Shown here: positions 1-64,000 of the stretch, one piece after another | How the letters are laid out: each line of letters opens with the position of its first letter | Position numbering within the stretch: position 1 is the stretch's first letter | Source of the DNA: Planctomycetota bacterium | Lineage (GTDB): Bacteria; Planctomycetota; UBA11346 | Direction: 5' to 3' | DNA: 64,000 nt | Assembly: GCA_038213805.1 (NCBI GenBank) | Contig: JBBQSO010000019.1 | Location: 1,114 to 65,113 of the forward strand | The notes under the pieces: generated by a model | What the model was told of the DNA's origin: nothing | Seen by the model: only the letters and a program-made list of their open reading frames with translations | The model's database searches: none | Program-made: the position numbers and the translations under genes

Positions 1-5
1 TGCCC

Positions 6-2051
6 ATGAACGGTGCCAAGTGGTCGCTGCTGGTCCTCACCGCCCTGCTGCTGGTGTACATGGCGGTCGACCGCTGGCGGCAGCCGCAGCAGCTTGAGAA
101 GGTCAGCGAGAGCATCGACCGGCTGAATCGGGCGCTGGAGGATCTTGAGCGTACGAACAAGGACTTGGCGGAGCAGATCGCGCGCAAGCCCGCCTTTGTC
201 CCGAGTCCGCCAACCACAGTCGGAACCGCGCCGCAGACCGGTACCGTGCCTGCGACCCCGGTCGCGCAATCAGCCGATAGCAAGGTACGCGACGGCAATC
301 CCAAACTCGGGGTGAATTTCCTGATTCCATACGACCGCTCCTTTTACCACCCGGAATGGCAAGGCGGGACGCTCAAGCTGTTCTACGACACTCCGCGCCG
401 CCTCAATCCGCTGACCGACAACTCCGCGATCAGTCATGCCGTCTACGAAATCGCCACGGACGGGCTCTGCGATCGCCCCGCGACCACTCCGGAGCAGTGG
501 AGCGAGAGCCTGGCAACTCAGGCCATCATCAGCGACGACTACAAGACCTACACCTTCATCCTGCGCCGCGGGGTGAAGTGGCAGCGCCCCAAGATCGCCA
601 AGCAGCCTGCCTTTGCCTGGCTCGACAAGGATGTCGAGCTGACGGCAGACGACTTCAAATTCGCCATTGATCTGATCCTCGACCCGGCGGTCGATTGTCC
701 CAGCCTGCGCAACTATTACGAGGACATCGATCACGCCGAGGTCGTCGACCCGTACACCTTCCGCATGGTGTGGAAGAAGAAGACCTACAACAGCCTGTCA
801 GCCAGCCTGGGACTGTCGCCGATTCCGCGCCACATCTACGGCCGCAACGCGGACGGATCGCCGATCGCGAAGGAGAAGCTTGGCGTGACCTTCAACCAGC
901 ACTGGTTCGACGAGTTGCGCGGGGTCGCCGGCGTCGGCGCCTATATGCTCGACGAGTACGTGCCGGACAAGGTGCTGCGTCTGCGCCGCAACCCGGACTA
1001 CTGGGGTGTGCCCTACCACTTCGACACCATCGAGTGGAACCTCGAAGTGAAGAATGAGGATGCCCAGCTGATCGCATTCAAGAACGGCCAGGTGCACTAC
1101 CACGGCCTGATGCCCTTGAAGTACAAGAGCGAGGTGCTCGATCATCATGAGGCGCGTTTCGCCGCACTCGACCAGGCAGATCCCAAGGCCGGCCGCAAGG
1201 GCGAGCTCGGCTGGGAGCGGGTCCGGCGCATGGCCTTCTCGTATCTGGGCTGGAACATCCGCAACCCGTTGTTCGCTGACAAGCGCGTACGCAAGGCCAT
1301 GAGCCACGCCTTCCCAAAGGACCGCATCATCTCCGAGGTGTTCTTCGGCCTTGGCCTGCCCGTGCTGACCGACGTGGCGCCTGGATCACAGTACGAGAAC
1401 ACCGACCTCAAGCCCTACGTCTTCGACCTCGAGCGCGCCAAGGCCCTGCTCGCCGAAGCCGGCTGGAAGGACAGCGATGGTGACGGCACCCTCGACAAGC
1501 TGGTCGACGGGAACAAGAAGGACTTCCGCTTCACCATGGTCTACGGCTCGCACGTCGCAGAACTCGACAGCATGCTGCTGATCTACAAGAACGAGCTGCG
1601 CAAGATCGGCATCGATATGCAGCTGAAGACCGTCGAATTCAAAGAGATGATGCGTGTGTACGAGGACCACGACTTCGAGGCGCTGGTCGGGTCCTGGCAG
1701 ACGGACTGGGACGTCGATTACTTCCAGCTCTGGCACTCCAGCCAAGCCGAGCAGCAGGGCGGCAGCAACCACTGCGGCTTCCTCAACGCGCGCGTCGACG
1801 AGCTGGCGGTCAAGCTGCGCGAGACCTTCGAGACGCCCGCGCGCATCGCCATCGTCAAGGAACTCCAGGCGATCATTCACGAGGAGCAGCCGTATACCTT
1901 CTTCCGCAGCTCCGAGGGCATCCTCATCTGGCAGAATCATGGCAAGGCCGCCAAGGAGCAGTACCTGGACGGCGTCGATGAGAGCCTCGACCGCCTCAAT
2001 CCGCTGATCAAGACCAGTCTGCGGCGCATGTACTGGCACTTCCGCCCGTGA
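6..2051 (+). CDS. ABC transporter substrate-binding protein, family 5 (Opp/Dpp peptide-binding type), with N-terminal membrane anchor and coiled-coil segment
   Basis: 681-aa ORF starting at ATG 6. N-terminal hydrophobic helix, then a length and motif pattern typical of SBP_bac_5 oligopeptide/dipeptide-binding proteins. Immediately followed by two permease genes and an ATPase. Confidence 0.7.
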   Translation: MNGAKWSLLVLTALLLVYMAVDRWRQPQQLEKVSESIDRLNRALEDLERTNKDLAEQIARKPAFVPSPPTTVGTAPQTGTVPATPVAQSADSKVRDGNPKLGVNFLIPYDRSFYHPEWQGGTLKLFYDTPRRLNPLTDNSAISHAVYEIATDGLCDRPATTPEQWSESLATQAIISDDYKTYTFILRRGVKWQRPKIAKQPAFAWLDKDVELTADDFKFAIDLILDPAVDCPSLRNYYEDIDHAEVVDPYTFRMVWKKKTYNSLSASLGLSPIPRHIYGRNADGSPIAKEKLGVTFNQHWFDELRGVAGVGAYMLDEYVPDKVLRLRRNPDYWGVPYHFDTIEWNLEVKNEDAQLIAFKNGQVHYHGLMPLKYKSEVLDHHEARFAALDQADPKAGRKGELGWERVRRMAFSYLGWNIRNPLFADKRVRKAMSHAFPKDRIISEVFFGLGLPVLTDVAPGSQYENTDLKPYVFDLERAKALLAEAGWKDSDGDGTLDKLVDGNKKDFRFTMVYGSHVAELDSMLLIYKNELRKIGIDMQLKTVEFKEMMRVYEDHDFEALVGSWQTDWDVDYFQLWHSSQAEQQGGSNHCGFLNARVDELAVKLRETFETPARIAIVKELQAIIHEEQPYTFFRSSEGILIWQNHGKAAKEQYLDGVDESLDRLNPLIKTSLRRMYWHFRP

Positions 2052-2071
2052 TCCGCGCGCCCGTCTGACCC

Positions 2072-3574
2072 ATGACCGCCTACGTCATCAGGCGCCTGCT
2101 GCTGATGATCCCGACCTTCATCGGGATCCTGATCATCAACTTCGCGGTACTGCGCCTGCAGGGGCCGACCCTGGTCGACCAGATGCAGGCCGGCGTGGGC
2201 AAGGGTGGCGGTGAGGGCGGACCTGGCGAGCGCAAGGCGCAGGGGGCGGCCAAGGATGTCGAGAACTACATAGACCGCTTCCGCAGATCCGGGCTGGACC
2301 TGCCAGCGCTGGTCAATGTGCGCGGCTTTACCGGGCGCGACGAAGTCGTCGCACGACTGCGCGACAGCGCGGGCGACGGGCCAAACCGCGAGCGGCCCAG
2401 CGTGCGCAACGGCATCGAGAAGAATCTCTGGCTGGGCGGGCCGCAGCTGGTCGAGCCGCTGCTGGCGGTCGTCGCCGACGACAGTCTCGCCACCCTGCAC
2501 GCGCCGGCGGTGCTGGCCCTGACCTACTGCGCTTATGTCACGGTGACGGCACGCGACCTGGCGCGCATGCCGGCGGAGCGGCTCAACCAGATCCAGGAGC
2601 GCAACGAACGCCTGCGCAACGACCGCATCCGCTACACCAACACCGCCAAGGGCTTCGCCACCGTCGATTCGGAGGCCGCGGCCAAGCGCGCTGACCTGCT
2701 CGCCCTGTTCGCCATTCCCGGCACACAGGCGGAATTCACGGCGGCGCGCGCCACGCGCTGGAGCGACGCGCTGCTGCGCACCGGCTTCTGCGACTTCATG
2801 GCCAAGCTCTTCACCGCCCAACTCTATTCAGAATCCCGCAAGGACTACGTGTTCTCGGTCATCGCTGACCGCTGGTACGTGACCTTCTGGCTCAACACCA
2901 TCTCGATCGTCATCGCCTGGGCCGGCTCGATCCTGCTCGGCATCCGTTCGGCGCGGCGCAGCGGTTCGCTCGAAGACCGGGTGACGACCAGCGGGCTGTT
3001 CCTGGCCTGGTCGATGCCGTCGATGTTCTTCGGGACGCTGTTGCTGTACTACTTCTGCACCGACACGAGTGGTTCGAAGGCCTGGTTCCCAAACCGCGGG
3101 CTGTCCAGCGATGGCTCGATGTGGCTGCCCACCGGGGAGTATCTGCTGGATCTACTCTGGCACGCCTTCCTGCCGCTGGTGGTGCTCAGTTACAACAGCT
3201 TCACCGCGCTCTCGCGTTACATGCGCGCCAACCTGCTTGAGCAGCTCGATGCCGACTACGTGCGCAGCGCGCGCGCCAAAGGCTGCGACGACGACGCTGT
3301 GGTCTACCGGCATGCCGTCGGCAACAGCCTGATCACCATGATCACGCTCGGCGGCGGCCTGCTCGCCGACCTGTTTTCGGGCGCGCTGATTGTCGAACTG
3401 ATCTTCAGCATCCCCGGTCTGGGCTGGCTGATGCTCGACGCCGCCATCCAGTCGGACGGTCCACTGCTGATGGGCTCGACGGTCATCACCGTGTCCCTGC
3501 TGCTGATGGGCATCCTCATCTCCGACCTGCTCTATGCGGTCGTCGACCCGCGCATCCGGGGGCGTTATGCCTGA
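2072..3574 (+). CDS. ABC transporter permease (OppB/DppB-like), with a large inserted soluble segment
   Basis: 500 aa. The C-terminal EAA-loop region and the tail 'SIPGLGWLMLDAAIQSDGPLLMGSTVITVSLLLMGILISDLLYAVVDPRIR' are hallmark OppB/DppB. There is an unusual ~150-aa hydrophilic insertion after TM1. Confidence 0.8.
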   Translation: MTAYVIRRLLLMIPTFIGILIINFAVLRLQGPTLVDQMQAGVGKGGGEGGPGERKAQGAAKDVENYIDRFRRSGLDLPALVNVRGFTGRDEVVARLRDSAGDGPNRERPSVRNGIEKNLWLGGPQLVEPLLAVVADDSLATLHAPAVLALTYCAYVTVTARDLARMPAERLNQIQERNERLRNDRIRYTNTAKGFATVDSEAAAKRADLLALFAIPGTQAEFTAARATRWSDALLRTGFCDFMAKLFTAQLYSESRKDYVFSVIADRWYVTFWLNTISIVIAWAGSILLGIRSARRSGSLEDRVTTSGLFLAWSMPSMFFGTLLLYYFCTDTSGSKAWFPNRGLSSDGSMWLPTGEYLLDLLWHAFLPLVVLSYNSFTALSRYMRANLLEQLDADYVRSARAKGCDDDAVVYRHAVGNSLITMITLGGGLLADLFSGALIVELIFSIPGLGWLMLDAAIQSDGPLLMGSTVITVSLLLMGILISDLLYAVVDPRIRGRYA

Positions 3575-4796
3575 GCAGGGCGGATCCCCGGCACAACTCG
3601 CGTGGTCCCGGTTCCTGGCGCGGCGCAGCTCCCGCTACGGACTGGGCATGCTCGCCGTGATCGTGCTGACCGGGATCTACGCGCCGTTCCTCTCCAACGA
3701 GGTGGCGCTGGTGTGGTGGGACCAGGACGGGCTGCGTTTCCCGCTGATCTGGGACCTCTTCAACCGGCGCATCTACGAGAAGATCTACGACGTCTACTTC
3801 AACGTCCTGGCGCTGCTGCTGCCGATCCTCGCGGTGGTGTTCGCCGTGCTGGGCCGGCGCATCGGTGTGACCGGCCGGTTAAAGATCGGAGTCGCGTCCC
3901 TGGCGCTGATCGGCACCTTCTGCTTGCTGCCGGTGTTCCCGGGGCATGGGGCCCGCGTCGCGGTCTGGGACCACCGCCCCTTCACCGCGTCCGGCATCCA
4001 GGAATGGAGCGCATTACCCGAGGCCAAACGCCCCTTCGCCGTGTTCACCCCGGTCAAGCACCGCTTCGACGCCACCTACCCCGGCGCAATATTACAGTCG
4101 CCTGGAACCATCAATCCGGTCACCGGCGGGCACTATTGGCTCGGCACCGACGCAGGCGGGCACGATGTCCTGACCCACCTGTTTTTCGGCGCGCGCATCA
4201 GCCTGACGGTGGGGCTGGTCGCGGCCGGGTTGTCGTTCCTCATAGGACTGGTGGTCGGCGCGGTCAGCGGCTATTTCGGCGGCTGGGTCGACCTGGTCCT
4301 GCAGCGCATCGTCGAAATCATGATGTGCTTCCCCACCTTCATCCTCATCCTGACCGTGGTGGCGATGTACAGCCGCGACATCTTCTTCATCATGGCCGTG
4401 ATCGGTCTCACCAGCTGGGCCGGAACGGCGCGCCTGGTGCGCGGCGAATTCCTGGCGCATGCGGTGCGCGACTACGTCACCGCCGTCGAAGCCCTCGGCC
4501 TGCCGCGCTGGCGCATCATGTTCCGGCACATCCTGCCCAATGCGATCGCGCCGCTGCTGATCTCGCTGACCTTCGGCATCGCCGGCTCGGTGGGCGCGGA
4601 AAGCGCGCTCGCCTTCGTCGGCCTCGGCGACCCCACCGCACCCAGCTGGGGCGTCCTCCTCGAGCAGGGCCGCGAGAACATCCGCTACCCGTGGCTGATC
4701 TACACGCCGGGACTCGCGATCTTCACGATCGTCATGACGTTGAATCTGCTGGGCAACAATCTGCGCGAAGCGATTGATCCGAAGCAGCGGCAATGA
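3567..4796 (+). CDS. ABC transporter permease (OppC/DppC-like)
   Basis: ATG 3567 overlaps the upstream stop (ATGCCTGA). Contains 'HYWLGTDAGGHDVLTHLFFGARISL...GYFGGWVDLVLQRIVEIMMCFPTFILIL', typical of OppC. The stop TGA at 4794-4796 is the first unit of the heptamer array. Confidence 0.8.
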   Translation: MPEQGGSPAQLAWSRFLARRSSRYGLGMLAVIVLTGIYAPFLSNEVALVWWDQDGLRFPLIWDLFNRRIYEKIYDVYFNVLALLLPILAVVFAVLGRRIGVTGRLKIGVASLALIGTFCLLPVFPGHGARVAVWDHRPFTASGIQEWSALPEAKRPFAVFTPVKHRFDATYPGAILQSPGTINPVTGGHYWLGTDAGGHDVLTHLFFGARISLTVGLVAAGLSFLIGLVVGAVSGYFGGWVDLVLQRIVEIMMCFPTFILILTVVAMYSRDIFFIMAVIGLTSWAGTARLVRGEFLAHAVRDYVTAVEALGLPRWRIMFRHILPNAIAPLLISLTFGIAGSVGAESALAFVGLGDPTAPSWGVLLEQGRENIRYPWLIYTPGLAIFTIVMTLNLLGNNLREAIDPKQRQ

Positions 4797-4834
4797 TGGC
4801 TGATGGCTGATGGCTGATGGCTGATGGCTGATGG
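4794..4834. repeat. Heptanucleotide tandem array (TGATGGC)x~6, left arm of heptamer-bounded element 1
   Basis: Direct reading of the sequence. The array supplies the stop codon of the upstream permease gene and contains TGA in all three forward frames. Confidence 0.9.
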
Positions 4835-4886
4835 AGACAGGATTCCGTGGAAAAGGTAAGCAACATGATGGAGGTCGGAAGGCTCG

Positions 4887-5240
4887 ATGGCCAAGACTTA
4901 CCGGGAACTTCTCGTGTGGCAGGAGGCAATGGCACTAGCAAAAGGGATCTATGTCGTGACCAAGGTGTTTCCCAAAGAGGAGCGATTCGGCCTTATATCG
5001 CAAATGCGTCGCGCTGCCGTATCCATCCCGAGCAATATCGCCGAAGGACATGGCAAATCGAGTGCCGCCCATTTCCTCAGCTACCTCGGCCATGCGCGCG
5101 GATCGCTTTTCGAACTCGAGACACAGGCCGAACTCAGCTGCGAATTCGGCTTCATCTCTGCAGCGGACATGGTGGAATTATCTCTCATGACCACCCGCCT
5201 GGGACGAATGCTAAGTCGATTCATGGAAACTCAGGAATGA
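4887..5240 (+). CDS. Four-helix-bundle protein of the '23S rRNA intervening-sequence protein' family (same fold family as DGR accessory protein Avd)
   Basis: 117 aa, 'ELLVWQEAMALAKGIYVVTKVFPKEERFGLISQMRRAAVSIPSNIAEGHGKSSAAHFLSYLGHARGSLFELETQ' matches the family signature. GC about 52% against about 70% in the flanks. Bounded by inverted heptamer arrays. Confidence 0.7.
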   Translation: MAKTYRELLVWQEAMALAKGIYVVTKVFPKEERFGLISQMRRAAVSIPSNIAEGHGKSSAAHFLSYLGHARGSLFELETQAELSCEFGFISAADMVELSLMTTRLGRMLSRFMETQE

Positions 5241-5243
5241 CGC

Positions 5244-6131
5244 ATGCCCCCTGAACCCACTGCGCCATCAGCCATCAGCCATCAGCCATCAGCCCTCCTG
5301 CAGTTCGACGACCTGCACGTCACCTTCGCACTGCGCGACCGCAACGTCGAGGCAGTCAAGGGCATCAGCTTCTCGGTATCCGCCGGCGAGGTCGTCGCCC
5401 TGGTCGGCGAATCCGGCTCCGGCAAATCAGTCTCCTCCATGTCCGTGCTGCGCCTCCTCCAGGAACCGCCCGCAACCTACCCGCGCGGCCGCATCCTGTG
5501 GAAGGGCGAGGACATCCTGCACATGGACAAGGCGCGCCTGCGCCGGCTGCGTGGTGGCGAGGCGGGGATGATTTTCCAGGAGCCGATGACCGCGCTCAAC
5601 CCGACCTGGACCTGCGGGGACCAGGTCGACGAGGCACTTGCCCTGCACACCGCGCTCGACCAGAAGGCGCGCCGCGCGCGCACCGTCGAACTGTTCCGCC
5701 TGGTCGGCATCCCGCAGCCCGAGACGCGCGCCGACCAATACCCGCACGAGCTTTCTGGCGGCATGCGTCAGCGCGTCTGCATCAGCATGGCGCTGGCCTG
5801 CCGGCCGCAGCTGCTGATCGCCGACGAACCCACCACGGCGCTCGACGTCACCATCCAGGCGCAAATCCTTGAGCTGATCAAGCGCCTGCAGCGCGAGCAG
5901 GGCCTGGCGGTGCTGTTCATCACCCACGACCTGGGCGTGGTCGCCGAGCTCGCCGACCGCGTGGTGTTGATGCGCCATGGCGCGATCGTCGAGCAGGGTC
6001 CCGTAAAGGAGATCTTCACCAATCCCCAGCACCCCTACACCAAGGGACTGCTCGCGTGCCGGCCGCGCTTGGGCGTGCGGCGGGATCGGTTGCCGACGGT
6101 AGATGACTTCATGGCGGGGGCGGGGGGCTGA
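5244..6131 (+). CDS. ABC transporter ATP-binding protein (OppD/DppD-like)
   Basis: Walker A 'GESGSGKS', signature 'LSGGMRQR', Walker B '[12 protein letters not shown]' and the C-terminal oligopeptide-ABC tail. The first ~18 codons are encoded by the repeat element, so the true N-terminus is uncertain. Confidence 0.85.
5264..5294. repeat. Heptanucleotide tandem array (GCCATCA)x~4.5, right arm of element 1 (inverted relative to 4794..4834)
   Basis: Direct reading. Lies inside the 5' end of the ATPase ORF, where it is translated as '[10 protein letters not shown]'. Confidence 0.9.
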
Positions 6132-6192
6132 GGCTCCACCTACCCTGGGATCGCCGAGGTATCATCGGCCGGAACCAGCCGACCTGCCGAGT

Positions 6193-6218
6193 GGAACTGG
6201 GCGAACCCGCACAGTCGG
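6193..6218 (+). promoter_or_regulatory. Candidate ECF-type promoter (GGAAC-N16-GTC) upstream of the sigma-factor gene
   Basis: GGAAC at 6193-6197, a 16-nt spacer, then GTCGG. About 110 nt upstream of the ECF sigma start. This is motif matching only. Confidence 0.2.
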
Positions 6219-6328
6219 TCGGGGTGATGACTGCATCCCCCGCGCCAGTAACAGCTTCGTCACGATCCCACACGACCATTGCCACCCAGGGGTAGAGCGG
6301 CTAAGAAATCGCGTCCCGGTGCGTAGGA

Positions 6329-6913
6329 GTGGCTGTGAGTCCAGGCGATGCCGAGCCATCTGACAGACGACTGCTTGAACGTTACTGCCGTCATGGCGAC
6401 GTCGGGGCCTTCGGCAGCCTGCTCGACCGGCACCAGGGCGACCTGCTGCGCTTCGCGCATTCCCTGCTCGGCGACGCGCATGCCGCCCAGGACGCCGTCC
6501 AGGAGGCGTTCTGCCGGCTGTGCCGCGAGGCGCACCGGCTGGGGCAGGGGGCCGCTGGCCAGGACTCACTGGGGGGTTGGCTGTGCACCGTCGTGCGCAA
6601 CGCCTGCATCGATGTCCTGCGCCGCCGGAGCTACGCGCCCATGACCACCATCGCCGAGCACCAGGAAGGCCAGGGCGCATCTCCCAGCGCTGCCGTCGCC
6701 GCCAGCGACGCCGGCGAATCGCTGTGGCGCGCGGTCGCCACCCTGCCGCCGCTCGAGCGCGCCGCGGTGGTGCTGCGCTACCGCGACGGTCTCAGCTACC
6801 AGGATATCGCCGTGCGCCTGGGCAAGACCGCGACGCACATCGGCGTGCTGCTCCACCAGGGACTCGGACGGCTGCGCCAGAGCGAACGCCTGCGCGCGGG
6901 GGTGATGCCATGA
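6329..6913 (+). CDS. ECF (sigma-70 family, group IV) RNA polymerase sigma factor
   Basis: 194 aa. Region 2 'DAVQEAFCRLCREAHRL...GWLCTVVRNACIDVLRRR' and region 4 'LPPLERAAVVLRYRDGLSYQDIAVRLGKTATHIGVLLHQGLGRLR'. Confidence 0.85.
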   Translation: MAVSPGDAEPSDRRLLERYCRHGDVGAFGSLLDRHQGDLLRFAHSLLGDAHAAQDAVQEAFCRLCREAHRLGQGAAGQDSLGGWLCTVVRNACIDVLRRRSYAPMTTIAEHQEGQGASPSAAVAASDAGESLWRAVATLPPLERAAVVLRYRDGLSYQDIAVRLGKTATHIGVLLHQGLGRLRQSERLRAGVMP

Positions 6914-9900
6914 ACGATGCCATGCACGACCAGACCGTGCCCACCGCCGCCGACGCGAACGGCGATCTCGGCTACCTGCTGACCGCCTACGCCGATGGCC
7001 AGCTGGCCCTCGAAGGCATGGCCTGGGTCGAGGAGCAGCTCGACCGACGGCCCGAGCTGCGCGCGCGCCTCAAGGAGATCCGCGCCGTGCAGGCCGCGCT
7101 GCGCGCGGAGTTCGCGCGCTTCCCGGCGCCGGAGGAACTCGGCGGATTCGCGCGTGGGCAGGTGCTGGACGCGGCGCGGCGCGGCCGGCCGTTCTTCCGC
7201 CAGCGCGGGGCGCAGGCGGCGCTGGTGATGATCTCCATCGGCATCGCGGCCATGGCCGCGGCGGCGGTGTTCGGCCTTCCCGCCAGCGTGGTGCACGGGA
7301 CCCGATCCTATGCCTCCTCCCAGCCGGCATCCGCGCCGATCCAGAAGTTGGAGACGCCACGTGGAGTTTATGACCCAGGTGAGTATGCGATGATCATCGA
7401 CCGCCCGAGCGCAGGTGAGAGCCGCGAGACCGACCAACTCGAAACGGTCCCGGATCGAGACGGATCCACTACCGCCGACGAGGACGGCGACGTCGCAAAA
7501 GGACGCGAAGAGACGCTGAACGAAGCCGACACGGCGTCCGGACACGGTGCCTTCATGGCCCTCGGCGCGGGCGGTGGCACCAGCGGCGGCCGGCGCTCCA
7601 AGCACAAGCCCGGCGAGCCCCCCGCCGCGCCGGGGGCTGCACCGACCGAGCAGCTGGCGCGCGCCGAGCAGGTCGTCGAAGCACGTGATTTCCAGGGCCA
7701 TGCCGCCCCGTTGCAGAAGGACGCTGGAGAGGTCAGCGCATCAGACCGCATGGTTGAGGAGATGGCGCAAGCGGTCGAACCGCCTGCAGCCGCGGCCAAG
7801 CCGGAACAAGTCGTGGTGACCGAAGGGCATTTCGGCGGCGGTAAACGCCTCGTCGCCGCCAGCGGCCACCATGGTGCGACCGATCTGCCTGCACCGGTCG
7901 GGGCGCCGCAGCCGCTCGCCGGAGTGAACGCAAGCCGCTCCAGCGAGGACAAGACCCGCAACCGCGAGCTTCAGTCGCGTCAAGCCGCTGCCGAATCCAT
8001 GTACGATGCCAAGAAGAGCAGTGTCGGCGGTGGTGACGGCAAGCTGCCGCCTGCGCGCCCGTCGTCGCCGCCCGCCGTCGCTGCCAACGGCACCACCTCG
8101 GTCGTCGCCACGCCGCCTGCCTCCAGCACGATAGCACTTCCAGCCAAGCCCGGTTCCACGAAATCGTCTGCGGGAGCCGTCGGTGGCATTGCCTATTCTG
8201 CGGAGCAGTCCGCGGCGAAAACCGGGGACCTGAAGGCGGCGCGGACCGCGCATACCGAGAAGACCCACATCGCCGAGGTCGGGAGGGCGGTCGCTTTCCA
8301 GCTCAATGGCAAGCTCGCCGAGGTCGAGGATGGCCTCAACCGCGCGAAGCAGCAGGGGCTCGACGGACAGCGGGACGGGGCTCCGTCCGCGGCTCCTGCG
8401 CAAATCGGACTTGCAGACCAGGAGTATCGCCAGCTCTCCGCTTCCGCTAACAAGGATCGCCTCCCCTACCTCAATGTCCCGGATCCGCTCGCCACTTTCA
8501 GCGAGCCGCTGCCGGAGTCGCACGAGCAGGCGCAGGCCATGCAGACAGCGGACGACGACCGGTCGATCGCCAAGCTCGACATCGTCAGGGAGCGCTATCC
8601 CAAGGTCTTCAACTCCTTCTCCGACGAGCACCAGTCGGCCGCCTTCTTCCAGGCGACCGTCTCCAGCGTCCGCAGCAACCCTCAGGGCGAGGGCGAGGGC
8701 GACCTGGTCATGCTCACCGTCGGGAAGCAGGACGCCGTCGATGCAGGCACCGAGTTCATCGTCTTCCGCGGCAGCCAGTACATCGTCAAGGTGCGCGCCG
8801 AGAAGGTTCTGAACGGCATGGTCGCATGCAGGGTGATCCCGGGATCCTGGAACGCCAACGGCGCGCAGATCCAGATGGGCGACCTCGCCCAGAACCGCCT
8901 GGGCGGCTCCGACGACGTCGAACGACCCGCCACGTCCGACCAGTCCTCCTCCCCCAGCCAGGCCCTCGCCACCGGCAATGCCCAGCGTGCCCCGCGCGAC
9001 CGCGTCGCCGCGCTGCTCACCACCACCTCGCTGAATGCTACCGCGCCGCTCGCCACCATACTGCGCCTCGCCGCCGGCCCCGACGGCGCCCTGGCCGCCA
9101 GCCCTGCGCTCGATGAGGTCCTCACCCGGCCAGCGCACCTCGAAACCCACGACCTGACCAGCGGCCAAGCGTTGCTGCAGCTCGCGCGCGGCGCCGGCCT
9201 GCAGGCACGTCTGTTGGGTGGAGTGCTGACCCTCGACACCGCGCGCGGGCAGCTCGACCCCACCGACACCCAGGGCCTGGACCGGGCACGCTTCACCAGC
9301 GCCTTCGGCACCGTGCCGATGGTCGCCACCGCCGAGGACGCGCGCAGCACCTTCGCGCTCGATGCCAACACCGCCTCGTTCGAGCGCGCCCGTTCGCAGC
9401 TGCGCAGCGGCCAGCTGCCCGATCCCGCCGCCATCCAGGCCGAGCACTTCATCAACGCCATGCCCATGGATTACCCGGCGGCGCGCGGGCCCGAGGCCTT
9501 TGCGCTCTACGCCGAAGCCGCGCCCTCACCGTTCGCGCTTGGCCCCGCCGATGCGGCGGTGCGCGCACCGTGGGCCGGCCGCACCGCGGTGGTGGCGATC
9601 GGCGCGGTGGCGCGCCCCGCCGCTCCGGACGAACGCCGTCCGCTGCACCTGACGCTGGCCCTCGACTGCTCCGGCTCGATGGCGCAGCCCGGCGGCCTCG
9701 ACCGCGTGCGCCTGGGGCTTGAGGAGCTGCTCACCCACCTGCGCCCGGTCGACACCGTGGCGGTGGTGGCCTTCAGCGACCAGGCGCGCGTGGTGCTGCC
9801 CGCGACCCCGGGCGGCGATTCCGCGCCGATCGCGCGCGCGCTCGCCGGCTTGACCCCGGGTGGCGCGACCAACGCGGTCGAGGGCCTGGCCCTCGCCTAC

Positions 9901-10752
9901 CAGCTCGCGGCCGAGCACCTCGAGCCCGGCACCGAGAACCGCGTGCTGTTCGCCACCGACGGCGGCACCCTGGCCGGGGCCGATGCGCAGGTGGTGATCG
10001 AGCGCGTCGCCGCCTACCGCAGCCGCGGCATCTCGCTGCTGGTGGTCGGCTGTGGTGGCGGCGCCTACCAGGGCCGCACCCTGCAGCAGCTTGCCGACCG
10101 CGCCGACGGCCAGCATGTCTTCCTCGGCAGCGACGCCGATGCGGTCAGCGCCTTCGCCAGCCGCCTGCTCCCCGAGCGCCTCGCCGTGCTAGCCAAGGAC
10201 GCCAAGGTGCAGGTCACCTGGAATCCGCAGCGCGTGAGCCATTTCCGCCTGATCGGCTATGAACAGCGCCGCCTTGCCCACCAGGACTTCCGCAACGACG
10301 CGGTCGACGCCGGTGAGATCAGCCACGACACCCAGGTCACCGCGCTGTACGAGGTGCTGCTGGTCGACGGCGCCACCGGCCCGCTGGGCAGCGCGGCGGT
10401 GCGCTACTTCGACACCCGCCTGCAGCAGGTGCGCGAGCTGTCCTGCCCGCTCGCCGGTGCGGTGCTGCAGGCCGAACCGGGCGAACGTCTGCGCCTGGTC
10501 GCCTGCGCCGCAGAATTCGCCGCGTGGCTGCAGCGCGGCTGGTGGAGCAACGTGCGCCCGACCACGCCGGCGCGCCTGCTCGGCGAGCTCGCGCACTGCC
10601 CGCAGGCCGAGGCGCGCGAGCTGGAGGAGCTGGTACAGCGCGCCGCGGCGCTGCAGCCGCAGCCCGTGCCGATCCCGCTGAACCGCAATGCGCTGCAGTC
10701 CAACACGCTCAACGCCGCCGCGCCGACCGACCAGGCCGCCCCCAAGCCATGA
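6910..10752 (+). CDS. Anti-sigma factor (RskA/ChrR-like N-terminal domain, single TM helix) fused to a long low-complexity extracytoplasmic region and a C-terminal von Willebrand factor A domain with intact MIDAS
   Basis: ATG 6910 overlaps the sigma stop (ATGA). N-terminus 'LGYLLTAYADGQLALEGMAWVEEQL' followed by the TM helix 'ALVMISIGIAAMAAAAVFGL'. VWA domain 'LHLTLALDCSGSMAQPGG...VDTVAVVAFSDQARVV...TPGGATN...VLFATDGG' (DxSxS, T and D of MIDAS all present). 1280 aa. Confidence 0.6.
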   Translation: MNDAMHDQTVPTAADANGDLGYLLTAYADGQLALEGMAWVEEQLDRRPELRARLKEIRAVQAALRAEFARFPAPEELGGFARGQVLDAARRGRPFFRQRGAQAALVMISIGIAAMAAAAVFGLPASVVHGTRSYASSQPASAPIQKLETPRGVYDPGEYAMIIDRPSAGESRETDQLETVPDRDGSTTADEDGDVAKGREETLNEADTASGHGAFMALGAGGGTSGGRRSKHKPGEPPAAPGAAPTEQLARAEQVVEARDFQGHAAPLQKDAGEVSASDRMVEEMAQAVEPPAAAAKPEQVVVTEGHFGGGKRLVAASGHHGATDLPAPVGAPQPLAGVNASRSSEDKTRNRELQSRQAAAESMYDAKKSSVGGGDGKLPPARPSSPPAVAANGTTSVVATPPASSTIALPAKPGSTKSSAGAVGGIAYSAEQSAAKTGDLKAARTAHTEKTHIAEVGRAVAFQLNGKLAEVEDGLNRAKQQGLDGQRDGAPSAAPAQIGLADQEYRQLSASANKDRLPYLNVPDPLATFSEPLPESHEQAQAMQTADDDRSIAKLDIVRERYPKVFNSFSDEHQSAAFFQATVSSVRSNPQGEGEGDLVMLTVGKQDAVDAGTEFIVFRGSQYIVKVRAEKVLNGMVACRVIPGSWNANGAQIQMGDLAQNRLGGSDDVERPATSDQSSSPSQALATGNAQRAPRDRVAALLTTTSLNATAPLATILRLAAGPDGALAASPALDEVLTRPAHLETHDLTSGQALLQLARGAGLQARLLGGVLTLDTARGQLDPTDTQGLDRARFTSAFGTVPMVATAEDARSTFALDANTASFERARSQLRSGQLPDPAAIQAEHFINAMPMDYPAARGPEAFALYAEAAPSPFALGPADAAVRAPWAGRTAVVAIGAVARPAAPDERRPLHLTLALDCSGSMAQPGGLDRVRLGLEELLTHLRPVDTVAVVAFSDQARVVLPATPGGDSAPIARALAGLTPGGATNAVEGLALAYQLAAEHLEPGTENRVLFATDGGTLAGADAQVVIERVAAYRSRGISLLVVGCGGGAYQGRTLQQLADRADGQHVFLGSDADAVSAFASRLLPERLAVLAKDAKVQVTWNPQRVSHFRLIGYEQRRLAHQDFRNDAVDAGEISHDTQVTALYEVLLVDGATGPLGSAAVRYFDTRLQQVRELSCPLAGAVLQAEPGERLRLVACAAEFAAWLQRGWWSNVRPTTPARLLGELAHCPQAEARELEELVQRAAALQPQPVPIPLNRNALQSNTLNAAAPTDQAAPKP

Positions 10753-13700
10753 CCCCACCGGAACATCCCATGCGCCTGCTGCCCTTCGCCGTCCTGCTCG
10801 CCGTCCTGTGCGCGGCCACCACGCCGGCCGCGTATGCCGCGACCGCTCCGGCCGAGGAGCTGCCGCCGCTGGTCTATGTGCCGATCAAGGAGGTGCCGCA
10901 GCTCGACCCCAAGGGCCAGGGCGTGTTCCTGCCCTATGACAAGTTCATCACCTTGTGGGAGGCGGCCAAACCCAAGCCGCCCACCCCAGTGGTCGACACG
11001 CCGCCGGTCGCCGCCGTGCTCGCCGGCTTCACCGTCACCGGGCAGACTCATGGCGACGTCGCGGAGCTGGTCCTGGACGGCACCGCCACCGCGCTCGCCA
11101 AGGGCTGGTCGACGCTGGCGCTGCCGGGCGGCCTGGCGCTCACCGATTTCACCCCCGACGACAAGCGCGTGGTGCTGCAGCGCAGCGGCGACGCCATGCA
11201 GCTGCACCTGCCCGAACCCGGCACGTACCGCTTCAGCGCGCACCTCTCCTTCCCGATCAGCCGCGACGCCGGCGGGCGACGCACCTTGGCGCTGGTCCTG
11301 CCGGTCGCCGGTGCAGGCCGCCTCGATCTGCTCATCGCCGACAACGAGGCGGAGGTCACCCTCGACCCGGTGGTCGCCGCCACCACCATCCCCGGCAAGG
11401 GCGGCACGCGCGTGCAGGCGGTGCTCGGCGGCGCCGCCAACCTGGCGGTGGCGTGGCAGCCGCCGGTGCAGCAGGTCGCGGGCGAGGCGCTGATCCTGGC
11501 CGACCACCAGCTGCGCCTGACCGTGGCCGAGCGCAGCCTGCGCTATGACCTCGCGGCCCAGCTCACCATCCTGCGCCGTCCGATCGACACCATCACCGTT
11601 GCCCTGCCGCCCGACACTCAGGTGCTGGCGGTCGAGGCGCGCACCTTGCGCACCTGGGAAAAGAGCGGCGACAGCGTGGTGCTGCACCTGCATGAGCCGG
11701 TCGAGGGCACCTATCCCGTGGCGCTGCGCCTGGAGCGCCTGCTGCCCGCGCTGGCGCCCGGCGCCAGCCGCACCGTCGCGGTCGCCTGGCCGCTGGTCGC
11801 CGCCGCCGGGCGCAGCACCGGCAGCGTCGCCGTGGTCCAGGCCGAAGGGCTGGCGGTCGCGGTCGAGCGCGCCGAGGGCCTCGCCCAGGTCGATCCCGCC
11901 GAAATCGCCGGCGGTCAGGGCGCGGTGTCGGCCTTCCGCTTCCTGGCGCCCCCGCCCGCCAGCGCCATCGCGGTGACGCGCCTGCAGAGCGACCTGCGCG
12001 TCGCCGTCCATCAGCTGGTGCGCCTTGGCGTCGAAGAGGACCTCATCGCCGTGGTGCTGCAGCTCGATGTGCGCAAGGCCGGGGTCTTCGCCCTGGCCCT
12101 CGACGTGCCCGCCGGCTGGGAACTCGCCGACCTCAGCGGCTTGAGCGTCGACGACACGCGCCTGGGCAAGGCCGAGGGCGGCGTGCGCCGCCTCGACCTC
12201 GCCCTGCGCGGCCGGCTGCTTGGCGCCGGTGAAGCGGTGCTGCGCTTCCGCGCGCCGGCCTCGATCCCGCGCGACGCCACGACCGCGGCCGCGCCGATCG
12301 TCCTGGCGCTGCTGCAGCTGGAAGGCGCACACCAGGTGCGCGGCAGCCTCGCCATCGCCGCCCCGCGCAGCTGGGCGCTGGCCAGCGGCGTGCGCAGCGC
12401 GCTGGGCGGCGCCGAGGCCGAACAGGTGCGCCGCGAAGGTCCGCTCGCCACTCTCGCCCACGAACTCAAGGAGGACGAGGACCTGCCGCTCGCCTTCACC
12501 GTGCTCGGCCCCGCCGCCGGTGTGACCATCATGGCGACGCCGCGCGCCCGCGAGCTCGCCGTGGTGCAGGAGGAAGCGGTCAGCGTCGCCGAGGGCCGCG
12601 TGCGCAGCCTGGTCACGCTGCGCGGCGAGGTGCGCTACAGCGCCGCCGCCGCGGTGCACGTGCGCCTGCCCAGCGCGCTCGACGCGCAGGTGGTGTTCGG
12701 CGGCGCGCTGCTCGCCGAGCACGTCGCCGGCGCGCGTGAGGGCGGCCTGACCACCTGGGAGCTGCGCTTCCAGGCGCCGGTACTGGGTCCGTTCACCCTG
12801 ACCATCGACAGCGCCCAGGAACTACCCGTGCTCACCGCCGGCACGTCGGTCACCGTAACCGTGCCAGCCGTGAGCGTGGCCGAGCAAGGCCTGCGCCTGA
12901 CGCGCGTGTGCGCGGTTGCGCGCACCGGCACCATCGAGGTCACCGCCAGCGCCGAAGGCCTCGACAACGTCGCTGCCGCCGACCTGCCCGCCGGCCTGCA
13001 GGGCCAGGGCGTGGTCGCTGGCTTCCAGGGCACCAAGCCCGGCGCGCTCACGCTCGAACTGGTGCGCCACGATCTGGTGGCGATGGCCGACGGCGCCGTC
13101 GCCGCCGCGCGCTACACCGCGGTGCTGGGCGACGACCAGGTGCTGCGCGTGCGCGGCGATCTGGTGCTGGCGACGCGCGGGCGCCCGTGGTTGGACCTGC
13201 GCCTGCCCGAGGGTGCCGAGCTGCTCGAAGTCGCCGTCGACCGCCGCCAGGGCCGGCCCAGCCGCCGCCCCGACGGCAGCGTGGTGGTGCCGCTGGGCGA
13301 CGGCAACGGCCTGCGCAGTCAACGCGTCGCCTTCGTCTATGAGCAGCGTCTGGGCGACGGCCGGGTCGGGCGCAGCGGCAGCGCGACCATCGCGCTGCCG
13401 CACCTCGGCACCGCGCCACAGGGCGAGAAGGGTGAAAAGGGCGCGCGCCCGCTGCCGGTCGGCCGGGTCGAATGCGTGCTGTTCGTGCCCGACGGCCTCG
13501 CGGCCTACGGCTGGTCCGGCGACCTGGAGCGTGTGGCGGCCAGCAGTGACGCGTGGTCGCGGCTGCTTGCCGGAATCGGCGCGACCGTGCAGCCGCGCAG
13601 CGCCGGCTTCGCGCCGCTGCCGGGCGGCGACGATGGGCTGACCGTGCCCCTGCCCATCTCCGGCACGCCGCACCAGCTGGTACGTCTTGGTGATGGCGGC

Positions 13701-14174
13701 AGCGCGCATCTGCGCTGGATCGACCGCGACCTGCTCACCCTGCTCGCGCTCGCCGCGGCGCTGGTTGGCGGCGTGCTGGTGTGGCTGGCGCGGGCGCGCA
13801 CGGAAGCGGTCGGCGCGCTGACCATCGCCGCGCTGGTGCTCGCGCTGGCCGCTGCCGGCGCGTGGTTCGCGGTGATCGCCGGCTTCGCCCTGGGCGTGGG
13901 CGCGGTGGTGCTGCTGCTGCTGGTGCGCGGCATGATGCGCCGCGTCGTGAGTGCGCCCGCCATGCCGGTGGTCGCCCCCGATCCGTGGCTTGAGTCGCCG
14001 CGCCCGGCCGCGGTGCCACCCGTGGCGATGCCTGCTGCGGCCGCCGAAAACCCGGACGCCCTCCCCGATGCCAGCGCGCCGGCTGATTCCGACGCGCCAC
14101 CGGCCCCGGATGCTGAGCCGCCCGCTCTTGGCAAGCGTCCGGACGGCTCCGACGACGACCGGAAGCAGCCGTGA
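10749..14174 (+). CDS. Large exported protein of unknown function (1141 aa) with signal peptide, two C-terminal TM helices and a Pro/Ala-rich tail
   Basis: ATG 10749 overlaps the upstream stop (ATGA). Signal peptide 'MRLLPFAVLLAVLCAATTPAAYAA'. Internally recurring 'LHLPEPGTYRFSAHL / VVLHLHEPVEGTYPVALRL' beta-rich modules. C-terminal hydrophobic segments at about aa 1000-1080. No recognisable catalytic motif. Confidence 0.45.
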   Translation: MTPPEHPMRLLPFAVLLAVLCAATTPAAYAATAPAEELPPLVYVPIKEVPQLDPKGQGVFLPYDKFITLWEAAKPKPPTPVVDTPPVAAVLAGFTVTGQTHGDVAELVLDGTATALAKGWSTLALPGGLALTDFTPDDKRVVLQRSGDAMQLHLPEPGTYRFSAHLSFPISRDAGGRRTLALVLPVAGAGRLDLLIADNEAEVTLDPVVAATTIPGKGGTRVQAVLGGAANLAVAWQPPVQQVAGEALILADHQLRLTVAERSLRYDLAAQLTILRRPIDTITVALPPDTQVLAVEARTLRTWEKSGDSVVLHLHEPVEGTYPVALRLERLLPALAPGASRTVAVAWPLVAAAGRSTGSVAVVQAEGLAVAVERAEGLAQVDPAEIAGGQGAVSAFRFLAPPPASAIAVTRLQSDLRVAVHQLVRLGVEEDLIAVVLQLDVRKAGVFALALDVPAGWELADLSGLSVDDTRLGKAEGGVRRLDLALRGRLLGAGEAVLRFRAPASIPRDATTAAAPIVLALLQLEGAHQVRGSLAIAAPRSWALASGVRSALGGAEAEQVRREGPLATLAHELKEDEDLPLAFTVLGPAAGVTIMATPRARELAVVQEEAVSVAEGRVRSLVTLRGEVRYSAAAAVHVRLPSALDAQVVFGGALLAEHVAGAREGGLTTWELRFQAPVLGPFTLTIDSAQELPVLTAGTSVTVTVPAVSVAEQGLRLTRVCAVARTGTIEVTASAEGLDNVAAADLPAGLQGQGVVAGFQGTKPGALTLELVRHDLVAMADGAVAAARYTAVLGDDQVLRVRGDLVLATRGRPWLDLRLPEGAELLEVAVDRRQGRPSRRPDGSVVVPLGDGNGLRSQRVAFVYEQRLGDGRVGRSGSATIALPHLGTAPQGEKGEKGARPLPVGRVECVLFVPDGLAAYGWSGDLERVAASSDAWSRLLAGIGATVQPRSAGFAPLPGGDDGLTVPLPISGTPHQLVRLGDGGSAHLRWIDRDLLTLLALAAALVGGVLVWLARARTEAVGALTIAALVLALAAAGAWFAVIAGFALGVGAVVLLLLVRGMMRRVVSAPAMPVVAPDPWLESPRPAAVPPVAMPAAAAENPDALPDASAPADSDAPPAPDAEPPALGKRPDGSDDDRKQP

Positions 14175-17100
14175 ACCGCGCTGCGCACGGCCTTGCGCTG
14201 CTCGCCGCGTTGCTGCTTGCCACCAACGCCACGCTACGCGCCGAGGAACGGCCGACCCAGCCCCTGGTGCTGCCGATGGTCGAGCTGCTGCGCCAGCTCG
14301 ATCCTCAGCGCGAGTGGCAGTTCGTGCCGCTCGCCGACTACCGCGCGCTGGTCGACGCGGCGCACCATGCTGCGGATGCGGCCGTCAGCGCACCGGGCGG
14401 CGCCTGGATCGAGCAGGCCACCGTCAGCGGCGAACTGCAGGGCGACCGCGAGCTGCGCTGCACCGCCGAACTCACCGTGGTCAGCGTGGCCGTCAGCGCG
14501 ACGCGCTGCCCGCTCTTCGCCACCGCTCCGGCCAGCCTCGGCGCGGTCACCATCGATGGCCAGCCCGCGCTCTACGTGCTCGGCGCGGCCCTGGAGCTGG
14601 TGGTGCCCGCGCCCGGCCGCCACCACGTGGCGATCGCCTGGGGCACCCGCCTTGCCGACGGCGACGAGCGCGTGCATCGCGGCCAGCTGGTGCTGCCGCT
14701 CGCCGCGGGCGCCGACGTGCACCTGCGCGCCACCACGCCGGGCGGTTTCAGCGGATCCGGCGTGATCGAGGAATCCGGCGCATCGCCGGGTTGGCGCATC
14801 ACCGGCAGCCGCGGTGGCGCGCTCGCGCTTTCCTGGCATCCCGGCCGCCTGTCCGGAAGCGACAGCGCGGTCTTCGGCGTCGAGCAGGCGGTGCAGGTCG
14901 CCGTCGTCGACGGCCCATCCTCGTTCCACTGGGTTGCGCGCCTCGCCGCGCGGCGCGGCAGCCTGCCGACCTCGCTCGACTTGGTGCTGCCCGCTGGCTG
15001 GACGATGGGCAGTCCCGGCCCGGGCGTGGTCGCGCTGACCGGTCCTGGAACCGCCGCCGATCCCGTGCACCTGACCCTCGATGCGCAGGCGCGCGAGATC
15101 GCCTGCGACGGTTTCATCGCCGCCGCCGCGCCGGTCGGCCTGCCGCTGGTGCAGGGGGCCGCCTACCAGGGCGGAACGGTGACGCTCAGCGCCTCCAGCC
15201 CGCTCGCCTACACGCTGCCGGGCGGCTGGCTGGCGACACCGGCCACCACCGAGGGCGGCGCAGTAGTGCGCCGCTTCGCACTCGCCGCACCCGACGCGGG
15301 CATGCGCGTCGCGCTGCGGCCCGCGGCCGACGGCCTGACCGTCGCCAGCACCGCCAGCGTCGCGATCGGCCCCACAGCGCACGGCGCGCGCCTCACCCAG
15401 GTGCTCACCATCTCTGGCGCTGGCCGGCCGCGCTTCGCCTTGCCGCTCCAGCTGCCGGCCGGCTGGCAGCTCACCGCCTTCGCCGCGACACCACCGGGCG
15501 CCATCGCCGAGCTCGCGGGCAGTGACGATCCCGGCACGCTGGTGCCGGGTGCCAGCGTCACGGTGCTGCTCACGCCCCGGCCCACGAATGAGTCGGTCAC
15601 GCTCACGCTGACGCTGAGCGGCGATACGACGGCCGTGCCGGTGCGCCTCGCCGCCATCCCCAGCGCGCAGCGCCTCAGCAGTCGTCTGGTGGTGCTCGCT
15701 GCACCGGGGCTGGAGGTCGGCATCACCGCCGGCGGCTGGCGCCTTGCCGAGCGCGCCGTGGCTTTCCCTGCGGACCGCGCCGATCAGGTACGCGCCGAAC
15801 TGTTCTGCACCGGCAGCACGCCCCCACTGGCCCTCGCGGTCGCGCCGCGTCGCCTCGCCGCCACCGCCGAGGCGGTGTGCTACCTGCTGCCGCGGGGCCC
15901 CGACGACACCTGGGCGCGCATCGACCTCCGCCTGCAAGTACAGGAGGGCGAGCTCACCCGCCTGCGCCTCGCCCTGCCGGTCGCTGCCGGCGCGCATCTG
16001 CATGCCGAGGATGCGCTGTTCACCGTCACCACGCTCGCCGGCGCAGTGCTGCTGGAAGCGCGCGCACCGTGGCGCGGTGAGCACTTGCTGCGCATCGAAG
16101 GTCCGCTCGCACCCGGCGAGGCGGGGCGTCTGCCGCAGCTCACCCTGAGCGCGGGCGCGGAGGGGGCTGACGCGATCGCGGTGCCGCTGCGCCAGATCAC
16201 CGCGGTGCAGGCGCCCACCGACCTCGATCTCGCGATCGTGCCCGGACGTGCGACGCTGCCGCTCGACGGTGACGAGCTGCCCGCGTGGAGCCGGCCGATC
16301 CCCGGTGCGCTGCTGGCGGGCGCCTGGCGCATGCCCGCGGGCGCCGCGCCCGGCACCCTGACCCTGGTCCAGCGCGCCCTGGCCGCGGTACCGGCGGGCT
16401 TCATCGACCGCGCCAGTGCGCGCACCCAGGTCTCGGCCGGTGGCGTCTCGACCTGGCTGCGCCTGCGCCTTGCCGCACCGGGCCTGGCCGAGCTGCCACT
16501 CGGCCTGCCCGAAGGATCGACCCTGCTCGCCGCGACCATCGACGGCCAGGCGACCGCGGTGCGCCGCCATGGGCACGAGCTGGTGCTGCCGCTGCCCGGC
16601 CGCACCCAGGTCGGGATCGTCCTGCTCTACGCGCTGCCCGCCCTACCGGATGCGGACGGCGAACTGGTCCAGCCGCTGCCGCGCCTCGCCGGCCTGCCCA
16701 TCACCACCTGCAGCTGGCAGGTGGCAATCGATGACCGCTGGCGCGTCATCCCCGTCGCCGCGCCGGACGCACTGCCGCTGACGATGCTCGTCGACGGGTC
16801 GCCGCTGCGACCGTGGTTCGCCACCTGGCGCACGCCGGGCGTCGGCAGCGACGTGCCGCCGCCGCCCGGCCTCGGCCAGCAGGCCGGCGACGATGCGCGC
16901 CAGCTGGTCGCCGCCGACCCGGCGCCGGCTGCCCCCGGTGAGCCCACGCTCATCCTTGCCGGGCAGCTGCTCGCCGGCGAACGCAGCGGAGACGGCGCCG
17001 TGCTGCGCCTGCGTCTCGCCGATCTGGAACGACTGCGCGGCGCCGACCGCACCGGCTGGGCGCTGGCCGCGATGTGCGGCGTCGCGTTGTTCGCGGTGGG

Positions 17101-20100
17101 CTGGCGCCAGCGCCTGCTGCTCGCTGCGGCGGCGCTGCTCACCGCCTGGGGCCTGCACACGTGGCAGATCGGCGCCGGCCCGCTGCTCGCCCTGGCCGAG
17201 GGGCTGCCGGTGGCGCTGCTGGTGCTGCCGCTGCTGCGCTGGCTGCTGCGCCTGGCGACCGCGCGGCGGCCACGCCTGCAGGTCGCGCTTTCGCTCCTGA
17301 TGGTCGCCGCCTGCTCCACGCACGGCGCCGCCGCCGACAGCGTGCTGATGGGCTACGACCACCTCGATGCTGCCGGCGTACCCATCGCCGTGCGCGTCGC
17401 CCTGACCCGTGACCAGCTCACCACGCTGTGGCAGCGCGCGCACGGCGAGACCGCCGCGCCCGCACCGGTATGCGTGCTGGCCACCGGCGCGGCGCGTTAT
17501 GCCCTCGACGCCGGCAGCACCGCAGTCGAGGTGCTGCTGACCATGCCGGTCGCGGTGCCCGGCGAGTCCTGGCAGGAGGTGCACCTCCCGCTCGGCACCG
17601 GCACGGTGCGCAGCGTGCGCGCCGAACGCCTCGGCCGCGTCCTCCCGCCCGCAGAGCTCGCGGCGCGCAGCGCGGGGGGCGTGCTGATCGTCGCCTGCCC
17701 CCCGCGCAGCCAGTTCCTGCTGAGCGTCGCTTTCGCGCTACCGCTGCACCCTGAGGCCGCGACCTCGTCCTTCGCACTGCCGGTGCTGCCCACGCACGGC
17801 GGCGAGGCGCGCCTACGCCTGCCCTCCGGGTGGACGCCTAGCTGCGCTGGCGGCACCGTCCGCGCGCCGGCCGGCAACGACGGCGAGTGGTTGCTCGACC
17901 TGCCCGTTGGCGTCCAGACCCTGGCCTGGCAGCTGCGCCGGACCGAGGCCGAAACCAGCCACGAACTGCACCGCACCCTCGACCAGACGCTGCGCGCCAG
18001 CCTCGCGCCGGGCCGCGTGGAATGGGACATCACCCTGCTGCTGGGCGCGCAGGGGGGCACGCTGCGCGAGGCGCGCCTGCATCTGCCGGCCGGCCTGGTC
18101 ATCACCACGGTCAGCGGCCCGGCGCTGGCCGCATGGCGGCAGGATGGTGCCGACTTGGAAATTTCCTGGAGCGAGCCGCGCACCGGCGCCATCGCCGTTC
18201 ACGCGCAGGGTCTGCAGCCGCGCAGCGCCGCACCCGGACACGCCCCCGCCGCGTGGTCATGGCCCGGCGCCGAACGCAACACCGGCCGCCTCGACCTGGT
18301 CCATGCCAGCGACGAACATTTTCTGCGCCCGGACCAGGCAGAGATCGAACGCGCCGAGCCGCGCCCCGGCGCCGCGCTCGCGGTGCGCTGGTCCGACCAT
18401 CCGAACGGTCTCGCCATCGCCTGGGAAGCCGCGGTCAACGAGTTGCGCGTGGTGCAGCAGGGCGCGCTGGTCGCGGGCCTCGACCGCCTGCGCGCCACCC
18501 TCATCACCACGCTCAGCGGACGCGGCTCATGCGACGCCCTCACCCTGCGCCTGCCCGCGCCCTGGCGTCTCACCGTGCTGCCCGCCGGCGTCACCGCGAC
18601 CTTCCCCGAGTCCGGCAACGGCCCGGCTGCCAACGCTGATCGCACCGTAACGCTGCGCACCGCCGAGCCGTGGCGCGCCGGCACCAGCGTCACCCTGCAG
18701 CTGGAAACCGAACGGGGCGGGCTCGGCGACACCTTCAGCGTCCCCGACGGGACTCCCACCGATCCCGCCCTGGTCCTCGATCGCCAGGAGTGGCTGTTCG
18801 GTGACGCGGGCGACCGCCGTCTGCGCCTCGAGGATGCCGGGCGCTTCACCCCGCTCTCCATCGAGGCGCTGGCCAGCGTGCTCGCCGCGCAAGGCGTCGC
18901 GCTGCGCCCGGGCGAATCCTGGCGCAGCGCCTGCGAGCGTCGCAGCGGCCCCGCGCCGCTGCTGTCGCTGCGCGCCGACAGCACGGTGGTGCAGGTCATC
19001 GCCAGCCATTACCTGGTCATCGGCCAGGAGCAGGTGCGCTGGTGGGCGCGCCTCGCCTGGCGCATCGACCAGGGCGCACTGCAGGAACTGCGCTGCACCC
19101 TGCCCACGGGCGCGCGCCTGGTGGCACTGCACGCCGCCGACCTCGGCTCCTGGCGCATGGAGGGGGCCGAGCTGATCGCAACCCTGGCCGCGCCGGCACG
19201 CCGCGCGGTCGCCCTCGACCTGTCGCTGGAAGTGCCGCTCGCCGACGCCGGCCACCTGATGGCCCTGGCCACGCCCGCCGGCCAGGCGCTCAGCGCGCAG
19301 ACCGTCGCGGTGGTCGAAGAGGACGAGCTCGGCCTGCTCCACCTCGACCCCGACGGCCTCGAGCCGATCGCCAGCGCCGAGCTCGCCGGCAACCTCCCCG
19401 ACGGCGTCGATGCCGCGCGCGTGCAGCAGCGTTGGCGCGCCGCGCGCCCGGGCTGGAGCCTGGGCATCGCGCGCGAGGCGGCCACCGCCAGCGGCGGCGC
19501 TGACGGCGTCGCCACCCTGGTCGACGTGCTCAGCGTCATCGCCCCCGACGGCGAACTGCGCTCACGCGCCACCTGGCACGTGCTCAACCGCACGCGCCAG
19601 GTCCTTGCCCTGCACGTGCCGTCCGGCCTTGCCCTGTGGGAAGCGCGCGTCGATGGCGCCGTGGTGCGGCCGCGCCTCGCCGACGCCACCGCGCGCGCCG
19701 GCGCCGCCGACGCCGGTCAGGAACTGCTGCTACCGGTGCGCACCCTGCGCCCCGGCGAGGCCACGCTGCGCATCGAGCTGACCTGGCGCCAGCAGGTCGC
19801 CGACACCGCGCGCTTCCGGCCCGGGGCGCCCCTGCTCGGCGAGCTGCGCATCATGCAGACGCTGTGGCGCTTCGTGCCACCGCCCGGACACGCGCTGACG
19901 CGCCGCGACGGCACCCTTGCCGAAATCCCCGCCACGCACGCCGCCGCACAGCGCGTACGCCGCGTCATTGAAGACCTCAAGCGCCTGCGCGGCGTGGGCA
20001 CGCTCAGCGACAGCGGCGTGCAACGCCTGCACGCGCAGCTCGAGGTCCTCGACCTCGAGCTCGACGACTATCTGGTCGACCTCAAGGGCCTGGGCGGCGA

Positions 20101-20632
20101 GGACGCCGACCTCAGCGCCGCGGCGGCGAGCGCGCGCACTCCCGAAGCGGCGGGCGAAGCCAAGGCCGCGATCGCCGACGTGGTCAGCAACCGGCGCGAC
20201 ATCCAGAGCGACCTGCAGCGCCTCGACGCACTCGCCGGCACGCGCGCCGGCCGGCGCAAGGCCCTCGGACTGTGGAATGGTGTGCAGACCTGGAACGGCC
20301 GGCAGGTGCTCGCTCCCGCCCAGCTCGCCGACTACCTGACGCGCCTCGACGACGGCGACCTGCCCTGGCAGTCCGCGCAGCCCCTGGCCGGCGGCGCGGC
20401 CCTCGGCGCAGGCGAACCGGCCCCCGGCCACCGCGCCAGCGCCACCGCCAGCCTGCTCGGCATCGACCTCATCCCGCCCACGGACGGCGAGGGGCTGGTG
20501 CTGCGCGGACAGGGCAGCGATCTGCAGGTGGAGTTGGCGCTGACGCGTGAGCCGGCGGCGCGCTGGCCGTGGTTGGCGCTGGTGGGTGGTGCGCTGCTGG
20601 CGGGCGCGACGCTGCTGGTGCGACGCCGCTGA
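14171..20632 (+). CDS. Giant exported or membrane-anchored protein of unknown function (2153 aa)
   Basis: GTG 14171 overlaps the upstream stop (GTGA). Signal peptide 'MNRAAHGLALLAALLLATNATLRA'. Central hydrophobic cluster at about aa 960-1040 and a C-terminal TM 'WPWLALVGGALLAGATLLVRRR'. Last gene of the sigma/anti-sigma operon. No recognisable domains by eye. Confidence 0.45.
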   Translation: MNRAAHGLALLAALLLATNATLRAEERPTQPLVLPMVELLRQLDPQREWQFVPLADYRALVDAAHHAADAAVSAPGGAWIEQATVSGELQGDRELRCTAELTVVSVAVSATRCPLFATAPASLGAVTIDGQPALYVLGAALELVVPAPGRHHVAIAWGTRLADGDERVHRGQLVLPLAAGADVHLRATTPGGFSGSGVIEESGASPGWRITGSRGGALALSWHPGRLSGSDSAVFGVEQAVQVAVVDGPSSFHWVARLAARRGSLPTSLDLVLPAGWTMGSPGPGVVALTGPGTAADPVHLTLDAQAREIACDGFIAAAAPVGLPLVQGAAYQGGTVTLSASSPLAYTLPGGWLATPATTEGGAVVRRFALAAPDAGMRVALRPAADGLTVASTASVAIGPTAHGARLTQVLTISGAGRPRFALPLQLPAGWQLTAFAATPPGAIAELAGSDDPGTLVPGASVTVLLTPRPTNESVTLTLTLSGDTTAVPVRLAAIPSAQRLSSRLVVLAAPGLEVGITAGGWRLAERAVAFPADRADQVRAELFCTGSTPPLALAVAPRRLAATAEAVCYLLPRGPDDTWARIDLRLQVQEGELTRLRLALPVAAGAHLHAEDALFTVTTLAGAVLLEARAPWRGEHLLRIEGPLAPGEAGRLPQLTLSAGAEGADAIAVPLRQITAVQAPTDLDLAIVPGRATLPLDGDELPAWSRPIPGALLAGAWRMPAGAAPGTLTLVQRALAAVPAGFIDRASARTQVSAGGVSTWLRLRLAAPGLAELPLGLPEGSTLLAATIDGQATAVRRHGHELVLPLPGRTQVGIVLLYALPALPDADGELVQPLPRLAGLPITTCSWQVAIDDRWRVIPVAAPDALPLTMLVDGSPLRPWFATWRTPGVGSDVPPPPGLGQQAGDDARQLVAADPAPAAPGEPTLILAGQLLAGERSGDGAVLRLRLADLERLRGADRTGWALAAMCGVALFAVGWRQRLLLAAAALLTAWGLHTWQIGAGPLLALAEGLPVALLVLPLLRWLLRLATARRPRLQVALSLLMVAACSTHGAAADSVLMGYDHLDAAGVPIAVRVALTRDQLTTLWQRAHGETAAPAPVCVLATGAARYALDAGSTAVEVLLTMPVAVPGESWQEVHLPLGTGTVRSVRAERLGRVLPPAELAARSAGGVLIVACPPRSQFLLSVAFALPLHPEAATSSFALPVLPTHGGEARLRLPSGWTPSCAGGTVRAPAGNDGEWLLDLPVGVQTLAWQLRRTEAETSHELHRTLDQTLRASLAPGRVEWDITLLLGAQGGTLREARLHLPAGLVITTVSGPALAAWRQDGADLEISWSEPRTGAIAVHAQGLQPRSAAPGHAPAAWSWPGAERNTGRLDLVHASDEHFLRPDQAEIERAEPRPGAALAVRWSDHPNGLAIAWEAAVNELRVVQQGALVAGLDRLRATLITTLSGRGSCDALTLRLPAPWRLTVLPAGVTATFPESGNGPAANADRTVTLRTAEPWRAGTSVTLQLETERGGLGDTFSVPDGTPTDPALVLDRQEWLFGDAGDRRLRLEDAGRFTPLSIEALASVLAAQGVALRPGESWRSACERRSGPAPLLSLRADSTVVQVIASHYLVIGQEQVRWWARLAWRIDQGALQELRCTLPTGARLVALHAADLGSWRMEGAELIATLAAPARRAVALDLSLEVPLADAGHLMALATPAGQALSAQTVAVVEEDELGLLHLDPDGLEPIASAELAGNLPDGVDAARVQQRWRAARPGWSLGIAREAATASGGADGVATLVDVLSVIAPDGELRSRATWHVLNRTRQVLALHVPSGLALWEARVDGAVVRPRLADATARAGAADAGQELLLPVRTLRPGEATLRIELTWRQQVADTARFRPGAPLLGELRIMQTLWRFVPPPGHALTRRDGTLAEIPATHAAAQRVRRVIEDLKRLRGVGTLSDSGVQRLHAQLEVLDLELDDYLVDLKGLGGEDADLSAAAASARTPEAAGEAKAAIADVVSNRRDIQSDLQRLDALAGTRAGRRKALGLWNGVQTWNGRQVLAPAQLADYLTRLDDGDLPWQSAQPLAGGAALGAGEPAPGHRASATASLLGIDLIPPTDGEGLVLRGQGSDLQVELALTREPAARWPWLALVGGALLAGATLLVRRR

Positions 20633-20673
20633 ATGCGGCCGCGCCGGGCCGCCTCAGGATTCATCGTCCACAC

Positions 20674-22023
20674 CTACCTGCCGACCACCATCGCCCCGAG
20701 CGGCGCGACCGGTGCGTGCTCCACGCGTCCGATCGCGAACGGCGATTCACGGACGAAGATACCGGTCGGCGTCTTGTACCGCCGGTCGGTGGTACCGTCG
20801 CTGCCGAAGGTCGTCCAACCGGTTGTCGCGATGCCGGTGAAGCGCACGATGCGGCTGTTGCCGGTGTCCGCGACGTAGGTGCGGCCGGAGTGGCTGGTGT
20901 AGACTCCAACCGGCTGTGCAAACTCGCCGACGGCCGACCCCGCGGTGGGACCGCCCAGGAACTGGAAATTGGTGCCGTCGATGTCGTCCATGCGCACGAT
21001 GCGGTTGTTGCCGGTGTCTGCGACGAAGATGTGGAAGCTGCCGTCGACGCAGATCCCGCCGGGCGCGTTGAACTGGTTGATGCCGCTTCCGGAAACTCCG
21101 AAGGGCGTGAATCCGCTGCCCGAGACATCCCTGGTCATGTTGGTGATCGCCACGATGCGGTTGTTGCCGGTGTCTGCGACGTAGACCTTGGAATTGACGT
21201 CTACGAAGATGCCTGATGGCGAGCTGAACTGCAGAGTCGTCGAACCGAGCGGCGGAAACACCACCGGGTTGGTGTCGCTGACGCCGCTCATGCGCAGGAT
21301 GCGGTTGTTGCCGGTGTCGGCGATGTAGATGTTGCCGTCGGCACCGATGCACATGCCGCGCGGGTTGGATAGTTGCGGCCCGCCATTGGTGAAGGAGCTC
21401 GAAGTGGCAAAGCCCGCGACACCGCCCGAATCGTTCATCTGCACCACCCGGTTGCGCGCGGCGTCGAGGTGGAAGATGTGAAACGACGCATCGCGGCACA
21501 CTGCCACGGGCTCACTAAACAGGTCGGCACTGCCCGGGCCGCCCTTGGAGGTGGCCACCCAATTCGTCCCGACCATGTCATCGAAGAAGGACAGCCGATG
21601 GTTGGTGCCATTCGCGGTGATCTCGTTCCCAACCGCCCCATCCGCCACGTCGATGCCGATATCGGTGCCCAGCGTGACCGTCCCGGTGGCGATGGTGATG
21701 ACCAGCGTACCGCTGCCGGACTTGCCGGCGAAGGTCCCAGCCGTCACCGTGACCGTGGTCGTTCCGGCCGCGGTCGGCGTCCCCGAGATCACCCCGGTCG
21801 TGGGGGCGATCGCCAGACCAGCCGGCAGGGGGGTGGCGGGATCGACGCCAAACGCCGAGGGGCTGTTGGTGGCCGTCACCGTGAAGGTGAACGGAACCCC
21901 CACCTGCCCGGTGGCCGTACTGGCACTGGTGATGACCGGGTTGTCTTTCTTCGTGCAGCCGACCTGCAGCAGCAGGGCGAGCAGGCAACCGAGGAAGACA
22001 AGCTGGGCGCGGAGGGTGATCAT
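20674..22023 (-). CDS. NHL-repeat beta-propeller lipoprotein with an N-terminal Thr/Ala-rich Ig-like region
   Basis: Lipobox 'LLQVGC'. At least four 'Y(I/V)ADTGNNRI(V/L)R' NHL repeats. 449 aa. Confidence 0.75.
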   Translation of the reverse strand: MITLRAQLVFLGCLLALLLQVGCTKKDNPVITSASTATGQVGVPFTFTVTATNSPSAFGVDPATPLPAGLAIAPTTGVISGTPTAAGTTTVTVTAGTFAGKSGSGTLVITIATGTVTLGTDIGIDVADGAVGNEITANGTNHRLSFFDDMVGTNWVATSKGGPGSADLFSEPVAVCRDASFHIFHLDAARNRVVQMNDSGGVAGFATSSSFTNGGPQLSNPRGMCIGADGNIYIADTGNNRILRMSGVSDTNPVVFPPLGSTTLQFSSPSGIFVDVNSKVYVADTGNNRIVAITNMTRDVSGSGFTPFGVSGSGINQFNAPGGICVDGSFHIFVADTGNNRIVRMDDIDGTNFQFLGGPTAGSAVGEFAQPVGVYTSHSGRTYVADTGNSRIVRFTGIATTGWTTFGSDGTTDRRYKTPTGIFVRESPFAIGRVEHAPVAPLGAMVVGR

Positions 22024-22385
22024 GATCGCAGTCTAACGTGGTCCTAGGGGGTTGGCCATGGGGCGGCGAGGGGGGCGGCGGAGGCGAGCGGCACGCGCTG
22101 ATGCTGCTCCAACCGGCCGATCATGCCGCACCACAAAGCAAGGCACGGCAAGCCGTAACGCAGGTGCATCCGGATCCCCGATTCTCGACGCGTTCCGCCA
22201 CTGCGACTGACACGCAACATCCACCTCCATCATGCCGGCGTCCGCGCCGACCAACGCATCGGCCCTCTGCCCGCGGGGCGCACCCCGGTCTGGACGCGGC
22301 CGGCCTGGCTTCCATAAACGAGCCACCGCGCACCTGGCGGAATGGCGCACAGCGAGGCCTCGCAGCCCCGGCCGCGCCCACGGAA

Positions 22386-22461
22386 GGGCCTGTAGCTCAA
22401 CGGTTAGAGCAGGCGACTCATAATCGCTCGGTTCTGGGTTCAAATCCCGGCAGGCCCACCA
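22386..22461 (+). tRNA. tRNA with CAU anticodon, most likely tRNA-Ile2 (lysidine, ileX-like); elongator tRNA-Met is the alternative
   Basis: Cloverleaf folds: 7-bp acceptor GGGCCTG/CAGGCCC, anticodon loop CTCATAA, encoded CCA. The D-arm and anticodon arm are near-identical to E. coli ileX. C4:G69 and C5:G68 acceptor pairs are TilS identity elements. It lacks initiator features. Confidence 0.8.
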
Positions 22462-22602
22462 ATCTTCCGCTTCGCAATGCCTCAGATCGCCACATCTCAG
22501 GGCCGGTGCGGTCGCCGGGACTGCACGCTTCCCAAACGCAGCACGCGCCACCTTTACGCCTCCTCTGCCCTTCGTCTGGAACGCTCCCGCAACCATGGCG
22601 TC

Positions 22603-23124
22603 ATGCGTTCCTGCGCGTACGCTCCCTCAACCATGCTCCGACTCCTGCTCCTGCTCGTCTGGGTCGCCAGCGCAAACGCGCAAGAAGCGGACAATTCCAG
22701 TCCAACGATCCTGGCCCAGCTCCAGTCCCTGATCCCCGCCGGCTGGGATGCGCCGCCCGCGGTGATTCCCACCGACCAGGACGGCTGGCCGTTGCTGGAG
22801 GAGGTGGGCGGCGTGTTCCCGTGGCTTTCGGCCGACGACCCGCGCGCGCGGCTATTGGGGGAGTTCTCCCGCCATGCAGGGCGGACGAGCGATGACGAGG
22901 CGCAGATCATAGGTGCCTGGCTGAACGAACAGGACTGGCGCCTTCGCCAGATCCGCGCCGCCGTCGCCAAGCCGGGATTCAACCGCCCGATCGACGATAG
23001 GGGGGCAGACGATCCGCACCTGCGCGTGAGCGCTAACGCTGGCGGCCTGCTGCTGATCAGCGCGGATTACCACAACCTTCGCCACGAGGACGCCGCCGCG
23101 TGGTCCGATGCCGGGTGCTGCTGA
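22603..23124 (+). CDS. Hypothetical secreted protein
   Basis: Signal peptide 'MLRLLLLLVWVASANAQ'. No recognisable domain. Start chosen at the first ATG preceding the signal peptide. Confidence 0.3.
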   Translation: MRSCAYAPSTMLRLLLLLVWVASANAQEADNSSPTILAQLQSLIPAGWDAPPAVIPTDQDGWPLLEEVGGVFPWLSADDPRARLLGEFSRHAGRTSDDEAQIIGAWLNEQDWRLRQIRAAVAKPGFNRPIDDRGADDPHLRVSANAGGLLLISADYHNLRHEDAAAWSDAGCC

Positions 23125-24110
23125 CGCTGTCCGAACGCCTGGCCGTTTCCGCGCGCACCGCCGGCGATGATGTCCAGGCTGCGAACCTGGGCATCGCCGC
23201 CTGCGTTCTGATGAGCCATCTGGCGACCGTGCGCCCCAACGCGCAGCACATCGTCGCCGCGTGCCAAGCGCTCGGTCCCGACCGCGCCGTCGCGATGGGC
23301 CGGATGGTCCAGCGTCTGACCGCATCCACCGCGGCGCTGCGTACGATCGCCGACCTGCCCGAGGACGGCGATGCCATGGCGACCACGCTCGCCGACAGGT
23401 GCGTCTTCGATCGGCTCGCCGTCGCCGGCCGCCTCGTCACACCCAATGATGCCCAGCGCTTCACCCGCGAGGCGGCGGCCGCCAAGCGCGACCACCCCGA
23501 GATCATGCTGCTCGCCGGTCACGCGCAGGTCCTCGACCGCGCCTCGACCATCCGCGAGCGCGTCGAACTGGCCAAGGCGCTGGCTGCCCAACCCGACCCG
23601 GCGACTTGGGTCGAGATCAAGGCCCTCTTCATGCAGTCAGACATTCCTAACTGGCGGCAGCACGTCGGCCTGGCGATCAGGATCTTCGATGATCTTGCAG
23701 CCGCTCACCACGTTGCCCCCGAGGACCACGAACGCCTCATCTCCGACACCACCCAGCTCGTGGAAGCAGACGCCAATCCGATAGGGATGGTCCTGAACGC
23801 AAAATGGGCAGACGACGAACTCCAGACCGGGTTGATCCTCGCCTTCCGGCTCGAGGCCTGCCGCCGCCTGACCAGACTTGCCTTCGCCATCGCCCTGATC
23901 CGCTCGCGCAACAGCGGAGCCTGGCCTGAGACCGACGACGACATCCGCATCCCGGGTCTGCTCGACGCCATCCCCATAGATCCATTCGCTGGATTGCCCC
24001 TTCATTACGATCGCAATTCCCGCGCTATCTGGTCGACAGGCCCAGATCTCACCGATGACCACGCCCACCACACCCGGGATGTGGTCATGTCTTTGCAAGC
24101 CTGGCCTTGA
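23100..24110 (+). CDS. Hypothetical protein
   Basis: 336-aa ORF with coding-like codon usage. Overlaps the previous ORF by 24 nt in another frame. No recognisable motifs. Confidence 0.3.
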   Translation: MVRCRVLLTLSERLAVSARTAGDDVQAANLGIAACVLMSHLATVRPNAQHIVAACQALGPDRAVAMGRMVQRLTASTAALRTIADLPEDGDAMATTLADRCVFDRLAVAGRLVTPNDAQRFTREAAAAKRDHPEIMLLAGHAQVLDRASTIRERVELAKALAAQPDPATWVEIKALFMQSDIPNWRQHVGLAIRIFDDLAAAHHVAPEDHERLISDTTQLVEADANPIGMVLNAKWADDELQTGLILAFRLEACRRLTRLAFAIALIRSRNSGAWPETDDDIRIPGLLDAIPIDPFAGLPLHYDRNSRAIWSTGPDLTDDHAHHTRDVVMSLQAWP

Positions 24111-24762
24111 GCTGAGCAGTTCGGATCCACGGATCTCGCCAGCCTATCCAGTGGAGGGGTCATTTAATGCGGTCCCATAATCGTATCCCTGCGATGTGGT
24201 GGGCGCCTCGTATCCAGCCATAGAGCGCACCGTGCCGCCCCGCGACGCGCCTTCGCGATTTTTCGCTCAACCGTCGCCTTTCCAGCCAGTTCACATCCAT
24301 CACTTATAATGTCCGATAATATATATTATGTAAGATTTATATATACCCAAGATGCCAATTTAAAAGCCCTTACGACGATTGTGGAGTTCGTGACTAGGGT
24401 TGGCGCGTTGGAACCCTGTGGCTCCAGCCGTCGTTGCATGCCCATGCGTCGTGGACGGCGGGCAGTGACGAGTAGTCGCTCACCTGAGCGCCGTGTCGTC
24501 GGCGAGCGTCAGGCCTGCCGCTTGAAGCGAACAAAACTGGGCGACGGGTGATGCGTATGCTCCGTGCTCGATCTCAGGAGCGGCGCTGCCCTAAAAATCA
24601 ATCGCGACCATGCAGCATGGGCGAGGAGGCACCGTAGTGAATTGCGACAAGTCCAATCACGTTGTCGGGGCGGCGGTCATCCAGCAGGCAGCCACATTCC
24701 GCTGGGTCTCGTGTACTGCAGCACGCCAGCTGGGTGCAACGGATCTTGCAGCGAAAAGGGGT

Positions 24763-25242
24763 CTAACGCGCCGCTCCCGAATACCCCAGTACGATGACCC
24801 GCGGCGCCTTGACGTCCTGACCTGCTGGGATCGCGTTCGCCTGCCGGATCCAGGCCGGATCCAGGCCGCTGCGCTGCGCGATGGTGGCGATGCTGTCCCC
24901 CGGCTTGAGGCTGTACCAATAGAGCTTGGTCGGAATTTTGATGTGGGATCCCGGCACGATGTCATCGCGATCGCCGATGATGGCATCGCCCTTGTCGGAG
25001 CGGTCCGGTACCCAGATGAAATGTCCAGGACGGACGTCCTCCCCATCGAGGACGCGCATGCATTCCTGGTAGTCGCTGGCGGTCACGCCGAAGCGCTTGG
25101 AGATTGATGCCCGCGTATCGCCATCGCGGACCAGGTAGCCGGACAGCGGCGTGCTCAGCAGGCCATCGTCACGGGATGCGGAGTCGTCGCGGGCACAAGC
25201 GGCGGCGATGATCACCAACGCAAGTAGGGAGATGAGTCGCAT
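24763..25242 (-). CDS. LysM-domain lipoprotein (two LysM-like repeats)
   Basis: Start 'MRLISLLALVIIAAAC' with lipobox. 'GYLVRDGDTRASISKRFGVTASDY' and 'YSLKPGDSIATIAQRSGLDPAWIRQANAI' are LysM signatures. The longer ORF in the track is an upstream read-through. Confidence 0.6.
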   Translation of the reverse strand: MRLISLLALVIIAAACARDDSASRDDGLLSTPLSGYLVRDGDTRASISKRFGVTASDYQECMRVLDGEDVRPGHFIWVPDRSDKGDAIIGDRDDIVPGSHIKIPTKLYWYSLKPGDSIATIAQRSGLDPAWIRQANAIPAGQDVKAPRVIVLGYSGAAR

Positions 25243-25403
25243 GGTACTAGAGTGTGCGTTTATCCGTGCCGGCAAGCGCCGGGGCGATGCAAGTGGATGG
25301 CCGCCAGATGCAAGTGGATGGCCGCCAGCGGCGCACCGGCCCCAAGAGGTTGGGATTCCGATGACCATGTACACCTCGCTGCGGGCGCGTCGTGCAGAGC
25401 GAC

Positions 25404-25844
25404 TCAGCGCGCCCCTTCCGCCTCCGCCGTGCTCGCCGGCAGAAAGCGCCACAACGAACGGATCCAGCGCACCAGGTCGGCCCGGTTGGTGGGTTTTACC
25501 ATGAAATCGCTGATGCCCCAGCTCTCGCACGTGGCCTGATCCTCGCTGCGTTGCGAGCCGGTGAGCACCGCGATCGGGATGTCGCGCGGCGAGTACGCGG
25601 CACGAATGATGCGAAGGAAGGACGCGCCCGAGATGCCGGGAAGCCCGAGATCGAGCACGATCAAACTGGGCAGGCGCGCCCCGGTCAGCGTCGGGTCGCG
25701 CTGGTTGGAGAGGTAGTGCACTGCCTCGGTCGCGGTGGCGGCGGTAATCAGCGACGCCTGGAGCCGGCTCGCGGCCAGGGCGTCGGCGAACATGGTGCGA
25801 TCGTCGAGGCGGTCTTCGATAAGCAGGATGACGGGCAGCAGCAT
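25404..25844 (-). CDS. Single-domain response regulator (CheY-like receiver)
   Basis: 'ILLIEDRLDD...LIVLDLGLPGISG...KPT' gives the acidic pocket, phospho-acceptor Asp, conserved Thr/Ser and Lys positions. 146 aa. No cognate kinase nearby. Confidence 0.75.
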   Translation of the reverse strand: MLLPVILLIEDRLDDRTMFADALAASRLQASLITAATATEAVHYLSNQRDPTLTGARLPSLIVLDLGLPGISGASFLRIIRAAYSPRDIPIAVLTGSQRSEDQATCESWGISDFMVKPTNRADLVRWIRSLWRFLPASTAEAEGAR

Positions 25845-26111
25845 GGTTCACCTCAATCGGGTGGTGGCGTGCATGCGCGTCGGATTAAGTCCTGCTCTCA
25901 GCAAGTCCAGCGCCCGTACGAGATTGTTGGGCACACTTTTCTCAGGGAGACGACCGGCGAGGATCACGAGGAGAAAAGCGGCCGCAGGAGGGACGATGCT
26001 GGGCAGACCGAAGCCGATACAGCCACCGTCATCAGTGGGGTGACTTCACCCGACCCCCCTCGCTACACGTCCTTCCGCCCCCCGCCATCACCGTCCACTC
26101 CACCTCTTCGT

Positions 26112-26912
26112 TCACCCAGGCTTCGCGAGCATCCTCGCCAGGTTCGCGCGTTCCCACGCCAGGGCTTCATCCAGGCGCGGGAACCCGCGTTCCCAGCCGC
26201 GGAAGCGCGCGCTATGCGGAGGTTCGCCGCGCAGCGGCGCGCAGTGCTGGGCGTGATGGCACAGTTCGTGGTGGAGGACGTGCTCGACGAAGACCCGGCT
26301 GACCCACGGCTGGTCGAGCCGTGGGTTGATCAGGATCAGTGGTTGCGGGCGGCGTCGGTAGCTGCCAAAGCGGATGTGCGAGAGCGCGCGCCGGGCACTG
26401 GCGCGCGCCCATGCGATCGCTGGGCGCGGAAGGTGCGCGAACCAGCTGCCGTGGACGTGGTCGAAGAGCCCGGTCAGGTCGAGCGGGCCGTCGAGCGGCT
26501 CGAGCGCGAAGGGCTGCAGGGCGGCCACCACGGGATCGGCCAGGCGCTGCCCCGCCCACACCACCTGCATCGCTGCCGTCAGCCCGGGGCAGCGCGCGCG
26601 CCCATTACGAGCGACCCACTCCGGCAGTTCGGCGAGCGCGGCGGGATGGTCGAGCATGCCGACGTGCAGGCTGACCACGCTCCCGCCTGCGCGGCCGCGC
26701 AGGCTGAGCATGGTGCTGCGGTTTCGGTTCAGGCGCAGGCGGCTGCCCGGCACGCGGGCACAGAGCGCGGCGGCGAGCCCGAGCATGGCGGCGGTGCGCT
26801 GCCCATCGCCGGCGACCAGGCGGCGCCCGCCGATCGCCGCTGGCGCGACGGTCGCCGGGAACGCCAGCGGCGCGCGGCGCAGCCAGCCCAACAGGTCGCC
26901 TGCGGTGCTCAT
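26112..26912 (-). CDS. DUF45/YgjP-family metal-dependent hydrolase (HExxH)
   Basis: 'RFGSYRRRP...VFVEHVLHHELCHHAQH...HSARFRGWE' matches the YgjP pattern (RWGSC..., HELaHL..., HS..FW). Confidence 0.55.
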   Translation of the reverse strand: MSTAGDLLGWLRRAPLAFPATVAPAAIGGRRLVAGDGQRTAAMLGLAAALCARVPGSRLRLNRNRSTMLSLRGRAGGSVVSLHVGMLDHPAALAELPEWVARNGRARCPGLTAAMQVVWAGQRLADPVVAALQPFALEPLDGPLDLTGLFDHVHGSWFAHLPRPAIAWARASARRALSHIRFGSYRRRPQPLILINPRLDQPWVSRVFVEHVLHHELCHHAQHCAPLRGEPPHSARFRGWERGFPRLDEALAWERANLARMLAKPG

Positions 26913-26919
26913 GCCCCCC

Positions 26920-27600
26920 TCACGCGAACAGCCGCGTCCCGACGCGGATGTCGGTGGCACCCTCCGCGATGGCGAGGCGAAAATCCTGCGACATGCCCAT
27001 GCTCAGGCGCGCCAGACCGAGTTCGCCCGCGAGGACGCGCAGGGCAGCGAATGCGGCGCGGATCTCCCCCTCCGCAACCCCCTCTGGTGCCATCGTCATC
27101 AAGCCCACCGGGTCGAGCGCGGACTCGGCGCGCACCGCGGCGACGAAGCCCGCAACCTCGCCTGGAGCCAGGCCGGCCTTGCTGACCTCGCCCGCGGTAT
27201 TGACCTGGATGAACACCGGCAGGCGCCGGCCGTGCGCGGTGCAGGCGCGGGCCAAACGCCCGATGTGGTCCGTTGCGCACAGGCTGTGCAGCACTGCACA
27301 GTCAGCGGCGACGCCGGCAAGTTGGCGGCCCTGGACGCGACCGATGGCGTGGAAGCGGGCGCCCAGCGGCGCGTGCAGAAGCATCTCTGCAAGATGCTCC
27401 AGGCGGTTCTCGCCAAAGTCGGCGATGCCGGCGGCGGCGAGTGCGGCCAGCACCTCGGGCCCCTGACTCTTGGTCACCGCGATCAGCCGCACCGAGGCCG
27501 CATCGCGGCCAGAGTGCACGCAGGCCGCAGCGATCTCGCTGCGCACCGCGGCGACGTTGGCCACGATGCGCGCGACAAGGTCCGGGGGGCAGGCCAGCAT
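26920..27600 (-). CDS. yggS: YggS-family pyridoxal-phosphate homeostasis protein
   Basis: 226 aa. 'RLIAVTKSQ' PLP-lysine motif and 'DFGENRLEHL'. Overall length and C-terminal 'VGTRLF' are typical. Confidence 0.8.
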   Translation of the reverse strand: MLACPPDLVARIVANVAAVRSEIAAACVHSGRDAASVRLIAVTKSQGPEVLAALAAAGIADFGENRLEHLAEMLLHAPLGARFHAIGRVQGRQLAGVAADCAVLHSLCATDHIGRLARACTAHGRRLPVFIQVNTAGEVSKAGLAPGEVAGFVAAVRAESALDPVGLMTMAPEGVAEGEIRAAFAALRVLAGELGLARLSMGMSQDFRLAIAEGATDIRVGTRLFA

Positions 27601-27692
27601 GGTACGACGTTCAGGGGCTTAGGAGGCAATGCAATGCCTCCGCATCCGGGGATTCCGCGCGTAGCCGGAACGGGCTCGGGAGGGTCGGGGAC

Positions 27693-27835
27693 GCTGATGG
27701 CTGATGGCTGATGGCTCCGTATCCGTCGTGGATCGCTCTGGTCTGCAACGCAGACCTTGTCATCACTATCCTGATGCCGGCGCACCGCGCCGGCTTCAGG
27801 ATCAGCCATCAGCCATCAGCCATCAGCCATCAGCC
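27693..27835. repeat. Heptamer-bounded element 2: (GCTGATG)x3 - 84-bp spacer with hairpin - (CAGCCAT)x5
   Basis: Direct reading. Arms at 27693-27716 and 27801-27835. The spacer palindrome is gtctgcaacgcagac. The element abuts the stop of the HEAT-repeat gene. Confidence 0.85.
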
Positions 27836-27839
27836 CCCC

Positions 27840-29444
27840 CTACGGCACCGGGTCCTTGCGCGGCTTCGCCACCTGCTTCTTCGGCTTGGGTGCCGGCTGG
27901 GGGTCGGCAGCGGGATCGGGCTCGCTGGTGGCGGTGTCGGACTGGCCACCCGCCTCGGGGTCATCGGGCAGTGCGATCTTCTCGCCGGTCGCCCAGGTCC
28001 GCCAGGCGGCGATGCCCTTGCCACGCTCCTCGTCACTGCCGCGCGAGTCGTAGCCGACATCCTTTTTGGAGATGGTCTTGAGCAGATTGTTGCTCTTGCG
28101 GCGTACGATCGCGTCGGGTGAGGCCAGGCCGCCGATCAGCACGGGCACGGCCTCCTTGCCCTTGCCGAGCAAATTGGATTCCGCGGTCTGCGCGACGTTG
28201 CCCTCGATGCTCGAAAGCTGGACCACCCACACCGTGGCAGGATCGACCGGCCCGCTGGCCGCCTTGGCCTGGGCCTCCTTGGCCTCGCTGGGGTCGAGCG
28301 GGAAGATGAACGACGATCCCTTTTCCTTCCACCACTTCTCGAGCTGCGCAACGATCTTGCCCTTGGTGTCAGCGGGCATCTCGACGTCGTACGACCAGTC
28401 GCTGTTGCTCAGGCGCGAGATCATCGAGATAGCGTCGGCGTTCACCGCGTGGTCGTCGACCTTGAGCAATTTGATGAGTACCGGCACGATGGCCTTGTCC
28501 TTGAGGTCGTAGAGGCCTTTGGCTGCCTCGATGGCGATCTTGGGGTCGGCGTTGCGCAGCTGCTCCGCCAGCACCGTCTGCTCCGAAGTATCGTGATTGA
28601 GGTCCCACCAGGCCTTGACCCGGGCAGCGGTCAGGCCGTCCTTGGGTAGCAGCGTGATCTGCTGGGCGCCGCCGGTCGCGGCGCGACGCACGCCCTCGTT
28701 GGCGTGGTCCATCAATTCGATCAGGCGCGGCACCACGCGGCGGTCGCGGAAGTAGGCGACGGTATAGGCGAAAGTCTCGAGGTCCTCGGGATCGGTGACG
28801 CGTGCGCTGGCCGCGACCATAAAGCCGAGCAGCGGACGCACCGCACGCAGCTGGTGCTTCTTGATCAGCTCAAGGACGATCTGGCAGGGACCGTAGAGGT
28901 CCGTGAAGTCGTCGCGCAGCAGGGCGGCACACAGGCACGGCACCGCCGCCGGGCGGCAGTCCTCGCGCATTAGGGTGCGCACCGCCGAGTCCATATCGTC
29001 GCTGTCGTTGCGCGCGCGGTTCATGCGCTCGACCTGGCCCTTCACGAAATCGCTGCCGTCGGGGATCTTCGGCGGCTTGAGGTCCCACTGGATCTGCTGC
29101 GCGGTCGGGCCGGGTCCAGCGGCGTGGCGTTCCGGGGACGAGCTACCGGGCTTGTCGCCCTTGGCGTGGCCGGCGCCGGCGGGGCCGTTGGCCGCCACCC
29201 AGCGCTCGCCGACGCGCACCTGGCCCATCTTGGCCCGCGCCGCCTCGTGGTCCTTGTCCAACTCGATGACCTTGCCGTACAGCTGGCGCGCCCGGGTCGG
29301 CTTGTTGTGGCCCTCGCACCATTCGGCAAATGCATAGACCGAGTCGGCGTTGCCCATGTCGGTGCGCTTCTGGACATCCTCCATGGACTCCTCGGCGGCG
29401 GCCATGGCGATGGTCATCAGGATCAGGATTAGGACACGGAACAT
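27840..29444 (-). CDS. Secreted HEAT/armadillo-like repeat protein with a basic Pro/Lys-rich C-terminal tail
   Basis: Start at 'MFRVLILILMTIAMAAA' (signal peptide). Repeated 'AI(V/E)..AA.(A/K)L..L.D' helical motifs. Tail 'PQPAPKPKKQVAKPRKDPVP'. Confidence 0.45.
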   Translation of the reverse strand: MFRVLILILMTIAMAAAEESMEDVQKRTDMGNADSVYAFAEWCEGHNKPTRARQLYGKVIELDKDHEAARAKMGQVRVGERWVAANGPAGAGHAKGDKPGSSSPERHAAGPGPTAQQIQWDLKPPKIPDGSDFVKGQVERMNRARNDSDDMDSAVRTLMREDCRPAAVPCLCAALLRDDFTDLYGPCQIVLELIKKHQLRAVRPLLGFMVAASARVTDPEDLETFAYTVAYFRDRRVVPRLIELMDHANEGVRRAATGGAQQITLLPKDGLTAARVKAWWDLNHDTSEQTVLAEQLRNADPKIAIEAAKGLYDLKDKAIVPVLIKLLKVDDHAVNADAISMISRLSNSDWSYDVEMPADTKGKIVAQLEKWWKEKGSSFIFPLDPSEAKEAQAKAASGPVDPATVWVVQLSSIEGNVAQTAESNLLGKGKEAVPVLIGGLASPDAIVRRKSNNLLKTISKKDVGYDSRGSDEERGKGIAAWRTWATGEKIALPDDPEAGGQSDTATSEPDPAADPQPAPKPKKQVAKPRKDPVP

Positions 29445-29715
29445 AAGCGGGCTCCGAGGCGGGCGGCGGCGCGGACGGCGGTAGGCAAGGCACCAGGATA
29501 CAGGGTGAACGCAGGATACCGAGAATGGATTGCCTGTATCCGTCGTTCTTGTCGCGCAGCGTATGCAACCCCTTGCTGCTGGGTGACACGGAGCAGCCCT
29601 CGGCAGGCGCCGGAGCCGTGGCGTAAAGGCCTTTGTGCCGCCGGAGATGCCAGCTATCGTCGACTCCCCGGGCGCCCCGGAAGCGCGCCCTCCTGGACCC
29701 TGCACAAGGAACCGC

Positions 29716-30303
29716 ATGCCCATTCCGTATGTCATTGAGAAGGATTCCCGCGGCGAGCGCAGCTACGACATCTACAGCCGGCTGCTCAAGGACCGCATCA
29801 TCTTCCTTGGTGAGGTCATCGACGACTACGTCGCCAACGTGGTGATCGCCCAGCTGCTCTTCCTGCAGAGCCAGAAGCGCGATGCTGACATCACCTTGTA
29901 CATCAACAGCCCGGGCGGTTCGGTGACCGCAGGCTTCGCGATCTTCGACACCATGGCCTACCTGACCTGCGACGTGGCCACGGTGTGCATCGGCCAGGCC
30001 GCCAGCATGGGCGCCTTCCTGCTCGCCTCGGGCACCAAGGGCAAGCGCTTCGCCCTGCCCCACAGCCGCATCATGATCCACCAGCCGATGGGCGGCACCC
30101 AGGGCCAGGCCAGCGACATTGAGATCCAGGCCAAGGAGCTGATCCGCATGAAGAAGGAGCTCGGCCGCATCCTCGCCGAGAAGACCGGCAAGCCGATCGA
30201 GAAGGTCACCAAGGACAGCGAGCGCGACTTCTTCATGAGCGCGGAAGAAGCCTGCGCCTACGGTCTCATCGACCGCGTCGTCTCGAAGCCCGTCTCGACC
30301 TGA
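29716..30303 (+). CDS. clpP: ATP-dependent Clp protease proteolytic subunit
   Basis: '[19 protein letters not shown]...[11 protein letters not shown]...[11 protein letters not shown]...MIHQPMGG' contains the catalytic Ser and His context. Confidence 0.9.
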
Positions 30304-30396
30304 ACCGGGCCGGAGCGGCGGCCGCACCCTCGTGGCCTGCCGCACCGCCTCCCGCTCTCCCGCCTCAACTGGCCGTTAATTGCGAAGGGACGCCCG

Positions 30397-31707
30397 ATGG
30401 TGATCAAGAACAAGTCCAAGGATGGCGGCGACAAGGGCAGCGAGACCTGCAGCTTCTGCGGTCGTTCCAGCGACCAGGTCGACCGCCTCATCAACGGCCC
30501 GCCCGGCGTGTCCATCTGCAACGAGTGCGTTGAGGTCTGCTCGACCCTGCTGCGCGACAACCAGCGCGGCAAGAAGGGCGCCACCGGCGACCTGCCCAAG
30601 CTGGCCAAGAGCCACACGCCGACCGAGATCAAGGCCCACCTTGACCAATACATCATCGGCCAGGAGCAGGCCAAGCGCACCATCGCGGTGGCGGTGTACA
30701 ACCACTACAAGCGCCTGCGCGCAAATCTTGCCGGCGGGGCGCAGAGCGGCGGCATCGAGCTCGAGAAGTCCAACATTCTGATGCTCGGCCCGACCGGCAG
30801 CGGCAAGACCGCGATCGCCAAGTGCCTGGCCAAGCTGCTCAACGTGCCCTTCGCCATCGGCGACGCGACCACCCTGACCGAGGCCGGCTACGTCGGCGAG
30901 GACGTTGAGAACCTCATCTTGCGCCTGCTGCAGAACGCCAACTTCGAAGTGCCGCGCGCCGAGATGGGCATCGTCTACATCGACGAGATCGACAAGATCG
31001 GCCGCTCCGGCGGCAACGTCTCGATCACCCGTGATGTCTCGGGCGAGGGCGTGCAGCAGGCCCTGCTCAAGCTCGTCGAAGGCACCGTCGCCAACGTTCC
31101 GCCGGGCGGCGGGCGCAAGCACCCCGAGCAGAAGTACATCCAGGTCAACACTGAGAACATCCTGTTCATCTGCGGTGGCGCCGTCTCCGGCCTGCCTGAG
31201 ATCATCGGGCGCCGCATGGGCGACAAGCGCGTCGGCTTCCGCACTGAGCCCGGCGCCGAAGAGGGTGCCGACCTCAGCGAGGACGAACGCCTGCTCGCCC
31301 AGGTCACGCCCGAGGACCTGGTCAACTTCGGCATGATCCCCGAATTCATCGGCCGCCTGCCCGTGACGGTGGCGCTCCAGCCGCTGAGTGAGGAGGCGCT
31401 GATGAGCATCCTCACCCAGCCCAAGAACGCCCTGGTCAAGCAGTACCAGGCGCTGTTCGCGATGGAGGGCGCCGAGCTGACTTTCAGCGAGGACGCCCTG
31501 CGCGCCGTCGCCAAGCGCGCCCAGGAGCGCAAGACCGGCGCACGCGCCCTGCGCGCGATCCTGGAAGAGGTCATGCTCGACATGATGTTCGACCTGCCGC
31601 AGCGCGTGAAGTTCCAGAAGAGCTTCGTAGTCGACGCCAGCGTGGTCGAGGGCAAGCGCAGCATCTACGCCACCCCGGCCGGCGATGCAGCCAAGGAGAC
31701 GGCCTGA
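30397..31707 (+). CDS. clpX: ATP-dependent Clp protease ATP-binding subunit ClpX
   Basis: N-terminal C4 zinc finger 'CSFCGRS...CNEC', Walker A 'GPTGSGKT', and 'IVYIDEIDK' sensor motifs. 436 aa, downstream of clpP. Confidence 0.9.
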
Positions 31708-31979
31708 CCAGCCGTCTGACGCGGGCGCCCGCCAGCGCCGCAACGGATTCGACCATCGCCGCGACGGTCTGCAGGGAGCCCCCGGAGTTGCCCAAACATT
31801 GAGCAGGACGGACCGTCGACGGGCCTTCCCTGTCGAGGACCTGGTCAGGCTCAACGCCCCCCTGAGACACCGCGCGCAACGGCTGTTTGACCTCACGCGG
31901 GTTTGCCGACAACACGGGACCGCACGAGCGGTTGTATACAGAGCCCGCGCCGCATCCTGCCCGTCCTCTGGACCAGCCC

Positions 31980-33173
31980 ATGCCCGTCTTCCCCCAGCAG
32001 TTCGCCGTCCCCTACCGCTTCGACGTGCACTTCACCCGTGACGTCTTCGCCGGCGACAACGATACCCTCGCCCAGGTCATGCAGCCCCGCAGCGGCGGCC
32101 GTCCGGCGCGCGCCCTGGTCTACATCGACGCGGGGACGGTTAAGGCCCACCCCAAGCTGGTGCAGCGCATCCACGCCTGGTTCACCGCCTACGAGTCGCG
32201 CGGCGTGCAGCTCGCCGCCTCGCCCGAGGTGGTCACCGGCGGCGAGGCCCTCAAGGGTGAGCTGGCGATCCTCGACAAGGTCGGGCGCGAGGCCTTCGAC
32301 AACGGCATCTGCCGCCACTCCTATGTCATCATCATCGGCGGCGGCGCGGTACTCGACGCGGTCGGCTTCGCCGCCTCGCTGGTCCACCGCGGCATCCGCC
32401 AGATCCGCCTGCCGACCACCGTGCTCGGCCAGTGCGATGCCGGCCTGGGCGTGAAGAACGGGGTCAACCGTTTCGGCTCGAAGAACTTCTACGGCACCTT
32501 CACCCCGCCCTTTGCGATCATCAACGACGCGCGCTTCCTTGAATCGCTCGACGACCGCTCGTGGCGCGCCGGCATCGCCGAGGCGGTCAAGGTCGCGACC
32601 ATCAAGGACGCGGTCTTCCTCGACCGCCTGACCACAGACGCCGCGCAGCTGCGCGCCCGCGACCTGCCGACCATGGAATACCTGGTCCAGCGCTGCGCCC
32701 TGATCCATCTCGAGCACATCACCACCGCCGGCGACCCCTTCGAGCAAGGCAGTTCGCGCCCGCTCGACTACGGCCACTGGTCGGCGCACCGCATGGAGGT
32801 GCTGTCGCAGCACCGCCTGCTGCACGGCGAGGCGGTCGCGATCGGCGTCGCCATCGACACCCTGTACGCGGTCGAGCTCGGCCGCATCACCCGCTCCGAG
32901 GCCGACCAGGTGCTGGGCATCCTGACCACCGTCGGCTTCCGTCTGTGGGACGAGGTCCTCGAACTGCGCGACTCGTGCGGCAAGCGCGCCGTGCTGGCTG
33001 GGCTGGCGCAGTTCCGCGAGCACCTCGGCGGCGAGCTGACCCTGGCCATGCCGCTGGGCCTGGGCAAGCGCAGCGACATCTACGAGTTCGACGAGGCGCT
33101 GTTCGAGCGCGCCCTGGCCCAGCTGCGCCGCTTCCGCCCGCAGCCGGTGGGACAGCCGACCGCCAAGGGCTGA
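31980..33173 (+). CDS. 3-dehydroquinate synthase family protein (sugar-phosphate cyclase superfamily); specific substrate unknown
   Basis: 'IIIGGGAVLDAVGFAASL' NAD-binding glycine-rich loop, 'TTVLGQCDAGLGVKNGVN', and metal-binding His residues downstream. Not clustered with other aro genes. Confidence 0.6.
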   Translation: MPVFPQQFAVPYRFDVHFTRDVFAGDNDTLAQVMQPRSGGRPARALVYIDAGTVKAHPKLVQRIHAWFTAYESRGVQLAASPEVVTGGEALKGELAILDKVGREAFDNGICRHSYVIIIGGGAVLDAVGFAASLVHRGIRQIRLPTTVLGQCDAGLGVKNGVNRFGSKNFYGTFTPPFAIINDARFLESLDDRSWRAGIAEAVKVATIKDAVFLDRLTTDAAQLRARDLPTMEYLVQRCALIHLEHITTAGDPFEQGSSRPLDYGHWSAHRMEVLSQHRLLHGEAVAIGVAIDTLYAVELGRITRSEADQVLGILTTVGFRLWDEVLELRDSCGKRAVLAGLAQFREHLGGELTLAMPLGLGKRSDIYEFDEALFERALAQLRRFRPQPVGQPTAKG

Positions 33174-33425
33174 GTACCCGGACAGCATCTTAGCAATCCT
33201 CCTCATTGAGAGGATAGAACTGCCAAGACGCCAAGGGACGGGCCACCGGGCCTCTGCGTATCTCCTGCGAGTCTTGGCGGCTTGGCGGCTCTACCCTCCC
33301 ATCCCCTTTCGTCGGCCTGCCCAACCCATGAGCTGCCTCGTGCCCCGGGAGATGACGGTTGTCCCTGGAATTTTTCCCGTAATTTTCCTGGTCGTCCTGC
33401 CATCCTTCCCGGACGAGGCGCGCCG

Positions 33426-34901
33426 ATGACCACTGCAATGCTCCGCATCCTGGCTCTTGGCGGACTGTCCGCCCTGGTTCTCAGCCTGGGCGCCGCAGAA
33501 AGCGTGTCCGAGCGCATCGACCAGGCGGCCAAGGCCTTCGAGGACGGGCAGGACCGCGAGTTCAAAAGCATCAGCGAGAGCCTCGACCGCTGGCGCGCGG
33601 CCAAGCGCGTCACGGCACAGCGCGAGCTGCTCGACCTGTTCGACAAGGCCAGCGCCGCCGACAAGCCCTTCGTCGCCTACCACCTGCTCAGCCTGGCACC
33701 GCGCCACAAGGCGGCGCGCGAGCTGTTCGCCAAGGCCAACCAGCCGGCCCCCTTCACCGAGTCCGGCGCACCGGTCGCCGGTGCGGTGGTGCCGCTCTGC
33801 CAGGATGCTGCGACCATCGCCAAGGTCGACGCCCTCGAAAATCCGCCCTTCAGCGAGGTCGCCAAGGCGGTGTCGCCGAAGGGCGGCGTGATTGGTGGGG
33901 TCAAGATCTACTGGGACAACCAGTTCAAGGCGCTCGGCACGCTGCGCACCACGCTCGGCGCCTACGCGGCCAAGGGGCAGGAAACCCTCGTCTACCCGAT
34001 GCTGGCCTACTACTGGCCCGACGCCAAGGAGGTGGTGGCCTTCTACCGCGGGCAGAACAAGGCGGTGCCGCGCCAGCGCGAATGGCTGCCGCCGCTCGAC
34101 CGTTATTTGCTCGAGCACGAACTGGCCGGCATCGACTGCCTGGACAAGCGCTTCAAGCCCGAAGCCGGCGGCACCCCACAGGTGAACGGCGGTGTCGCCA
34201 ACTTCTCCGGCACCACCGCGTGGCGCTTTCCGCAGAATCTGCGCAATTGCCGCATTGAGGGTGTCTTCACAATCGCCGCCGCCGAGCAGCGCTTCACCAT
34301 CGCCGACGCCGGCGGGCGCGGCGTCACGCTCGCCGTAGCCGGGCGCCACCTGCACTTGAGCGAAGGCGGCGGTCTCGACGCCACCACCGACCTCGACCGC
34401 GACATCGCCAACCTGCCCATGCAGCTGGAAGTGCGCGGCAAGCTGGCGGTGGCGCGCGTCGCCGGCGTGGCGGTGCTGAGCGGCGAGCTGGGCAGCGAGC
34501 ACGCGTGGCGCACCGCCACGGTCACCGCCAGCGACCTGACCGCGACCGTCCTGCGCGTGCGCTACCTCGGTGAGGTCCCCGAAGGTCGCGACGATCTGGT
34601 CGCCGCCAAGCCGGTCAAGCCCGCCACCGACCCGTGGGTCGCCGAACGCGACAAGCAGCTCGACAAGCCGGTCACCTTCCGCTTCGAGGACACCAGCGTG
34701 GAAGAGGTCGCCGCGCTGCTCGCCAAACTCGGCGGCGCGCCAATCACCTTCGACGACAAGGCCGACCCCCTCAAGAGCCTGCCGGTGACGTTCTCGGGCA
34801 CCGACATGAAGCTGCGCGCGGCCCTCGACTGGCTCGGCCGTGTGAGCGACCTGAGCTATGTGCCGACTGCGGAAGGCATCACGCTGACGTGGAAGAAATG
34901 A
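33426..34901 (+). CDS. Hypothetical secreted protein
   Basis: Signal peptide 'MTTAMLRILALGGLSALVLSLGAAES'. 491 aa. No recognisable domain. Confidence 0.4.
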   Translation: MTTAMLRILALGGLSALVLSLGAAESVSERIDQAAKAFEDGQDREFKSISESLDRWRAAKRVTAQRELLDLFDKASAADKPFVAYHLLSLAPRHKAARELFAKANQPAPFTESGAPVAGAVVPLCQDAATIAKVDALENPPFSEVAKAVSPKGGVIGGVKIYWDNQFKALGTLRTTLGAYAAKGQETLVYPMLAYYWPDAKEVVAFYRGQNKAVPRQREWLPPLDRYLLEHELAGIDCLDKRFKPEAGGTPQVNGGVANFSGTTAWRFPQNLRNCRIEGVFTIAAAEQRFTIADAGGRGVTLAVAGRHLHLSEGGGLDATTDLDRDIANLPMQLEVRGKLAVARVAGVAVLSGELGSEHAWRTATVTASDLTATVLRVRYLGEVPEGRDDLVAAKPVKPATDPWVAERDKQLDKPVTFRFEDTSVEEVAALLAKLGGAPITFDDKADPLKSLPVTFSGTDMKLRAALDWLGRVSDLSYVPTAEGITLTWKK

Positions 34902-34996
34902 GCGCTGTCTAGAGCTTGTTCCAGGTCGCCTGTATGGCTTCGCCGCACCTCACCTTGTGGACGAATCCTGAAGCATAACATCGCGCTCGTGGCGAC

Positions 34997-35353
34997 ATGA
35001 ATAGGCAGATTACGGGACATGCGCTGCTTATCGTCGCCCTGGTGCTGACCTTTACCACAGATCGGCTGGTCGCCATTCCCCCGCTGCTCGCGATTTGGGT
35101 TGCCTGGTTGGTCTTTCGGAGGCGCGCGCAGGGCAGCTTGGTCTTTTCGGCCGTTGCAGTGGCATTGTTCCTAGCCGCGAATCTGCAGCCCTACGACTTT
35201 CGTTTTAACGGCTTTCAAGATGAACCCAGAGTTGTCGCGATCCGCTATGGTTACCCTGGGCAGGAGACCTTACGCATGGCCAAGCGTGGCGATGTTTGCC
35301 TGGGCGGCTGCCGCGTGTCGTGGAATGCTCCGCGCTACTTCGTGATCTGGTGA
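34997..35353 (+). CDS. Small hypothetical membrane protein
   Basis: Two predicted TM helices. GC about 57%, lower than the surroundings. Weak support. Confidence 0.25.
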   Translation: MNRQITGHALLIVALVLTFTTDRLVAIPPLLAIWVAWLVFRRRAQGSLVFSAVAVALFLAANLQPYDFRFNGFQDEPRVVAIRYGYPGQETLRMAKRGDVCLGGCRVSWNAPRYFVIW

Positions 35354-35401
35354 GACTCTGATCCGAGAGCAGCGGCCAATGCCGCAACGGTTGGCCACGC
35401 T

Positions 35402-38097
<2,696 letters not shown>

Positions 38098-38114
38098 GCC
38101 GGAGCCCGCACCCC

Positions 38115-39254
38115 ATGCGCCGGCCCACGCCCTTCCGCTCAGCGCCGGCGCTGCTCGCCGTGCTGGCGGTGGCCGTGGCCGGCCTGGCTGGCGGCCCGGC
38201 ACAGGCCGCCGAGACCCACCTGACCTTCACCGCCGGCGGACGCGAAGCGTCTGCCACCGTGGCCGGCCTGAGCGAGCTCGGCGGCCAGCCCTTCGAACTC
38301 GGCGTCGACCTGCTGCTGGCCGGGCAGACCTCGCGACGCGTGACCCTGGCCCTGGTCGACGCGCCGCCGGCCGCGTGCCGCCAGGCCTTCGCGCACGCGC
38401 TGCATTGTTGGTGGGTGGTGCGGCCGGGCGGCGACGGGCGCGGGACCCTGCTGACCGGCCTGCCGCACGTGCCACTCGGCACCCTCGAAGTACGCAGCCG
38501 TTCGAGTTCCCTGCGCGGCGATTCCACCATCGAGGACGTGGTGCGGCGGCTGCTCGGGCCGTGGCTCGATGGCGCTGCGGGGCTCGCGCTCGAGCCGTCC
38601 GACGGTACCTGGGCAGCGACCCTCGACAGACCCGGCCACGCGCGCCTGGCCGAGATCCTCGCCGCCCTTGAACAGCCCGCGCCGCGCATCGCGCCATGGC
38701 TGCCCGACGCCGACGGGCCTGACCCGGCGCGCGCGCTGAGCGGGGTGCGTGGCAACGGCTGGGCCGACTATGCGCCCGCCCTGGCGCTGGCCCTGGGCTG
38801 CAGCGTGAGCTGCGACCCTGCGCTGGCCGCGCGCCCGCTGCCCGAAGGGATCTCCCCCCTGCCCGACACCAGCGCCGGCGCCCTGCCTGCGCGCTTCGCC
38901 GCCGCCGGCGTGGCGGCACGCTTCGTACACGGCGTGCTGTGCCTGGGCGGGGACGCCGCGGATGAGGTGCTGGTCGAGCGCGAGCACCCCGCCCAGCGCC
39001 GCCGCCTGGGGCTGATCCCCATCGACCAGCTCGCCAGCTCGCGCCTGGAAGGCGAATTCATCGTCGGCGGCCTGCGTGCGCGCGTCGTCCCGGAGTGGTG
39101 GGCGCAGCCCGGTGCCGGACTGCTCTACCTGGAACGCACGCACACCCTGCTGGTTGCCGGCGACGCCCTGGTCCAGGAGCGCGTGCTGGCGGCGCTCGCC
39201 CGTCTCGACCGCCTCGGCACTGCCGCCGGCCTGCGTTCGCTCGCGGAGCCGTGA
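38115..39254 (+). CDS. Hypothetical secreted protein
   Basis: Signal peptide 'MRRPTPFRSAPALLAVLAVAVAGLAGGPAQAA'. 379 aa. The stop overlaps the next start (GTGA). Confidence 0.4.
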   Translation: MRRPTPFRSAPALLAVLAVAVAGLAGGPAQAAETHLTFTAGGREASATVAGLSELGGQPFELGVDLLLAGQTSRRVTLALVDAPPAACRQAFAHALHCWWVVRPGGDGRGTLLTGLPHVPLGTLEVRSRSSSLRGDSTIEDVVRRLLGPWLDGAAGLALEPSDGTWAATLDRPGHARLAEILAALEQPAPRIAPWLPDADGPDPARALSGVRGNGWADYAPALALALGCSVSCDPALAARPLPEGISPLPDTSAGALPARFAAAGVAARFVHGVLCLGGDAADEVLVEREHPAQRRRLGLIPIDQLASSRLEGEFIVGGLRARVVPEWWAQPGAGLLYLERTHTLLVAGDALVQERVLAALARLDRLGTAAGLRSLAEP

Positions 39255-40003
39255 CGGTGGACCGCATCACGCGCGGCTCGGCCATCGCCTCAACCATCCT
39301 GCACGTGCTGCTGGTGGTCGCCGCCTTCAGCCCGCGGGGCTGCGTTCGCAGCCACGAGGAGGACCCCACCGCGACCAGCGAGCCGGCTCCGGAGTCGCCG
39401 CCCACCCCGATCACCGCCTCGACCCCGCACCCGTCGACTCCTACCCGCCGCCTGGTCCTGGCCCCCGCCTCGGCCGCGCCACTGCCGGCTTTACCCCCCC
39501 TGTCCGGCCCGGGCGCGCGCCCGGCCCCGCCCCTGCCGCCGGATCTGGTCCGACCAATCCAGCCGGTAGCCACCGACCGGCCCGGGCCCGGCGCCGCCAG
39601 CCGCGGCCAGGACGGCGACCGCCCGGCGCCGGTAGCCCTGCCCCAAGCCCTGCCGGGGCGCGACGATGCGGTGGCCCAGCTCCGCGCCCGCCGGACCAGC
39701 AACGCGCAGCTCTCGCGTGAAGAGAAGACCCTGGCCGATGGCCAGGAGCACCTCGAATTCCTGCTCAACCGCGCGGTGGCGCAGCGCTGGCGCCACCTCC
39801 TGCCCGAGGTCCGCGAACACCGCTTGGTCATCCAGGTGATGGTCGACCGCAGCGGTCGCCTGGTCGAAGGACGGTTGCTCTCGGGTTCCGGCAGTGAAGC
39901 TTTCGACCAGGTGGTGGGCGACTGGTTGCGGAACGAAACGCTGACCTTCCCTCCCATCCACGCCGGCCTGCGCTATCCTTTTCTCATCATCATCCACCCC
40001 TGA
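39251..40003 (+). CDS. TonB-like protein (N-terminal TM anchor, Pro-rich spacer, TonB C-terminal-like domain)
   Basis: 'ILHVLLVVAAF' TM helix, a long P/A-rich linker, and the C-terminus 'LVIQVMVDRSGRLVEGRLLSGSGSEAFDQVVGDWLRNETLTFPP' which resembles the TonB C-terminal domain. Confidence 0.45.
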   Translation: MTVDRITRGSAIASTILHVLLVVAAFSPRGCVRSHEEDPTATSEPAPESPPTPITASTPHPSTPTRRLVLAPASAAPLPALPPLSGPGARPAPPLPPDLVRPIQPVATDRPGPGAASRGQDGDRPAPVALPQALPGRDDAVAQLRARRTSNAQLSREEKTLADGQEHLEFLLNRAVAQRWRHLLPEVREHRLVIQVMVDRSGRLVEGRLLSGSGSEAFDQVVGDWLRNETLTFPPIHAGLRYPFLIIIHP

Positions 40004-40011
40004 GGGATGGC

Positions 40012-40959
40012 ATGCTTCCCCAATCGGGCACCATGGATCCCAACGCGCTCTGGTCATGGTCGTTCCTGCTCTGGCGCTCGCGCTCGCTGGAGATGCGCGT
40101 CAGCTGGTTGGTCGGGGTGGTGGTGCTGTTCCAGGCTGTGGAGTTCCTGCGCGGCGGCCATCCCTGGCTGGTCCCCTGCGCGCTGGCGATCTTCCCCCTC
40201 TCGATGCTGCTGCACGCTCTCGCCCACATCGGCATGGCGCGGCTGGTTGGCGGCTCCTGCTCCATGTGCGTACTGTCGGTGATGAACGAGATCGCCTCCC
40301 TACAGGTGCCGATGAACGCGGCCAAGCACCTGGCGGTCGCGCTGATCGGCCCGCTGGTCAGCCTAGTGCTGTGGCTGGCCAGCGATCTCGCCCTGCACTT
40401 CGTGCAGAACACCACCGGCGCCACGCTGCTGGGCGTGGTCGAACGGACCAACTTCTACCTCTGCTTCCTGAACCTCTTCGCCTGCTCGATGTTCGACGGG
40501 GCGCGCATGTGGCGCGCCGTGCTGTGGCCGCTGGTCGGGCTGGCGCGCGCGATCCGTGCCACCAATTGGCTGGCCTATGGCTCGGCGGGGCTGTTCCTTC
40601 TGCTCGGGGCATGGGCGCAGGACTGGCTGCTCTTCATGGTCGGCGTGTTCTGCATGATCGCGACCATCAGTGAGCACCGTTCTATCCGCCTCGGCTTCGA
40701 TCCGGTGCTGCAGATCGAGCCCGAGTACTTCATCAACCGCCGCCGCCCCGACTCGTGGTGGAGCCGCTGGCAGGCGCGCCGCCGCGTGCGCGCCCAGGAG
40801 CGCATCGAACACCAGGAGGCCATGGAGCAGGAGACCCTCGACCGCCTGCTTGCAAAGGTTTCGGTACACGGCCTGCCCGCGCTTACCGAAGCCGAGCGCG
40901 GCGTGCTGCAGGCGATCTCGCGGAAGCAGCGCCAGCGGCAGGAGAGCGCGGTACCCTGA
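40012..40959 (+). CDS. Polytopic membrane protein, site-2-protease (M50)-like with a degenerate active site (HALAH in place of HExxH)
   Basis: 'LLHALAHIGMA' and the downstream 'FLNLFACSMFDGARMW', which is the NxxPxxxLDG-like motif. About 6 TM helices, then a basic Arg-rich cytoplasmic tail. Confidence 0.4.
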   Translation: MLPQSGTMDPNALWSWSFLLWRSRSLEMRVSWLVGVVVLFQAVEFLRGGHPWLVPCALAIFPLSMLLHALAHIGMARLVGGSCSMCVLSVMNEIASLQVPMNAAKHLAVALIGPLVSLVLWLASDLALHFVQNTTGATLLGVVERTNFYLCFLNLFACSMFDGARMWRAVLWPLVGLARAIRATNWLAYGSAGLFLLLGAWAQDWLLFMVGVFCMIATISEHRSIRLGFDPVLQIEPEYFINRRRPDSWWSRWQARRRVRAQERIEHQEAMEQETLDRLLAKVSVHGLPALTEAERGVLQAISRKQRQRQESAVP

Positions 40960-41188
40960 TCACCGGTTCGGAACCGAATGGGATGGGTGCGGAGTGCGGA
41001 GAGCTGGCCAATCGGGTACCTGCCCCACGTCCGCATGCTGGTTCCGCCATCCATATAACCGCAAACCGCTACGTCCTGCGGTCACTCTGCACTACGGACC
41101 TCGCACCTCCGCACCTCGCACGCCATAGCCCCAAGCCCGCGCACTTCATCCTTGGCACCGGCACCGCCCAAATAGGCTTCCCCGACCC

Positions 41189-43147
41189 ATGTCCACGCCC
41201 ACGGTCCCCGCCTTTTCCGCGCCCTACGTCCCCAGCCGCTTCGCCTTCGCCAGGCGGGCGAGCCGCGCGGTGCGCGTCGGCTCCCTGGTCATCGGCGGCG
41301 GCGCGCCGGTGGTGGTACAGAGCATGTGCACCACGCCGACCCAGGACGTGGCCGCGACCGTGGCGCAGTGCATCAGCCTGGCCGAGGTCGGTTGCGAGCT
41401 GGTGCGCATCACCGCGCCCGGGGTCAAGGACGCGCAGGCCCTCAAGCACATCCGCAGCGGCTTCTCGGCGGCGGGCTTCGCGCACGTACCGCTGGTCGCC
41501 GACATCCATTTCATGCCCGCTGCCGCCATGGAGGCCATCGAGCACGTCGAGAAGGTGCGTGTCAACCCGGGCAACTTCGCCGACAAGAAGCGCTTCGCGG
41601 TCATGGAGTATAGCGACGCCGACTATCAGGCCGAGCTCGAGCGTGTCGCCGAGCGCTTCCTGCCGCTGGTGGCGCGTGCCAAGCAGCTCGGCCGCGCGCT
41701 GCGCATCGGCACCAATCACGGTTCGCTCTCCGACCGCATCATGAACCGCTTCGGCGACAGCCCGCGCGGCATGGTCGAGTCGGCGATGGAGTTCGTGACC
41801 ATCGCCGAGAGCGCGGGCTACAAGGACCTCATCATCTCGATGAAGTCCTCCAACCCCAAGGTCATGGTCGCGGCCTATCGCATGCTGTGCGCGCGCCTCG
41901 CAGACCACGGCGAAGCCTATCCGCTGCACCTGGGCGTGACCGAGGCCGGCGACGGCGAAGACGGCCGCACCAAGAGCGCGGCCGGCATCGGCGCGCTGCT
42001 CGCCGACGGCATCGGCGACACCATCCGGGTCAGCCTGACCGAGCCGCCCGAAGCCGAAATACCGGTGGCGCGCCGGTTGCTCGCCGCCTTCGCTCATGGC
42101 GCTGCGCCGGCGGCCGCGATCGCCACGGCATGGCCGGCCGAAAGCGTCGATCCCTACACCTACCGCCGGCGCGTCGCCGAGATCGTACGCGTTGGCGCCG
42201 ACGTACCGCTCGGCGGCGGATTGCTGCCGCGCGTGCTGGTTCCGGCCGGCGCGGCCCCGGCGCCCGGTCACGAGCCGGCGGCCGATGCGCTGGTCGCCGA
42301 CACCCAGCTGTGGTTCGCCCAGCCGCACAGCATCCCGGGCCTGCGCGGCTGCGCCGAGCACGGCGCGCCACCCGCCGCCACCCCGGCCGCCACCGGCCAA
42401 GTGCCGCTCATTCAGGTCACCGCCGGCACCGACGCCGTGCCGGTGCTGAGGCCCGGCACCCTGGTGCTGTTGCGCCTGGATGATCAGGATCCCGCTGGCG
42501 CGCTGCGAGCGACGCTGCCGCGACTGCCGGACGGCGCGGTGCTCGGCATCGCCGAGCCCGGCCTGCTCGGCGAGCTGCGCGCCTACCGGCTGCTTGCCGC
42601 AGTCATCGAAGAGCAGTTCGCCGCCGCCGAACGCGCCCGTCCGGGCAGCGGCCGTCGCCAACCGCTGGTCATCGCCCTGCCCTTCCAGCGCGACGAGCTG
42701 GCGCTGGCCGCCCTGGCCGGGGCGCTGCTCATCGACGGCATCGGTGACGCGCTCTACTTGCCGGCCGCAGCCGACCCGCGCCGCCAGGCCTACACCATTC
42801 TGCAGGCAGTGAAGGCGCGCATCACGCGCGCCGATTACGTCGCCTGCCCGTCGTGCGGACGCACGCTCTTCGACCTCATCGAGGTCACCGCGCACATCAA
42901 GGAGGTCACCAACCACCTCGACGGCGTGACCATCGCGATCATGGGCTGCATCGTGAACGGCCCGGGCGAGATGGCCGACGCCGACTTCGGGTTCGTCGGC
43001 TCCGGCCCGGGCAAGGTCGACCTCTACCGCGGCCGCGACAAGGTGCGCACCGGCATCGCCTTCGTCGGTGCCCGCGCCGAGCTGATCGGCTTGATCAAGG
43101 AAGCCGGCAAGTGGAAGGAGCCGGCGGAGAGCCCGATCACAGGATAA
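41189..43147 (+). CDS. ispG: 4-hydroxy-3-methylbut-2-en-1-yl diphosphate synthase, long form with inserted A* domain
   Basis: 'RVGSLVIGGGAPVVVQSMCTT', 'GCELVRIT', and the [4Fe-4S] ligands 'ACPSCGRT...GCIVNGPGE'. 652 aa, implying the insertion-domain form. Confidence 0.9.
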   Translation: MSTPTVPAFSAPYVPSRFAFARRASRAVRVGSLVIGGGAPVVVQSMCTTPTQDVAATVAQCISLAEVGCELVRITAPGVKDAQALKHIRSGFSAAGFAHVPLVADIHFMPAAAMEAIEHVEKVRVNPGNFADKKRFAVMEYSDADYQAELERVAERFLPLVARAKQLGRALRIGTNHGSLSDRIMNRFGDSPRGMVESAMEFVTIAESAGYKDLIISMKSSNPKVMVAAYRMLCARLADHGEAYPLHLGVTEAGDGEDGRTKSAAGIGALLADGIGDTIRVSLTEPPEAEIPVARRLLAAFAHGAAPAAAIATAWPAESVDPYTYRRRVAEIVRVGADVPLGGGLLPRVLVPAGAAPAPGHEPAADALVADTQLWFAQPHSIPGLRGCAEHGAPPAATPAATGQVPLIQVTAGTDAVPVLRPGTLVLLRLDDQDPAGALRATLPRLPDGAVLGIAEPGLLGELRAYRLLAAVIEEQFAAAERARPGSGRRQPLVIALPFQRDELALAALAGALLIDGIGDALYLPAAADPRRQAYTILQAVKARITRADYVACPSCGRTLFDLIEVTAHIKEVTNHLDGVTIAIMGCIVNGPGEMADADFGFVGSGPGKVDLYRGRDKVRTGIAFVGARAELIGLIKEAGKWKEPAESPITG

Positions 43148-43159
43148 CTTTACTGTGAG

Positions 43160-43316
43160 ACAGCCGGACAGCCCCAAAGCCAGGCAGCCGGACAGCCGGA
43201 CAGCTGGATAGAACAAGAGGAACGGAGGAACGGAGGAGAGGCTGGGTGGCGATACGGTAAGCCGGAGTCTGACTTTTCGCTCTCCGTTCCTCGTGTTTTA
43301 TTAGGCTGTCCATCCG
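43160..43316. repeat. Composite palindromic intergenic element, family B (core CAGCCGGA(C/T)AG..GGATAGAACAAGAGGAACGGAGG with an inverted partner)
   Basis: Direct reading. Tandem 'cagccggacagcc' and 'ggaacggagga' units, with an imperfect inverted arm 'ctccgttcctcgtgttttattaggctgtcc'. Related to the element at 59445..59648. Confidence 0.7.
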
Positions 43317-43420
43317 CCTGGTCGAAGCGAGAAGCCCGGGTTCCGGCCCTTGCTGCGGGGGGCGGCCGGGGCTAACCTTCTTAGCCCCGGCGACATGCCC
43401 CGGGCATCGGGAAAAAGCCC

Positions 43421-44533
43421 ATGCGCGCCTTCATCATCATCATCATCTTCTTCATCGTCGCGGTCGGTGGTATGCTCGCACGGCTCGCCGCCGAGAGCGA
43501 TCCGCAGACTTTGGCGACCGGTGCCAAGGCTCCCGACTTCACTCTGCCCGGTGTGGACGGCAAGAACCACAGCCTGACCGATTACGCGTCGGCCAAGGTC
43601 CTGGTCGTGGTGTTCACCTCCAACCATTGCCCGACCGCCCAGGAATACGAAGAACGCCTCAAGGCCATCACCGCCGACTACCGGGGGAAGAGCGTGGCGC
43701 TGGTGGCGATCAACCCGAACAGCGAAAAGGCGCTGCGCCTCGACGAGCTCGGCTACACCGATCTCAACGACTCGCTGCCAGAGATGAAGCTGCGCGCCGA
43801 CTATCTGCACTTCAACTTCCCGTACCTCTACGACGGCGCGACCCAGGCGGTATCGCGGGCCTACGGACCGAGCTCGACGCCGCATGCCTTCGTCTTCGAT
43901 GCCGCGCGGATCCTGCGCTACGAAGGGCGCATCGACGACAACGAGCGCGAGGCGGTGGTCAAGATCAAGGACCTGCGCGAGGCCATCGATGCGGTCCTCG
44001 CCGGCACGCCGGTGGCGACGCCGCACACGCCGTCGCTGGGCTGCTCGACCAAGTGGCTCGATAAACAGGATGAGGCAAAGGCCTACCTTGCCGAAATCGA
44101 GAAGGAGCCGGTGACCCTCGCCCTGGCCGGCGACAAGACTCTGGCCGAGCTGATGGCGAACACGGGCGGCAAGCTGCGCCTGATAAACTGCTGGGGACTG
44201 ACCTGCGGCCCATGCGTGCGCGAGCTGCCGGAGCTGGTCGACATCGAGCGCTGGTACCGCGGCCGCGACTTCGAACTGGTGACGGTCTCGACCGACTTTC
44301 CCGAGGACCAGCCGAAGACGCTGGCCATGCTCCAGAAAGTCCATGCTTCGGGCCGCAACCTGCTCTTCGCCGAGGCTGACAAGTACAAGCTGCTCGCCGC
44401 GCTGGACAAGGAATGGGACGGGGCGCTACCCTACAGCGTGCTGATCGCGCCAGGCGGTAAGGTGCTGTACCGCCACACCGGCGCGGTCGATCCGCTGGCG
44501 CTGCGACGGGTGATCCTCAAGAATCTTAAGTGA
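43421..44533 (+). CDS. Exported/anchored protein with two thioredoxin-like (redoxin/TlpA-like) domains
   Basis: Domain 1 'VLVVVFTSNHCPTAQEY' (redoxin-like, single Cys). Domain 2 'LINCWGLTCGPCVRELPEL' (CGPC). N-terminal hydrophobic anchor with an (ATC)5 poly-Ile run. Confidence 0.65.
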   Translation: MRAFIIIIIFFIVAVGGMLARLAAESDPQTLATGAKAPDFTLPGVDGKNHSLTDYASAKVLVVVFTSNHCPTAQEYEERLKAITADYRGKSVALVAINPNSEKALRLDELGYTDLNDSLPEMKLRADYLHFNFPYLYDGATQAVSRAYGPSSTPHAFVFDAARILRYEGRIDDNEREAVVKIKDLREAIDAVLAGTPVATPHTPSLGCSTKWLDKQDEAKAYLAEIEKEPVTLALAGDKTLAELMANTGGKLRLINCWGLTCGPCVRELPELVDIERWYRGRDFELVTVSTDFPEDQPKTLAMLQKVHASGRNLLFAEADKYKLLAALDKEWDGALPYSVLIAPGGKVLYRHTGAVDPLALRRVILKNLK

Positions 44534-44535
44534 GA

Positions 44536-44686
44536 GGTCCGGGATTCCGGAAGTCCGGCAGTCGGACAGCCCCGTTTCCTCACGCACTACCGGACCGCGC
44601 TTGATCGCACCGGCACGGGCGCGCGCAGCGTCACCACACCCACGCAACGAGACTTCCGGAGTTCCGGACTCCGGACTCCCGGACCA
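44536..44686. repeat. Composite palindromic element, family A (arms built from GTCCGGAA(G/T)TCCGG units, ~90-bp spacer)
   Basis: Left arm ggtccgggattccggaagtccggcagtcggacagcc. Right arm gacttccggagttccggactccggactcccggacc, an imperfect inverted copy. Sits between convergent genes. Confidence 0.8.
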
Positions 44687-44695
44687 GTTTCGCCG

Positions 44696-45298
44696 CTAGG
44701 CGAAACTGCTCACGTATGGCAGCTTCTTCGCCGTCGCACGCACCTCCGGCAGGCCGGCGATCAGCTCGCTGGTCGCGTCCCACTGGCCGGTGAGGAACTG
44801 CTGGCGGTGGCCGGCGCCCATCTGCGCCTTCCAGGTCTGGCCGCCGATGCGCACTTCCAGCTTGTCGATGTCGACGGTGACCTGCGCGGCCGGGTCCTTT
44901 ACCACAGCGGCCTGGATGGCCTCGCTGTCGGCGACGCTGACGCGCAGGCAGGGCAGGCCCATCGCCACGCAGTTGCCGAAGAAGATCTCGCTGTAGCTGA
45001 CCGCGATGATCGCGTCGATGCCCCACTTGGCGAGCGCCTGGGGCGCGTGCTCGCGCGACGAGCCGCAGCCGAAGTTACTGTTGGCGACCAGGACTTTGGC
45101 GCCGGTGAAGCGCTTGTCATCAAAGGCGTGGGTCTTGCCTGCGGCGGTGAGCTGCCGGCGGTCGTCCTCAAAGGCGTGTTCGCCGAGGCCGTCGAAGGTC
45201 ACGCAGCGCAGGAAGCGCGCCGGGATGATGCGGTCGGTGTCGATGTCGTTGCCGACCACGGGGACGGCGCGGCCGGAGATGGTGGAGATGGTTTTCAT
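44696..45298 (-). CDS. leuD: 3-isopropylmalate dehydratase small subunit
   Basis: 'MKTISTISGRAVPVVGNDIDTDRIIPARFL' is the canonical LeuD N-terminus. About 200 aa, downstream of leuC. Confidence 0.85.
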   Translation of the reverse strand: MKTISTISGRAVPVVGNDIDTDRIIPARFLRCVTFDGLGEHAFEDDRRQLTAAGKTHAFDDKRFTGAKVLVANSNFGCGSSREHAPQALAKWGIDAIIAVSYSEIFFGNCVAMGLPCLRVSVADSEAIQAAVVKDPAAQVTVDIDKLEVRIGGQTWKAQMGAGHRQQFLTGQWDATSELIAGLPEVRATAKKLPYVSSFA

Positions 45299-45364
45299 GG
45301 TGGGTTCCTGGTGGCGCGCCACGCACGGCGGATCGGCATGATCCGCCGGCGTCGGGTGCGCGGT

Positions 45365-46798
45365 CTAGGCCGGCTTCGCGGCGGCCTTGCCGAGTACCGC
45401 GCGCACGTCGCTGACCTTGCCCTCGAGAGCCGCGATCGCGACCATCGCCGGGCTCATCAGCAGGGTGCGGCCAGAGGGCGAGCCCTGACGGCCCTTGAAG
45501 TTGCGGTTCGACGACGAGGCGCTGACCTGGCGGCCCTTGAGCTTGTCCGGGTTCATCGCCAGGCACATCGAGCAGCCGGCGTTGCGCCACTCGAAGCCGT
45601 GCGCGGTGAAGACCTTGTCCAGGCCCTCGGCCTCGGCGGCGAGCTTGACCGCCTCGCTGCCGGGGACGATGAAGGCCTTGACCTTGGCGTTGACCTGGCC
45701 GCCATGGGCGGTGATGACCTTGGCGGCCTCGCGCAGGTCGCTGATGCGACCGTTGGTGCACGAGCCGATGAAGGCCACATCGATGGCCACGCCGGCAATC
45801 GGCTGGCCGGCCTTGAGATCCATGTATTGGTAGGCCTCTTCGATGGTCGCCCACTCGTCAGAGGTGAAGGATTCCTTGGCCGGGATGCTCTCGGCCACGC
45901 CGACGCCATGGTCGGGCGAGATGCCCCAGGTCACGGTCGGCTCGATGTCCTCGGCGCGGAAGGTCTTCACGTCGTCGAACTGGGCATCGCCGTCGCTGGC
46001 GATGGAAGTCCACCACGCCACCGCCTTGGCCCAGTTCTCGCCCGTGGGCGCGTACTCGCGGCCCTTCAGATAGTCGAAGGTGACCTGGTCGGGATTGACG
46101 TAACCGCAACGCGCGCCGCCTTCGATGGCCATGTTGCAAACCGTCATGCGCTCCTCCATCGACATGGCGGAGAACGTGCTGCCGGCAAACTCGTAGGCGA
46201 AGCCGACGCCGCCTTTGGCGGTGAGCTTGCGCAGGATGTGCAGGATGACGTCCTTGGCGTAGACGCCGGCCTTGAGGCGGCCGTCGACCTGGATCTTGCG
46301 CACCTTCAGGCGCGACATCGATAGGGTCTGGGTGGCCAGTACGTCGCGCACCTGGCTGGTGCCGATGCCGAAGGCGATGGCACCGAAGGCGCCATGAGTG
46401 GCGGTGTGGCTGTCGCCGCAGGCCACGGTCATGCCGGGCTGGGTCAGGCCCTGCTCGGGGGCGATGATGTGCACCACGCCCTGCTTGCCCGAGCCGGGCT
46501 CGAACAGGCGGATGCCGTACTCGCGGCAGTTGCGCGAGATCGCCACCATCATCTCCTCGGCCAGGCCATCGGCGTAAGGGCGCGCCTGGTTCTCGGTCGG
46601 GACGATATGGTCGACGGTGGCGACGCTGAGTTCGGGAAAGGGCACCTTCAGGCCCTTGGCGCGCAGGTCGGCGAAGGCCTGCGGGCTGGTGACCTCGTGG
46701 ATCATGTGCAGGCCGATGAAGAGCTGGTTCTGCCCGCTGGGCAGGGTGCGGACGGTGTGGAGGTCCCAGACCTTGTCGAAGAGCGTGCGGCTACTCAT
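45365..46798 (-). CDS. leuC: 3-isopropylmalate dehydratase large subunit
   Basis: '[16 protein letters not shown]', 'GIVHQV...' aconitase-family motifs, and Cys ligands 'GSCTNGR'. The start is taken at the internal Met; the upstream extension in the track is unlikely to be coding. Confidence 0.88.
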
Positions 46799-46962
46799 GC
46801 CAATCCTCAGGGTGAGGGGCCAAAATGGCGCCCGGGCCGGGCCAGACAAGCCCCGGGTGGGGCGCGTCGCCACAGGACCGTGCGGCGCACCACCCAGCCG
46901 CGTCTGCCCCGACTGGCTCTGGTATTGTGATTTGGGAACGGGGCAACACGATCGACCCACGC

Positions 46963-47817
46963 ATGTTGAAGCTCGAAGTCTTGAATACCGCCTTCAAGGG
47001 CAAGCAGTTCCGTTTCAAGGAAGGCCTTGTGGTCGGGAGCGCCGAGGGCTGCGCCATCCGCGCCCAGCACACCGGGATGCAGGCCGAGCACGCCCGCTTC
47101 TACACTGACAACAACCACTCGATGGTCGAGATCGCCTGCAAGGAGGCCCATCTCTACGTCAACGGCCGGGACGTCGTGCGCAGCGAGCTGCGCCACCAGG
47201 ATGAGATCACCATCGGCCCCCTGCGCCTGCGCGTGGTCGACGACTCGCGGGTCAGTTCGGGGGCGATGCAGCTCGACCAGCTGCTGAGCGAGATGGAGGG
47301 CCAGGAGGCCTCTGACACCCTCTACGACTTCGCCCGCGAAGATCTCTTCTACCTGTCCACCAAGGACCCGGCCCTGCGCACGCGGATCAACTTCGTGATC
47401 CCGAGCAAGGACAAGTTCATCGATCAGGCCCAGGTCTTCCTCGCCCGCCTGGTCAAGGGCGGCACCATGGACGAGCAGCAGGTCGACTCCTTCATGACCT
47501 GCGCCAAGGAACTGATCCTCAACGCCCACCGCCACGGCCACACCTACGATGAGAGCAAGCGCATCACCCTGCGCTTCCGCGACGCCGGCGACCGCATCTC
47601 GCTGACCATCGTTGATGAGGGCAAGGGCTTCGACCACCGCGGCCTGCTCGCCAAGGTCAACGAGAAGGACGCCGCCCAGGCGGCGCGCGAACGCTACCAG
47701 GCCGGTGGTTTCGGCGGCCTCGGTTTCAAGCTGATCACCAAGCTGGCCAAGGATCTGACCTATAACGAGTCGGGCAACCAGGTGACGTTCACGGTGATGA
47801 AGCAGCCGGCGGAGTGA
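46963..47817 (+). CDS. FHA domain fused to a GHKL/HATPase_c (RsbW/SpoIIAB-type anti-sigma serine-kinase-like) domain
   Basis: FHA '[56 protein letters not shown]...[10 protein letters not shown]'. ATPase '[11 protein letters not shown]...[13 protein letters not shown]...[15 protein letters not shown]' (N, G1, G2 boxes). No HisKA/DHp domain. Confidence 0.6.
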
Positions 47818-47829
47818 GCGGCGGGCCGG

Positions 47830-47986
47830 CTGATGCCAGCCTGGCTGATGGCTGATGGCTGATGGCTGATGGCCGGCCGCTGGTGGAATTCCGGGTGACA
47901 ACCAACTTCAGCACGGCCACTCACCGGCGCACAGCGCCGGTGAGTCAGCCATCAGCTATCAGCCATCAGCCATCAGCTATCAGCCG
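47830..47986. repeat. Heptamer-bounded element 3: (GCTGATG)x~5 - ~70-bp spacer with hairpin - (CAGCCAT/CAGCTAT)x~6
   Basis: Direct reading. Arms at 47830-47873 and 47947-47986. The spacer palindrome is caccggcgcacagcgccggtg. It begins 12 nt after the FHA-GHKL stop and lies ~45 nt upstream of tRNA-Leu. Confidence 0.85.
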
Positions 47987-48030
47987 TCCCAGTGGCGCCC
48001 GCTCCCCAACCAACTAGTCTGCCCTCGTAC

Positions 48031-48115
48031 GCGGGCATGGCGGAACTGGCAGACGCGCGGGATTTAGGTTCCCGTACCGCAAGGTGTGTGGGTTCGAGTC
48101 CCTCTGTCCGCACCA
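48031..48115 (+). tRNA. tRNA-Leu (anticodon UAG), type II with long variable arm
   Basis: Acceptor GCGGGCA/TGTCCGC, 3-bp D-stem, anticodon loop TTTAGGT, long variable arm, T-loop TTCGAGT, encoded CCA. There is one T:T mismatch in the T-stem. Confidence 0.7.
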
Positions 48116-48286
48116 GCGCCCACGATCCGGCCCGTCCGGGTCGTGGGCTTTCTCTACAGCTTGGATGCTTGCAGAGGGGCTGCGCGCGCCCAAGACGGTG
48201 ATCCCCGGCGCACGACCTCGCGTGCGCGGTGTCCGCCATGAGTGCGCACCGCGCGGCCGCTGCTCCCCTCCTCCGATGCACGATCC

Positions 48287-51200
48287 ATGATCCTCGCGGG
48301 CGCCCACCGACCCGATCTGCTGCGCGCCGAAACCCTCCCCGACCTGTTCGAGGCCAGCGCACGCGCGCACCCCGAGCATCCGGCGCTGATCGCCGGCCGG
48401 CGCACGCTCAGCTACGGCGCGCTCGACACCGCCGCCGGGCGCATCGCCCACCGCCTACTCGCCGCCGGCCACGCGTCGCCGGGGCGCATCATCGGGCTGT
48501 GGCTGCCACGCGGCGCCGACCTGCTCACCGCCCAGCTTGGCATCGCCAAAGCCGGCTGCGCGTGGCTGCCGTTCGCCGACGATGCCCCCGCGCAGCGCGT
48601 CGCCGAGTGCCTGCGCGACGCCGGCGCGGTGGCGCTGATCACCGATGCGGCGCTCGCCGCCAGTCTTCCCGCCGGTCTGGAGCCGGCACCGCTGGTGGTC
48701 GACGGGTTGCTCGCCGAGCTGCCGCCGGGCACCCTGCCGCTACGTCGCGAGGGCCTGGGCGGCGAGCATCCGGCCTACGTCATCTACACCTCAGGCTCGA
48801 CCGGCCGTCCCAAGGGCATCGTCGTGCCGCAGCGTGCGATCTGCCACTTCCTGCGCGCTGAAAACGCGCTGCTCGGCGTGACCAGGGATGACCGCGTCTA
48901 CCAGGGCTTCTCTGTGTCCTTTGACATGTCCTTCGAGGAGATATGGATCAGCTGGCTGGTCGGCGCCACGCTGTGGCTCGCGCCCAAGACGGTGACCACC
49001 GATCCCGACGCGCTGCTCGCGGCGCTCACCGGGCAGCGCATCACCGTGCTGCACGCGGTACCCTCGCTGGTCGCGCTGCTGCCGGCGCTGCCGGCGTGCC
49101 TGCGCCTGCTCAATCTCGGCGGCGAGGCCTGTCCGCAGGCGCTCGCCGACCGCCTCACGGTGCCGGGACGGCGCGTGTTCAACACCTATGGGCCGACCGA
49201 GGCGACGGTCAGCGCCACGTTCGCCGAGCTGCGCAACGGCGCGCCGGTGACGATCGGCGGCCCGTTGCCCAACTATGGTCTGGCGATCGTCGACGAGGCG
49301 CTGCAGCCGGTGCCGGCCGGCGCCCCGGGCGAGCTGTGCATCTTCGGTCCCGGCCTGGCGAGCGGCTACCTCGGTCGTCCCGACCTGACCGCCGAGCGCT
49401 ATCCGCAGGGGCCGTTCGCGGCCCTGCCCGGGATCGAGCGGCTCTATCGCACCGGCGACATGGTGCAGCTCGATGGCGAAGGCGCGCTGCGCTTTCTCGG
49501 ACGCAGCGATGACCAGCTCAAGGTGCGGGGCTTCCGCGTCGAACCGGGCGAGATCGAGGAGGCGCTTACCGCCCAGCCTGGCGTCGCCGCAGCCGCGGTG
49601 GTGATGCGCGCGGAAGCCGCAGGGGAGGGCCTGGTGGCGTTCCTGGTGGCGGCGGGCGCCGCGGACGCCACGCCGACGGATGCCACGGAGCGCGAGACCG
49701 CGCTACGCCGTACGCTCGCGGAGGCGCTGCCCGCCTACATGGTCCCGTCGCGCTTCGTGACCGTCGCCGCGTTGCCGCGCCTGCCTTCGGGCAAGGTCGA
49801 CCGCAAGGCACTGCGCGACCAGGTGCTGCCCGCCCTGCCGGCCGCGGCGGGCGGCGACAAGCCGCGCACCCTCGCAGAGGCGTCGCTGTTCGCCGCGCTC
49901 GCCCCGCTCTTCCCAGGGCGCGCGCTGCGCCGTGGTGATGATTTCTTCAGCGATCTGGGCGGCCATTCGCTGACCACGGCGCGCCTGGTCTCGGCACTGC
50001 GCGCGGACCACGGATTCCCGCAGGCGGCGGTGCGCGACATCTACCTGCACCGCCGCCTCGACAGCATCGCCGCCGCGCTCGAGGCCGCGGGTGGCCGGGT
50101 GCAGGCGAGTGCGCCCGGGCCGTCGGCCTGGGCCCGCGCCCACGCCTGCCGCCGCCAGCGCTGGGCCTGTGGACTGGTCCAGACCATGCTGCTGCCCATC
50201 CCGGTGTGCGTGCACCTCGCCACCTGGCTGGCGCCGTTCTTCGCCTACCACTACTTGACCGGAGACGAAGAGGACAGCGTCCAACTCGCAGCGCTGCTCG
50301 CGACGCTGGTGTTCCTCGCTGTCCAGGTGCTGTCGTTCGTGATCGCGGTGGCGGCGAAGTGGCTGGTGCTCGGGCGCCTGCGCCCGGGCCGCTACCCGCT
50401 GTGGGGCGTCACCTACTTGCGCTGGTGGTTCGGCGAGGTCATGGCGCACGCCGCGCCGGTCTACCTGCTGAACGGCACACCCCTGTATCGCATCTATCTG
50501 CGCCTGCTCGGCGCGCGCATCGGCCGCGACGTCGCGATCGCCGGGGTCGAGGTCGCCGCACCCGACCAGCTCGAGATCGGCGACAACGTCGCCATCGGCA
50601 CCGCGGTGAGCATCGCCAACGCGCGCGTCGAAGACGGCTTCCTGGTGGTCGGCCGCGTGGTCATCGGCGCCGGCGCCCTGGTCGACTCCTACGCGGTGCT
50701 GGAAGGCGATACCGCGGTCGGCGCCGGCGCCACCCTTGGCCAACTCTCGGCCCTGCGCGCCGGTGCCAAGGTCCCGGCGGGCGAGTGTTGGGAGGGCGCA
50801 CCCGCGCGCTACGTCGGTGCGGACGAGACCGGCGTGGAGCCGCAGTTCACCCCGTCCATGCCGCGCCGGATCTTCGAACTGGCCTTCTATCCACTCGCCT
50901 CGGCGGTGATCTCGGCGATCTTCTTCCTGCCGGTGTTCCCCGCCTTCATGGTCATCGACGCGATCGACGCGCGCTGGCTCGACACCTTTGACAGCGACAC
51001 CCACACCCTAATCGCGGCCGGGGTCTACCTGGTGCTCGCGCTACCGGCGGCGGCGGTGCTGGTGGTGATCACCCTGTTCGCGGCGGCCCTGCTGCGCCGC
51101 GCCGCCTGCCCGCGGCTTGAGCCTGGCTCGTGGCCGATCCACGGCGCGGTCTACTATGGCAAGTGGGTCGCCGCGCAGATCCAGGAGAGCAGCCTGCACC

Positions 51201-52342
51201 TGCTGCACGGCTTGTTCGCCACGATCTACGCACCCTGGTGGTTCCGCCTGCTCGGCGCGCGCATCGGCCGCAACACCGAGATCTCGACCGCCACCGGCGT
51301 CACCCCCGATCTGCTGGTGCTGGGCGACGACAGCTTCGTCGCCGACGGTGCGATGCTGGGCGACGAGCCGGTGCGTGGTGGCATCTTCACGCTTTCCGGA
51401 ACGCGCGTCGGCTCGCGCAGCTTCATCGGCAATGGCGCGTGCGTTCCGGACGGCGCCGATATCCCCAGCGACGTGCTTATCGGCGTGCAGACCCTCACCC
51501 CGGCCAACGCGCGCCTGGCCTCGGGCCAGACCTGGATGGGCAGCCCGCCGATGATCCTGCCGGCGCGCGAGGCGCCCCTCGACTTTCCCGCACACCTGAC
51601 CTTCCGTCCGTCGCCGGCGCGACGGCTGGCGCGAGGCAGCGTCGAGCTGCTGCGCATCGTCGTGCCGCTGGCGTTCATCATCGCCTTCGGCTACGTGGCG
51701 GTGCGCCTGATCATGCCCTATTTCGAAGAGGAGGAGTGGCTGGCGGGCGTGGTGGCGCTCGCGGTTGCCGGCTTCGCCTTCGGCGCCATCGCGCTGGTCG
51801 CCGTGCTGGCGGCGAAGTGGCTGCTGATCGGCCGCTACCGGCCGGGCTCGGCGCCGATGTGGACACTGTTCGTATGGCTCAGCGAGGCGGTGACCACGCT
51901 CTACGAGTCGCTGGCGGTGCCCAACTTCCTCGCCTTCCTGCGCGGCACGCCGCTGCTGCCCTGGGCGCTGCGCCTGTTCGGCACGCGCATCGGCCGCGGC
52001 GCCTGGTTGAACACCACCGACATCACCGAGTTCGACTGCGTCGAGATCGGTGCCGGCGCCGAACTCAACGACGACTGCGGCCCGCAGACCCACCTCTTCG
52101 AGGACCGCGTGATGAAGATCGGCCGGGTACGGATCGGCAACGGCGCGGTGATCGGCGTGCGCAGCACCATCCTCTATGACAGCGAGGTCGGAGCGCGCGT
52201 GCGGCTGGGCCCCCTCACCCTGGTGTCAAAAGGGGAGCGGCTGCCGGAAGGCACCGCCTGGGAAGGGTCGCCTGCGTCACCTGCGGAGGGTGCCGGTCCG
52301 GAATTCCGGAAGTCCGAAAGTCCGGATGTCGGACGGCTCTGA
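48287..52342 (+). CDS. Pls/PosA-family single-module non-ribosomal peptide synthetase (adenylation - thiolation - three tandem membrane-embedded condensation-like domains); putative homopoly(amino acid) synthetase
   Basis: A-domain motifs: 'LSYGALD', 'YVIYTSGSTGRPKG', 'FDMSFEEI', 'NTYGPTEATV', 'GELCIFGPGLASGYL', 'YRTGDMV', 'GRSDDQLKVRGFRVEPGEIE', 'LPAYMVPS', 'SGKVDRKAL'. PCP 'DFFSDLGGHSLTTARL'. There follow three repeats of a TM pair plus a ~200-aa hexapeptide-like soluble domain carrying 'LLGARIGR' motifs, which is the ε-poly-L-lysine-synthetase-type architecture. The start could also be 48242. The last ~15 codons are encoded by a family-A repeat. Confidence 0.75.
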   Translation: MILAGAHRPDLLRAETLPDLFEASARAHPEHPALIAGRRTLSYGALDTAAGRIAHRLLAAGHASPGRIIGLWLPRGADLLTAQLGIAKAGCAWLPFADDAPAQRVAECLRDAGAVALITDAALAASLPAGLEPAPLVVDGLLAELPPGTLPLRREGLGGEHPAYVIYTSGSTGRPKGIVVPQRAICHFLRAENALLGVTRDDRVYQGFSVSFDMSFEEIWISWLVGATLWLAPKTVTTDPDALLAALTGQRITVLHAVPSLVALLPALPACLRLLNLGGEACPQALADRLTVPGRRVFNTYGPTEATVSATFAELRNGAPVTIGGPLPNYGLAIVDEALQPVPAGAPGELCIFGPGLASGYLGRPDLTAERYPQGPFAALPGIERLYRTGDMVQLDGEGALRFLGRSDDQLKVRGFRVEPGEIEEALTAQPGVAAAAVVMRAEAAGEGLVAFLVAAGAADATPTDATERETALRRTLAEALPAYMVPSRFVTVAALPRLPSGKVDRKALRDQVLPALPAAAGGDKPRTLAEASLFAALAPLFPGRALRRGDDFFSDLGGHSLTTARLVSALRADHGFPQAAVRDIYLHRRLDSIAAALEAAGGRVQASAPGPSAWARAHACRRQRWACGLVQTMLLPIPVCVHLATWLAPFFAYHYLTGDEEDSVQLAALLATLVFLAVQVLSFVIAVAAKWLVLGRLRPGRYPLWGVTYLRWWFGEVMAHAAPVYLLNGTPLYRIYLRLLGARIGRDVAIAGVEVAAPDQLEIGDNVAIGTAVSIANARVEDGFLVVGRVVIGAGALVDSYAVLEGDTAVGAGATLGQLSALRAGAKVPAGECWEGAPARYVGADETGVEPQFTPSMPRRIFELAFYPLASAVISAIFFLPVFPAFMVIDAIDARWLDTFDSDTHTLIAAGVYLVLALPAAAVLVVITLFAAALLRRAACPRLEPGSWPIHGAVYYGKWVAAQIQESSLHLLHGLFATIYAPWWFRLLGARIGRNTEISTATGVTPDLLVLGDDSFVADGAMLGDEPVRGGIFTLSGTRVGSRSFIGNGACVPDGADIPSDVLIGVQTLTPANARLASGQTWMGSPPMILPAREAPLDFPAHLTFRPSPARRLARGSVELLRIVVPLAFIIAFGYVAVRLIMPYFEEEEWLAGVVALAVAGFAFGAIALVAVLAAKWLLIGRYRPGSAPMWTLFVWLSEAVTTLYESLAVPNFLAFLRGTPLLPWALRLFGTRIGRGAWLNTTDITEFDCVEIGAGAELNDDCGPQTHLFEDRVMKIGRVRIGNGAVIGVRSTILYDSEVGARVRLGPLTLVSKGERLPEGTAWEGSPASPAEGAGPEFRKSESPDVGRL

Positions 52343-52452
52343 CTCCCCGCCGTGCGAAGCGTGCACGACGGCGCGCGGGGATGGGCGCAGCAGCGCGACC
52401 ATCCCCGCACCACGAGACTTCCGGACCTCCGGACCCCGGACTTCCGGACTGC
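52295..52452. repeat. Composite palindromic element, family A (TCCGGAAGTCCG arms with a central GGGGATGG...CCATCCCC palindrome)
   Basis: Left arm ggtccggaattccggaagtccgaaagtccggatgtcggac. Right arm gacttccggacctccggaccccggacttccggac. Lies between the convergent pls-like and dksA-like genes. Confidence 0.8.
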
Positions 52453-52505
52453 CCGCAAACGCGACAACCCCGGCCGATGGCCGGGGTTTTCGCGTTTGCG
52501 GACCC

Positions 52506-53129
52506 TCACTCGTCGGCGAGCAGGTCCTCGACGGTCAGGTTGTTCTTCTCGAGATGGGTCGCACCCTCGATCGAGAGCGGGGTCCACGGGATGAGCTGGA
52601 GCCGGGTGCGGGGGATCGGCTCCTTGGTGTACTCGCACAGGCCGTAGGGCATCGGGTGGCTGATGTCGATCTTGCGCAGCGCGCGATCGATCTGCCAGAC
52701 CACGTCCTTCTCTTCACCGGCCACACCCAGGCTGAGATCCTGGAGGTCGGCGTCACTGCCGCGCTCGGCGATGTGGTTCGGGGTGGTGTGGCCGTCCTCG
52801 GCCTCCATCGCATCCTTGACCAGGCCGGCGATGTCGTCGGTGATCTCGGCCCGGCGCGAGAGCAGGATCTGCTTCCACTTCGACAGCTCGTCGGCGCCGA
52901 ATGGGGCCTTGAAGACCTCCTTCGCCTTGACCGCGACCTTGGCGACCGGCTTGCTCGCCTTGGTGGCGGCGCTGCTGCTACTGGCGGCGGGGGCGCTGAC
53001 CGTGCTGGCGGCCTTGGCCGTAGCGACGGCCTTGCCCGAGCTGGTGGCCTTGCCCTTGCTCTCCTTCGCGGATTCCTTCACGGATTCCTTCACGGATGCT
53101 TTGGCGGACTCTTTGGTGGACTTGGCCAT
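52506..53129 (-). CDS. DksA/TraR-family protein with a degenerate zinc finger and a Lys/Ala-rich histone-H1-like N-terminal tail
   Basis: C-terminus 'LCEYTKEPIPRTRLQLIPWTPLSIEG' aligns with the DksA 'CEECGEEIPEARLKAIPWARLCIDC' motif, with three of four Cys replaced. Coiled-coil 'DLQDLSLGVAGEEKDVVWQIDRALRKI'. N-terminus 'MAKSTKESAKASVKESVKESAKESKGKA...AKVAVKAKE'. Strong SD GGAGGAG. Confidence 0.55.
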   Translation of the reverse strand: MAKSTKESAKASVKESVKESAKESKGKATSSGKAVATAKAASTVSAPAASSSSAATKASKPVAKVAVKAKEVFKAPFGADELSKWKQILLSRRAEITDDIAGLVKDAMEAEDGHTTPNHIAERGSDADLQDLSLGVAGEEKDVVWQIDRALRKIDISHPMPYGLCEYTKEPIPRTRLQLIPWTPLSIEGATHLEKNNLTVEDLLADE

Positions 53130-53296
53130 TTTTCGATCTCCTCCCGAGCGAGGGCGCACACCATAAAGCGATGGATGGGTGTTCAAGCCTGAATCGGCCG
53201 ACCCTGTCCGAGCTTGGCCGCTCACCACAGACGAACCACCTCGGCAGCTGCGGCGGATGACGTAGACATGCTGATGGCACGGCGTAAGAGAGGGCG

Positions 53297-54394
53297 GTGA
53301 ATAACGCTGAAGTCATCGGTGGAGTGCCGTTGGTATCCGTCATCGGGACGCCCCGGACCATGGGCGAGCGCCTCGGGGCGCGACTCAAGCCGCGCCTTCA
53401 GGTGTTGTCCCAGTATCTCGCCGAGCAGCTCTGCACGCTGTCCGCGTCGAATGGGCAGGCGCTCAATCCCGAACGGCTGCGCGACCTCATCCGCCCAAGC
53501 ATCGCGGTCATCGCCCGCCACGAACCGTCGCTGTGGATGGAATTCGAGGCGATGAGCCAGGCCAGCGACGTGGCGGTCGAGGACCTGCTGGTCATTCACG
53601 GCTACAGCGACCTGCTCAGCTTCATGCAGTGCCAGCTGCCGCCGCGGCCCAGCACTTTCGTGTGCCTCGACTCCAGCCATACCGCGGATGGCAAACCGTG
53701 CATGGCCTTCGCCTGGTACCTCGATCCCGCGCTGCTGCCCTACCTGACGCTGATGCGCCGCATCCCCTCGCATGGACCCGCCACGCTCACCCTGACGCTG
53801 GCCGGCCTGCACCCGGTCGCCGGCCTGTCCGAGGCCGGGGTCGCGGTGGCCTGCAACGAGTTGCGCGTGCGCGACGGCGCCTGCGGGCATTTCACCAGCC
53901 ACCTGCTGTCGTCGATGCTCACCGCGCCCAGCCTGGAGGACGCGCTGCGCCGCGGCCTGGCCGCGCCGCGCCACGGCGGCGGCGCGGTGCACGGCCTGGC
54001 CGCGAACGGCGAGCGCTTCAGCCTCGAGCTGAGTGGCCAACAGGCCACGCGCCTGGCCGATCCGCTGGCAGCGGCGCCGCGCGTGCACACCAACCACCCG
54101 CTCGACGAGCAGATCATCCCCACCGTGGTGCTGGTGGAGGCGACCAGCAAGAGCCGCCTGGAAGACACCGCCAACCTCGCCGTCGGCAGCACCGGCACCA
54201 CGCCGCATACCATCGGCGAGTGGTTCGGTCTGACCCGTGAGCCGGGCAGCACGCGCATCGCGCTGGCGCGCACCGATGCCGAGGGCGAGCACAGCACCGA
54301 CGCGGTCGTGGTGATCGTGCTCTGCCCGGGGGCGGGCGAGATCCACCTGCGTCGCAGCGGCATGCCCGGGCGCATGGAGACCATCAGGCTGTGA
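53297..54394 (+). CDS. Hypothetical protein, possibly Ntn-hydrolase/C45-like
   Basis: 365 aa. 'FVCLDSSHTADGKPCMAFAWYLDP' weakly resembles the C45 acyltransferase/hydrolase nucleophile region. Otherwise unassigned. Confidence 0.3.
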   Translation: MNNAEVIGGVPLVSVIGTPRTMGERLGARLKPRLQVLSQYLAEQLCTLSASNGQALNPERLRDLIRPSIAVIARHEPSLWMEFEAMSQASDVAVEDLLVIHGYSDLLSFMQCQLPPRPSTFVCLDSSHTADGKPCMAFAWYLDPALLPYLTLMRRIPSHGPATLTLTLAGLHPVAGLSEAGVAVACNELRVRDGACGHFTSHLLSSMLTAPSLEDALRRGLAAPRHGGGAVHGLAANGERFSLELSGQQATRLADPLAAAPRVHTNHPLDEQIIPTVVLVEATSKSRLEDTANLAVGSTGTTPHTIGEWFGLTREPGSTRIALARTDAEGEHSTDAVVVIVLCPGAGEIHLRRSGMPGRMETIRL

Positions 54395-54396
54395 CT

Positions 54397-54438
54397 GGGG
54401 GTCCGGAAGTTCCGGAGTCCGGAAGTCCGGAAGTCGGG
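54397..54438. repeat. Family A repeat fragment (GTCCGGAAGTTCCGGAGTCCGGAAGTCCGGAAGTCGGGAC)
   Basis: Direct reading. A single arm without an obvious inverted partner. Lies in the 5' region of the lpxK ORF. Confidence 0.7.
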
Positions 54439-54474
54439 ACGGGCGAGGCGCGGCAGTGGACCACGCCGCCGCTG

Positions 54475-55530
54475 GTGCGCGTACGTGGACGCTGGAAGGA
54501 GGACCTGCCCGGTACTCCATGGCGCTGGCTGCTGCTGCCGGCGTGGTGCGCCTACCGACCCGCGGTGGCGCTGCGCGGCCTGGCCTACGACCTCGGTTGG
54601 CGACCAGTGCTGCGCCTGGGTGTGCCAGTTATCTCGATCGGCAATCTGACCGCAGGCGGCACCGGCAAGACCCCGCTCGCGCGCCTGGTCGCCGAGACCT
54701 GCCGCGCCGCCGGCCATGCGCCTGCGGTGCTGGCACGCGGCTACCGCGCCGGCGCGGATGGGCGCAACGAGGAGGCCGAGCTGATGGGCGGCATCCCAGT
54801 GGAGTGCGACCCCGACCGCGTCAGCGGCGGCCAGCGCGCGCTCAAGGCCGGCGCCACCTGCCTGATCCTGGACGACGGTTTCCAGCATCGTCGGCTGCAC
54901 CGCGACCTCGACCTGGTGGTGATCGACGCGACCCGCCCGTGGGGCGGCGGCGTGCTGCCTCTCGGCTATGCGCGCGAAGGCCGCGCCGGGCTGGCGCGCG
55001 TGCAGGCCTTCGCGCTGACGCGCCTGCACCTGGTGCCGGCTGCCGAGCGCTTGGCGGTGGAACGCACGCTTGCCACCTTCAACCGGCCGGTGCTGCGCAT
55101 CGCCGATGCTGAGGCCTGCCTCAGCGCGCTGATCGGTGGCGGCATGGCGCCGCCCGCCGCGCTCGCCGGGCAGCCGGTGCTGCTCGCCAGCGGCCTGGGC
55201 AACCCACTCGGCTTCGAGCGCAGCGCGGCCGCGCACGGCTGGACGGTACGCGCCAGCGTACGCTTCCCCGACCACTGGAGCTTCGACGCCGCCGATGCGC
55301 GCCGGCTCGCGGCCCGCGCCGCCGCTGCCGGCGCGACCCTGGTGGTGACGCGCAAGGACGCGGTGAAGCTCGCCCCGTTGTGGTCCGCCGCCTGCGTCGC
55401 TGCGGGGGTCGCGCCCCCTGCATTCGCCCTCGACGTACGCGCTGCCGTGGTCCCGGCAGATCGCCCCACTCTCGCCGCCCTGGTCACGTCCGCCCTCGCT
55501 GCGGTGCCTCCACCCTCGGTGCCACGCTGA
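54475..55530 (+). CDS. lpxK: Tetraacyldisaccharide 4'-kinase
   Basis: 'VPVISIGNLTAGGTGKTPLARLV' is the canonical LpxK P-loop, and 'LILDDGFQHRRL' is present. The ORF runs from GTG 54391 (GTGA overlap) but its first ~28 codons are the repeat, so GTG 54475 is proposed; the start is uncertain. Confidence 0.75.
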   Translation: MRVRGRWKEDLPGTPWRWLLLPAWCAYRPAVALRGLAYDLGWRPVLRLGVPVISIGNLTAGGTGKTPLARLVAETCRAAGHAPAVLARGYRAGADGRNEEAELMGGIPVECDPDRVSGGQRALKAGATCLILDDGFQHRRLHRDLDLVVIDATRPWGGGVLPLGYAREGRAGLARVQAFALTRLHLVPAAERLAVERTLATFNRPVLRIADAEACLSALIGGGMAPPAALAGQPVLLASGLGNPLGFERSAAAHGWTVRASVRFPDHWSFDAADARRLAARAAAAGATLVVTRKDAVKLAPLWSAACVAAGVAPPAFALDVRAAVVPADRPTLAALVTSALAAVPPPSVPR

Positions 55531-55628
55531 TGACCCGGGTCTCCAGAGCCGCGCGTCTCGCGCCTCTCCACGACATTGGCATCCCCGACTTGCCGCCTAG
55601 ACTCAAGCCACGATCCCGGAGTGAGCCC

Positions 55629-57479
55629 ATGACCCGCATCCGCCCGCTTCCGTCCCTCGCCATGGTGCTGTGCGCCAGCGCGCTGCTGCCTGCTGCGGCG
55701 CACGCCGCCGAGGGCGACGATATCGTGCTGCTCTACACCAGCCGGCTCGCCAACACCCTCACGCTCGACAAGATCACCGACCCCGCCACGGTCGCCAAGG
55801 CGCGTTTCTTCATCACCACCGATGGCGGGAAGTCATGGGCGCTGGCGCAGGAGACGGTGGTCGCCCCGCAGCCCGGCGCCAAGCCTGAGCTGCCACGCTT
55901 CGCCTTCACCGCGCCCAAGGACGGCATGTATGGCGTGATGACCTGCGTCACCTATCGCGATGGCCACGCCGAGCCCGAACCGCGGGCGGGCCAGGCGCCG
56001 CTCTACGCGCTGGTCGTCGACACCATCCCACCGGTGGTGGTGCGCCTCGCCGCCACGCTCACTTCGCGCAGCGCCGCCACCGCGGTGGTGCACTGCGCGT
56101 GGAGCGCGATCGACGCCAACCTCGCCGACGATCCGGTGACCATCGAGGCGAGCATCGACGATGGCGCGCACTTCACTCCGCTCTTCCATGGGCCCGGCTC
56201 GGGCGAGAACGACCTCGCGATTCCGATCAGCGTGAAGACCGCGATGATCGCGGTGCGGCTCACCGCCATCGACCGCACCCATGCCGTGACCATCTCGCCC
56301 AACCAGATCGTGCCGCTGAGCGACGAGGCCAAAGCACTGGTGGCGGCCGCGACCCCGGCCGCTGCGCCCGTGACGGCGCCCGTTGCGGCGCCCCTGGCTG
56401 CGGCGCCCGGCGCGGCGGCCGCGCCAACGCCCGTCGCCGCGCCGGCCCCGCCGGACGTCAGTGCGCAGGCCAAGGCGCAACTCGCCAAGGCAGCGGCGGA
56501 ACTCGGCGGCCTCGGCACCGCGCCAGGAACGGCCCAGGCCACGCCCGCCGCGGGCACCACCCCAGCCGCCGCACCGGTGGCGCCTGCTGCACAGGCCGCG
56601 CCGCCCGCTCCCGTTGCTGCGCCGGCAGCCACTCCGGTGGCGGTCGCGGCCCCAGTTCCCGTCGCGCCCAGCGCAAGCCCCACTCCGGCGACTCCCGCCA
56701 CCGCCCCGGCAGCACCCGCAGCGGCAGAGCCGAACACGGTTGTCACCAGCGCGACTCCACCACCGATCGCGGCCGCCGACCCGCTCCCCGCACCGGCAGC
56801 GACCCCCGCGCCCGCACTCGCACCGTTGGCTGCCCTCGATCCGGCGCCCAGTCCGAAGCGACCCACGGCGGCTGCGCCGGCGGCTGCGCCGGCTCCGACA
56901 CCTGCGCCCGTCGCGGCCATCGTGCGTCCCGTCCCGCCGCCTGCGCCCGCGGCCCCGGTCACCGCGCCGCAACCCACGGTGCCGGTGATCGTCGACGGTC
57001 AGCGCACGGCGCCGGAGATCGGCGCGTTCATCGGCGGTCCCGAGGCCAAGCAGTTGCTCGACGATGCGCGCACCGCCGCGCGCCTCGATCACATCGACGA
57101 ATCCTGCGACCTCTACGAGCGCCTGCTCGCCAGCCCCTATTCCCGTCCGGCGAGCGGCGAAGAGGTCAAGCTGCTGGTCAAGGCCGGACGACCGCGCGAC
57201 GTGGTGACCCTGGTCGACAGCCTACCCATCGAACTGCATGGCGACGCAGTGCGCCTCGAACACGGCCGTTGCCTGCTCGCCCTCGGCAAGACCGACGCGG
57301 CGGTGGCGGCCCTCACCGGCGTGCGTGGCGGTGCGCCCGAGAGCCGCGAAGCGTTCTACCTGATCGCTCGCGCCTACGCCGTGAAGGGGCGGACCGCGGA
57401 GAGTCGCAAACTGCTGGAGTACCTTGCGGGTGGCACCGATGCCGTGGCCGCAGCCGCCAGCGCGGACCTGAAGCGTTGA
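55629..57479 (+). CDS. Secreted protein with a long Ala/Pro-rich low-complexity linker and a C-terminal TPR-like helical region
   Basis: Signal peptide 'MTRIRPLPSLAMVLCASALLPAAAHAA'. About 250 aa of (P/A/T/V) repeats. C-terminal 'LYERLLASPYSRP...EAFYLIARAYAVKGR' TPR-like helices. Confidence 0.45.
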   Translation: MTRIRPLPSLAMVLCASALLPAAAHAAEGDDIVLLYTSRLANTLTLDKITDPATVAKARFFITTDGGKSWALAQETVVAPQPGAKPELPRFAFTAPKDGMYGVMTCVTYRDGHAEPEPRAGQAPLYALVVDTIPPVVVRLAATLTSRSAATAVVHCAWSAIDANLADDPVTIEASIDDGAHFTPLFHGPGSGENDLAIPISVKTAMIAVRLTAIDRTHAVTISPNQIVPLSDEAKALVAAATPAAAPVTAPVAAPLAAAPGAAAAPTPVAAPAPPDVSAQAKAQLAKAAAELGGLGTAPGTAQATPAAGTTPAAAPVAPAAQAAPPAPVAAPAATPVAVAAPVPVAPSASPTPATPATAPAAPAAAEPNTVVTSATPPPIAAADPLPAPAATPAPALAPLAALDPAPSPKRPTAAAPAAAPAPTPAPVAAIVRPVPPPAPAAPVTAPQPTVPVIVDGQRTAPEIGAFIGGPEAKQLLDDARTAARLDHIDESCDLYERLLASPYSRPASGEEVKLLVKAGRPRDVVTLVDSLPIELHGDAVRLEHGRCLLALGKTDAAVAALTGVRGGAPESREAFYLIARAYAVKGRTAESRKLLEYLAGGTDAVAAAASADLKR

Positions 57480-57481
57480 GC

Positions 57482-58459
57482 ATGCAGCCGCGCTACCTCG
57501 CGGCCGGAGAACCGCCACCGCCAGCGACGCTGGTGGTGGACTGCGCGGCCGCGGGCGGCGTGGCGACCTACAGCCATTGGCGTGGGGCCCCGGCGGCGCC
57601 GCGCGAACTCGCCGCCGATACCAGCACTGCGATGGTGGTGGCCGCGGCGCGCGAGCCGGCACGCTGGCTGACCGGCTTCGCCTGGGTGGCCAACGACCAC
57701 ATCGATGCCGACGGCCTGCTCGCGATGGCGCTGGCCTGCCGCCCGGAGCTGGCCGTGCGCCACGCCGCCCTGCTGATCGGCGCGGCCGAGGCCGGCGACT
57801 TCGCGGCGTGGCCGGGCGCGCCAGCGTTCCGCCTGATGCTGCGCCTGCACCAGCTCATCCGTGCCGAACAGACGGTCGGCGGAGCCTGGCAGCAGCGCTG
57901 CTGTGCGCGCGCCGCCGCGGATCTCGAAGCGCTCATCGCCGAGAGCGCGCAGAGCGATCCCGCGCGCGATGCGCAAGTCACGCAGGTTGAGGCGACGCGC
58001 GCGCGCCTGGCCGCCGGCGATGGCTTCCGCGTGATGCGCGGTGGCCGACTTGCGACCATCGCCTGGCAGTGCCGGCTCGGTCACGCCTGGGATGCCTTCC
58101 TGGGCGTGCACCAGCCCGACGACCTGCCGATCAGCGCGCTCGATGGCGTGGCACCGGCCGCGACCTGGCAGCTGCTCGCCGAACGCAGCGCGGGTGGCAC
58201 GGTCTACGTGCTTGACGCGCCGCGCCATGCCTGGGCGCAGACCGTGCACCGTCCCGCGGTGGCGATCCCGGATTTTACGCGCCTGGCCGGAGACCTTCAG
58301 CGCCGCGAATCGGGCGGCTGCCGCTGGGTGGCGCGCCCGGCCGCCGCTCAGGTCGGCTTCAACTGCCACCTCGCCTCGTGCGACGGCCAGGGCCTGCCGG
58401 TGGCTTCGGGCCTGCCGGTGGAGTCGATCGCAGCGGCGGTGGAGGCGGCCTTGGCGTAG
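57482..58459 (+). CDS. Hypothetical protein
   Basis: 325 aa with coding-like composition. No recognisable motifs. Confidence 0.35.
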   Translation: MQPRYLAAGEPPPPATLVVDCAAAGGVATYSHWRGAPAAPRELAADTSTAMVVAAAREPARWLTGFAWVANDHIDADGLLAMALACRPELAVRHAALLIGAAEAGDFAAWPGAPAFRLMLRLHQLIRAEQTVGGAWQQRCCARAAADLEALIAESAQSDPARDAQVTQVEATRARLAAGDGFRVMRGGRLATIAWQCRLGHAWDAFLGVHQPDDLPISALDGVAPAATWQLLAERSAGGTVYVLDAPRHAWAQTVHRPAVAIPDFTRLAGDLQRRESGGCRWVARPAAAQVGFNCHLASCDGQGLPVASGLPVESIAAAVEAALA

Positions 58460-58497
58460 CGCCAATCCACGCCACCATGCGCACCGCCGAGGTGCCC

Positions 58498-59442
58498 ATG
58501 GCCGACCACGCCGCCGACATCATTCACACTGCCAGCATGCGCAGCCGCTCCCTCGCCTGCGTCGGTCTCGACCCGCGCCCGGCGCTGCTGCCGCCGGCGC
58601 TGGTCGCCGCCGCCTTGCGCGAACACGGCGACACCCAGCGCGCCGTCGCCGCCGCCTTCCTGACCTTCAACCGCGGCCTGCTCGCGGCGGTCGCCGGCGC
58701 CTGCGCCGCAGTCAAGCCGCAGGCGGCCTGCTACGAGGCCTACGGCGCCGCCGGTGTGCAATGCCTGGCCGAAACCGTCGCCGAAGCGCGGCGCCTGGCC
58801 ATCCCGGTGATCATGGACGCCAAGCGCGGCGACATCGGCTCGACCGCGGAGCACTACCAGCAGGCCTACCTCGGCGCTGCGCCCGGCCTGGGTGGCGCTG
58901 CGCTGCGCGGCATGGACGCCGACTGGCTGACCATCAACGGCTACCTCGGTTCTGACGGCGTGAAGCCCTTCCTGGGCGCGCCGGGCACCGGGGTGTTCGT
59001 GCTGGTGAAGACCAGCAATCCCTCGTCGGGCGACCTCCAGGACGTGCCGCTCGCCGCCGGCGTGCAGCGCAGTGGCGCGGCAGAGCCGGCCGCGGCCGCG
59101 ATGGAGCTGATGGCCCAGCTGGTTGCCGAATGGGGCCGTGGGCGCACCGGTCGCTGCGGCCTGAACGATGTCGGCGCCGTGGTCGGCGCCACCTACCCTG
59201 ACCAGGCGCGGCGCCTGCGCCGGCTGATGCCGGAGACGCTGTTCCTGGTGCCTGGCTACGGCGCCCAGGGCGGCAGCGCCGCCGACGCCCTCGCCGGCGC
59301 GCGCAACGACGGCGGTGGCGTACTGATCAACTCCAGCCGCGGCATCATTGCCGCGTGGCAGAAGCCGATGGCCAGCGACTGGGCGGCCGCGGCGCGCGGT
59401 GCGCTCGACGCGATGAACCGCGACCTGGCGGCGGCTCTCTGA
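58498..59442 (+). CDS. pyrF: Orotidine 5'-phosphate decarboxylase, type 2 (long form)
   Basis: 'LACVGLDPRP', 'IPVIMDAKRGDIGSTAEHY', 'DWLTINGYLGSDGVKPF', 'LFLVPGYGAQGG' are the subfamily-2 OMP decarboxylase motifs. Confidence 0.8.
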   Translation: MADHAADIIHTASMRSRSLACVGLDPRPALLPPALVAAALREHGDTQRAVAAAFLTFNRGLLAAVAGACAAVKPQAACYEAYGAAGVQCLAETVAEARRLAIPVIMDAKRGDIGSTAEHYQQAYLGAAPGLGGAALRGMDADWLTINGYLGSDGVKPFLGAPGTGVFVLVKTSNPSSGDLQDVPLAAGVQRSGAAEPAAAAMELMAQLVAEWGRGRTGRCGLNDVGAVVGATYPDQARRLRRLMPETLFLVPGYGAQGGSAADALAGARNDGGGVLINSSRGIIAAWQKPMASDWAAAARGALDAMNRDLAAAL

Positions 59443-59444
59443 TC

Positions 59445-59648
59445 CGGTCGGGACGGAACCGGACGGCCGGATAGAACAGGAGCCGCGGAGACGCAGAGAT
59501 CGGCGGAGGACGGCCGCTCGAAGGTTTGCGGTCGTTGCTGTGCCGTGGAGAGCGCACGGGACCCGGCCGCCATCGCCTGCTCAAGGCTCTGCGTCTCCGC
59601 GCCTCTTGTTCTATCCGGCTGTCGGCAGTAGGCAGTCGGAAGTCGGAC
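59445..59648. repeat. Composite palindromic element, family B (inverted CCGGATAGAACA(G/A)GAG...GGAGACGCAGAG arms, ~90-bp spacer)
   Basis: Left arm ccggatagaacaggagccgcggagacgcagag. Right arm ctctgcgtctccgcgcctcttgttctatccgg, followed by a gtcggaagtcggac tail that links it to family A. Lies between pyrF and convergent ilvE. Confidence 0.8.
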
Positions 59649-60563
59649 TCAGACCGGAGTGAGCCACCCGCGGTACGCCGGATTGCGGCCGTAGACCGCG
59701 TCCTCGTAGGCCTGCTGCAGGCGCGCGGTGAGCGGGCCGCGGTTGCCGTCGCCAATCACGCGCTTGTCGATTGAGCGCACGTAGGTGACCTGACAGCCGG
59801 TGCCGACCAGGAAGACCTCGTCGGCGACGTAGAGTTCGGTGCGCGCCACCGGGCGCTCGACCACCGCGATGCCGAGCTCCTTGGCGAGTTCGAAGATGCC
59901 GCGACGGGTGATGCCCTCAAGAATGTCGGCGGTGCGATCGGGCGTGTGCAGCGCGCCGTCGCGCAGCAGGAAGATGTTCTCGGCCGAACCCTCGCAGACC
60001 TGGCCACGGTCGTTGAGGAAGATCGCCTCGTCGTAGCCGTTGAGCAGCGCCTCGCTCTTGGCCAGGGCACTGTTGAGATAGCCGCCGGTGGCCTTGGTGC
60101 GGGTCGGGATGCTGTTGTCCGACAGCCGCCGCCACGACGACACGCACACGTTCAGGCCGCGCTCGCCGGTGAAGTAGCTGTCCAGCATCTGCAGGTAGCA
60201 CATGTAGCCGTCGGGCACGTTCGCCAGCACCGGGCCCAGGGTGGTGCCTTTCTTGTAGACCACCGGGCGCAGGTAGATGTTGCCTTTGGGCGCGTTGACG
60301 CGCACCGCCTCGGTGGCGATGGCGCACATCTCGTCAACGCTCGGCGCCTGCATCAGCAACAGGCCGGCATTGCGCGACAGGCGCTGGAAGTGCTCGCGCA
60401 GGAAGAGCAGGTTCACGCGCTGGCCATCCCAGTAGCCGCGGATGCCCTCGAAGCAGCCGGTGCCGTATTGCAGCGCGTGGGTATTGATCGGTACCACGCA
60501 CTCGCTCAGCGGTTTCCAGACGCCGTTGAGGTAGGCCAGGGTGTTGTTGGCTGAGTCGGTCAC
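59649..60563 (-). CDS. ilvE: Branched-chain amino acid aminotransferase
   Basis: GTG start at 'VTDSANNTLAYLNGVWKP'. 'GTGCFEGIRGY', 'NIYLRP', 'TRTKATGGYLNSALAK', and the catalytic Lys in the fold-type IV context. 304 aa. Confidence 0.85.
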   Translation of the reverse strand: MTDSANNTLAYLNGVWKPLSECVVPINTHALQYGTGCFEGIRGYWDGQRVNLLFLREHFQRLSRNAGLLLMQAPSVDEMCAIATEAVRVNAPKGNIYLRPVVYKKGTTLGPVLANVPDGYMCYLQMLDSYFTGERGLNVCVSSWRRLSDNSIPTRTKATGGYLNSALAKSEALLNGYDEAIFLNDRGQVCEGSAENIFLLRDGALHTPDRTADILEGITRRGIFELAKELGIAVVERPVARTELYVADEVFLVGTGCQVTYVRSIDKRVIGDGNRGPLTARLQQAYEDAVYGRNPAYRGWLTPV

Positions 60564-60811
60564 GCGCGGTCCCTTCGCCGCCGGCACGGCGCTGCTGGCG
60601 CCCGGACCGGGGGAGGCGGACTCTAGCGGGGGAGAGGCGGAGGGGAAGGCAGGAGGGCACCACGGGGTGAGGGCAGAAGAACCCGGAGGACAAGGACATG
60701 GGTGCGCCCGTTTCCTTGCAGACAGCGGCAGTCCCAAGCCCGGCGGTGCATCCGCGATCGTCGTGCCCCAACCTTCCCCCCTTCGCCATCCTGCCTTTCC
60801 CTCATCACGCA

Positions 60812-60839
60812 TTGACGTGCCCCCGAAAGCGGTTACATG
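60812..60839 (+). promoter_or_regulatory. Candidate sigma-70 promoter (TTGACG - 15/16 nt - TTACAT)
   Basis: Lies in the divergent intergenic region between ilvE and the small RpoZ-like gene. Motif match only. Confidence 0.3.
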
Positions 60840-60875
60840 AGGGCCCGCTTTTTGCGCAACCCTCAGGACACCGGC

Positions 60876-61082
60876 ATGACACTGGCCAACACCCAATACG
60901 CCGAAGCCATCGCCAAGGTCGGCGGCTACTACAATTTTGTCACCATGATCAACCGCCGCATGAAGGAGCTCAACAACGGCCAGCCGCCGATGGTCGCTCC
61001 GCCCGCGAATGAGAAGAACTGGGACAAGATCGACCTCATCGTCAAGGAAATCGAAGCCGGCTACCTGACCCTCAAGGTCTAA
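60876..61082 (+). CDS. Small protein, possibly RNA polymerase omega subunit-like
   Basis: 68 aa from the internal Met. 'GGYYNFVTMINRRMKELNNGQPPMV' resembles the 'GGRFKL..LIQKRM.ELN.GA.PLV' core of RpoZ in some phyla. The assignment is tentative. Confidence 0.35.
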   Translation: MTLANTQYAEAIAKVGGYYNFVTMINRRMKELNNGQPPMVAPPANEKNWDKIDLIVKEIEAGYLTLKV

Positions 61083-61119
61083 GCCAACCTGAGCAGGATC
61101 GGTTTCGACCCCTGTCCGC

Positions 61120-61147
61120 TTGACCTGCGCCGGCAAGCGCCTATCTT
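61120..61147 (+). promoter_or_regulatory. Candidate sigma-70 promoter (TTGACC - 16 nt - TATCTT) upstream of rplM
   Basis: Direct reading. About 50 nt upstream of the rplM start. Confidence 0.35.
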
Positions 61148-61198
61148 TCCGGCCTTTCCAAATTCCGCCGACCGCCCCGCACCCCCGCTGAGATCTCC

Positions 61199-61624
61199 AT
61201 GCAGACCACGTTCGTCAAGTCCGAAGAAGTCGCCCGCGCCTGGCACCTCGCCAGCGCCAAGGGCAAGATCCTCGGCCCCCTCGCCACCCGCATCGCGGTG
61301 GCGCTGATGGGCAAGCTCAAGCCCAACTGGACCCCGCAGACCGATGCCGGCGACTACGTCGTCGTCACCGACGTCGAGGGCCTGGAATTCACCGGCAAGA
61401 AGCTCGAGAAGAAGCTCTACCGCTTCCACAGCGGCTTCATCGGCGGCATCAAGGAGATCCCGCTCGGCGTCATGCACCAGTCGAAGCCCGAGGACGTCAT
61501 CTATCTCGCGGTGAAGCGCATGCTGCCCAAGACCATCCAGGGTCGCCACCAGCTCAAGCGCCTCAAGATCTACAAGGGCTCGGCCCACCCGCACATCGGT
61601 CAGGGCCCCAAGCCGCTGCCCTGA
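61199..61624 (+). CDS. rplM: 50S ribosomal protein L13
   Basis: 'WHLASAKGKILGPLATRIAVALMGKLKPNWTPQTDAGDYVVV...GGIKEI...LAVKRMLPK' is a clear uL13 match. Confidence 0.9.
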   Translation: MQTTFVKSEEVARAWHLASAKGKILGPLATRIAVALMGKLKPNWTPQTDAGDYVVVTDVEGLEFTGKKLEKKLYRFHSGFIGGIKEIPLGVMHQSKPEDVIYLAVKRMLPKTIQGRHQLKRLKIYKGSAHPHIGQGPKPLP

Positions 61625-62052
61625 ACCTGCGGTCGGTACGACGCACGATGCACCCCGGCGGAGACGCCGGGGTGTTCGCGTTTCCAGGCATGCACGGAAG
61701 ATGGTGCTGCTGTGCCTTGCCCGCGAGTGGAGGCCGGGTCCCGCGGCGGGCGCCAACGCCAACGCCAGAGCGGGGCGGCGCGGGACGGGGCGGCACCGCA
61801 TCGGGGACATCGACCGGGCTGCGGCCGACTGATAGGGGATTTCCTGAGGCGGGTACTGGGGCCGATCGACGCGCTGGTGAGGCACGCCTGGTTCGGCTCC
61901 GCGAGGCAGAGCCGACTTTCCCAAGGCTCAGCTTGCCGCGGCCGGCGCTACCATCCCAAATACCAACCCCCTCTTCACATGCTCTTCACGATGCCCATGA
62001 GGATCCCGCCCCATTACCCAGGGAATCTTCCCTTACCCCCAAGGAGATCATC

Positions 62053-63345
62053 GTGAAGCACCCCGTCAAAACCCTTTCGATCCTGGCCCTCATGGGCGCC
62101 GCGATCCCGGCCGTCCATGCCGTCTCGGTCAAGGACGAGGCGGAGGGCTTGAGCGTCTCCCTGAAGCTGAACGTCCAGGCCCGCGTCTCGCTGTACAACA
62201 AGGCGGAGAACGCCACCGGCGATAACTTCGACCCGATCCGCGGTCAGAATGGTCGCGCCGAGGAGGCGCGCTTCGATGAGCGCCGCGTGCGCTTCGGCAC
62301 CAGCTTCAAGTACGGCGACAACTGGGCCGGCCAGATGATCATCCGCTCCGACAACCAGGATCGCGTCGCAGGCTTCGCCAAGGACAATGAGAGCACCCAG
62401 AACCGCAACCTGCAGCTCTATTACGCCTACATCCAGCGCATCGACAAGATCGGCGACGGCGTCACCGGAACCATCTCGATGGGTCTGCAGAAGGCGTTCC
62501 ACTCTGAATCGGCGACCAGTTCGTCGACGTTCCTCTTCCCCAGCGACTCGATTTGCAAGCAGCTGGCCGACGGCGGCCAGGCACGCAACCCCGGCCTCGG
62601 CTACTTGGTCAGCGCACCTTTCATGAATGTCGGCGTGGACTTGCAGAACAATTCGACCGGCGTCAAGGATGCCGACGCGCAGTCGCGTAAGAACGGCATG
62701 TTCTACTCGGGCCGCATTGAGCTCGCGCCCGGCGCCGACTGGATGATCGCCAAGCGCACCGAGTCGTTCGCGGGCAAGGAAGGCCAGGGCCTGGTACTGG
62801 GCTTCGATTATCAGGTCGACGAAGGCATCATCAACGGCGGGAACACGGCCGCCGCTTCCAATGGTGCGATCACCGACACGGCGAACGGCGCCTACAACTA
62901 CGTGACCAACACGCAGTTCGGTCCGGATCTGCTGTTCCATTGGAACCAGATCACCGCGGTGGCCGAATTCCGTTCCAAGTCGGCGAAGACCCAGGCCAAC
63001 AACACCCAGGCCGTGACCGGCACCAACACCGTCAAGGGCCAGTTCTGGGATGTCCAGGTCGCCTACGCCATCCCGGTGTCCGGCGTCTTCATCGAGCCCG
63101 CCATCCGCTATTCCAAGATCGACAACGTGAAGAGCTCGACGGTCGCTGGCGCGGTCACCAGCGAGAAGTCGACCTACGGCGGCGGCGCCGACAACGGTGG
63201 CTCTGGCAACCAGTGGGATATCGGCGTGAACTGCTACTGGAATGGCCACGCCATCAAGACCCAGCTCGCCTACCAGCACTGGACCGCCGAGGATGGCAGC
63301 GGCAAGGCCGACATCATCCGCCTCCAGCAGCAGATCAACTTCTGA
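62053..63345 (+). CDS. Outer-membrane beta-barrel protein (porin-like), C-terminal Phe
   Basis: GTG start with SD AAGGAGA 7 nt upstream. Signal peptide 'KTLSILALMGAAIPAVHA'. Alternating amphipathic beta-strands. Terminal '...QQQINF', the OMP C-terminal signature. Confidence 0.5.
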   Translation: MKHPVKTLSILALMGAAIPAVHAVSVKDEAEGLSVSLKLNVQARVSLYNKAENATGDNFDPIRGQNGRAEEARFDERRVRFGTSFKYGDNWAGQMIIRSDNQDRVAGFAKDNESTQNRNLQLYYAYIQRIDKIGDGVTGTISMGLQKAFHSESATSSSTFLFPSDSICKQLADGGQARNPGLGYLVSAPFMNVGVDLQNNSTGVKDADAQSRKNGMFYSGRIELAPGADWMIAKRTESFAGKEGQGLVLGFDYQVDEGIINGGNTAAASNGAITDTANGAYNYVTNTQFGPDLLFHWNQITAVAEFRSKSAKTQANNTQAVTGTNTVKGQFWDVQVAYAIPVSGVFIEPAIRYSKIDNVKSSTVAGAVTSEKSTYGGGADNGGSGNQWDIGVNCYWNGHAIKTQLAYQHWTAEDGSGKADIIRLQQQINF

Positions 63346-63522
63346 GCAAGACCACTTGAAAGCGCGTATCCGGACCGCCGGGACGCCAGAGACCCTCGCA
63401 GCAATGCGGGGGTCAAACGTTTGACGACGCACGGCATGGCGAACCATGCCGTGCGTCGTTGTTCTTAGCCTGAGTTGGAGTTCCGCCTGCGCGGCCGCGC
63501 CTGCAGGCCGCGGTTGGCCGCT

Positions 63523-63567
63523 GGAAACGAAAAAGCCTACCGCATCGCGGTAGGCTTTTTCGTTTCC
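63523..63567. terminator. Bidirectional rho-independent terminator
   Basis: Perfect palindrome ggaaacgaaaaaGCCTACCGCatcGCGGTAGGCtttttcgtttcc. The GC stem is flanked by an A-tract and a T-tract, and it sits between convergent genes. Confidence 0.8.
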
Positions 63568-63598
63568 AGCGTCTTGGCGCGCTGGTGCGCGCTGGATG

Positions 63599-64000
63599 CT
63601 ATTTCTTCTCGGCAGTCGCCGCAGCATCCGCTGCCGGGGCCGCAGCGGCGGCGGGCGCGGCCACCTTGGGCCAGCGCTCCTGGAAGTGGCTGACCAGGCG
63701 CGGCGTCATCTGCGGCACATCCTTGTCGACCTGCACGATGGTGGTCTCGCGGTGCGGTCCGAGGCCGATGTAAGTTTTGAACTTGGTAATGTCGACCTCG
63801 TTGGTCTTCACGAACTTGTCGTGGCTGGCGACGGTGCCAAAGACGTAAACGCGGCCTTCCTTCACCTCTTCGGCATAGAACGGCGAGAAGGCCCCGCTCT
63901 CGGAATAGGAGCCGAGCTTGCCGTATTCGCCGCCGGCTTGGCGCGGTGCGTCGGAACAGGCGGTGGCGAACAGCGCGAAGGCGGCAAAGGACGCGAAACG
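63599..64000 (-). CDS. Lipoprotein of unknown function (5' end lies beyond the window)
   Basis: The reading frame continues to the window edge: '...AAFALFATACSDAPRQAGGEYGKLGSYSESGAFSPFYAEEVKEGRVYVFG...'. There is a lipobox 'LFATAC' near the N-terminus and an Ala-rich KK tail at the C-terminus. Confidence 0.4.
   Translation of the reverse strand, partial: RFASFAAFALFATACSDAPRQAGGEYGKLGSYSESGAFSPFYAEEVKEGRVYVFGTVASHDKFVKTNEVDITKFKTYIGLGPHRETTIVQVDKDVPQMTPRLVSHFQERWPKVAAPAAAAAPAADAAATAEKK

Follow-up and report, generated by a model that had tools for sequence, protein, structure and literature searches.

Intervening sequences (IVSs) of 23S rRNA, known from Coxiella burnetii and also from Leptospira, are elements of 428–444 nt bounded by a terminal inverted repeat, with an ORF of the PF05635 family in the loop. 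In the Coxiella IVS, a 28-bp stem encloses the S23p ORF and carries tandem GACAGAT heptamers, which vary between two and three copies; RNase III cleaves this stem in its middle, at the first of the repeats (PMC4990558). The authors of that study considered S23p to be probably not expressed and still called the function and origin of the IVS unclear (PMC4990558). The nature of IVSs and of their conserved ORF, as well as the role of the abundant S23 proteins, has been an open question since about 1990. Known IVSs occupy helix 9, 25 or 45 of 23S rRNA, where cutting is harmless, and genes for the IVS protein (IVP) have also been located between cmr3 and cmr2 (PMC3936711). Among the accessory Pfams near DGR reverse transcriptases, PF05635 is the most frequent (PMC10053308); the DGR RNP has an RNA stem-loop to which the Avd pentamer binds (bioRxiv 2023.10.23.563531).

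Heptamer repeats, which are over-represented in bacteria (PMC4692102), form a second body of work. In the Xanthomonas campestris genome, 70 pairs of arrays converge, typically with four units each (PMC4692102), and the xanthomonad arrays were read as G-quadruplex-forming simple repeats (Rehm et al. 2015, PMC4692102). A four-unit GGGAATC array is listed at the start of XCC0516, 6 nt from the upstream bccP (PMC4692102 supplement); the terms ‘23S' and ‘S23' occur 0 times each in that paper, and the IVS-protein family is not mentioned. In Geobacter metallireducens, four to five tandem units of 7–8 nt lie in intergenic regions, mostly as inverted pairs (Aklujkar et al. 2009, PMC2700814), and tandem heptanucleotides are known from Calothrix PCC 7601 (cited in PMC4692102). 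The Geobacter repeats, families of paired hepta- and octanucleotides, and those of Calothrix resemble the arms described below; they have been taken for binding sites of regulators or left as repeats of uncharacterised kind, and the texts searched do not connect them with PF05635 genes or rRNA IVSs.

A gene-bearing hairpin between oppC and oppD

Positions 4794–5294 of the window, that is, of the whole 64-kb stretch of DNA analysed here, hold a PF05635 gene resembling XCC0516 between two inverted arrays of 7-nt units, which form a stem of about 30 bp with the gene in its loop. The length of this cassette is about 500 nt (497–501). Its features and neighbours, together with two further hairpins of the window, are as follows.

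3534–4796, plus strand: oppC-like ABC permease ORF (PF00528 and OppC_N; 97% identical to P0121)
4794–4834, plus strand: left (5′) arm, (TGATGGC)5.9, G-rich, with TGA in all three frames (Tandem Repeats Finder (TRF), pattern search, three-frame translation)
4835–4886, plus strand: 52-nt leader within the loop, with SD-like GGAGG at 4870–4874 and GGAAGG at 4877–4882 (sequence)
4887–5240, plus strand: 117-aa gene of the 23S-rRNA-IVS family (S23p, ‘four helix bundle protein'; Pfam, NCBIfam, alignment, AF2)
5244–6131, plus strand: oppD-like ABC ATPase ORF (Pfam ABC_tran and oligo_HPY)
5264–5294, plus strand: right (3′) arm, (GCCATCA)4.4, a perfect 31-bp complement of the left arm (TRF, duplex energy)
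27693–27835, strand not given: ORF-less hairpin with TGATGGC heptamer arms and an 84-nt loop
47842–47985, strand not given: ORF-less hairpin (hairpin 3) with TGATGGC heptamer arms and a 71-nt loop

An earlier note on this DNA had described heptamer arrays on both sides of the 117-aa gene, and TRF bears this out, with TGATGGC ×5.9 and GCCATCA ×4.4 at 100% matches each. The two arms form a perfect 31-bp duplex (−69.8 kcal/mol) and are paired in the minimum-free-energy fold of the full 531-nt stretch (z=−3.6). The 21-mer (TGATGGC)3 occurs 15 times in the window, compared with 0 times in 100 shuffles. A scan of 4400–5700 returned no consensus promoter or terminator. The lower GC content that the earlier note had reported was also found, with values of 0.525–0.58 over 4700–5299 against 0.62–0.71 in the flanks, and of 0.54 for the IVP ORF against 0.68. 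Such a difference is seen in 71 of 74 homologous loci, with an ORF GC that correlates with host GC; a low GC content thus characterises the entire protein family and is no evidence of recent foreign origin.

The closest described system is the 23S rRNA IVS, not a DGR. Both the IVS and the cassette have a loop with an ORF of the PF05635 family, a terminal inverted repeat (stem of ∼28 bp in the IVS, 31 bp here) and tandem heptamers in the 5′ arm, variable in copy number in the IVS and represented here by (TGATGGC)5.9; the sizes are 428–444 nt and 501 nt, respectively, and both have a GC content below that of the host and a patchy distribution among relatives. They differ in location, since the cassette lies not in an rRNA helix but in a protein-coding operon, between oppC and oppD (Rfam gives only two tRNAs in the window). 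Unlike the IVS, the cassette abuts a stop codon, donates the start of the next gene and is a predicted, rather than a demonstrated, substrate of RNase III.

Both junctions affect the neighbouring reading frames. The oppC stop codon, TGA at 4794–4796, is the opening triplet of the left array, which agrees with the claim that this array supplies the permease stop. On the other side, the oppD start, ATG at 5244, sits 3 nt past the IVP stop codon, and the SD-like AGGAA ahead of it (5233–5237) lies inside the IVP gene. This ATG is the only usable oppD start, because the next in-frame start codon is found beyond Walker A. Its frame runs intact through the right array, so that the start codon and residues 1–17 of OppD are cassette-derived and residues 8–17 are encoded by the right arm, in line with the earlier statement that the right array is translated as part of the ATPase.

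In a relative with a 97% identical OppC (L115), 10 nt separate the stop of oppC from the start of oppD, and neither the gene nor the arrays are present; its OppD has 283 aa (starting MSEAPLLQFDD), compared with 295 aa here. In an 81% relative the site is likewise empty, as judged by gene calls, so that at the opp locus relatives without arrays are also without the gene. The flanks of the window and of L115 are 93.5% and 91.7% identical in nucleotide sequence. Because L115 has neither IVP gene nor arrays, the comparison indicates that the whole cassette entered or left the site in one piece after the split from this relative of ∼93% nucleotide identity. The earlier description of an element inserted exactly between the two genes holds in so far as it is a discrete block, but ∼498 bp replace 25 bp that include the native oppD start and first five codons. 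With a single filled/empty pair, diverged by ∼7%, the junctions are not resolvable to the base; no target-site duplication is visible at them.

The position of the right arm, between the oppD start at ATG 5244 and the body of the gene with the frame intact, raises the question of a domesticated regulatory module, which would act by phase variation of OppD or by a stem that sets the oppABC:oppD expression ratio. As at contingency loci, the repeat unit is not divisible by three and lies inside a reading frame, and the gain or loss of one unit therefore shifts that frame. In simulations, one right-arm unit added or removed gives out-of-frame OppD products of 211 or 106 aa, while the loss of three restores the frame; unit numbers do vary among close relatives elsewhere and among Coxiella strains. 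Against such a function, an in-frame arrangement would arise by chance one time in three. In most homologous cassettes (including that at locus L127) the downstream start codon follows the right arm, which makes the opp arrangement peculiar to this locus and not the reason for the class. A regulatory module is a quite unlikely explanation; oppD may now be a potential slippage-controlled on/off gene as a side effect of the cassette. The neighbours of the IVP gene include, besides the Opp genes, an ECF sigma factor.

The encoded protein and its relation to Avd

Placement of the 117-aa protein in the 23S-rRNA-IVS family, as proposed earlier, is firmly borne out by PF05635 (E=6e-36, 123.3 bits; cut-off 33.8) and TIGR02436 (113.1 bits; cut-off 24). 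All 20 family-invariant columns of a 33-sequence alignment are kept, RRAAVSIPSNIAEG among them, and the conserved motif of the IVP family, GxxRxxxSxxxNxxE (PMC3936711), is found as QMRRAAVSIPSNIAEG. The AF2 model (pLDDT 96.8) shows four helices. Its closest solved structure in a Foldseek search is X. campestris XCC0516 (PDB 2GSC; TM 0.96, 38–40% identity), itself matched by the family profile at E=2.5e-40, and the model also resembles 2RLD (BT_0352; TM 0.83). Both PDB entries contain five chains, and a pentameric assembly of the 117-aa protein is accordingly expected by homology. The four-helix bundle has no known catalytic fold and is the sole ORF of the cassette. The likeness to XCC0516 extends to its surroundings, where a G-rich 5′ heptamer array lies near the upstream gene as in the cassette; the unit of that array differs from TGATGGC, and no inverted partner is listed.

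The earlier note had placed the protein in the same family as Avd. This is correct at the level of fold or superfamily: the 117-aa protein shares the four-helix bundle of Avd (4DWL; TM 0.81, r.m.s.d. 1.6 Å in Foldseek), with a TM of 0.81 also to chains of the DGR RNP (8UB7 to 8UBE), and the pentamer of Avd has its counterpart in the pentamer expected here. However, sequence identity to Avd is 10%, and the Avd models stay below their cut-offs (NF033474, 27.5 against 80, E=3e-6; PF22296 (bAvd), 18.1 against 40), so that identification of the protein as Avd itself was rejected. Nor has enclosure by inverted heptamer arrays, as present at the cassette, been reported for Avd.

A decayed or dispersed part of a DGR, either an orphan Avd or an Avd serving in trans, would account for the shared fold, for the weak NF033474 match and for the frequency of PF05635 near DGR reverse transcriptases (PMC10053308). 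Yet none of the 25 scanned ORFs of the window has a reverse transcriptase domain, and the window contains no long near-identical direct repeat that could serve as a template/variable pair, as the earlier note had likewise observed for the surroundings of the gene. Identity to XCC0516, at 38–40%, far exceeds the 10% to Avd, no phage hit was obtained, and 61 of 80 homologues reside in a like compact cassette between housekeeping genes. Within the window a DGR origin is largely refuted, and we consider it very improbable. The element had been called a solitary Avd-like cargo; it is solitary and not part of a DGR, but the term ‘cargo' is probably a misnomer. The scanned ORFs of the window likewise showed no transposase domain.

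Homologous cassettes and hairpins without a gene

We surveyed 80 metagenomic homologues of the IVP gene, with some tests performed on subsets. Matched inverted arrays of 7–8-nt units surround the gene in 61 of the 80, and with the window and loci L033 and L114 this gives 64 arm-flanked cassettes, with an array period of 7 in 52 and of 8 in 9. At least one arm-flanked member occurs in 59 of 78 protein clusters (90% identity). A flank-to-flank inverted repeat is found in 48 of 78 homologous loci, compared with 2 of 78 in a direct-orientation control, and array density beside IVP genes is 18 times that elsewhere on the same contigs. Stems have a median of 30 bp (interquartile range 25–31), whole elements a median of 480 nt, and the leader and trailer in the 64 cassettes medians of 44 and 6 nt. 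The G-rich arm lies upstream of the IVP gene in 53 of 62 loci (p=1e-8). Across loci the IVP gene is constant and the arm sequence variable; the units nevertheless share an A-G-T-G core (5.36 bits, against 3.62±0.19 for shuffled units), to which TGATGGC is a poor fit. Arrays of AGTAGGG or AGGGTGT flank cyanobacterial IVP genes, and bearers in culture include Nostoc, Gemmatirosa and Xanthomonas.

Placement in operons is equally regular. In 43 of 52 loci the gene upstream runs in the same direction, and in 30 of 50 the left arm begins no more than 6 nt from the stop of such a gene, against 2.1% at control positions (p=2e-37), a placement confirmed by eye in L127. The order pheS/IVP/pheT recurs in five orthologous loci, in which the arms have diverged yet are still complementary; other contexts are histidine kinase/IVP/response regulator and MacB/IVP/MacB. 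One cassette runs antisense to its host nrdAB operon, and its arm polarity still follows the IVP strand. No target-site duplication was found in 48 of 52 loci, and duplications were fewer than in shuffled pairings. In a rough check, the rRNA motifs looked for were absent from all 80 sampled loci. The opp cassette is a member of a large class with common anatomy, present in many phyla and including the Coxiella 23S rRNA IVS; no description of this widespread array-bounded architecture was found in the literature searched.

It follows from these data that the arrays are not microsatellites unrelated to the boundaries of the insert, since they track those of the gene in 61 of 80 homologous loci. 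Single three-unit TGATGGC arrays do occur sporadically across many phyla, and the general excess of heptamer repeats in bacteria (PMC4692102) could suggest that two unrelated arrays happen to flank an ordinary small gene. Such a coincidence is extremely improbable and is refuted by the array counts (15 matches in the window against 0 expected), by the perfect complementarity over 31 bp, by the recurrence of the arrangement in the survey as opposed to its direct-orientation control, and by the joint absence of arrays and gene from L115.

The search for further heptamer arrays led to the two ORF-less TGATGGC hairpins listed above, which the earlier note had missed. The right arm of the first ends 4 nt from the stop of the minus-strand gene 27840–29735. 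The second lies between the stop of gene 46825–47817 and a tRNA-Leu, at a site where no array is present in a 97% relative (L197; contig ending 44 nt past the stop) or in a 71% relative (L198). The window thus has three copies of the TGATGGC arms in 64 kb and, as in MITEs, combines shared arms with site polymorphism; the three hairpins may have arisen as a single arm family recently multiplied at this place. REP, BIME, REPIN and MITE elements are also short, multi-copy, polymorphic hairpins just past stops in operons, and the ORF-less copies of the window look like non-autonomous members of this kind. The cassette differs from REPs and MITEs in its 7–8-nt tandem arms, which vary from hairpin to hairpin, in the gene within its loop, and in the lack of a target-site duplication and of any identified RAYT or transposase. 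The loops of the two ORF-less TGATGGC hairpins have no homology to the ends of the opp cassette, and these hairpins are therefore not simple deletion derivatives of it.

Host hairpins of REP or REPIN type might pre-exist behind stop codons, with IVP genes landing in their loops and the arms being the target. Hairpins without an ORF do outnumber those with an IVP gene, both in the window (five and a solo arm, with four different units, against one) and across 114 genome loci (∼20 ORF-less TGATGGC hairpins, in 18 of these loci, against 2 with an IVP gene); they likewise abut stop codons, their loops are unrelated to the cassette, and at L055 a tRNA gene lies between inverted arrays. On the other hand, the empty site of L115 has neither hairpin nor gene, the polarity of the arms follows the strand of the IVP gene in 53 of 62 loci, including the cassette antisense to nrdAB, and leader and trailer (medians of 44 and 6 nt) are too short to be separate transposon ends. 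We regard landing in ready-made hairpins as unlikely.

Stem mismatches are divided equally between G.U-type (36) and A.C-type (37) and bear no sense-RNA signature, so that complementarity could be preserved in the DNA itself or through copying of one arm from the other, rather than by selection for RNA pairing. This leads to another alternative, modelled on IS200/IS605 or REP-RAYT elements, in which a cruciform or single-strand hairpin is recognised by an HUH-type or other transposase acting in trans and the RNA stem is a by-product. The want of a target-site duplication, as for IS200/IS605, is compatible with such an element, as are the sharing of one arm sequence by copies with unrelated interiors and the change of unit number between the near-identical loci L173 and L177 (4.4 against 5.4 and 7.3 against 6.3 units). 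What argues against it is that no transposase occurs in the window and none was seen, in an unsystematic look, within 2 kb of the 80 loci, and that RNase III cutting of the homologous Coxiella stem has been shown experimentally (PMC4990558). Furthermore, one genome, or even one contig, can bear hairpins with different units, and such differences argue against a single sequence-specific trans factor. A purely DNA-level element is rather unlikely, with somewhat more in its favour than the other alternatives.

Proposed action of the cassette and its wider meaning

We therefore consider that 4794–5294 is probably a self-contained, selfish cassette of the IVS type that resides in an operon. Its IVP gene would be transcribed by read-through from the host operon, and the arms, on pairing in the transcript, would give a long perfect duplex that RNase III may cut as it cuts the Coxiella IVS. 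The cut would free the IVP message and divide the operon transcript in two, with ribosomes ending on oppC or starting on oppD competing with arm pairing. By analogy with its homologue Avd, to which an RNA stem-loop is bound, the IVP most likely acts on the cassette's own arms, and would therefore be the element's own gene rather than cargo.

Several observations are at odds with this account. The oppD start lies within the loop, and cutting of the stem would part it from the body of oppD, which looks costly. There is no target-site duplication and no nearby transposase or reverse transcriptase; G.U and A.C mismatches are equal in number, the genome has hairpins with other units, and TGATGGC fits the AGTG core poorly. 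The loops of ORF-less hairpins are unrelated to the cassette, and Coxiella S23p is probably not expressed (PMC4990558).

A broader and more doubtful proposal is that PF05635 cassettes form a distinct class of autonomous mobile element, of which rRNA IVSs are only the best-known landing sites. A pentameric, Avd-like protein would then recognise its own AGTG-type units of 7–8 nt, with about one protomer per unit on arms of four to five units (∼30 nt), and would promote copying or insertion right behind stop codons without target duplication. Decay or mobilisation in trans would explain much of the excess of heptamer repeats and inverted pairs, examples being Xanthomonas GGGAATC, the paired repeats of Geobacter and the cyanobacterial heptamer arrays.

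The opp locus, with the survey that followed from it, brings together rRNA IVSs, Avd-like orphan proteins and the unexplained heptamer repeats of bacteria, which we found treated separately. They yield rules of anatomy, namely a stem of ∼30 bp built of 7–8-nt units, an AGTG core, a polarity fixed by the gene, no target duplication, a start at the upstream stop and residence within operons. Since these rules are measurable, the question becomes tractable experimentally in cultured organisms, of which X. campestris (XCC0516), Nostoc punctiforme and Gemmatirosa are suitable bearers, two of these cases with crystal structures or genetic tools. The occurrence of ‘23S_rRNA_IVP' in cas loci or as a CRISPR-linked gene may reflect an operon-invading habit rather than a function in CRISPR. 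Finally, the cassettes can rewrite the termini of their neighbours, as here with the oppC stop and the N terminus of OppD, the latter with a potential frameshift switch.

The oppC-oppD cassette and its protein

The segment at 4794-5294 has the make-up that an earlier note had read from it. Tandem Repeats Finder, profile matches and a GC scan confirm two inverted arrays bounding a gene of the 23S-rRNA-IVS protein family (hereafter IVP) and a lower GC content (0.53-0.58 within the segment versus 0.62-0.71 outside). The sequence and its ORFs also bear out that the left array supplies the stop codon of the upstream permease and that the right array is translated as part of the ATPase ORF.

Features of the cassette segment
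4794-4834: left array, TGATGGC x5.9, zero mismatches (Tandem Repeats Finder)
4794-4796: TGA stop codon of the Opp/Dpp-type permease ORF, formed by the first three bases of the left array
4887-5240: IVP ORF, 117 aa (PF05635, E=6e-36; TIGR02436, well over cut-off)
5244: ATG of the ABC ATPase (oppD) ORF, 3 bases past the IVP stop; its frame crosses the right array
5264-5294: right array, GCCATCA x4.4, zero mismatches (Tandem Repeats Finder)

The three-unit TGATGGC 21-mer occurs in 15 copies in the window versus 0 in 100 dinucleotide-preserving shuffles, and the unit yields stop codons in all three frames. The two arms are computed to form a perfect duplex of 31 bp (-69.8 kcal/mol), and they are paired in the minimum-free-energy fold of the entire cassette segment. 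A promoter scan finds no promoter-like site in the cassette, and arms and loops match no known RNA family in Rfam. Direct reading of the sequence places the following in-frame start codon of oppD only past the Walker A motif, so that ATG 5244 is the sole usable oppD start. An ECF-type sigma factor gene (6329-6913) lies directly downstream of oppD, and the region past it, to 20629, holds three partly overlapping high-GC ORFs of about 1400, 1285 and 2170 aa.

The IVP structure model (pLDDT 96.8) shows four helices and superposes best on XCC0516 of Xanthomonas campestris (2GSC; TM 0.96, 38-40% identity), followed by BT_0352 (2RLD; TM 0.83) and Avd (4DWL; TM 0.81), the accessory protein of diversity-generating retroelements (DGRs). 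The closest sequence relative of IVP, itself aside, is 61% identical. The earlier note had placed the protein in the same family as Avd; a common fold and superfamily stand, but identity to Avd is just 10% and the protein stays below the cut-offs of Avd-specific models, so that the tie is not one of family membership. As the note had stated, the surroundings contain no reverse transcriptase (no such domain in 25 scanned window ORFs) and no template repeat (no template/variable-like direct-repeat pair in the window). Together with the unreached Avd models, these results lead us to reject an orphan DGR part. The window is ordinary chromosome, encoding ClpX, dehydroquinate synthase, IspG, LeuCD and the like, and a phage collection yields no IVP homologue. 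Four diverged 91-nt direct repeats with about 150 nt spacing (20819-21359), in a minus-strand gene with NHL-repeat and Ig-like parts, are ordinary protein-repeat periodicity, unrelated to the cassette.

The strongest likeness is instead with the intervening sequences (IVSs) of rRNA. The 23S IVS of Coxiella burnetii spans 428-444 nt and has a 28-bp terminal stem with an S23p ORF in its loop, three tandem GACAGAT heptamers whose count differs by strain, and a mid-stem RNase III cut at the first repeat (PMC4990558). The window cassette resembles this type most, but lies outside rRNA, at the oppC-oppD junction. It is thus best classed as a non-rRNA cassette of IVS type, and the earlier overall reading proves largely right: the finding is real, with the assignment shifted from DGR part to IVS-type cassette.

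Comparison with the opp locus of close relatives, which the earlier note had proposed, is informative. In L115, a Planctomycetes MAG whose permease is 97% identical to that of the planctomycete host, 10 nt separate the permease stop from the ATPase start, with neither IVP gene nor array between them, and the oppC-oppD arrangement of an 81% relative is likewise empty according to its gene calls. The claim that the element is inserted exactly between oppC and oppD holds as to the empty site, but not as to exactness: about 498 bp in the window replace 25 bp of L115 that include the native oppD start, OppD being 295 aa in the window and 283 aa in L115 (starting MSEAPLLQFDD). The cassette is therefore a discrete block that has been gained or lost, in an event that is recent on the scale of flank divergence, since DNA identity of the flanking genes is 93.5% and 91.7%. 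At this 7% divergence global alignment is uninformative and the junctions are not mappable to the base; weak similarity hints that the former intergenic spacer could persist on the left side of the right arm, but we place no weight on it. In a 73% relative (L116, 5224-5571) the junction is occupied by another, unrelated gene of 115 aa that no arrays flank; its start overlaps the oppC stop and its stop overlaps the oppD start, and it has a weak DUF6968 match and no NCBIfam match. The junction has been invaded at least two times independently.

Arm-flanked IVP genes across the family

Metagenomes were scanned with a profile built from 33 sequences, giving 598 confirmed relatives, the best 80 of which were analysed. 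Comparison of the 300 nt upstream with the 300 nt downstream of the gene reveals an inverted repeat with a score of 16 or more in 48/78 loci, versus 2/78 in the direct-orientation control, and Tandem Repeats Finder detects matched inverted tandem arrays in 61/80 loci. The arm-bearing share is unchanged after clustering (59/78 clusters at 90% identity, 36/49 at 70%), and arrays are 18 times denser beside the IVP gene than elsewhere on the same contigs. Adding the window and two further loci, L033 and L114, to the 61 gives 64 arm-flanked cassettes, with a period of 7 in 52, 8 in 9, 9 in 2 and 6 in 1. Arrays typically hold about 4.3 copies and the stem has a median length of 30 bp (interquartile range 25-31). 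The left arm lies a median of 44 nt from the start of homology and the right arm a median of 6 nt past the IVP stop codon, and the whole element has a median length of 480 nt (497-501 for the window cassette). GC content of the IVP ORF is below that of its flanks in 71/74 loci (median gap 6.8 points; r=0.63 between the two), making the GC dip seen earlier in the window a family trait.

Unit sequence varies among loci, with the complementarity of the two arms kept. After optimal rotation the units share an A-G-T-G core, whose positions 1-4 are matched by 44, 45, 38 and 33 of the 49 units in turn (5.36 bits versus 3.62 +/- 0.19 in shuffled units); TGATGGC fits this core loosely, its closest common unit being AGTGGCT. 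In 53/62 cases the arm upstream of the IVP gene is the G-rich one (p=1e-8). TGATGGC arms also surround the IVP gene in L033 (Gemmatimonadaceae) and L114, with opposite arm polarity; in L114 the right heptamer array (4884-4906) encodes the last residues of IVP itself (…KLMADG) and its stop codon. The idea that the arrays exist to provide three-frame stops was not adopted, since enrichment is marginal (27 versus 21.9 expected in 49 units, p about 0.07).

Placement relative to neighbouring genes is precise. The upstream neighbour is co-directional in 43/52 cases, and the left arm starts within 6 nt of a co-directional upstream stop codon in 30/50 loci versus 2.1% in the control (p=2e-37); with a convergent downstream gene, no more than 6 nt separate that gene's stop codon from the end of the right arm in 14/48 loci versus 2.6% in controls. 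In L127, a locus typical by eye, the first AGTGACG unit contains the upstream stop TGA; behind the right arm come AAGGAG, a five-base spacer and the start codon ATG of the next gene. Five orthologous loci (L143, L146, L155, L169 and L184) have the cassette between pheS and pheT, exactly from the pheS stop to the pheT ribosome-binding site; their arms are 9-mers (AGCGGAGTT) in four and an 8-mer in one, diverged and still inverted complements, which suggests long vertical persistence with both arms evolving together. Other operon contexts place the gene between a histidine kinase and a sigma-54 regulator, or between two MacB genes. No target-site duplication is detectable in the surveyed loci and no mobility enzyme was identified. 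A rough check of the 80 loci finds none of the conserved rRNA motifs it looked for, and just outside the arms there is no position-specific motif, solely a purine-rich, C-poor bias upstream.

Cultured organisms carry the same arrangement. Arm-flanked IVP genes are present on a Gemmatirosa kalamazoonensis plasmid (arms of 43 nt), on pNPUN01 of Nostoc punctiforme and on pNe_5 of Nostoc edaphicum (L202, 1104-1594), where the cassette, with AGTAGGG/AGTGGGG arms, lies between nrdB and nrdA, antisense to both. The supplement of a study of Xanthomonas GGGAATC repeats records an array of 4 units that overlaps the XCC0516 start and lies 6 nt from bccP; the IVS-protein family goes unmentioned in the paper (PMC4692102). 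Geobacter metallireducens has repeat families with four to five tandem hepta-/octanucleotides each, mostly in inverted pairs (PMC2700814), and IVP genes have been reported between cmr3 and cmr2 within cas operons (PMC3936711), and within rRNA insertions of CPR bacteria. The architecture is widespread, and the literature searched, with subscription-only papers outside its scope, holds no prior account of PF05635 genes with inverted heptamer arrays.

Hairpins without an ORF and the probable unity of gene and arms

The window also contains inverted array pairs with no protein gene in the loop.

Arrays and hairpins without an ORF in the window
27693-27835: TGATGGC-type hairpin, 84-nt loop (array search)
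~43159-43320: hairpin of a third kind, 12 nt past the ispG (GcpE) stop
44537-44690: GTCCGGAA octamer hairpin, loop ~85 nt, array 3-6 nt past the stop at 44533
47842-47985: TGATGGC-type hairpin, 71-nt loop (array search)
52296-52450: GTCCGGAA octamer hairpin, loop ~85 nt, array overlapping the end of long ORF 48242-52342
54401-54439: GTCCGGAA solo arm, array 3-6 nt past the stop at 54394

Each of the TGATGGC-type hairpins sits immediately past a stop codon and, read along the adjacent gene, opens with its G-rich arm; their loops have an inner CCGGCGCACNGCGCCGG hairpin in common. These loops do not align with the cassette ends, and we reject the hairpins as deletion derivatives of the cassette. 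The site of the 47842-47985 hairpin shows no array in two relatives: one at 97%, with a contig that runs only 44 nt past the stop, and one at 71%, with tRNA-Leu directly behind the gene. Hairpins without an ORF are thus gained and lost as well. The two GTCCGGAA loops share similar ends (…CACGA/GACTTCCGG), and a GTCGGAA array related to this family lies at 59621-59647. The left arm of the third kind consists of two octamer arrays in succession, GACAGCCG x6 and then GAGGAACG x2.6, and its right side is complementary. A scan of a genome collection for (TGATGGC)3 returned at least 114 loci; most carry just one 3-unit array and come from phyla unrelated to each other, so that the heptamer sequence alone is not diagnostic. 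In a Gemmatimonadaceae MAG (L055, 6736-7101), inverted TGATGGC-type arrays surround, by eye, a tRNA-like gene with a terminator-like hairpin behind it; arm pairs can therefore bracket things besides protein genes.

The abundance of such hairpins, with unrelated loops, keeps alive the explanation that the IVP gene lands in pre-existing hairpins. However, the empty L115 allele has no hairpin, and arm polarity is fixed to the gene even where the cassette lies on the strand opposite to its host operon. Both observations favour gene and arms being one unit.

Proposed expression and cleavage, and possible consequences for oppD

How such a unit might work is suggested by what is established about RNase III and by the experiments in Coxiella. 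The IVP gene would be expressed from host read-through transcripts, in which the arms may fold into a long perfect duplex cleavable by RNase III; cleavage would free a small IVP message and split the operon RNA. In the window it would decapitate oppD, because the oppD start sits inside the loop, a point that weighs against this model. In the DGR ribonucleoprotein an RNA stem-loop is bound by an Avd pentamer (bioRxiv 2023.10.23.563531); by analogy with this RNA binding, and given the conserved unit core and the match of 4-5 units per arm to a pentamer, IVP may act on the arms of its own cassette. The model is also tempered by the stem mismatches: selection on pairing of the sense-strand RNA, which would predict an excess of the G.U type, finds no support (36 G.U-type versus 37 A.C-type), and stem complementarity may therefore persist through the DNA level or arm-to-arm copying.

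Since the right array, with its 7-nt unit, sits between the start and the body of oppD, OppD is a candidate slippage-controlled gene: one unit more or one fewer puts the product out of frame, and simulated removal of three units brings it back in. This trait is peculiar to the present insertion and does not extend to the class.

Taken alone, the locus adds one further member to its class. The class-level rules would come as a surprise to most specialists, and with them the long-standing question of the role of IVS ORFs becomes directly testable.

Follow-up and report, generated by a model that had tools for sequence, protein, structure and literature searches.

A conserved planctomycetal gene cassette joining an ECF σ factor and a VWA-bearing anti-σ factor to giant paralogous membrane proteins

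Four co-directional genes (g1 to g4), spanning positions 6329-20632 on the + strand of the window (the whole 64-kb stretch of DNA analyzed here), encode an ECF σ factor, an anti-σ factor that crosses the membrane once and carries an extensive VWA sensor module outside the cytoplasm, and two giant proteins, and they form a unit that is conserved in gene order in independent loci. Sequence comparison shows the larger giant, the 2153-aa product of g4, to be two paralogues of the smaller one (the 1141-aa product of g3) fused head to tail. We refer to the three ancient paralogues as A (g3), B and C (the two halves of g4); all three start with a Sec signal peptide, continue with some five tandem β-sandwiches in the periplasm and are held in the cytoplasmic membrane by helices near the C terminus. 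Tentatively, we propose that A, B and C build a periplasmic scaffold whose state is monitored by the anti-σ factor.

Organization and conservation of the cassette

A preliminary description had annotated the genes as an ECF σ factor, a VWA anti-σ factor and two giants, and all four reading frames are present as stated (Table 1); searches of Pfam and NCBIfam bore out the identities of g1 and g2. Because orthologues exist and rough dN/dS values, taken against one close relative, fall between 0.11 and 0.35 across the four, all are judged from their sequences to be real genes under purifying selection. The same description had treated the four genes as one unit, and this held up: their order recurs in seven other independent loci, neither a σ70-like promoter nor an intrinsic terminator was found inside the unit, and a conserved promoter-like motif is present only upstream of the σ gene. 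It had further rested on 4-nt overlaps at each gene boundary. These are all present (ATGA at 6910, ATGA at 10749 and GTGA at 14171), but g3 is probably not translated from the one at 10749. In an alignment of homologues, M8 and R9 of g3 form the N terminus with at least 90% conservation; translation therefore probably begins at ATG 10770, which lies 17 nt past the g2 stop and gives a protein of 1134 aa; the start used for g1 is probably GTG 6335. Overlaps of 4 nt are frequent in operons of GC-rich genomes and do not establish a fixed stoichiometry; on this point, as in calling the assembly envelope-spanning, the description went too far.

Table 1. Positions in the window of the genes, protein segments and promoter-like motif of the cassette
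Feature	Positions	Strand	Content or basis
Bipartite promoter-like motif CTAAG-N16-CGTAGG	6301-6327	+	ECF-type spacing, -10 core CGT
g1	6329-6913	+	ORF, 194 aa; ECF (group 4) σ factor
g2	6910-10752	+	ORF, 1280 aa; single-pass anti-σ factor with large extracytoplasmic VWA sensor module
g2 cytoplasmic anti-σ domain, aa ~15-95	6952-7194	+	Weak profile match and conserved consensus
g2 transmembrane (TM) helix, aa 103-125 (sole TM)	7216-7284	+	Kyte-Doolittle peak 2.4
g2 A/G/S/P/E-rich disordered linker, aa 130-575	7297-8634	+	Composition
g2 periplasmic small β-barrel (aa 581-661) and STN/secretin-N0-like α/β domain (aa 682-777)	8650-9240	+	AF2 model
g2 vWF_A (aa 792-872), VWA (aa 892-1085), YfbK_C β-sandwich (aa 1093-1181) and helical bundle (aa 1192-1266)	9283-10707	+
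g3	10749-14174	+	ORF, 1141 aa; giant paralogue A: signal peptide, N-terminal motif, five β-sandwiches, three TM helices, cytoplasmic tail
g4	14171-20632	+	ORF, 2153 aa; fused giant paralogues B and C
g4 module A' (paralogue B), aa 1-~1053	14171-17329	+	BLASTP, g3-family HMM, hydropathy
g4 module B' (paralogue C), aa ~1054-2153	17330-20632	+	g3-family HMM, hydropathy

The order σ factor, VWA anti-σ factor, A, B, C is kept in the window and in loci L001, L002, L003, L008, L012, L013 and the distant L016 (about 27% identity), with identities to g3 that range from 27% to 96%; L014 duplicates L008, and the two were counted as one locus. Each of the three paralogues has its own orthologue in the conserved loci, reading frames that overlap or nearly abut are retained across all eight, and the flanking genes differ in every one. 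A genome-contig search with a single protein had returned one near-identical locus only, from a metagenome-assembled genome (MAG) (L003), and a metagenome scan only four loci. Giants are also found with neither a σ nor a VWA gene beside them, namely in L011 and L017 and, within the reach of their short contigs, in L004-L007, from which it follows that giants can work without a regulator of the g1/g2 type. In L010 a 2420-aa giant adjoins a VIT+VWA protein, a recurrence of the giant-VWA association with a different VWA architecture.

The regulatory pair and its upstream motif

The product of g1 matches Pfam Sigma70_r2 (2.4e-15, aa 31-101) and Sigma70_r4_2 (6.1e-13, aa 130-182) and scores 83 bits against the NCBIfam model TIGR02937, whose cutoff is 42.9. 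With σ2 and σ4 domains only, neither σ3 nor σ1.1, and a length of 194 aa, it has the sequence characteristics of an ECF (group 4) factor. Its orthologues in six loci are 51-95% identical, and in every locus the anti-σ gene overlaps the σ stop by 4 nt.

The motif CTAAG-N16-CGTAGG occurs once in the window, against 0.02 matches expected, and is followed 7 nt downstream by a conserved GTGAG whose GTG is that at 6335. In all close relatives it is found once per orthologous locus, in each case either immediately 5' of the called σ start or overlapping it; in the distant locus L016 it is weaker. On the basis of conservation and spacing, which are all that the assignment draws on, the motif fits a predicted autoregulated ECF promoter. 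The giants of L017 are instead preceded by GGAAC-N17-CGTC, which suggests that they are controlled by an ECF σ factor encoded elsewhere.

The extracytoplasmic part of the g2 product ends in vWF_A, VWA (8.1e-14) and YfbK_C (2.1e-24) domains, all three above their Pfam cutoffs, and this architecture is present in all orthologues. At the other end, aa 19-121 match NF010501 ("putative anti-sigmaE protein") with an E value of 1.1e-7, below the cutoff of that model; the consensus LLTAYADGxL is conserved near the N terminus of the orthologues (alignment A3), among which P0244 passes the gathering score for Pfam zf-HC2 (24.7 versus 22.2 bits) and P0230 matches it weakly, and the HxxxCxxC zinc motif is absent from g2 itself. 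The linker that follows the TM helix is hypervariable in length (whole orthologues measure 836-1377 aa), cannot be aligned even with that of the 87%-identical relative L003, and has low pLDDT in the part that was modeled. The periplasmic β-barrel and STN-like domain were modeled with a pLDDT of 86.8 and a pTM of 0.81; the orthologue P0237 scores 31 bits for Pfam STN (cutoff 28.4), with weak GspD_N0 and FecR_C matches. The VWA domain has an intact MIDAS (D919, S921, S923, T987 and D1017, the first three within D919-C-S921-G-S923), and its signature DxSxS...T...D is invariant or nearly so in 52 anti-σ orthologues; the rough dN/dS of the domain is 0.05-0.12.

The giant proteins and their family

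Hydropathy places the hydrophobic stretch of the g3 signal peptide at aa 10-26 and an anchor at aa 993-1064, where the AF2 model has three TM helices (aa 993-1067). Between them lie a conserved N-terminal motif (aa 39-75) and five tandem β-sandwich domains (aa 89-992), and beyond them a P/A-rich cytoplasmic tail with a conserved DPW motif. In g4 the hydrophobic stretches are at aa 5-24, 961-1053 and 2132-2150. Hydropathy and the AF2 helices together bear out the signal peptides and hydrophobic anchors (C-terminal in both proteins, and also central in the 2153-aa one) that had been proposed, and the C termini are plain TM anchors. The AlphaFold model of the giant (pLDDT 83) consists of five β-sandwiches of Ost1/M1-aminopeptidase-N/VIT-like type, the three TM helices and the cytoplasmic tail; its fold matches amount to generic β-sandwich similarity, with TM-scores of 0.1-0.3. 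Recurring β-rich modules of about 30 aa had been reported in the giants. The recurrence is real, but the units are hairpins within duplicated β-sandwich domains of 150-180 aa; the N-domain of g3 and its repeat 1, for instance, are 41% identical over 63 aa (E 2e-6).

Within g4, module A' matches the g3 family at aa 8-181 and 318-1035 (BLASTP and the g3-family HMM), and module B' at aa 1045-1468 and 1606-1838 (HMM). The former comprises a signal peptide and a β-rich ectodomain followed by four hydrophobic segments, of which three are TM helices and the fourth is what was once the signal peptide of paralogue C; the latter comprises a β-rich ectodomain, a helical insert (about aa 1925-2010) and one C-terminal TM helix, after which the protein ends in RRR. 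Because three TM helices are followed by the former signal peptide, both ectodomains of the fused protein would lie outside, and the topology is self-consistent. L002 and L008 encode B and C separately, but the two are fused in the window, L003, L016 and L017, and the fusion was present in 39 of a set of 142 family sequences made up of top-ranking search representatives and a small number of cluster members. Orthologues of paralogue C are 34-85% identical. The origin of g4 by fusion did not figure in the earlier reading.

Neither g3 nor g4 matched Pfam or NCBIfam; when these searches and PADLOC were extended to 45 close homologues and six distant representatives, no match recurred; no PDB sequence matched the family profile (best E 3.2); and none of the four proteins of the cassette matched the PADLOC anti-phage defense models. 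The statement that the giants carry no recognizable motif was in this respect upheld, whereas the statement that they have no characterized counterpart needs to be narrowed, in that they lack a characterized sequence relative but their type of fold (Ost1/M1-aminopeptidase N-domain/VIT-like β-sandwich) is a known one. Several more specific readings were set aside. The cysteine of an internal LMVAAC in g4, which might suggest a lipoprotein, is not conserved in orthologues encoded by separate genes; the g4 C terminus has no PEP motif and no NCBIfam match that would make it a PEP-CTERM protein; protease, thioester or aminopeptidase function is contradicted by the absence of HExxH and CxEQ, only a non-catalytic fold being held in common; and among the fold matches listed there were no structures of an AsmA/TamB-like lipid bridge.

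A profile search placed about 8,700 clusters at 50% identity in the giant family, about 3,100 of them at E<=1e-30. All the named matches that were checked were from Planctomycetota, and the clusters looked up, with the exception of P0086, consist of MAG proteins (Planctomycetota, Pirellulales or Thermoguttaceae) annotated as "hypothetical protein". A further profile-based homologue search brought in neither named nor cultured organisms. By these sequence searches the family is very large, planctomycetal and uncharacterized, and the layout of A followed by fused B-C recurs within it. P0086 carries the automatic JGI name "type II secretory pathway pseudopilin PulG", which nothing else that we found supports.

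A scaffold model, its rivals and related systems

We infer, as a possibility that falls somewhat short of probable, that the cassette specifies a self-regulated, inner-membrane-anchored periplasmic scaffold. The operon would be transcribed by its own σ factor from CTAAG-N16-CGTAGG, giving positive autoregulation, and A, B and C would assemble into a hetero-oligomer; since the genes for B and C are often fused, a Rosetta-stone argument points to physical association of those two. The VWA/MIDAS head of the anti-σ factor would bind the scaffold, or a ligand presented by it, and loss or alteration of this contact would inactivate the anti-σ factor and free the σ factor. Synthesis of the scaffold would thereby be matched to its state of assembly or occupancy. 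An analogue of outside-in signaling by integrins, in which A, B and C supply the "legs" as a long periplasmic complex anchored in the inner membrane, the tethered MIDAS-VWA "head" docks, and a ligand-induced, mechanical or assembly change read by the MIDAS contact releases the ECF σ factor, we regard as unlikely.

The linkage of giants to a regulator could also be of another kind. The VWA/STN-like head might sense an external or outer-envelope cue (a metal, protein or polysaccharide) independently of the giants, which would then be the induced output, for example an apparatus for capturing or binding macromolecules in an enlarged periplasm. The long, variable tether could carry the head far off the membrane; the STN-like domain and the weak FecR_C and GspD_N0 matches of one orthologue recall trans-envelope signaling by FecR and FecA; and the giants that lack a σ pair in L011 and L017, in the latter case with an ECF-like motif upstream, accord with this arrangement as well. 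It is nonetheless rather unlikely in our estimation, for the varying flanks of the cassette contain no conserved candidate partner, be it a TonB-dependent receptor, a secretin or another protein, and the tight and ancient linkage of the VWA anti-σ factor with three giants is better explained by direct functional contact. The topology of the giants (signal peptide, β-sandwiches and C-terminal TM) is that of BatD, and one distant family member gave a sub-threshold BatD match (E 0.034), as might be expected if membrane VWA and membrane-anchored BatD-like proteins formed a complex for tolerance of oxidative or envelope stress. We consider such a complex improbable: no gene for a MoxR ATPase, DUF58, BatA, BatC (TPR) or BatE is present in the cassette or its conserved neighborhood, Pfam BatD (PF13584) matches neither g3, g4 nor any of the 45 close homologues at E values up to 1, and the VWA is here fused to an anti-σ factor, unlike that of Bat proteins. 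The Bat system itself, moreover, has to our knowledge no characterized mechanism.

Export of the giants to the cell surface under ECF control, as adhesins or surface-layer proteins, is similarly doubtful, because the several C-terminal helices and the cytoplasmic tail indicate anchoring in the cytoplasmic membrane; Pfam and NCBIfam, moreover, revealed no adhesin, RTX, autotransporter, LPXTG, PEP-CTERM or T9SS sorting domain in the giants or their homologues, and no secretion-system genes are co-conserved. Finally, the absence of a σ or VWA neighbor from some family members might be taken to mean that the genes are merely adjacent and make up no functional unit. This we think very improbable indeed, given five modules in the same order in eight independent loci of 27-96% identity with unrelated flanks, the retention of abutting or overlapping frames and the single conserved upstream motif.

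Planctomycetes have an enlarged, invaginated and unusual periplasm, and very few of their envelope proteins are understood. Although neither Pfam nor NCBIfam has a model for the giant family, its predicted structure is of high confidence, and it is a candidate for a new Pfam family; in one broad clade a set of giants is wired to an ECF σ factor through a MIDAS-VWA anti-σ factor. Deletion of the anti-σ gene or mutation of the MIDAS would be expected to turn the operon on. If the VWA head does read the giants, a σ factor would here be keeping watch on an extracytoplasmic assembly in a new manner, and the integrin-like version, if true, would supply both a new ECF input mechanism and a function for a family that annotation currently misses, with its roughly 8,700 clusters. 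Should the head not read the giants, the family would still probably be an important constituent of the planctomycetal envelope.

Known systems resemble the cassette in part. The Bat operon pairs the membrane VWA proteins BatA and BatB with the membrane-anchored β-sandwich protein BatD, whereas MoxR, DUF58, BatC and BatE are missing from the cassette and from those related loci whose gene tables were checked. The giants are about 2-4 times as long as BatD and, unlike it, are three paralogues; the VWA module of g2 is compact and of YfbK/BatB/ITIH type, its resemblance to BatB being confined to the VWA fold. ITIH1/4 and integrins likewise combine a MIDAS VWA with VIT or leg-type β-sandwiches, a likeness at the level of fold only and with low TM-scores; Pfam found no VIT (PF08487), FG-GAP or integrin domains in g3, g4 or their homologues, and in the cassette the VWA and the β-sandwich arrays are on separate polypeptides and the output is a σ factor. 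The β-sandwich fold of the giants is shared, with no sequence similarity, by Ost1/ribophorin I, the N-terminal β domain of M1 aminopeptidases and TAF2, which have one or two copies (Ost1/M1 type) where the giants have five in tandem. The giants showed no sequence match to ribophorin I (PF04597), no oligosaccharyltransferase partners are nearby, and g2, g3 and g4 contain no HExxH and no catalytic M1 domain. Nor is there a CxEQ thioester of the bacterial α-2-macroglobulin type (Foldseek probability 0.16-0.23 only), and diagnostic domains of BIg/cadherin arrays, RTX/T1SS, autotransporter, LPXTG and PEP-CTERM proteins had no Pfam or NCBIfam match in the giants.

The regulatory half of the cassette also has parallels. 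FecI-FecR-FecA likewise couples an ECF σ factor to a single-pass anti-σ factor with a periplasmic sensor, but the locus encodes neither a FecR (PF04773) domain nor a TonB-dependent transducer, and its sensor is a MIDAS VWA. The vWF_A (PF12450), VWA and YfbK_C (PF12034) architecture of g2 is that of YfbK-type VWA proteins (K07114, "Ca-activated chloride channel homolog"). A search of the literature on YfbK, DUF3520, PF12034, PF12450 and planctomycete giant proteins returned only the re-classification of ECF σ factors (PMC7826278). There, group ECF289 is described as an ECF σ factor followed at +1 by a membrane anti-σ factor with extracytoplasmic VWA and YfbK_C/DUF3520 domains (Casas-Pastor 2021; PMC7826278), so that the pairing of a σ factor with a VWA+DUF3520 anti-σ factor, which might have seemed unprecedented, is not. 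By this shared architecture, g1 is a candidate member of ECF289. No member of the group has been studied experimentally, and a MIDAS-VWA input of this kind to an ECF σ factor has been catalogued but never studied. In the main text of that description, giant paralogous membrane proteins are not named as conserved context (PMC7826278). To the architecture described for ECF289, g2 adds a β-barrel and an STN-like domain carried on a disordered tether of about 450 aa.

Organization of the locus

Four co-directional ORFs span 6329-20632 (see table): g1, encoding an ECF sigma factor; g2, encoding an anti-sigma factor with a VWA module; and g3 and g4, encoding giant membrane-anchored proteins. The 4-nt overlaps reported in the preliminary description are present in the sequence (ATGA at 6910, ATGA at 10749 and GTGA at 14171), but such overlaps, which are frequent in GC-rich operons, are a sign of tight operon packing and not of the fixed stoichiometry that had been deduced from them. 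Two of the start codons assigned in that description probably differ. For g1 we favor GTG 6335 over 6329 because a conserved upstream motif (see below) precedes that GTG. For g3 the start is probably ATG 10770, after a 17-nt gap following the g2 stop, rather than in the overlap at 10749, because residues M8 and R9 are at least 90% conserved as an N-terminus in an alignment of 16 homologues. The GC content is 0.74-0.76 in the operon versus 0.62-0.69 in its surroundings. The convergent NHL-repeat gene downstream places the end of the operon at 20632. Searches between 5900 and 21200 yielded no match to a sigma-70-like promoter or an intrinsic terminator. Within the 41 nt that separate g4 from the NHL-repeat gene (20633-20673) is a GC-rich inverted repeat (GCGGCC...GGGCCGC) that lacks a T-tract and could serve as a bidirectional terminator.

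Features of the cassette and its neighbors. The dN/dS values are rough and refer to the 87%-identical relative L003.
Feature	Position	Strand	Length (aa)	Rough dN/dS
Opp/Dpp-type ABC transporter operon (SBP_bac_5, two permeases, ATPase with oligo_HPY), directly upstream of cassette	window 6-6131			
Upstream motif	window 6301-6340; L001 5142; L002 6903; L003 5778; L008 1112; L012 5162; L013 679			
g1	6329-6913	+	194	0.11
g2	6910-10752	+	1280	0.22 overall; VWA 0.05-0.12
g3	10749-14174	+	1141	0.21
g3 N-terminal beta-sandwich (AF2)	aa 89-237			
g3 three repeats, two 23-25-residue strands each (AF2)	start near aa 248, 415, 602		~175 each	
g3 C-terminal beta domain (AF2)	aa 782-992			
g3 three TM helices (AF2)	C-terminal to beta domain			
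g4	14171-20632	+	2153	0.35 overall
N-terminal part of module B	window 14171-15500			up to 0.4-0.7
NHL-repeat / He_PIG gene, convergent, downstream of g4	20674-22023	minus		

Elsewhere in the window, 48242-52342 encodes a 1366-aa protein with AMP-binding, AMP-binding_C and PP-binding domains and C-terminal hexapeptide-transferase repeats, predicted from these to be an NRPS-like or acyl-activating fusion. Two other large proteins are uncharacterised, one of 786 aa with DUF6687 (56099-58459) and one of 779 aa (36915-39254), whose ORF lies in a GC-rich stretch and matched no Pfam model.

The regulatory pair and its upstream element

The product of g1 is a standard ECF sigma factor (Sigma70_r2 and r4_2, with a TIGR02937 score that exceeds the cutoff). 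The N-terminus of g2 is anti-sigma-like (NF010501 over aa 19-121, E 1.1e-7, below that model's cutoff) and lacks a zinc motif; orthologues appear to confirm the assignment, P0244 passing the Pfam zf-HC2 cutoff. There follow a single TM helix (aa 103-125), a tether of ~450 aa rich in A/G/S/P/E that is not alignable between the window and L003, and a C-terminal module of vWF_A, VWA and YfbK_C with an intact metal-ion-dependent adhesion site (MIDAS). With the anti-sigma domain in the cytoplasm and a single TM helix after it, the predicted topology puts the VWA module outside the cytoplasm. AF2 gave a compact, confident model of aa 541-1280 (pLDDT 86.8, pTM 0.81), comprising a beta-barrel, an STN-like alpha/beta domain, vWF_A, VWA, a YfbK_C beta-sandwich and a helical bundle; in a second orthologue, P0237, the STN-type domain preceding the VWA passes the STN cutoff.

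Outside coding sequence, conservation was limited to CTAAG-N16-CGTAG(G/A) at window 6301-6327, with a conserved GTGAG 7 nt downstream. CTAAG-N16-CGTAGG occurs once in the 64-kb window versus 0.02 expected, and the motif is found once per close orthologous locus, each time where the sigma gene begins. The fixed 16-17-nt spacing of the element and its CGT core fit a putative ECF promoter. In L001, L002 and L008 the called sigma ORF includes the element, and the GTG that follows is in frame in six of the seven loci. The leader would thus be short or missing. Sigma starts may have been mis-called, and the sigma mRNA may be GUG-initiated and leaderless or nearly so. At L017, a Pirellulaceae locus with neither a sigma nor an anti-sigma gene adjacent, a classic ECF-like GGAAC-N17-CGTC (~9930-9958) lies upstream of giants of 1187 and 2743 aa; the family may be under ECF control even where sigma is encoded elsewhere.

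The giant paralogues

As described beforehand, the giants carry no recognisable motif: g3 and g4 matched no Pfam, NCBIfam or PADLOC model, and a family profile matched no PDB sequence. By BLASTP and a g3-homologue HMM (full-sequence E 1e-33), g4 resolves into a tandem pair of g3-like modules (aa 8-1035, and aa 1045-1838 and beyond). These are separate genes in L002 (987+1085 aa) and L008 (1040+1076 aa), and the cassette therefore codes for three paralogues, A (g3), B and C (fused in g4), with a common N-terminal motif, VYVPY...GVFLPYExFxxLW. The signal peptides and hydrophobic anchors noted earlier resolve into a coherent topology. Paralogue A begins with a signal peptide and an ectodomain, followed by three TM helices and a cytoplasmic tail that bears a conserved DPW motif; the build of B is the same. 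In C, the signal peptide and ectodomain are followed by a single TM helix at the C-terminus. In the fused protein, what was once C's signal peptide is a fourth hydrophobic segment that brings the chain back to the outside. The P/A-rich cytoplasmic tail of g3 (window 13950-14171, aa 1068-1141) contains an invariant DPW (D1078, P1079, W1080), to which a cytoplasmic partner might dock.

AF2 modelled g3 with a pLDDT of 83, exceeding 90 across most of the domains. Of the proposed recurring ~30-aa modules, two peptides do recur, but as hairpins at equivalent positions in domains 1 and 2, between which 63 aa align with 41% identity (E 2e-6). A structure search matched integrin alpha legs (Foldseek E ~1e-8), TM-scores being low for all matches. 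HExxH and thioester motifs were not found in the giants, which are best described as arrays of a known beta-sandwich type without a catalytic signature.

A word-index search returned 56 g3 homologues, all from uncultured Planctomycetota and all "hypothetical"; an exhaustive profile search returned 8,693 clusters (50% identity) at E<=1e-3, of which 3,094 reach E<=1e-30. Taxon labels, where given, are Pirellulales, Pirellulaceae, Thermoguttaceae or unclassified Planctomycetota, and the product name is "hypothetical protein" except for one automatic JGI label (P0086). Among the top-ranking sequences analysed, two length classes stand out, ~100 of 1000-1300 aa and 39 of 2150-2730 aa, the latter with a central TM cluster and a C-terminal TM helix; thus A plus fused BC is the family's standard form.

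The arrangement of sigma, anti-sigma(VWA) and giants is conserved: the order g1-g2-A-B-C recurs in L001, L002, L003, L008 (the same as L014), L012 and L013, where every paralogue has an orthologue of its own (31-96% identity), and in L016, where A is only ~27% identical. Members without regulators occur in L017 and L011 and, as far as the short contigs reach, in L004-L007. At L010 (10001-19703) the gene directly after that of a 2420-aa member encodes a 793-aa VIT+VWA protein, a second, different linkage of a VWA protein to giants. Between the window and L003, g3 is 96% identical in protein sequence and the N-terminal part of g4 only ~79%; B evolves markedly faster than A.

A tentative model and its relation to known systems

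The anatomy, paralogy, topology logic, synteny, intact MIDAS site and conserved upstream motif are established. We propose that g1 would drive its own operon; that A, B and C, whose physical association is suggested by the recurring B-C fusion, would assemble into a hetero-oligomeric scaffold in the periplasm, held by anchors in the inner membrane; that the tethered VWA head of g2 would bind this scaffold, or a ligand on it, via the MIDAS; and that disturbing this contact would release sigma. As a whole the model is plausible but tentative. Its giant-VWA partnership is supported indirectly, by the ancient linkage, by the VIT+VWA gene beside a family member and by the ITIH/integrin-like fold pairing.

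A variant in which the system signals from the cell surface in response to an external ligand is rather unlikely, though not negligible. A Bat-like stress complex is improbable, and giants acting as surface adhesins are similarly doubtful. The VWA module of g2 is of the YfbK/BatB/ITIH class, and the giants fail all sequence-based membership tests run (BatD, Ribophorin_I, VIT, M1 peptidase, alpha-2-macroglobulin, adhesin families and defence systems). Integrin-like and inter-alpha-trypsin-inhibitor-like genes in planctomycetes have been pointed out previously (PMC6906331). The Opp/Dpp-type transporter operon is not kept beside the cassette in other loci, and flanking genes differ from locus to locus at all of them; chance adjacency of the cassette genes is highly improbable.

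The cassette is a solid finding, broadly conserved and experimentally tractable, and the locus is best classed as an envelope operon, probably under ECF control, that carries members of a large and unnamed protein family. In Planctomycetota, giant envelope proteins that are uncharacterised are no rarity. The earlier view that the system lacks a characterised counterpart holds for the giants, which fail each sequence test, but the fold type is known and the regulatory pair is ECF289-like, of a catalogued, unstudied kind. An ECF289 anti-sigma factor with DUF3520 (YfbK_C) fused to VWA is already catalogued in PMC7826278, whose passage on this architecture cites no experimental work; beyond that source, our literature search returned no mention of these domains in an ECF anti-sigma context. 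Ost1, the M1 N-domain and VIT resemble the giants in fold type only.

Follow-up and report, generated by a model that had tools for sequence, protein, structure and literature searches.

The gene at 6910..10752 on the forward strand of the window, the 64,000-nucleotide stretch of DNA analyzed here, encodes a predicted anti-sigma factor that would hold its partner ECF sigma factor through an N-terminal cytoplasmic anti-sigma domain (ASD) and that carries a YfbK-type VWA module with a complete MIDAS on the other side of the membrane. The first-pass annotation had proposed an anti-sigma factor that carries a VWA/MIDAS module outside the cytoplasm, and this is borne out by ASD homology, Pfam matches and an ECF sigma gene that overlaps the anti-sigma gene in an ATGA. 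The protein is a real regulator of an ordinary kind; the operon around it is distinctive and uncharacterized. The locus as a whole is probably best explained as an operon of an ECF sigma factor, its VWA-bearing anti-sigma factor and giant envelope proteins, with release of the sigma factor governed by the mechanism proposed below.

Four genes on the forward strand form a self-contained, translationally coupled operon at 6335-20632. The ECF sigma gene (6335..6913) begins at GTG 6335, which is the start used in homologous loci (the ORF-list start is 6329), and its stop overlaps the ATG of the anti-sigma gene by 4 bp. The anti-sigma gene is a single ORF of 1280 aa that runs from the ATG at 6910 to the stop at 10750-10752, and its coordinates had been annotated exactly. 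Downstream lie g1 (10749..14174), which encodes a 1141-aa envelope protein, and g2 (14171..20632), which encodes a 2153-aa protein. The anti-sigma stop overlaps g1 in a second ATGA and the g1 stop overlaps g2 in a GTGA, so that each of the three junctions is a 4-bp overlap. Neither a sigma-70-type promoter nor an intrinsic terminator was detected inside 6000-20900. Neighboring genes encode an ABC transporter of the Opp type and an NHL protein. The sigma product matches Pfam Sigma70_r2 (2.4e-15) and Sigma70_r4_2 (6.1e-13) and scores 83 bits against NCBIfam sigma70-ECF TIGR02937 (cut-off 42.9), a generic family and the only NCBIfam family in which it is placed. The anti-sigma product is 100% identical to homologue P0001, and no NCBI names are recorded for the window proteins.

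Profile comparisons indicate that the cytoplasmic domain at residues ~19-95 (6964..7194, forward strand) is a generic class I ASD that has lost its zinc ligands. It contains the motif AYADGQLA at residues 26-33 and matches NCBIfam PRK13920 'anti-sigmaE' over residues 19-121 (1.1e-7). Alignment by hhalign of the zinc-less family with zf-HC2-bearing relatives, which share the overall architecture of the window protein, gave a probability of 95.9% and E = 5e-9 over 74 columns. The mixed family profile matched ChrR (2.2e-7), RslA (5.1e-7), RsiW (5.4e-6) and DdvA, with E values in the range of 2e-7 to 2e-5. The motif had been described as 'RskA/ChrR-type'. The anti-sigma domain is upheld by PRK13920, hhalign and the ChrR profile match; the RskA type is not, and RskA PF10099 gave no match in whole-protein or segment scans. 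The same scans gave no Pfam match to a FecR domain. In the window family, Q/R/L stand in place of the zinc-binding anti-sigma (ZAS) ligand motif H-x3-C-x2-C (H->Q43, C->R47 and C->L50 in the window protein), and H/C/C is kept in distant relatives. The window protein is thus outside the ZAS subgroup. ChrR (2Q1Z/2Z2S), RslA (3HUG), RsiW (5WUQ) and DdvA (8RLZ) begin with a homologous helical domain, after which comes a TM helix or a sensor, and all four adjoin their own sigma gene as the window anti-sigma does. The sensor is what differs, being a cupin in ChrR, CHAT-linked in DdvA and a VWA module in the window protein.

Some of these searches gave little, and the N-terminal motif could be read as a chance resemblance in a YfbK-type VWA membrane protein that merely lies behind a sigma gene. 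Pfam zf-HC2 reaches an E value of 0.037 at best on the window protein, the window sequence alone retrieved no ASD from the PDB, and the profile of the zinc-less close family alone matched no solved ASD directly. The link to known ASDs therefore rests on the zf-HC2-bearing relatives and the NCBIfam match. That homology already largely refutes a chance resemblance, and the conservation of the locus argues in the same direction. Residues 20-70 are the best conserved part of the protein apart from the VWA module, an ECF sigma gene adjoins the 5' side of the anti-sigma gene in all homologous loci examined, and the 4-bp sigma/anti-sigma overlap is kept in every close homologous locus. A coincidental motif is very improbable, and the N-terminus is taken as the ASD of the adjacent sigma factor.

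Pfam, AF2 and Foldseek define the C-terminal module, which has the YfbK-type order of vWF_A, VWA and YfbK_C with all three Pfam matches above the gathering score. The vWF_A N-terminal domain (residues ~792-901; 9283..9612, forward strand) matches PF12450 over residues 802-876 (9.7e-14) and is modeled with pLDDT 80-94. The VWA domain (residues ~912-1085; 9643..10164, forward strand) matches PF00092 over residues 914-1081 (8.1e-14), and VWA_2 is above its cut-off as well. The YfbK_C beta-sandwich and C-terminal helices (residues ~1091-1248; 10180..10653, forward strand) match PF12034 over residues 1091-1166 (2.1e-24), and in the AF2 model positions 549-637 hold strands and 648-704 helices. The AF2 model has a mean pLDDT of 84.3 and a pTM of 0.75. 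The best Foldseek match among solved VWA domains was ArnB (E = 5e-17), and 4fx5, ANTXR2 and BatB were also matched; the ANTXR2/CMG2 comparison gave a TM-score of 0.82 and an rmsd of 2.8 A. The VWA fold had been set beforehand as a test of the annotation, and these values positively identify it, with its Rossmann-like topology.

The MIDAS consists of D919, S921 and S923 in 'DCSGS' (residues 919-923; nt 9664-9678), T987 in GGATN (nt 9868-9870) and D1017 in ATDGG (nt 9958-9960). In the AF2 model these residues are located at the C-terminal ends of beta1 and beta4 and directly before a helix. D919, S921, S923 and D1017 are present in 28/28 homologues and T987 in 27/28, including relatives that are only ~35% identical, which confirms the complete DCSGS...T...D site of the first-pass annotation. 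The model and the conserved residues predict a metal site. Conservation of the MIDAS is common to YfbK-type modules and by itself does not prove a sensing role. E. coli YfbK, a stand-alone periplasmic protein or lipoprotein of unknown function, has the same PF12450, VWA and PF12034 module with an intact MIDAS, whereas in the window protein a TM helix and an anti-sigma domain are attached to this module. BatA and BatB of the Bat aerotolerance operon are likewise membrane-anchored VWA proteins with a MIDAS, their operons also encode other large envelope proteins, and the BatB structure (3IBS) matches the window VWA in Foldseek with a TM-score of 0.71. In contrast to the window protein, the Bat proteins have neither an ASD nor a sigma gene. 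The window VWA is of the YfbK subtype, and no MoxR, DUF58 or BatC/D genes were found in the module.

The two giant proteins are built from one kind of module. In the g1 protein (AF2 pLDDT 80.8), a signal peptide is followed by beta-sandwich domains in tandem over ~900 aa, and TM helices lie at the C-terminus; g2 consists of two fused g1-like modules. BLAST matched g1 to the second half of g2 and to both halves of 2250-aa proteins in two other loci (L004 and L006), and the g2 halves are encoded by two separate genes of ~1000-1200 aa each in L095 and L097. Together g1 and g2 comprise three paralogous ~1000-aa modules, each with a signal peptide, a tandem beta-sandwich region and C-terminal TM helices. 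Foldseek matched g1 to OST1/ribophorin I, integrin alpha legs and A2M-like proteins with low TM-scores throughout. In a library of 1.84 billion proteins, 8753 cluster representatives match g1 at E<=1e-3. No Pfam or NCBIfam family was matched by g1 or g2, searched whole and as halves up to E 10.

A single transmembrane helix connects the ASD to the periplasmic part of the anti-sigma protein, as had been annotated. Residues 100-128 (7207..7293, forward strand; AQAALVMISIGIAAMAAAAVFGLPASVV) are the only segment above the Kyte-Doolittle threshold, and the RRGRPFFRQRG stretch just before the helix fits an N-in topology. A comparable helix is found at residues ~80-155 in 23 of 29 homologues, and the other six are under the scan threshold. 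The helix is followed by a low-complexity periplasmic linker of ~450 aa (7294..8649, forward strand), delimited by composition and the conservation profile, that is rich in Ala/Gly/Ser/Pro, poorly conserved and variable in length. The distance from the TM helix to the MIDAS ranges from 445 to 1388 aa among homologues. Two small domains precede the VWA module. Residues 581-662 (8650..8895, forward strand) are modeled as a beta-barrel-like domain with strands at model positions 37-118 (pLDDT 79-90); it has no Pfam match, is found in P0001-P0006 and is absent or replaced in the other homologues. Residues 695-777 (8992..9240, forward strand) form a conserved small alpha/beta domain with the AF2 order beta-alpha-beta-beta-alpha-beta-beta. 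This order fits STN/secretin-N, and the domain may be STN-like; the Pfam STN match is weak (E = 0.11), and a family profile search of the PDB gave no match.

Spacers of up to ~1400 aa between the TM helix and the MIDAS suggest a reach across the envelope. The protein could accordingly be mainly a structural or adhesive envelope tether that forms a trans-envelope complex with the giants, with sigma binding secondary or with a FecR-like pro-sigma role. Proteins in which a disordered linker joins a TM helix to a YfbK-like vWA domain have been proposed as TonB/TolA-like force transducers in PVC and other phyla, Planctomycetes and Verrucomicrobia included (PMC12204202, Mol Biol Evol 2025). The window protein shares with them the TM helix, the disordered or proline-rich linker and the C-terminal YfbK-like vWA domain, and the resemblance of g1 to membrane-anchored beta-sandwich 'legs' (integrin alpha, ribophorin I) also suits a tether. 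The TM helix of the transducers, however, carries a TonB-like SHLS/His motif, and their genes adjoin tolQ/tolR-like motor genes. The window helix contains no His and no SHLS motor-binding motif, and no tolQ, tolR or exbBD gene was found among the annotated neighbors in the window or the homologous loci; the protein has a conserved N-terminal ASD and an invariable upstream ECF sigma gene instead, which point to regulation. A primarily structural role is unlikely, and the protein is best regarded as a regulator with a long periplasmic tether.

The first-pass annotation considered a MIDAS sensor on an anti-sigma factor unusual, and the distribution of the module does not bear this out. At least 595 YfbK-module loci were confirmed among species-representative genomes, and the 80 best of these, from GTDB species representatives, were taken as a census. 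In ~22 of these 80 loci the YfbK-type gene immediately follows an ECF sigma gene of the same strand, and these ~22 belong to Planctomycetota, Kiritimatiellia, Lentisphaerae, Verrucomicrobiota, Acidobacteriota, Dehalococcoidia, Eisenbacteria and Alteromonadaceae. The architecture is also already catalogued. ECF289 of ECF classification 2.0 (Casas-Pastor et al. 2021), derived from the old group ECF20, has an anti-sigma factor at position +1 with DUF3520 and VWA (PMC7826278). The window anti-sigma has the same +1 position and domain content, although the window sigma is placed as generic ECF only. The window protein thus belongs to a widespread, catalogued, ECF289-like class of VWA-bearing anti-sigma factors, and as a sequence feature the architecture is no surprise to specialists. 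The window sigma is 20-38% identical to the other sigma factors that adjoin YfbK-type proteins, so several sigma clades probably use VWA-type anti-sigma factors. The sigma-adjacent YfbK-type proteins outside PVC have a short N-terminal cytoplasmic segment, with one predicted TM helix in 10 of the 13 examined, and no ASD was detected in them with Pfam; by context they are putative anti-sigma factors. Papers that pair anti-sigma factors with VWA in A. brasilense (RpoE6) and Solibacter concern other architectures.

The less ordinary point is the pairing, in PVC, of a VWA anti-sigma factor with giant uncharacterized envelope proteins, which the main text of the ECF289 description does not mention (PMC7826278). 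The trio of sigma factor, VWA anti-sigma factor and giant protein(s) is kept in the close relatives L001 and L094 and in the distant loci L004, L006 and L008, where the sigma is only ~30% identical. It is also present in census loci L032, L036, L040, L049 and L073. The relationship is reciprocal, and searches starting from g1 homologues led to sigma/VWA anti-sigma/giant loci (L095-L097). Flanking genes differ in every locus. The gene order across these genomes indicates that sigma, VWA anti-sigma and giants have been inherited together in Planctomycetota, Kiritimatiellia and Lentisphaerae, and this probably extends to Verrucomicrobiota. Synteny that is both conserved and reciprocal speaks for a functional link, and it fits a binding partner and a regulon output alike. 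The giants are plausible binding partners of the VWA domain on this evidence. The MIDAS might instead sense something else, such as a periplasmic or surface protein from another locus, an exogenous ligand or divalent cations, with g1 and g2 as output only. Downstream of many sigma-adjacent YfbK-type proteins outside PVC (Acidobacteriota, Dehalococcoidia, Eisenbacteria and Alteromonadaceae) there is no giant ORF. The VWA module is therefore not universally dependent on the giants and evidently works without them, and co-transcription alone would explain the synteny equally well. Against this, the PVC pairing survives sigma identities of ~30% and complete turnover of the flanking genes, a tighter linkage than a plain regulon member usually shows. 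A ligand other than the giants is a possibility to be held tentatively, and the giants remain the preferred candidates.

The mechanism proposed for the operon starts with the N-terminal domain keeping the sigma factor at the membrane while the VWA module extends into the periplasm on its long flexible tether. Like other MIDAS domains, the VWA domain would use its metal site to contact an acidic residue on a protein ligand. Making or breaking this contact would change how stable the anti-sigma factor is, most likely by opening it to regulated proteolysis, as happens with other single-pass anti-sigma factors. The sigma factor set free in this way would transcribe its own operon, the giants included. 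The co-encoded giants are the best ligand candidates, which would make the regulator a feedback sensor of the giants' assembly; synteny is the one line of evidence that points to this step. A more specific version, in which the tethered PVC VWA/MIDAS docks by a metal-bound acidic residue onto the three ~1000-aa beta-sandwich proteins as an integrin-like assembly (VWA head and 'legs') whose assembly state gates ECF sigma release, is speculative and rather doubtful. If true, the operon would encode an envelope machine that monitors itself, anti-sigma signaling would gain a new mode, and an unannotated family of >8000 cluster representatives would receive a first function.

Among bacterial signaling systems, ECF sigma/anti-sigma pairs form a major class, most of whose groups have no known input signal. 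Anti-sigma factors with a VWA domain are common over many phyla, and the literature search found no experimental study of the class and no binding, proteolysis or transcription data. The DxSxS of the MIDAS is an easily mutated handle on what the sensor binds, and in the PVC version the same operon supplies an obvious candidate ligand from a very large unannotated family. The PVC operon could thus lead both to a signal for this class of anti-sigma factors and to a first functional setting for the giants.

A short conserved block (GCTAAGAAATCGCGTCCCGGTGCGTAGGAG...) precedes the sigma start at 6299..6334 (forward strand) and holds an AGGAG ribosome-binding site. A SigW-like promoter in this block (AAGAAAC...CGTA) was considered and is not claimed; its spacing is ~12 nt compared to 16-17 nt. 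The block is the sole stretch 5' of the sigma gene that could be aligned among five loci with differing upstream genes, and it occurs once in the window with 0 occurrences expected by chance. A promoter or leader may lie within it.

The gene at 6910-10752 (+) is a single ORF encoding a protein of 1280 aa, exactly as delimited in the first-pass annotation. The vWF_A (PF12450), VWA and YfbK_C (PF12034, equivalent to DUF3520) domains of the product all exceed their Pfam gathering thresholds and constitute a YfbK-type module. The AF2 model of residues 545-1250 (mean pLDDT 84.3, pTM 0.75) has the domain order small beta-barrel, small alpha/beta domain, vWF_A N-domain, VWA, YfbK_C beta-sandwich and terminal helices. 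Foldseek searches of the PDB with this model returned VWA domains throughout, including ArnB (5e-17), 4fx5, ITIH1 and BatB; the ANTXR2/CMG2 match has a TM score of 0.82 and an rmsd of 2.8 A at 26-27% identity. Across 28 homologues D919, S921, S923 and D1017 never vary and T987 is kept in 27 of the 28, a set that includes relatives only ~35% identical. In the model these residues take up the canonical MIDAS positions, namely the C-terminal ends of beta1 and beta4 and the point directly ahead of a helix. Failure of the region to fold as a VWA domain or loss of the MIDAS residues among homologues would argue against a VWA sensor, and neither is seen because the model matches solved VWA structures and the MIDAS is conserved.

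The conservation profile shows that residues 20-70 are strongly conserved, including the AYADGQLA motif that was first described as RskA/ChrR-type. Residues 19-121 give a match of 1.1e-7 to NCBIfam PRK13920 ('putative anti-sigmaE protein'), which falls short of the family cut-off. More distant homologues of the same overall architecture contain a genuine Pfam zf-HC2 motif, and profile-profile alignment of the window family with these relatives gave a probability of 95.9% (E = 5e-9). The joint profile of the two groups matches the solved anti-sigma domains (ASDs) of ChrR, RslA, RsiW and DdvA, which are reached neither by the window sequence alone nor by the close-family profile alone. The window family has Q, R and L in place of the zinc-binding H, C and C of the H-x3-C-x2-C motif, so sequence comparison identifies the N-terminal domain as a non-zinc-binding class I ASD, and the protein is not a member of the zinc-binding (ZAS) class. 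Tests for membership in the RskA family, the FecR-type regulators and the TonB-like vWA force transducers were negative. One TM helix, preceded by a basic stretch, is predicted at residues 100-128. The adjoining ECF sigma gene, the ASD homology, the TM helix and the YfbK-type module bear out the basic interpretation of an anti-sigma factor with a VWA/MIDAS module.

The TM helix is followed by a poorly conserved Ala/Gly/Ser/Pro-rich linker of ~450 aa, and the distance from the helix to the MIDAS varies from 445 to 1388 aa across homologues. The small beta-barrel in the AF2 model (residues 581-662; window 8650-8895, +) is present only in the closest relatives (P0001-P0006). The homologues P0008 and P0015-P0017 have a different inserted domain at this site ('PDLDIPEPGG...VVAPDSW...') and other close relatives have nothing there, indicating that the periplasmic spacer tolerates domain swaps. 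The small alpha/beta domain (residues 695-777; window 8992-9240, +) is conserved and lies directly N-terminal to the YfbK module. Its beta-alpha-beta-beta-alpha-beta-beta order is reminiscent of STN/secretin-N0 domains, and the sole sequence hint is a Pfam STN match at E = 0.11.

The anti-sigma gene lies between an upstream ECF sigma gene (probable start at 6335; Pfam Sigma70_r2 and r4_2, NCBIfam sigma70-ECF above cut-off) and two giant genes, g1 (10749-14174, +, 1141 aa) and g2 (14171-20632, +, 2153 aa). The sigma stop and the anti-sigma ATG share an ATGA overlap, a second ATGA at 10749 joins the anti-sigma stop to the g1 start, and a GTGA at 14171 joins g1 to g2. Neither a sigma-70-type promoter nor an intrinsic terminator was predicted in 6000-20900. 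Based on the three overlaps and the lack of predicted internal signals, the four genes appear to form a single operon spanning 6335-20632. A ~40-nt block directly 5' of the sigma start (window 6299-6337) is kept in 5 loci with differing upstream genes, has the consensus GACTAAGAAACCGCATCCCCGTCCGTAGGAGCGGTTGTGAG, contains an AGGAG ribosome-binding site and occurs once in the window. The block also suggests that sigma starts at the GTG at 6335 rather than at 6329. The AAGAAAC...CGTA within it resembles a SigW-type ECF promoter but is too closely spaced for one. An Opp/Dpp-type peptide ABC transporter (1-6131, +; SBP_bac_5 binding protein, two permeases and ATPase) lies directly upstream of the operon and is not kept beside the sigma/anti-sigma module in other loci; a convergent NHL-repeat gene lies downstream. 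Elsewhere in the window, a 1366-aa ORF (48242-52342, +) combines an adenylation (AMP-binding) domain at its N-terminus with hexapeptide-repeat transferase repeats at its C-terminus and appears unrelated to the anti-sigma gene.

Neither g1 nor g2 matches a Pfam or NCBIfam family. The g1 model (pLDDT 80.8) predicts a signal peptide, a row of beta-sandwich domains covering ~900 aa, and TM helices at the C-terminus. Foldseek relates it only generically to membrane-anchored proteins with strings of beta-sandwiches (ribophorin I/OST1, integrin alpha legs, alpha-2-macroglobulin-like). Homology links g1 with the second half of g2 and also with each half of 2250-aa proteins in distant loci. g2 is fused in the window and in the close relative L001 and is two separate genes in L095 (12120-18337) and L097 (12534-19528); the separate genes overlap or adjoin at their ends in same-lineage members, and a cluster of TM segments inside g2, around residues 1000-1070, marks where the first gene used to end. 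These homologies and gene splits identify the g1 and g2 unit as three paralogous modules of ~1000 aa, each with a predicted signal peptide, beta-sandwich string and C-terminal TM helices. The family (P0030-P0225) includes one-module proteins of ~1100 aa and two-module proteins of ~2200-2700 aa. It is very large: at E<=1e-3 it has 8753 cluster representatives (clustering at 50% identity), and 3157 remain at E<=1e-30.

The giant genes are co-inherited with the regulators. Sigma, VWA anti-sigma and giant protein(s) follow one another in this order in close relatives, in distant loci where sigma is ~30% identical and in five census loci from PVC lineages (L032, L036, L040, L049 and L073), with completely different flanking genes between loci. 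Reciprocal searches from three g1 homologues recovered the same order. Non-PVC sigma-adjacent YfbK proteins in the census loci have no giant neighbours. The point of interest is a conserved PVC operon in which a VWA sensor is linked to giant envelope proteins from a large family that lacks annotation. Two distant loci have Bat-operon-type genes at a distance of a few genes upstream of the module (DUF4159, L004 3806-6046; DUF58, L094 6762-7667), which may be coincidence. L010 (5755-6279 and 7462-8004), the locus of the zf-HC2 + YfbK protein P0026, has a second, divergently oriented ECF sigma gene. After it come genes for a product of 223 aa and for one of 1037 aa with no Pfam family, and a CsgG-family gene lies beyond them. 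The VWA anti-sigma gene of L010 has no giant gene behind it, and the contig ends soon after.

By analogy with single-pass class I anti-sigma factors, the ASD would hold the sigma factor sequestered at the membrane, and the tethered VWA module would, like other MIDAS domains, engage a protein ligand by binding one of its acidic residues at the metal site. Making or breaking this contact would change how stable the anti-sigma factor is, most plausibly by way of regulated proteolysis, and the freed sigma factor would drive its own operon, g1 and g2 included. That g1/g2 are themselves the VWA ligand, making the anti-sigma factor a feedback sensor of their assembly, is a tentative and rather doubtful extension of the gene order; g1/g2 may instead be only the output of the sigma factor.

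The architecture was initially considered unusual, but it is not. The YfbK module is extremely common, with at least 595 confirmed loci in species-representative genomes, and an ECF sigma gene lies directly upstream on the same strand in ~22 of the best 80 of them. The window protein belongs by domain content with the VWA anti-sigma factors of group ECF289 in ECF classification 2.0 (Casas-Pastor et al. 2021, PMC7826278), which are described as encoded at position +1 and carrying DUF3520 and VWA domains, and it would act in the same way. A literature search for experimental work on VWA-bearing anti-sigma proteins found none. The 13 sigma-adjacent loci without an ASD-profile match were inspected one by one, and their VWA proteins have a short cytoplasmic N-terminus, one predicted TM helix in most cases, a linker and then the module. 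The sigma-adjacent loci among the best 80 belong to Planctomycetota, Kiritimatiellia, Lentisphaerae, Verrucomicrobiota, Acidobacteriota, Dehalococcoidia, Eisenbacteria and Alteromonadaceae. The sigma factors at these loci share only 20-38% identity with the window sigma, and several ECF clades therefore probably use a VWA-type anti-sigma factor.

Follow-up and report, generated by a model that had tools for sequence, protein, structure and literature searches.

The 64,000-nucleotide stretch of Planctomycetota DNA analysed here (the window) holds three elements in which an array of the heptamer GATGGCT is followed by an array of its reverse complement, and these elements are probably hairpin cassettes of the type known as intervening sequences (IVS) in rRNA, situated here outside rRNA. 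Such a cassette would consist of a long stem, formed by two inverted arrays of 7-nt units, around either an S23p/IVP gene (copy 1) or a short structured core (copies 2 and 3). An earlier note on this DNA had described the three copies as a family sitting precisely at gene boundaries and had suggested that they represent a novel MITE or a translational insulator. A non-chance family with paired arms, lying tight at gene boundaries, was borne out by our analysis; the MITE and the insulator design were not.

Results

Three inverted pairs of heptamer arrays at cistron boundaries

Tandem Repeats Finder (TRF) and direct reading located three (GATGGCT)n…(AGCCATC)n pairs in the window, always with the forward array first and the reverse-complement array second, which confirmed the number, the location and the shared inverted arms of the copies reported in the earlier note. 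The arrays of all three copies have a period of 7 and are perfect or near-perfect. A two-unit 14-mer, with up to two mismatches allowed, has 25 matches in the window against 0.64 expected, a count that was reached in none of 100 shuffles. The arms measure 24–41 nt and are 83–100% complementary, with stem lengths of 24–41 bp across the three copies.

Copy 1 lies in an oppC/oppD-type ABC transporter locus (permease, ATPase), and its arms have been absorbed into both neighbouring genes. The first TGA (4794–4796) of its 5′ arm, (TGATGGC)x5.9 at 4794..4834 on the plus strand, serves the oppC-like permease gene (3534..4796) as stop codon, and its 3′ arm, (GCCATCA)x4.4 at 5264..5294 on the plus strand, lies inside the oppD-like ATPase gene, downstream of the start codon, where it is read in frame as ten N-terminal residues of OppD. 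Between the arms are a cargo gene (4887..5240, plus strand), the presence of which the earlier note had recognized, and the start and first codons of oppD (5244..5263, plus strand), which begin 3 nt past the cargo stop and fall within the hairpin loop.

Copy 2 separates a HEAT-repeat gene from a YggS-family gene, both on the minus strand. Its minus-strand 5′ arm, which reads (ATCAGCC)x5.0 on the plus strand (27801..27835), comes after the HEAT-gene stop and GGGGGG; the 84-nt core (27717..27800, minus strand) contains two internal hairpins, including CCGGCGCACCGCGCCGG at 27777–27793; and the remaining arm, (GCTGATG)x3.4 on the plus strand (27693..27716), would be the 3′ arm of the hairpin on the minus strand if it is co-transcribed with HEAT and yggS. 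Copy 3 lies between an FHA-GHKL gene and a tRNA-Leu gene, all of its parts being given on the plus strand. Its 5′ arm (47830..47873) opens with a degenerate unit and continues as (TGGCTGA)x4.6, the array proper occupying 47842–47873; its 71-nt core (47874..47944) includes the hairpin CCGGCGCACAGCGCCGG at 47924–47940; and its 3′ arm (47945..47985) is (TCAGCCA)x5.9, in which two units are TCAGCTA variants (AGCTATC in the other phase). The tRNA-Leu gene (48031–48115) follows 45 nt downstream of this arm. Two short distances given in the earlier note were reproduced, namely the 4 nt between the end of copy 2 and the HEAT-gene stop codon (27840–27842, minus strand) and the 12 nt between the FHA-GHKL stop codon (47815–47817) and the start of copy 3 as drawn. 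The elements abut stop and start codons because they occupy tiny inter-cistron spacers.

For each of copies 2 and 3 the predicted fold is a single long stem that includes internal hairpins (−113.8 kcal/mol, z = −12.3, and −117.6 kcal/mol, z = −10.4, respectively). The internal palindromic hairpin that had been described for these two small copies is a GC hairpin, CCGGCGCAC[C/A]GCGCCGG, situated 4–7 nt from the right arm, and this 17-nt hairpin is the sole sequence that their cores have in common. A search for core homology among the three window copies, the core at the orthologous site of a relative (L115, see below) and the cores of an octamer family gave nothing beyond it. The interior of copy 1 bears no resemblance to that of copies 2 and 3, with which it shares the arm unit alone, and copies 2 and 3 contain neither an ORF nor an ORF remnant. 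Rfam detected no rRNA in the window and no known RNA family at the elements, and no promoter consensus was found at copy 2.

Within 21 nt of the forward array, each of the three frames has both a TGA and an ATG, in agreement with the earlier note; this follows by simple arithmetic for any 7-nt unit containing these triplets. That every frame is stopped is incidental to the unit in question and not a design.

At least two further families of repeat-armed hairpins are present in the window (GTCCGGAA; GACAGCCG with a GGATAGAACA inverted repeat), and these start a few nt past stop codons. One octamer-armed element, at 52296–52450, has a terminator-like hairpin of its own directly after it, at 52453–52501.

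The gene inside copy 1 belongs to the S23p family

The cargo gene encodes a 117-aa four-helix-bundle protein of the 23S rRNA IVS protein/S23p family, with matches to PF05635 ('23S rRNA-intervening sequence protein', E = 6e-36) and to TIGR02436 ('four helix bundle protein'). The name of the PF05635 family derives from ORFs within 23S rRNA IVS. The closest solved structure is 2GSC, that of XCC0516 from Xanthomonas campestris, and the nearest IVP in a search of 5.8 billion proteins is 61% identical. PF22296 was found on many of the cargo homologues, and PADLOC gave no defence-system match for the cargo protein. The protein is also a distant, weak relative of Avd, the DGR accessory protein, a pentameric four-helix bundle that binds nucleic acid as well as reverse transcriptase. 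An identity as a DGR Avd was ruled out: the match to the Avd model NF033474 (E = 3e-6) scores 27.5 bits, under the equivalog cut-off of 80 bits, and the neighbours of the cargo gene are opp transporter genes, with no adjacent reverse transcriptase and no template or variable repeats nearby.

Because it carries a PF05635/TIGR02436 gene, copy 1 has the build of a classical rRNA IVS, that is, a stem, heptamers and an S23p ORF. Small ORF-less forms of IVS exist in Salmonella and Campylobacter. In the 23S IVS of Coxiella burnetii, the inverted repeats at its ends make up a 28-bp stem that has been shown experimentally to be cut by RNase III, an S23p ORF occupies the loop, and ahead of the ORF lie GACAGAT heptamers in tandem, in numbers that differ among strains (PMC4990558). 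The window elements resemble the S23p-bearing rRNA IVS of Coxiella burnetii and Leptospira, which have an inverted-repeat stem of ~28 bp, a PF05635 ORF in the loop and strain-variable heptamers, and whose distribution is likewise sporadic and selfish-element-like (PMC4990558). The terminal inverted repeats of the window elements give a stem of at least two helical turns, an S23p/PF05635 ORF lies in the loop of copy 1, and the tandem heptamers vary in copy number. Unlike rRNA IVS, the cassettes are located between protein cistrons or beside a tRNA gene instead of in 23S rRNA helix 25 or 45, and their arms are long pure arrays, with 3–6 units on each side, that have been absorbed into neighbouring coding sequence. 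Since four features of an IVS are found or paralleled and the defining rRNA location is not, we would class the window elements as an IVS-like variant outside rRNA, not as IVS members in the strict sense.

Occupied and empty alleles of the oppC|oppD junction

The earlier note had proposed a comparison of occupied and empty sites in relatives and a search for target-site duplications. The comparison succeeded: the cassette of copy 1 is absent from the same junction in three relatives (L119, L120 and L121) and present in two others (L117 and L122). The search gave no target-site duplication, either bordering the three window copies or in the comparison of occupied and empty alleles. In L119, the nearest relative, OppD is 98% identical in amino acids to that of the window and the flanks are ~90% identical in nucleotides; its empty junction reads …CAG TGA TGGGAACCCC ATG AGC GAA GCG CCT CTC CTC CAG and spans 22 nt versus 495 nt in the window. 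The N-terminus of its OppD, MSEAPLLQFDDL, is missing the ten array-encoded residues. OppD homologues almost always begin M-[S/T]-E-P-LLQFDDL, and ahead of the conserved LLQFDDL motif the window oppD has one sole canonical start in frame. The named homologues of OppD, like those of YggS, point to Planctomycetota as the phylum of the window DNA. The junctions of L120 and L121 are also empty.

The more distant relatives L117 and L122 have an IVP gene at exactly the same oppC|oppD junction. L117 has the same arm unit as the window (identities to the window are 77% for OppD, 62% for OppC and 59% for the IVP); its oppC stop lies within the 5′ array, so that ADG* is array-encoded, and its OppD begins with the same 28-nt in-frame 3′ arm. 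In L122, the IVP of which is 59% identical to that of the window, the arms are (TGGCTGC)n upstream and (GCAGCCA)n downstream and contain neither TGA nor ATG, and oppC ends at its own stop 8 nt upstream. Because DNA homology to the window is unbroken from oppC into the cargo gene in both relatives and no IVP closer than 61% was found, the cassette looks orthologous in these three lineages (window, L117 and L122). Among relatives that are fairly close, the cassette as a whole is either gained or lost. Given its apparent orthology, loss instead of gain could account for which sites are occupied and which are empty. Each of the three occupied alleles has the oppD ATG and 4–7 codons within the loop, where they separate the cargo gene from the 3′ arm, and a single simple insertion therefore fits poorly.

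The arm unit differs on both arms together, through the whole arrays, being TGGCTGA/TCAGCCA in the window versus TGGCTGC/GCAGCCA in L122. Because this one-base change of the unit appears on both arms, their complementarity must be actively kept. The stop and start codons themselves are not what is conserved, since the L122 arms hold neither.

Turnover of the copy 2 core at the HEAT–yggS spacer

At the site of copy 2, the window was compared with two relatives, L115 and L113, both of which keep the HEAT→yggS gene order (alignment A1). The flanks are conserved, comprising the HEAT C-terminus and the yggS leader CGCGGAATCCCC…GCATTGCATTGCC…CCTGAACGTC…ATG. Within these flanks the window has 5 and 3 units around the 84-nt core. 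In L115, G7-CTGATGGCTGG follows directly after the stop and CCAGCCATCAGCCAGCCAGCC comes ~180 nt further (~1.5 and ~1.5 units), and the intervening core is unrelated to that of copy 2 and contains many other palindromes. In L113 the 5′ arm is absent and a GGCCATC remnant is all that is left (0 and ~1 units). The copy 2 core is not conserved at the orthologous site of L115 or L113. The site has long been occupied, its number of arm units changing as in a simple repeat and its core being replaced; the combination of variable arm number and core turnover is not MITE-like behaviour. A REP-like palindrome of L113 and L115, GGTCGAGCGCCAGCTCGACC, does not form a family in the window, and one gene call in L115 is wrongly extended through an element of this kind.

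IVP genes and inverted arrays in other genomes

With an alignment of IVP proteins (A2), 80 metagenome loci were drawn, among which 74 genes had enough flanking sequence. An inverted repeat between the upstream and downstream flanks reached a score of at least 12 for 52 of the 74 IVP genes versus 7 controls, and a score of at least 16 for 32 versus 1. The arm period in the 40 strongest cases was 7 in 31 and 8 in 7, a G-rich arm lay upstream of the IVP gene in 33 cases versus 5, and the downstream arm started at a median of 14.5 nt past the IVP-gene stop. TRF detected arrays of period 7/14 in 51/74 upstream and 40/74 downstream flanks, compared with 2/55 and 1/53 in control regions taken 670–900 nt away; the arrays around IVP genes have a median of 4.3 units. 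None of the 80 metagenome loci is located in rRNA. The arm units vary by locus (AGTGACG, GAGGATT, AGGGATC, AGTAGCT and others), and the similarity of arm units goes with the identity of the cargo proteins (Mantel r = −0.48, p < 0.0005), so that gene and arms descend together.

Similar arrangements occur in finished genomes. In Nostoc edaphicum an IVP gene separates nrdB from nrdA, both of which are touched by its (AGTAGGG)n/(TCCCTAC)n arms; in Calothrix it lies between an ABC-ATPase gene and its HlyD partner; and in Gemmatirosa it has octamer arms. One further locus (L123) has the IVP gene between pheS and pheT. Plasmid matches for the IVP protein were mostly from Nostocales, the classic taxa of STRR heptamers. 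A case in X. campestris involves XCC0516, the protein of structure 2GSC: GGGAATC repeat #15 lies six nt past bccP, over the start region of XCC0516 (supplementary table, PMC4692102). The loci sampled indicate that the S23p gene is usually carried within a stem of inverted heptamer (sometimes octamer) arrays, an arrangement that is common at cistron junctions outside rRNA.

Heptamer arrays at large

A scan of genome contigs for (GATGGCT)3, which shows breadth and not frequency, returned at least 112 loci from many phyla; among the matches listed, Gemmatimonadota have several such contigs per genome. In about one third of the (GATGGCT)3 loci listed, an inverted partner lies no more than a few hundred nt away, in one topology or the other; among the paired arrays listed, (AGCCATC)n…(GATGGCT)n, the reverse of the arrangement in the window, is more frequent (~23 vs 11). 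Other genomes commonly have solo arrays. In 854 kb of fetched loci, exact arrays with three or more units numbered 191 for period 7 versus 4, 9, 11 and 1 for periods 5, 6, 8 and 9, and 64 of these 191 are built from units other than GATGGCT, e.g. GGGAATC and CCCCAGT. An IVP gene is found beside the array in 1 of the 112 (GATGGCT)3 loci listed (L104). The association therefore runs from gene to arrays and not from arrays to gene, as most arrays have no gene in cis. A literature search for the GATGGCT heptamer itself gave nothing relevant.

Discussion

If the window elements are IVS-type cassettes outside rRNA, as we think probable, their arms would pair in the transcript into a duplex of 24–41 bp that RNase III would cleave, as in 23S rRNA IVS. 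The length of the arms changes through repeat slippage, with the two arms staying complementary. Because the arm duplex would be an RNase III substrate, the elements are most likely persistent passengers, selfish or neutral, which would place a site of RNA processing or structure at the borders of cistrons and probably survive where they are least harmful. In copy 1 cleavage of the stem would be costly, because oppD would be severed from its start. Among sense-strand arm mismatches in 47 cassettes, G·U pairs (38) showed no excess over A·C pairs (37), and this gives no sign that pairing is under selection in the RNA instead of being kept at the DNA level. Against the cassette interpretation stand the location of the elements outside 23S rRNA, the fact that copies 2 and 3 share only the arm unit with copy 1, and the finding that arrays mostly occur without an IVP gene.

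The elements also have the properties of intergenic heptanucleotide SSRs, in that at least 2–3 tandem 7-nt units lie in intergenic DNA near the end of the upstream ORF, inverted pairs are frequent, and the number of units varies at the same site in relatives (HEAT→yggS in the window, L115 and L113). They might accordingly be ordinary products of polymerase slippage, without identity as elements, their inverted pairing and boundary position being by-products. Heptanucleotides are cited as outnumbering every other class of long SSR in many bacteria (Mrazek 2007, cited in PMC4679880), period 7 dominates in the 854 kb of fetched loci (191 arrays vs 4, 9, 11 and 1), arm unit numbers differ at orthologous sites (window 5/3; L115 ~1.5/~1.5; L113 0/~1) and solo arrays are common elsewhere, all of which is in keeping with such an origin. 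Slippage alone, however, yields no inverted pair of the same unit around a cargo, and it leaves unexplained the unit change on both arms in L122, the association with one gene family (51/74 vs 2/55) and the 33:5 preference for a G-rich arm upstream of the IVP gene, so that we regard it as an improbable account of the elements. A role as transcription terminators or attenuators at gene 3′ ends is suggested by the strong GC-rich stems directly after stop codons and by the mean position of the Xanthomonas arrays, 28 nt after the upstream ORF (PMC4692102). We consider it quite improbable: no terminator-like site was found in 27400–28000 around copy 2 and no T-run follows any arm of the three copies, copy 1 is inside an operon whose downstream gene needs expression, the octamer-armed element of the window is followed by its own terminator-like hairpin, and a canonical terminator precedes the element in L032.

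The proposal of a MITE, i.e. a non-autonomous transposon with heptamer arrays as its terminal inverted repeats and a transposase encoded elsewhere, would account for the inverted termini, the size of 143–157 nt, the several copies in one genome, their intergenic position and the occupied/empty polymorphism of copy 1. The termini vary in length, however, no core sequence is shared beyond the 17-nt hairpin, the protein carried is not a transposase and PADLOC was without a match, and no copy has a target-site duplication; these absences led us to reject the MITE, which we hold to be very improbable. The presence of the oppD start and first few codons inside the element is a poor fit to a single cut-and-paste insertion, and the orthologous site of copy 2 retains arms and has its core replaced. 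The translational insulator of the earlier note, in which arrays would be selected to stop incoming frames and to offer ATGs for re-initiation, draws on the TGA and ATG in all frames of the forward array, on the array-encoded oppC stop in both copy 1 and L117, and on the reverse array, which is open in all frames and read as the OppD N-terminus. It fails as an organising principle, and we give it hardly any credence: the unit of the orthologous L122 cassette, TGGCTGC, has neither TGA nor ATG, copies 2 and 3, two of the three in the window, follow stop codons that belong to the genes themselves, IVP genes have arms built from very diverse units, and any stop-containing unit that is not a multiple of 3 has the same property. 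Moreover, the opposite topology, in which an incoming ORF is not stopped on entry, predominates among the paired arrays listed elsewhere.

The novelty of kind implied by the earlier note did not hold, as inverted GGGAATC heptamers downstream of ORFs (PMC4692102) and heptamer stems around an S23p ORF (PMC4990558) had already been described. The GGGAATC arrays of Xanthomonas are 89–93% intergenic, comprise ~4 units, lie a mean of 28 nt after the upstream ORF, form 70–75 convergent inverted pairs per genome and vary between related genomes, their function being unexplained (Rehm et al. 2015, PMC4692102). The window elements share with the GGGAATC/GGGGAYT SSRs of Xanthomonas and Nostoc (PMC4692102) the intergenic heptamer arrays, the inverted pairs and the position near the end of the upstream ORF, but GATGGCT is another unit, without G-quadruplex potential, in another phylum, Planctomycetota. 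They add this new unit and new phylum to the phenomenon of intergenic heptamer SSRs. The TAACTGA repeats of Beggiatoaceae, Cyanobacteria and Bacteroidetes, for which a role as the binding site of a translational regulator has been proposed (MacGregor 2015, PMC4679880), and the STRR heptamers of cyanobacteria are likewise short arrays (2–6 units) with a stop-containing unit at gene boundaries in distant phyla, whereas the TAACTGA repeats, almost all of them direct, carry no cargo and are found immediately upstream of start codons (PMC4679880). REP/REPIN sequences with their RAYT genes offer a further parallel, as abundant intergenic hairpins after stops with one coding master copy and many short ORF-less copies. 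However, REPs are fixed imperfect palindromes of 20–35 nt and not tandem arrays, and RAYT belongs to the Y1 transposases, while no catalytic activity is known for the IVP protein. An identity as REPIN/RAYT was ruled out, as the arms are variable-length tandem arrays and the linked gene encodes a four-helix-bundle protein.

What is apparently new is the link between IVS, intergenic heptamer SSRs and the S23p/TIGR02436 family. No paper connecting the three was found in the literature searched, the coverage of which was incomplete, and Rehm et al. drew no link to the S23p gene, although their own table puts repeat #15 at the start of XCC0516 (PMC4692102). A bolder interpretation, which we put forward tentatively and consider unlikely, makes the S23p/IVP four-helix-bundle protein the trans-acting partner of heptamer hairpins, which would bind the repeats, drive their spread and cause the heptanucleotide excess of bacteria. 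A pentameric ring might bind the repeats with 7 nt per subunit, on arrays of ~4–5 units, and if this were true the period of 7 would be explained. Gene-carrying cassettes would then be autonomous and ORF-less hairpins of the same unit dependent on them, as for RAYT and REPINs, and the scheme would cover STRR in Nostocales, GGGAATC in Xanthomonas and GATGGCT in Planctomycetota, Gemmatimonadota and Acidobacteriota.

For annotation, our findings mean that the array-encoded stop codon and N-terminus in copy 1 are real. Genomes that carry an S23p cassette also hold ORF-less hairpins of the same unit. The abundance of heptanucleotides, the nature and spread of rRNA IVS and the role of the highly widespread TIGR02436/S23p family have been separate puzzles for decades, and the present evidence sets the heptamer excess, rRNA IVS and the S23p family in one frame.

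Further hairpin families in the window

Besides the three hairpins with (GATGGCT)n/(AGCCATC)n arms that lie at gene junctions, the window holds a second family, whose arms consist of an octamer repeated in inverted arrays, (GTCCGGAA)n … (TTCCGGAC)n, and whose cores are about 90 nt long. One octamer-armed element (44537–44684) begins 4 nt after a stop codon (44531–44533), and another (52296–52450) overlaps the 3′ end of an NRPS-like open reading frame, the final residues of which are encoded by the octamer array. The third occurrence (54401–54439) is a solo forward array, located a few nucleotides past a TGA (54392–54394). No gene for the S23p/PF05635/TIGR02436 four-helix-bundle protein (hereafter IVP), which is the cargo of the first GATGGCT copy, is found with GTCCGGAA/TTCCGGAC arms within the window.

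Intergenic hairpins of a third kind are present at 43159–43311 and 59447–59650, the latter beginning 4 nt after a TGA (59441–59443). Their inverted repeats of 30–37 nt have the sequence GGATAGAACA(A/G)GAG in common, and short tandem arrays lie outside these repeats, namely six copies of GACAGCCG (43159–43208) in the former and four of GTCGGAA (59621–59647) in the latter. Two further inverted repeats (52453–52501 and 63519–63571), perfect or near-perfect and 23–25 nt in length, resemble bidirectional terminators, with loops of 3 nt and runs of T/A; the one at 52453–52501 directly follows the octamer-armed element at 52296–52450. A 21-nt unit, GATGCAAGTGGATGGCCGCCA, is perfectly duplicated in tandem at 25286–25328.

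Arrays and their cargo in other genomes

In a relative that shares the HEAT-to-yggS gene order of the second GATGGCT copy, the YggS homologue is publicly annotated (L115, 10001–10801) with a length of 266 aa, against 226 aa in relatives. Its start was placed within the hairpin element, giving an excess of about 40 codons, an annotation artefact due to this element. Metagenome contigs of close relatives end within or next to arrays, as in L116 (a 980-nt contig) and L122 (contig end at 3403), which carries an IVP cassette at the oppC–oppD junction, and array-bearing elements are probably under-represented in assemblies.

At the 80 metagenomic IVP loci (L124–L203), 47 more arrays of period 7, 8, 14 or 16 were found in 132 kb outside the cassettes, about one per 2.8 kb, and several are inverted pairs built from other units (e.g. 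L200, 318–343/435–466; L137, 2882–2912/2933–2963). Composite arms, in which several different heptamers follow one another serially (for example GATGGCT, GGGTATT and GATTCGCT, in that order) and recur in mirror image across the cargo, occur in a Chloroflexi MAG (L024, 4392–5646) and in Moorena (L060, 3429–4039). These elements enclose 0.5–1.1 kb of cargo, including, in L024, a 264-codon open reading frame of unknown family. In a Gemmatimonadaceae MAG (L050, 6732–7101), an entire tRNA gene, with its own hairpin downstream, lies between (AGCCATC)n and (GATGGCT)n arrays; the arms can therefore enclose cargo other than IVP genes. In Gemmatimonadaceae MAGs, solo GATGGCT arrays are located between rpsJ and rplC (L042, 7791–7814) or precede the start codon of dnaJ by 8 nt (L009, 6299–6329), and thus reside inside highly expressed, essential operons.
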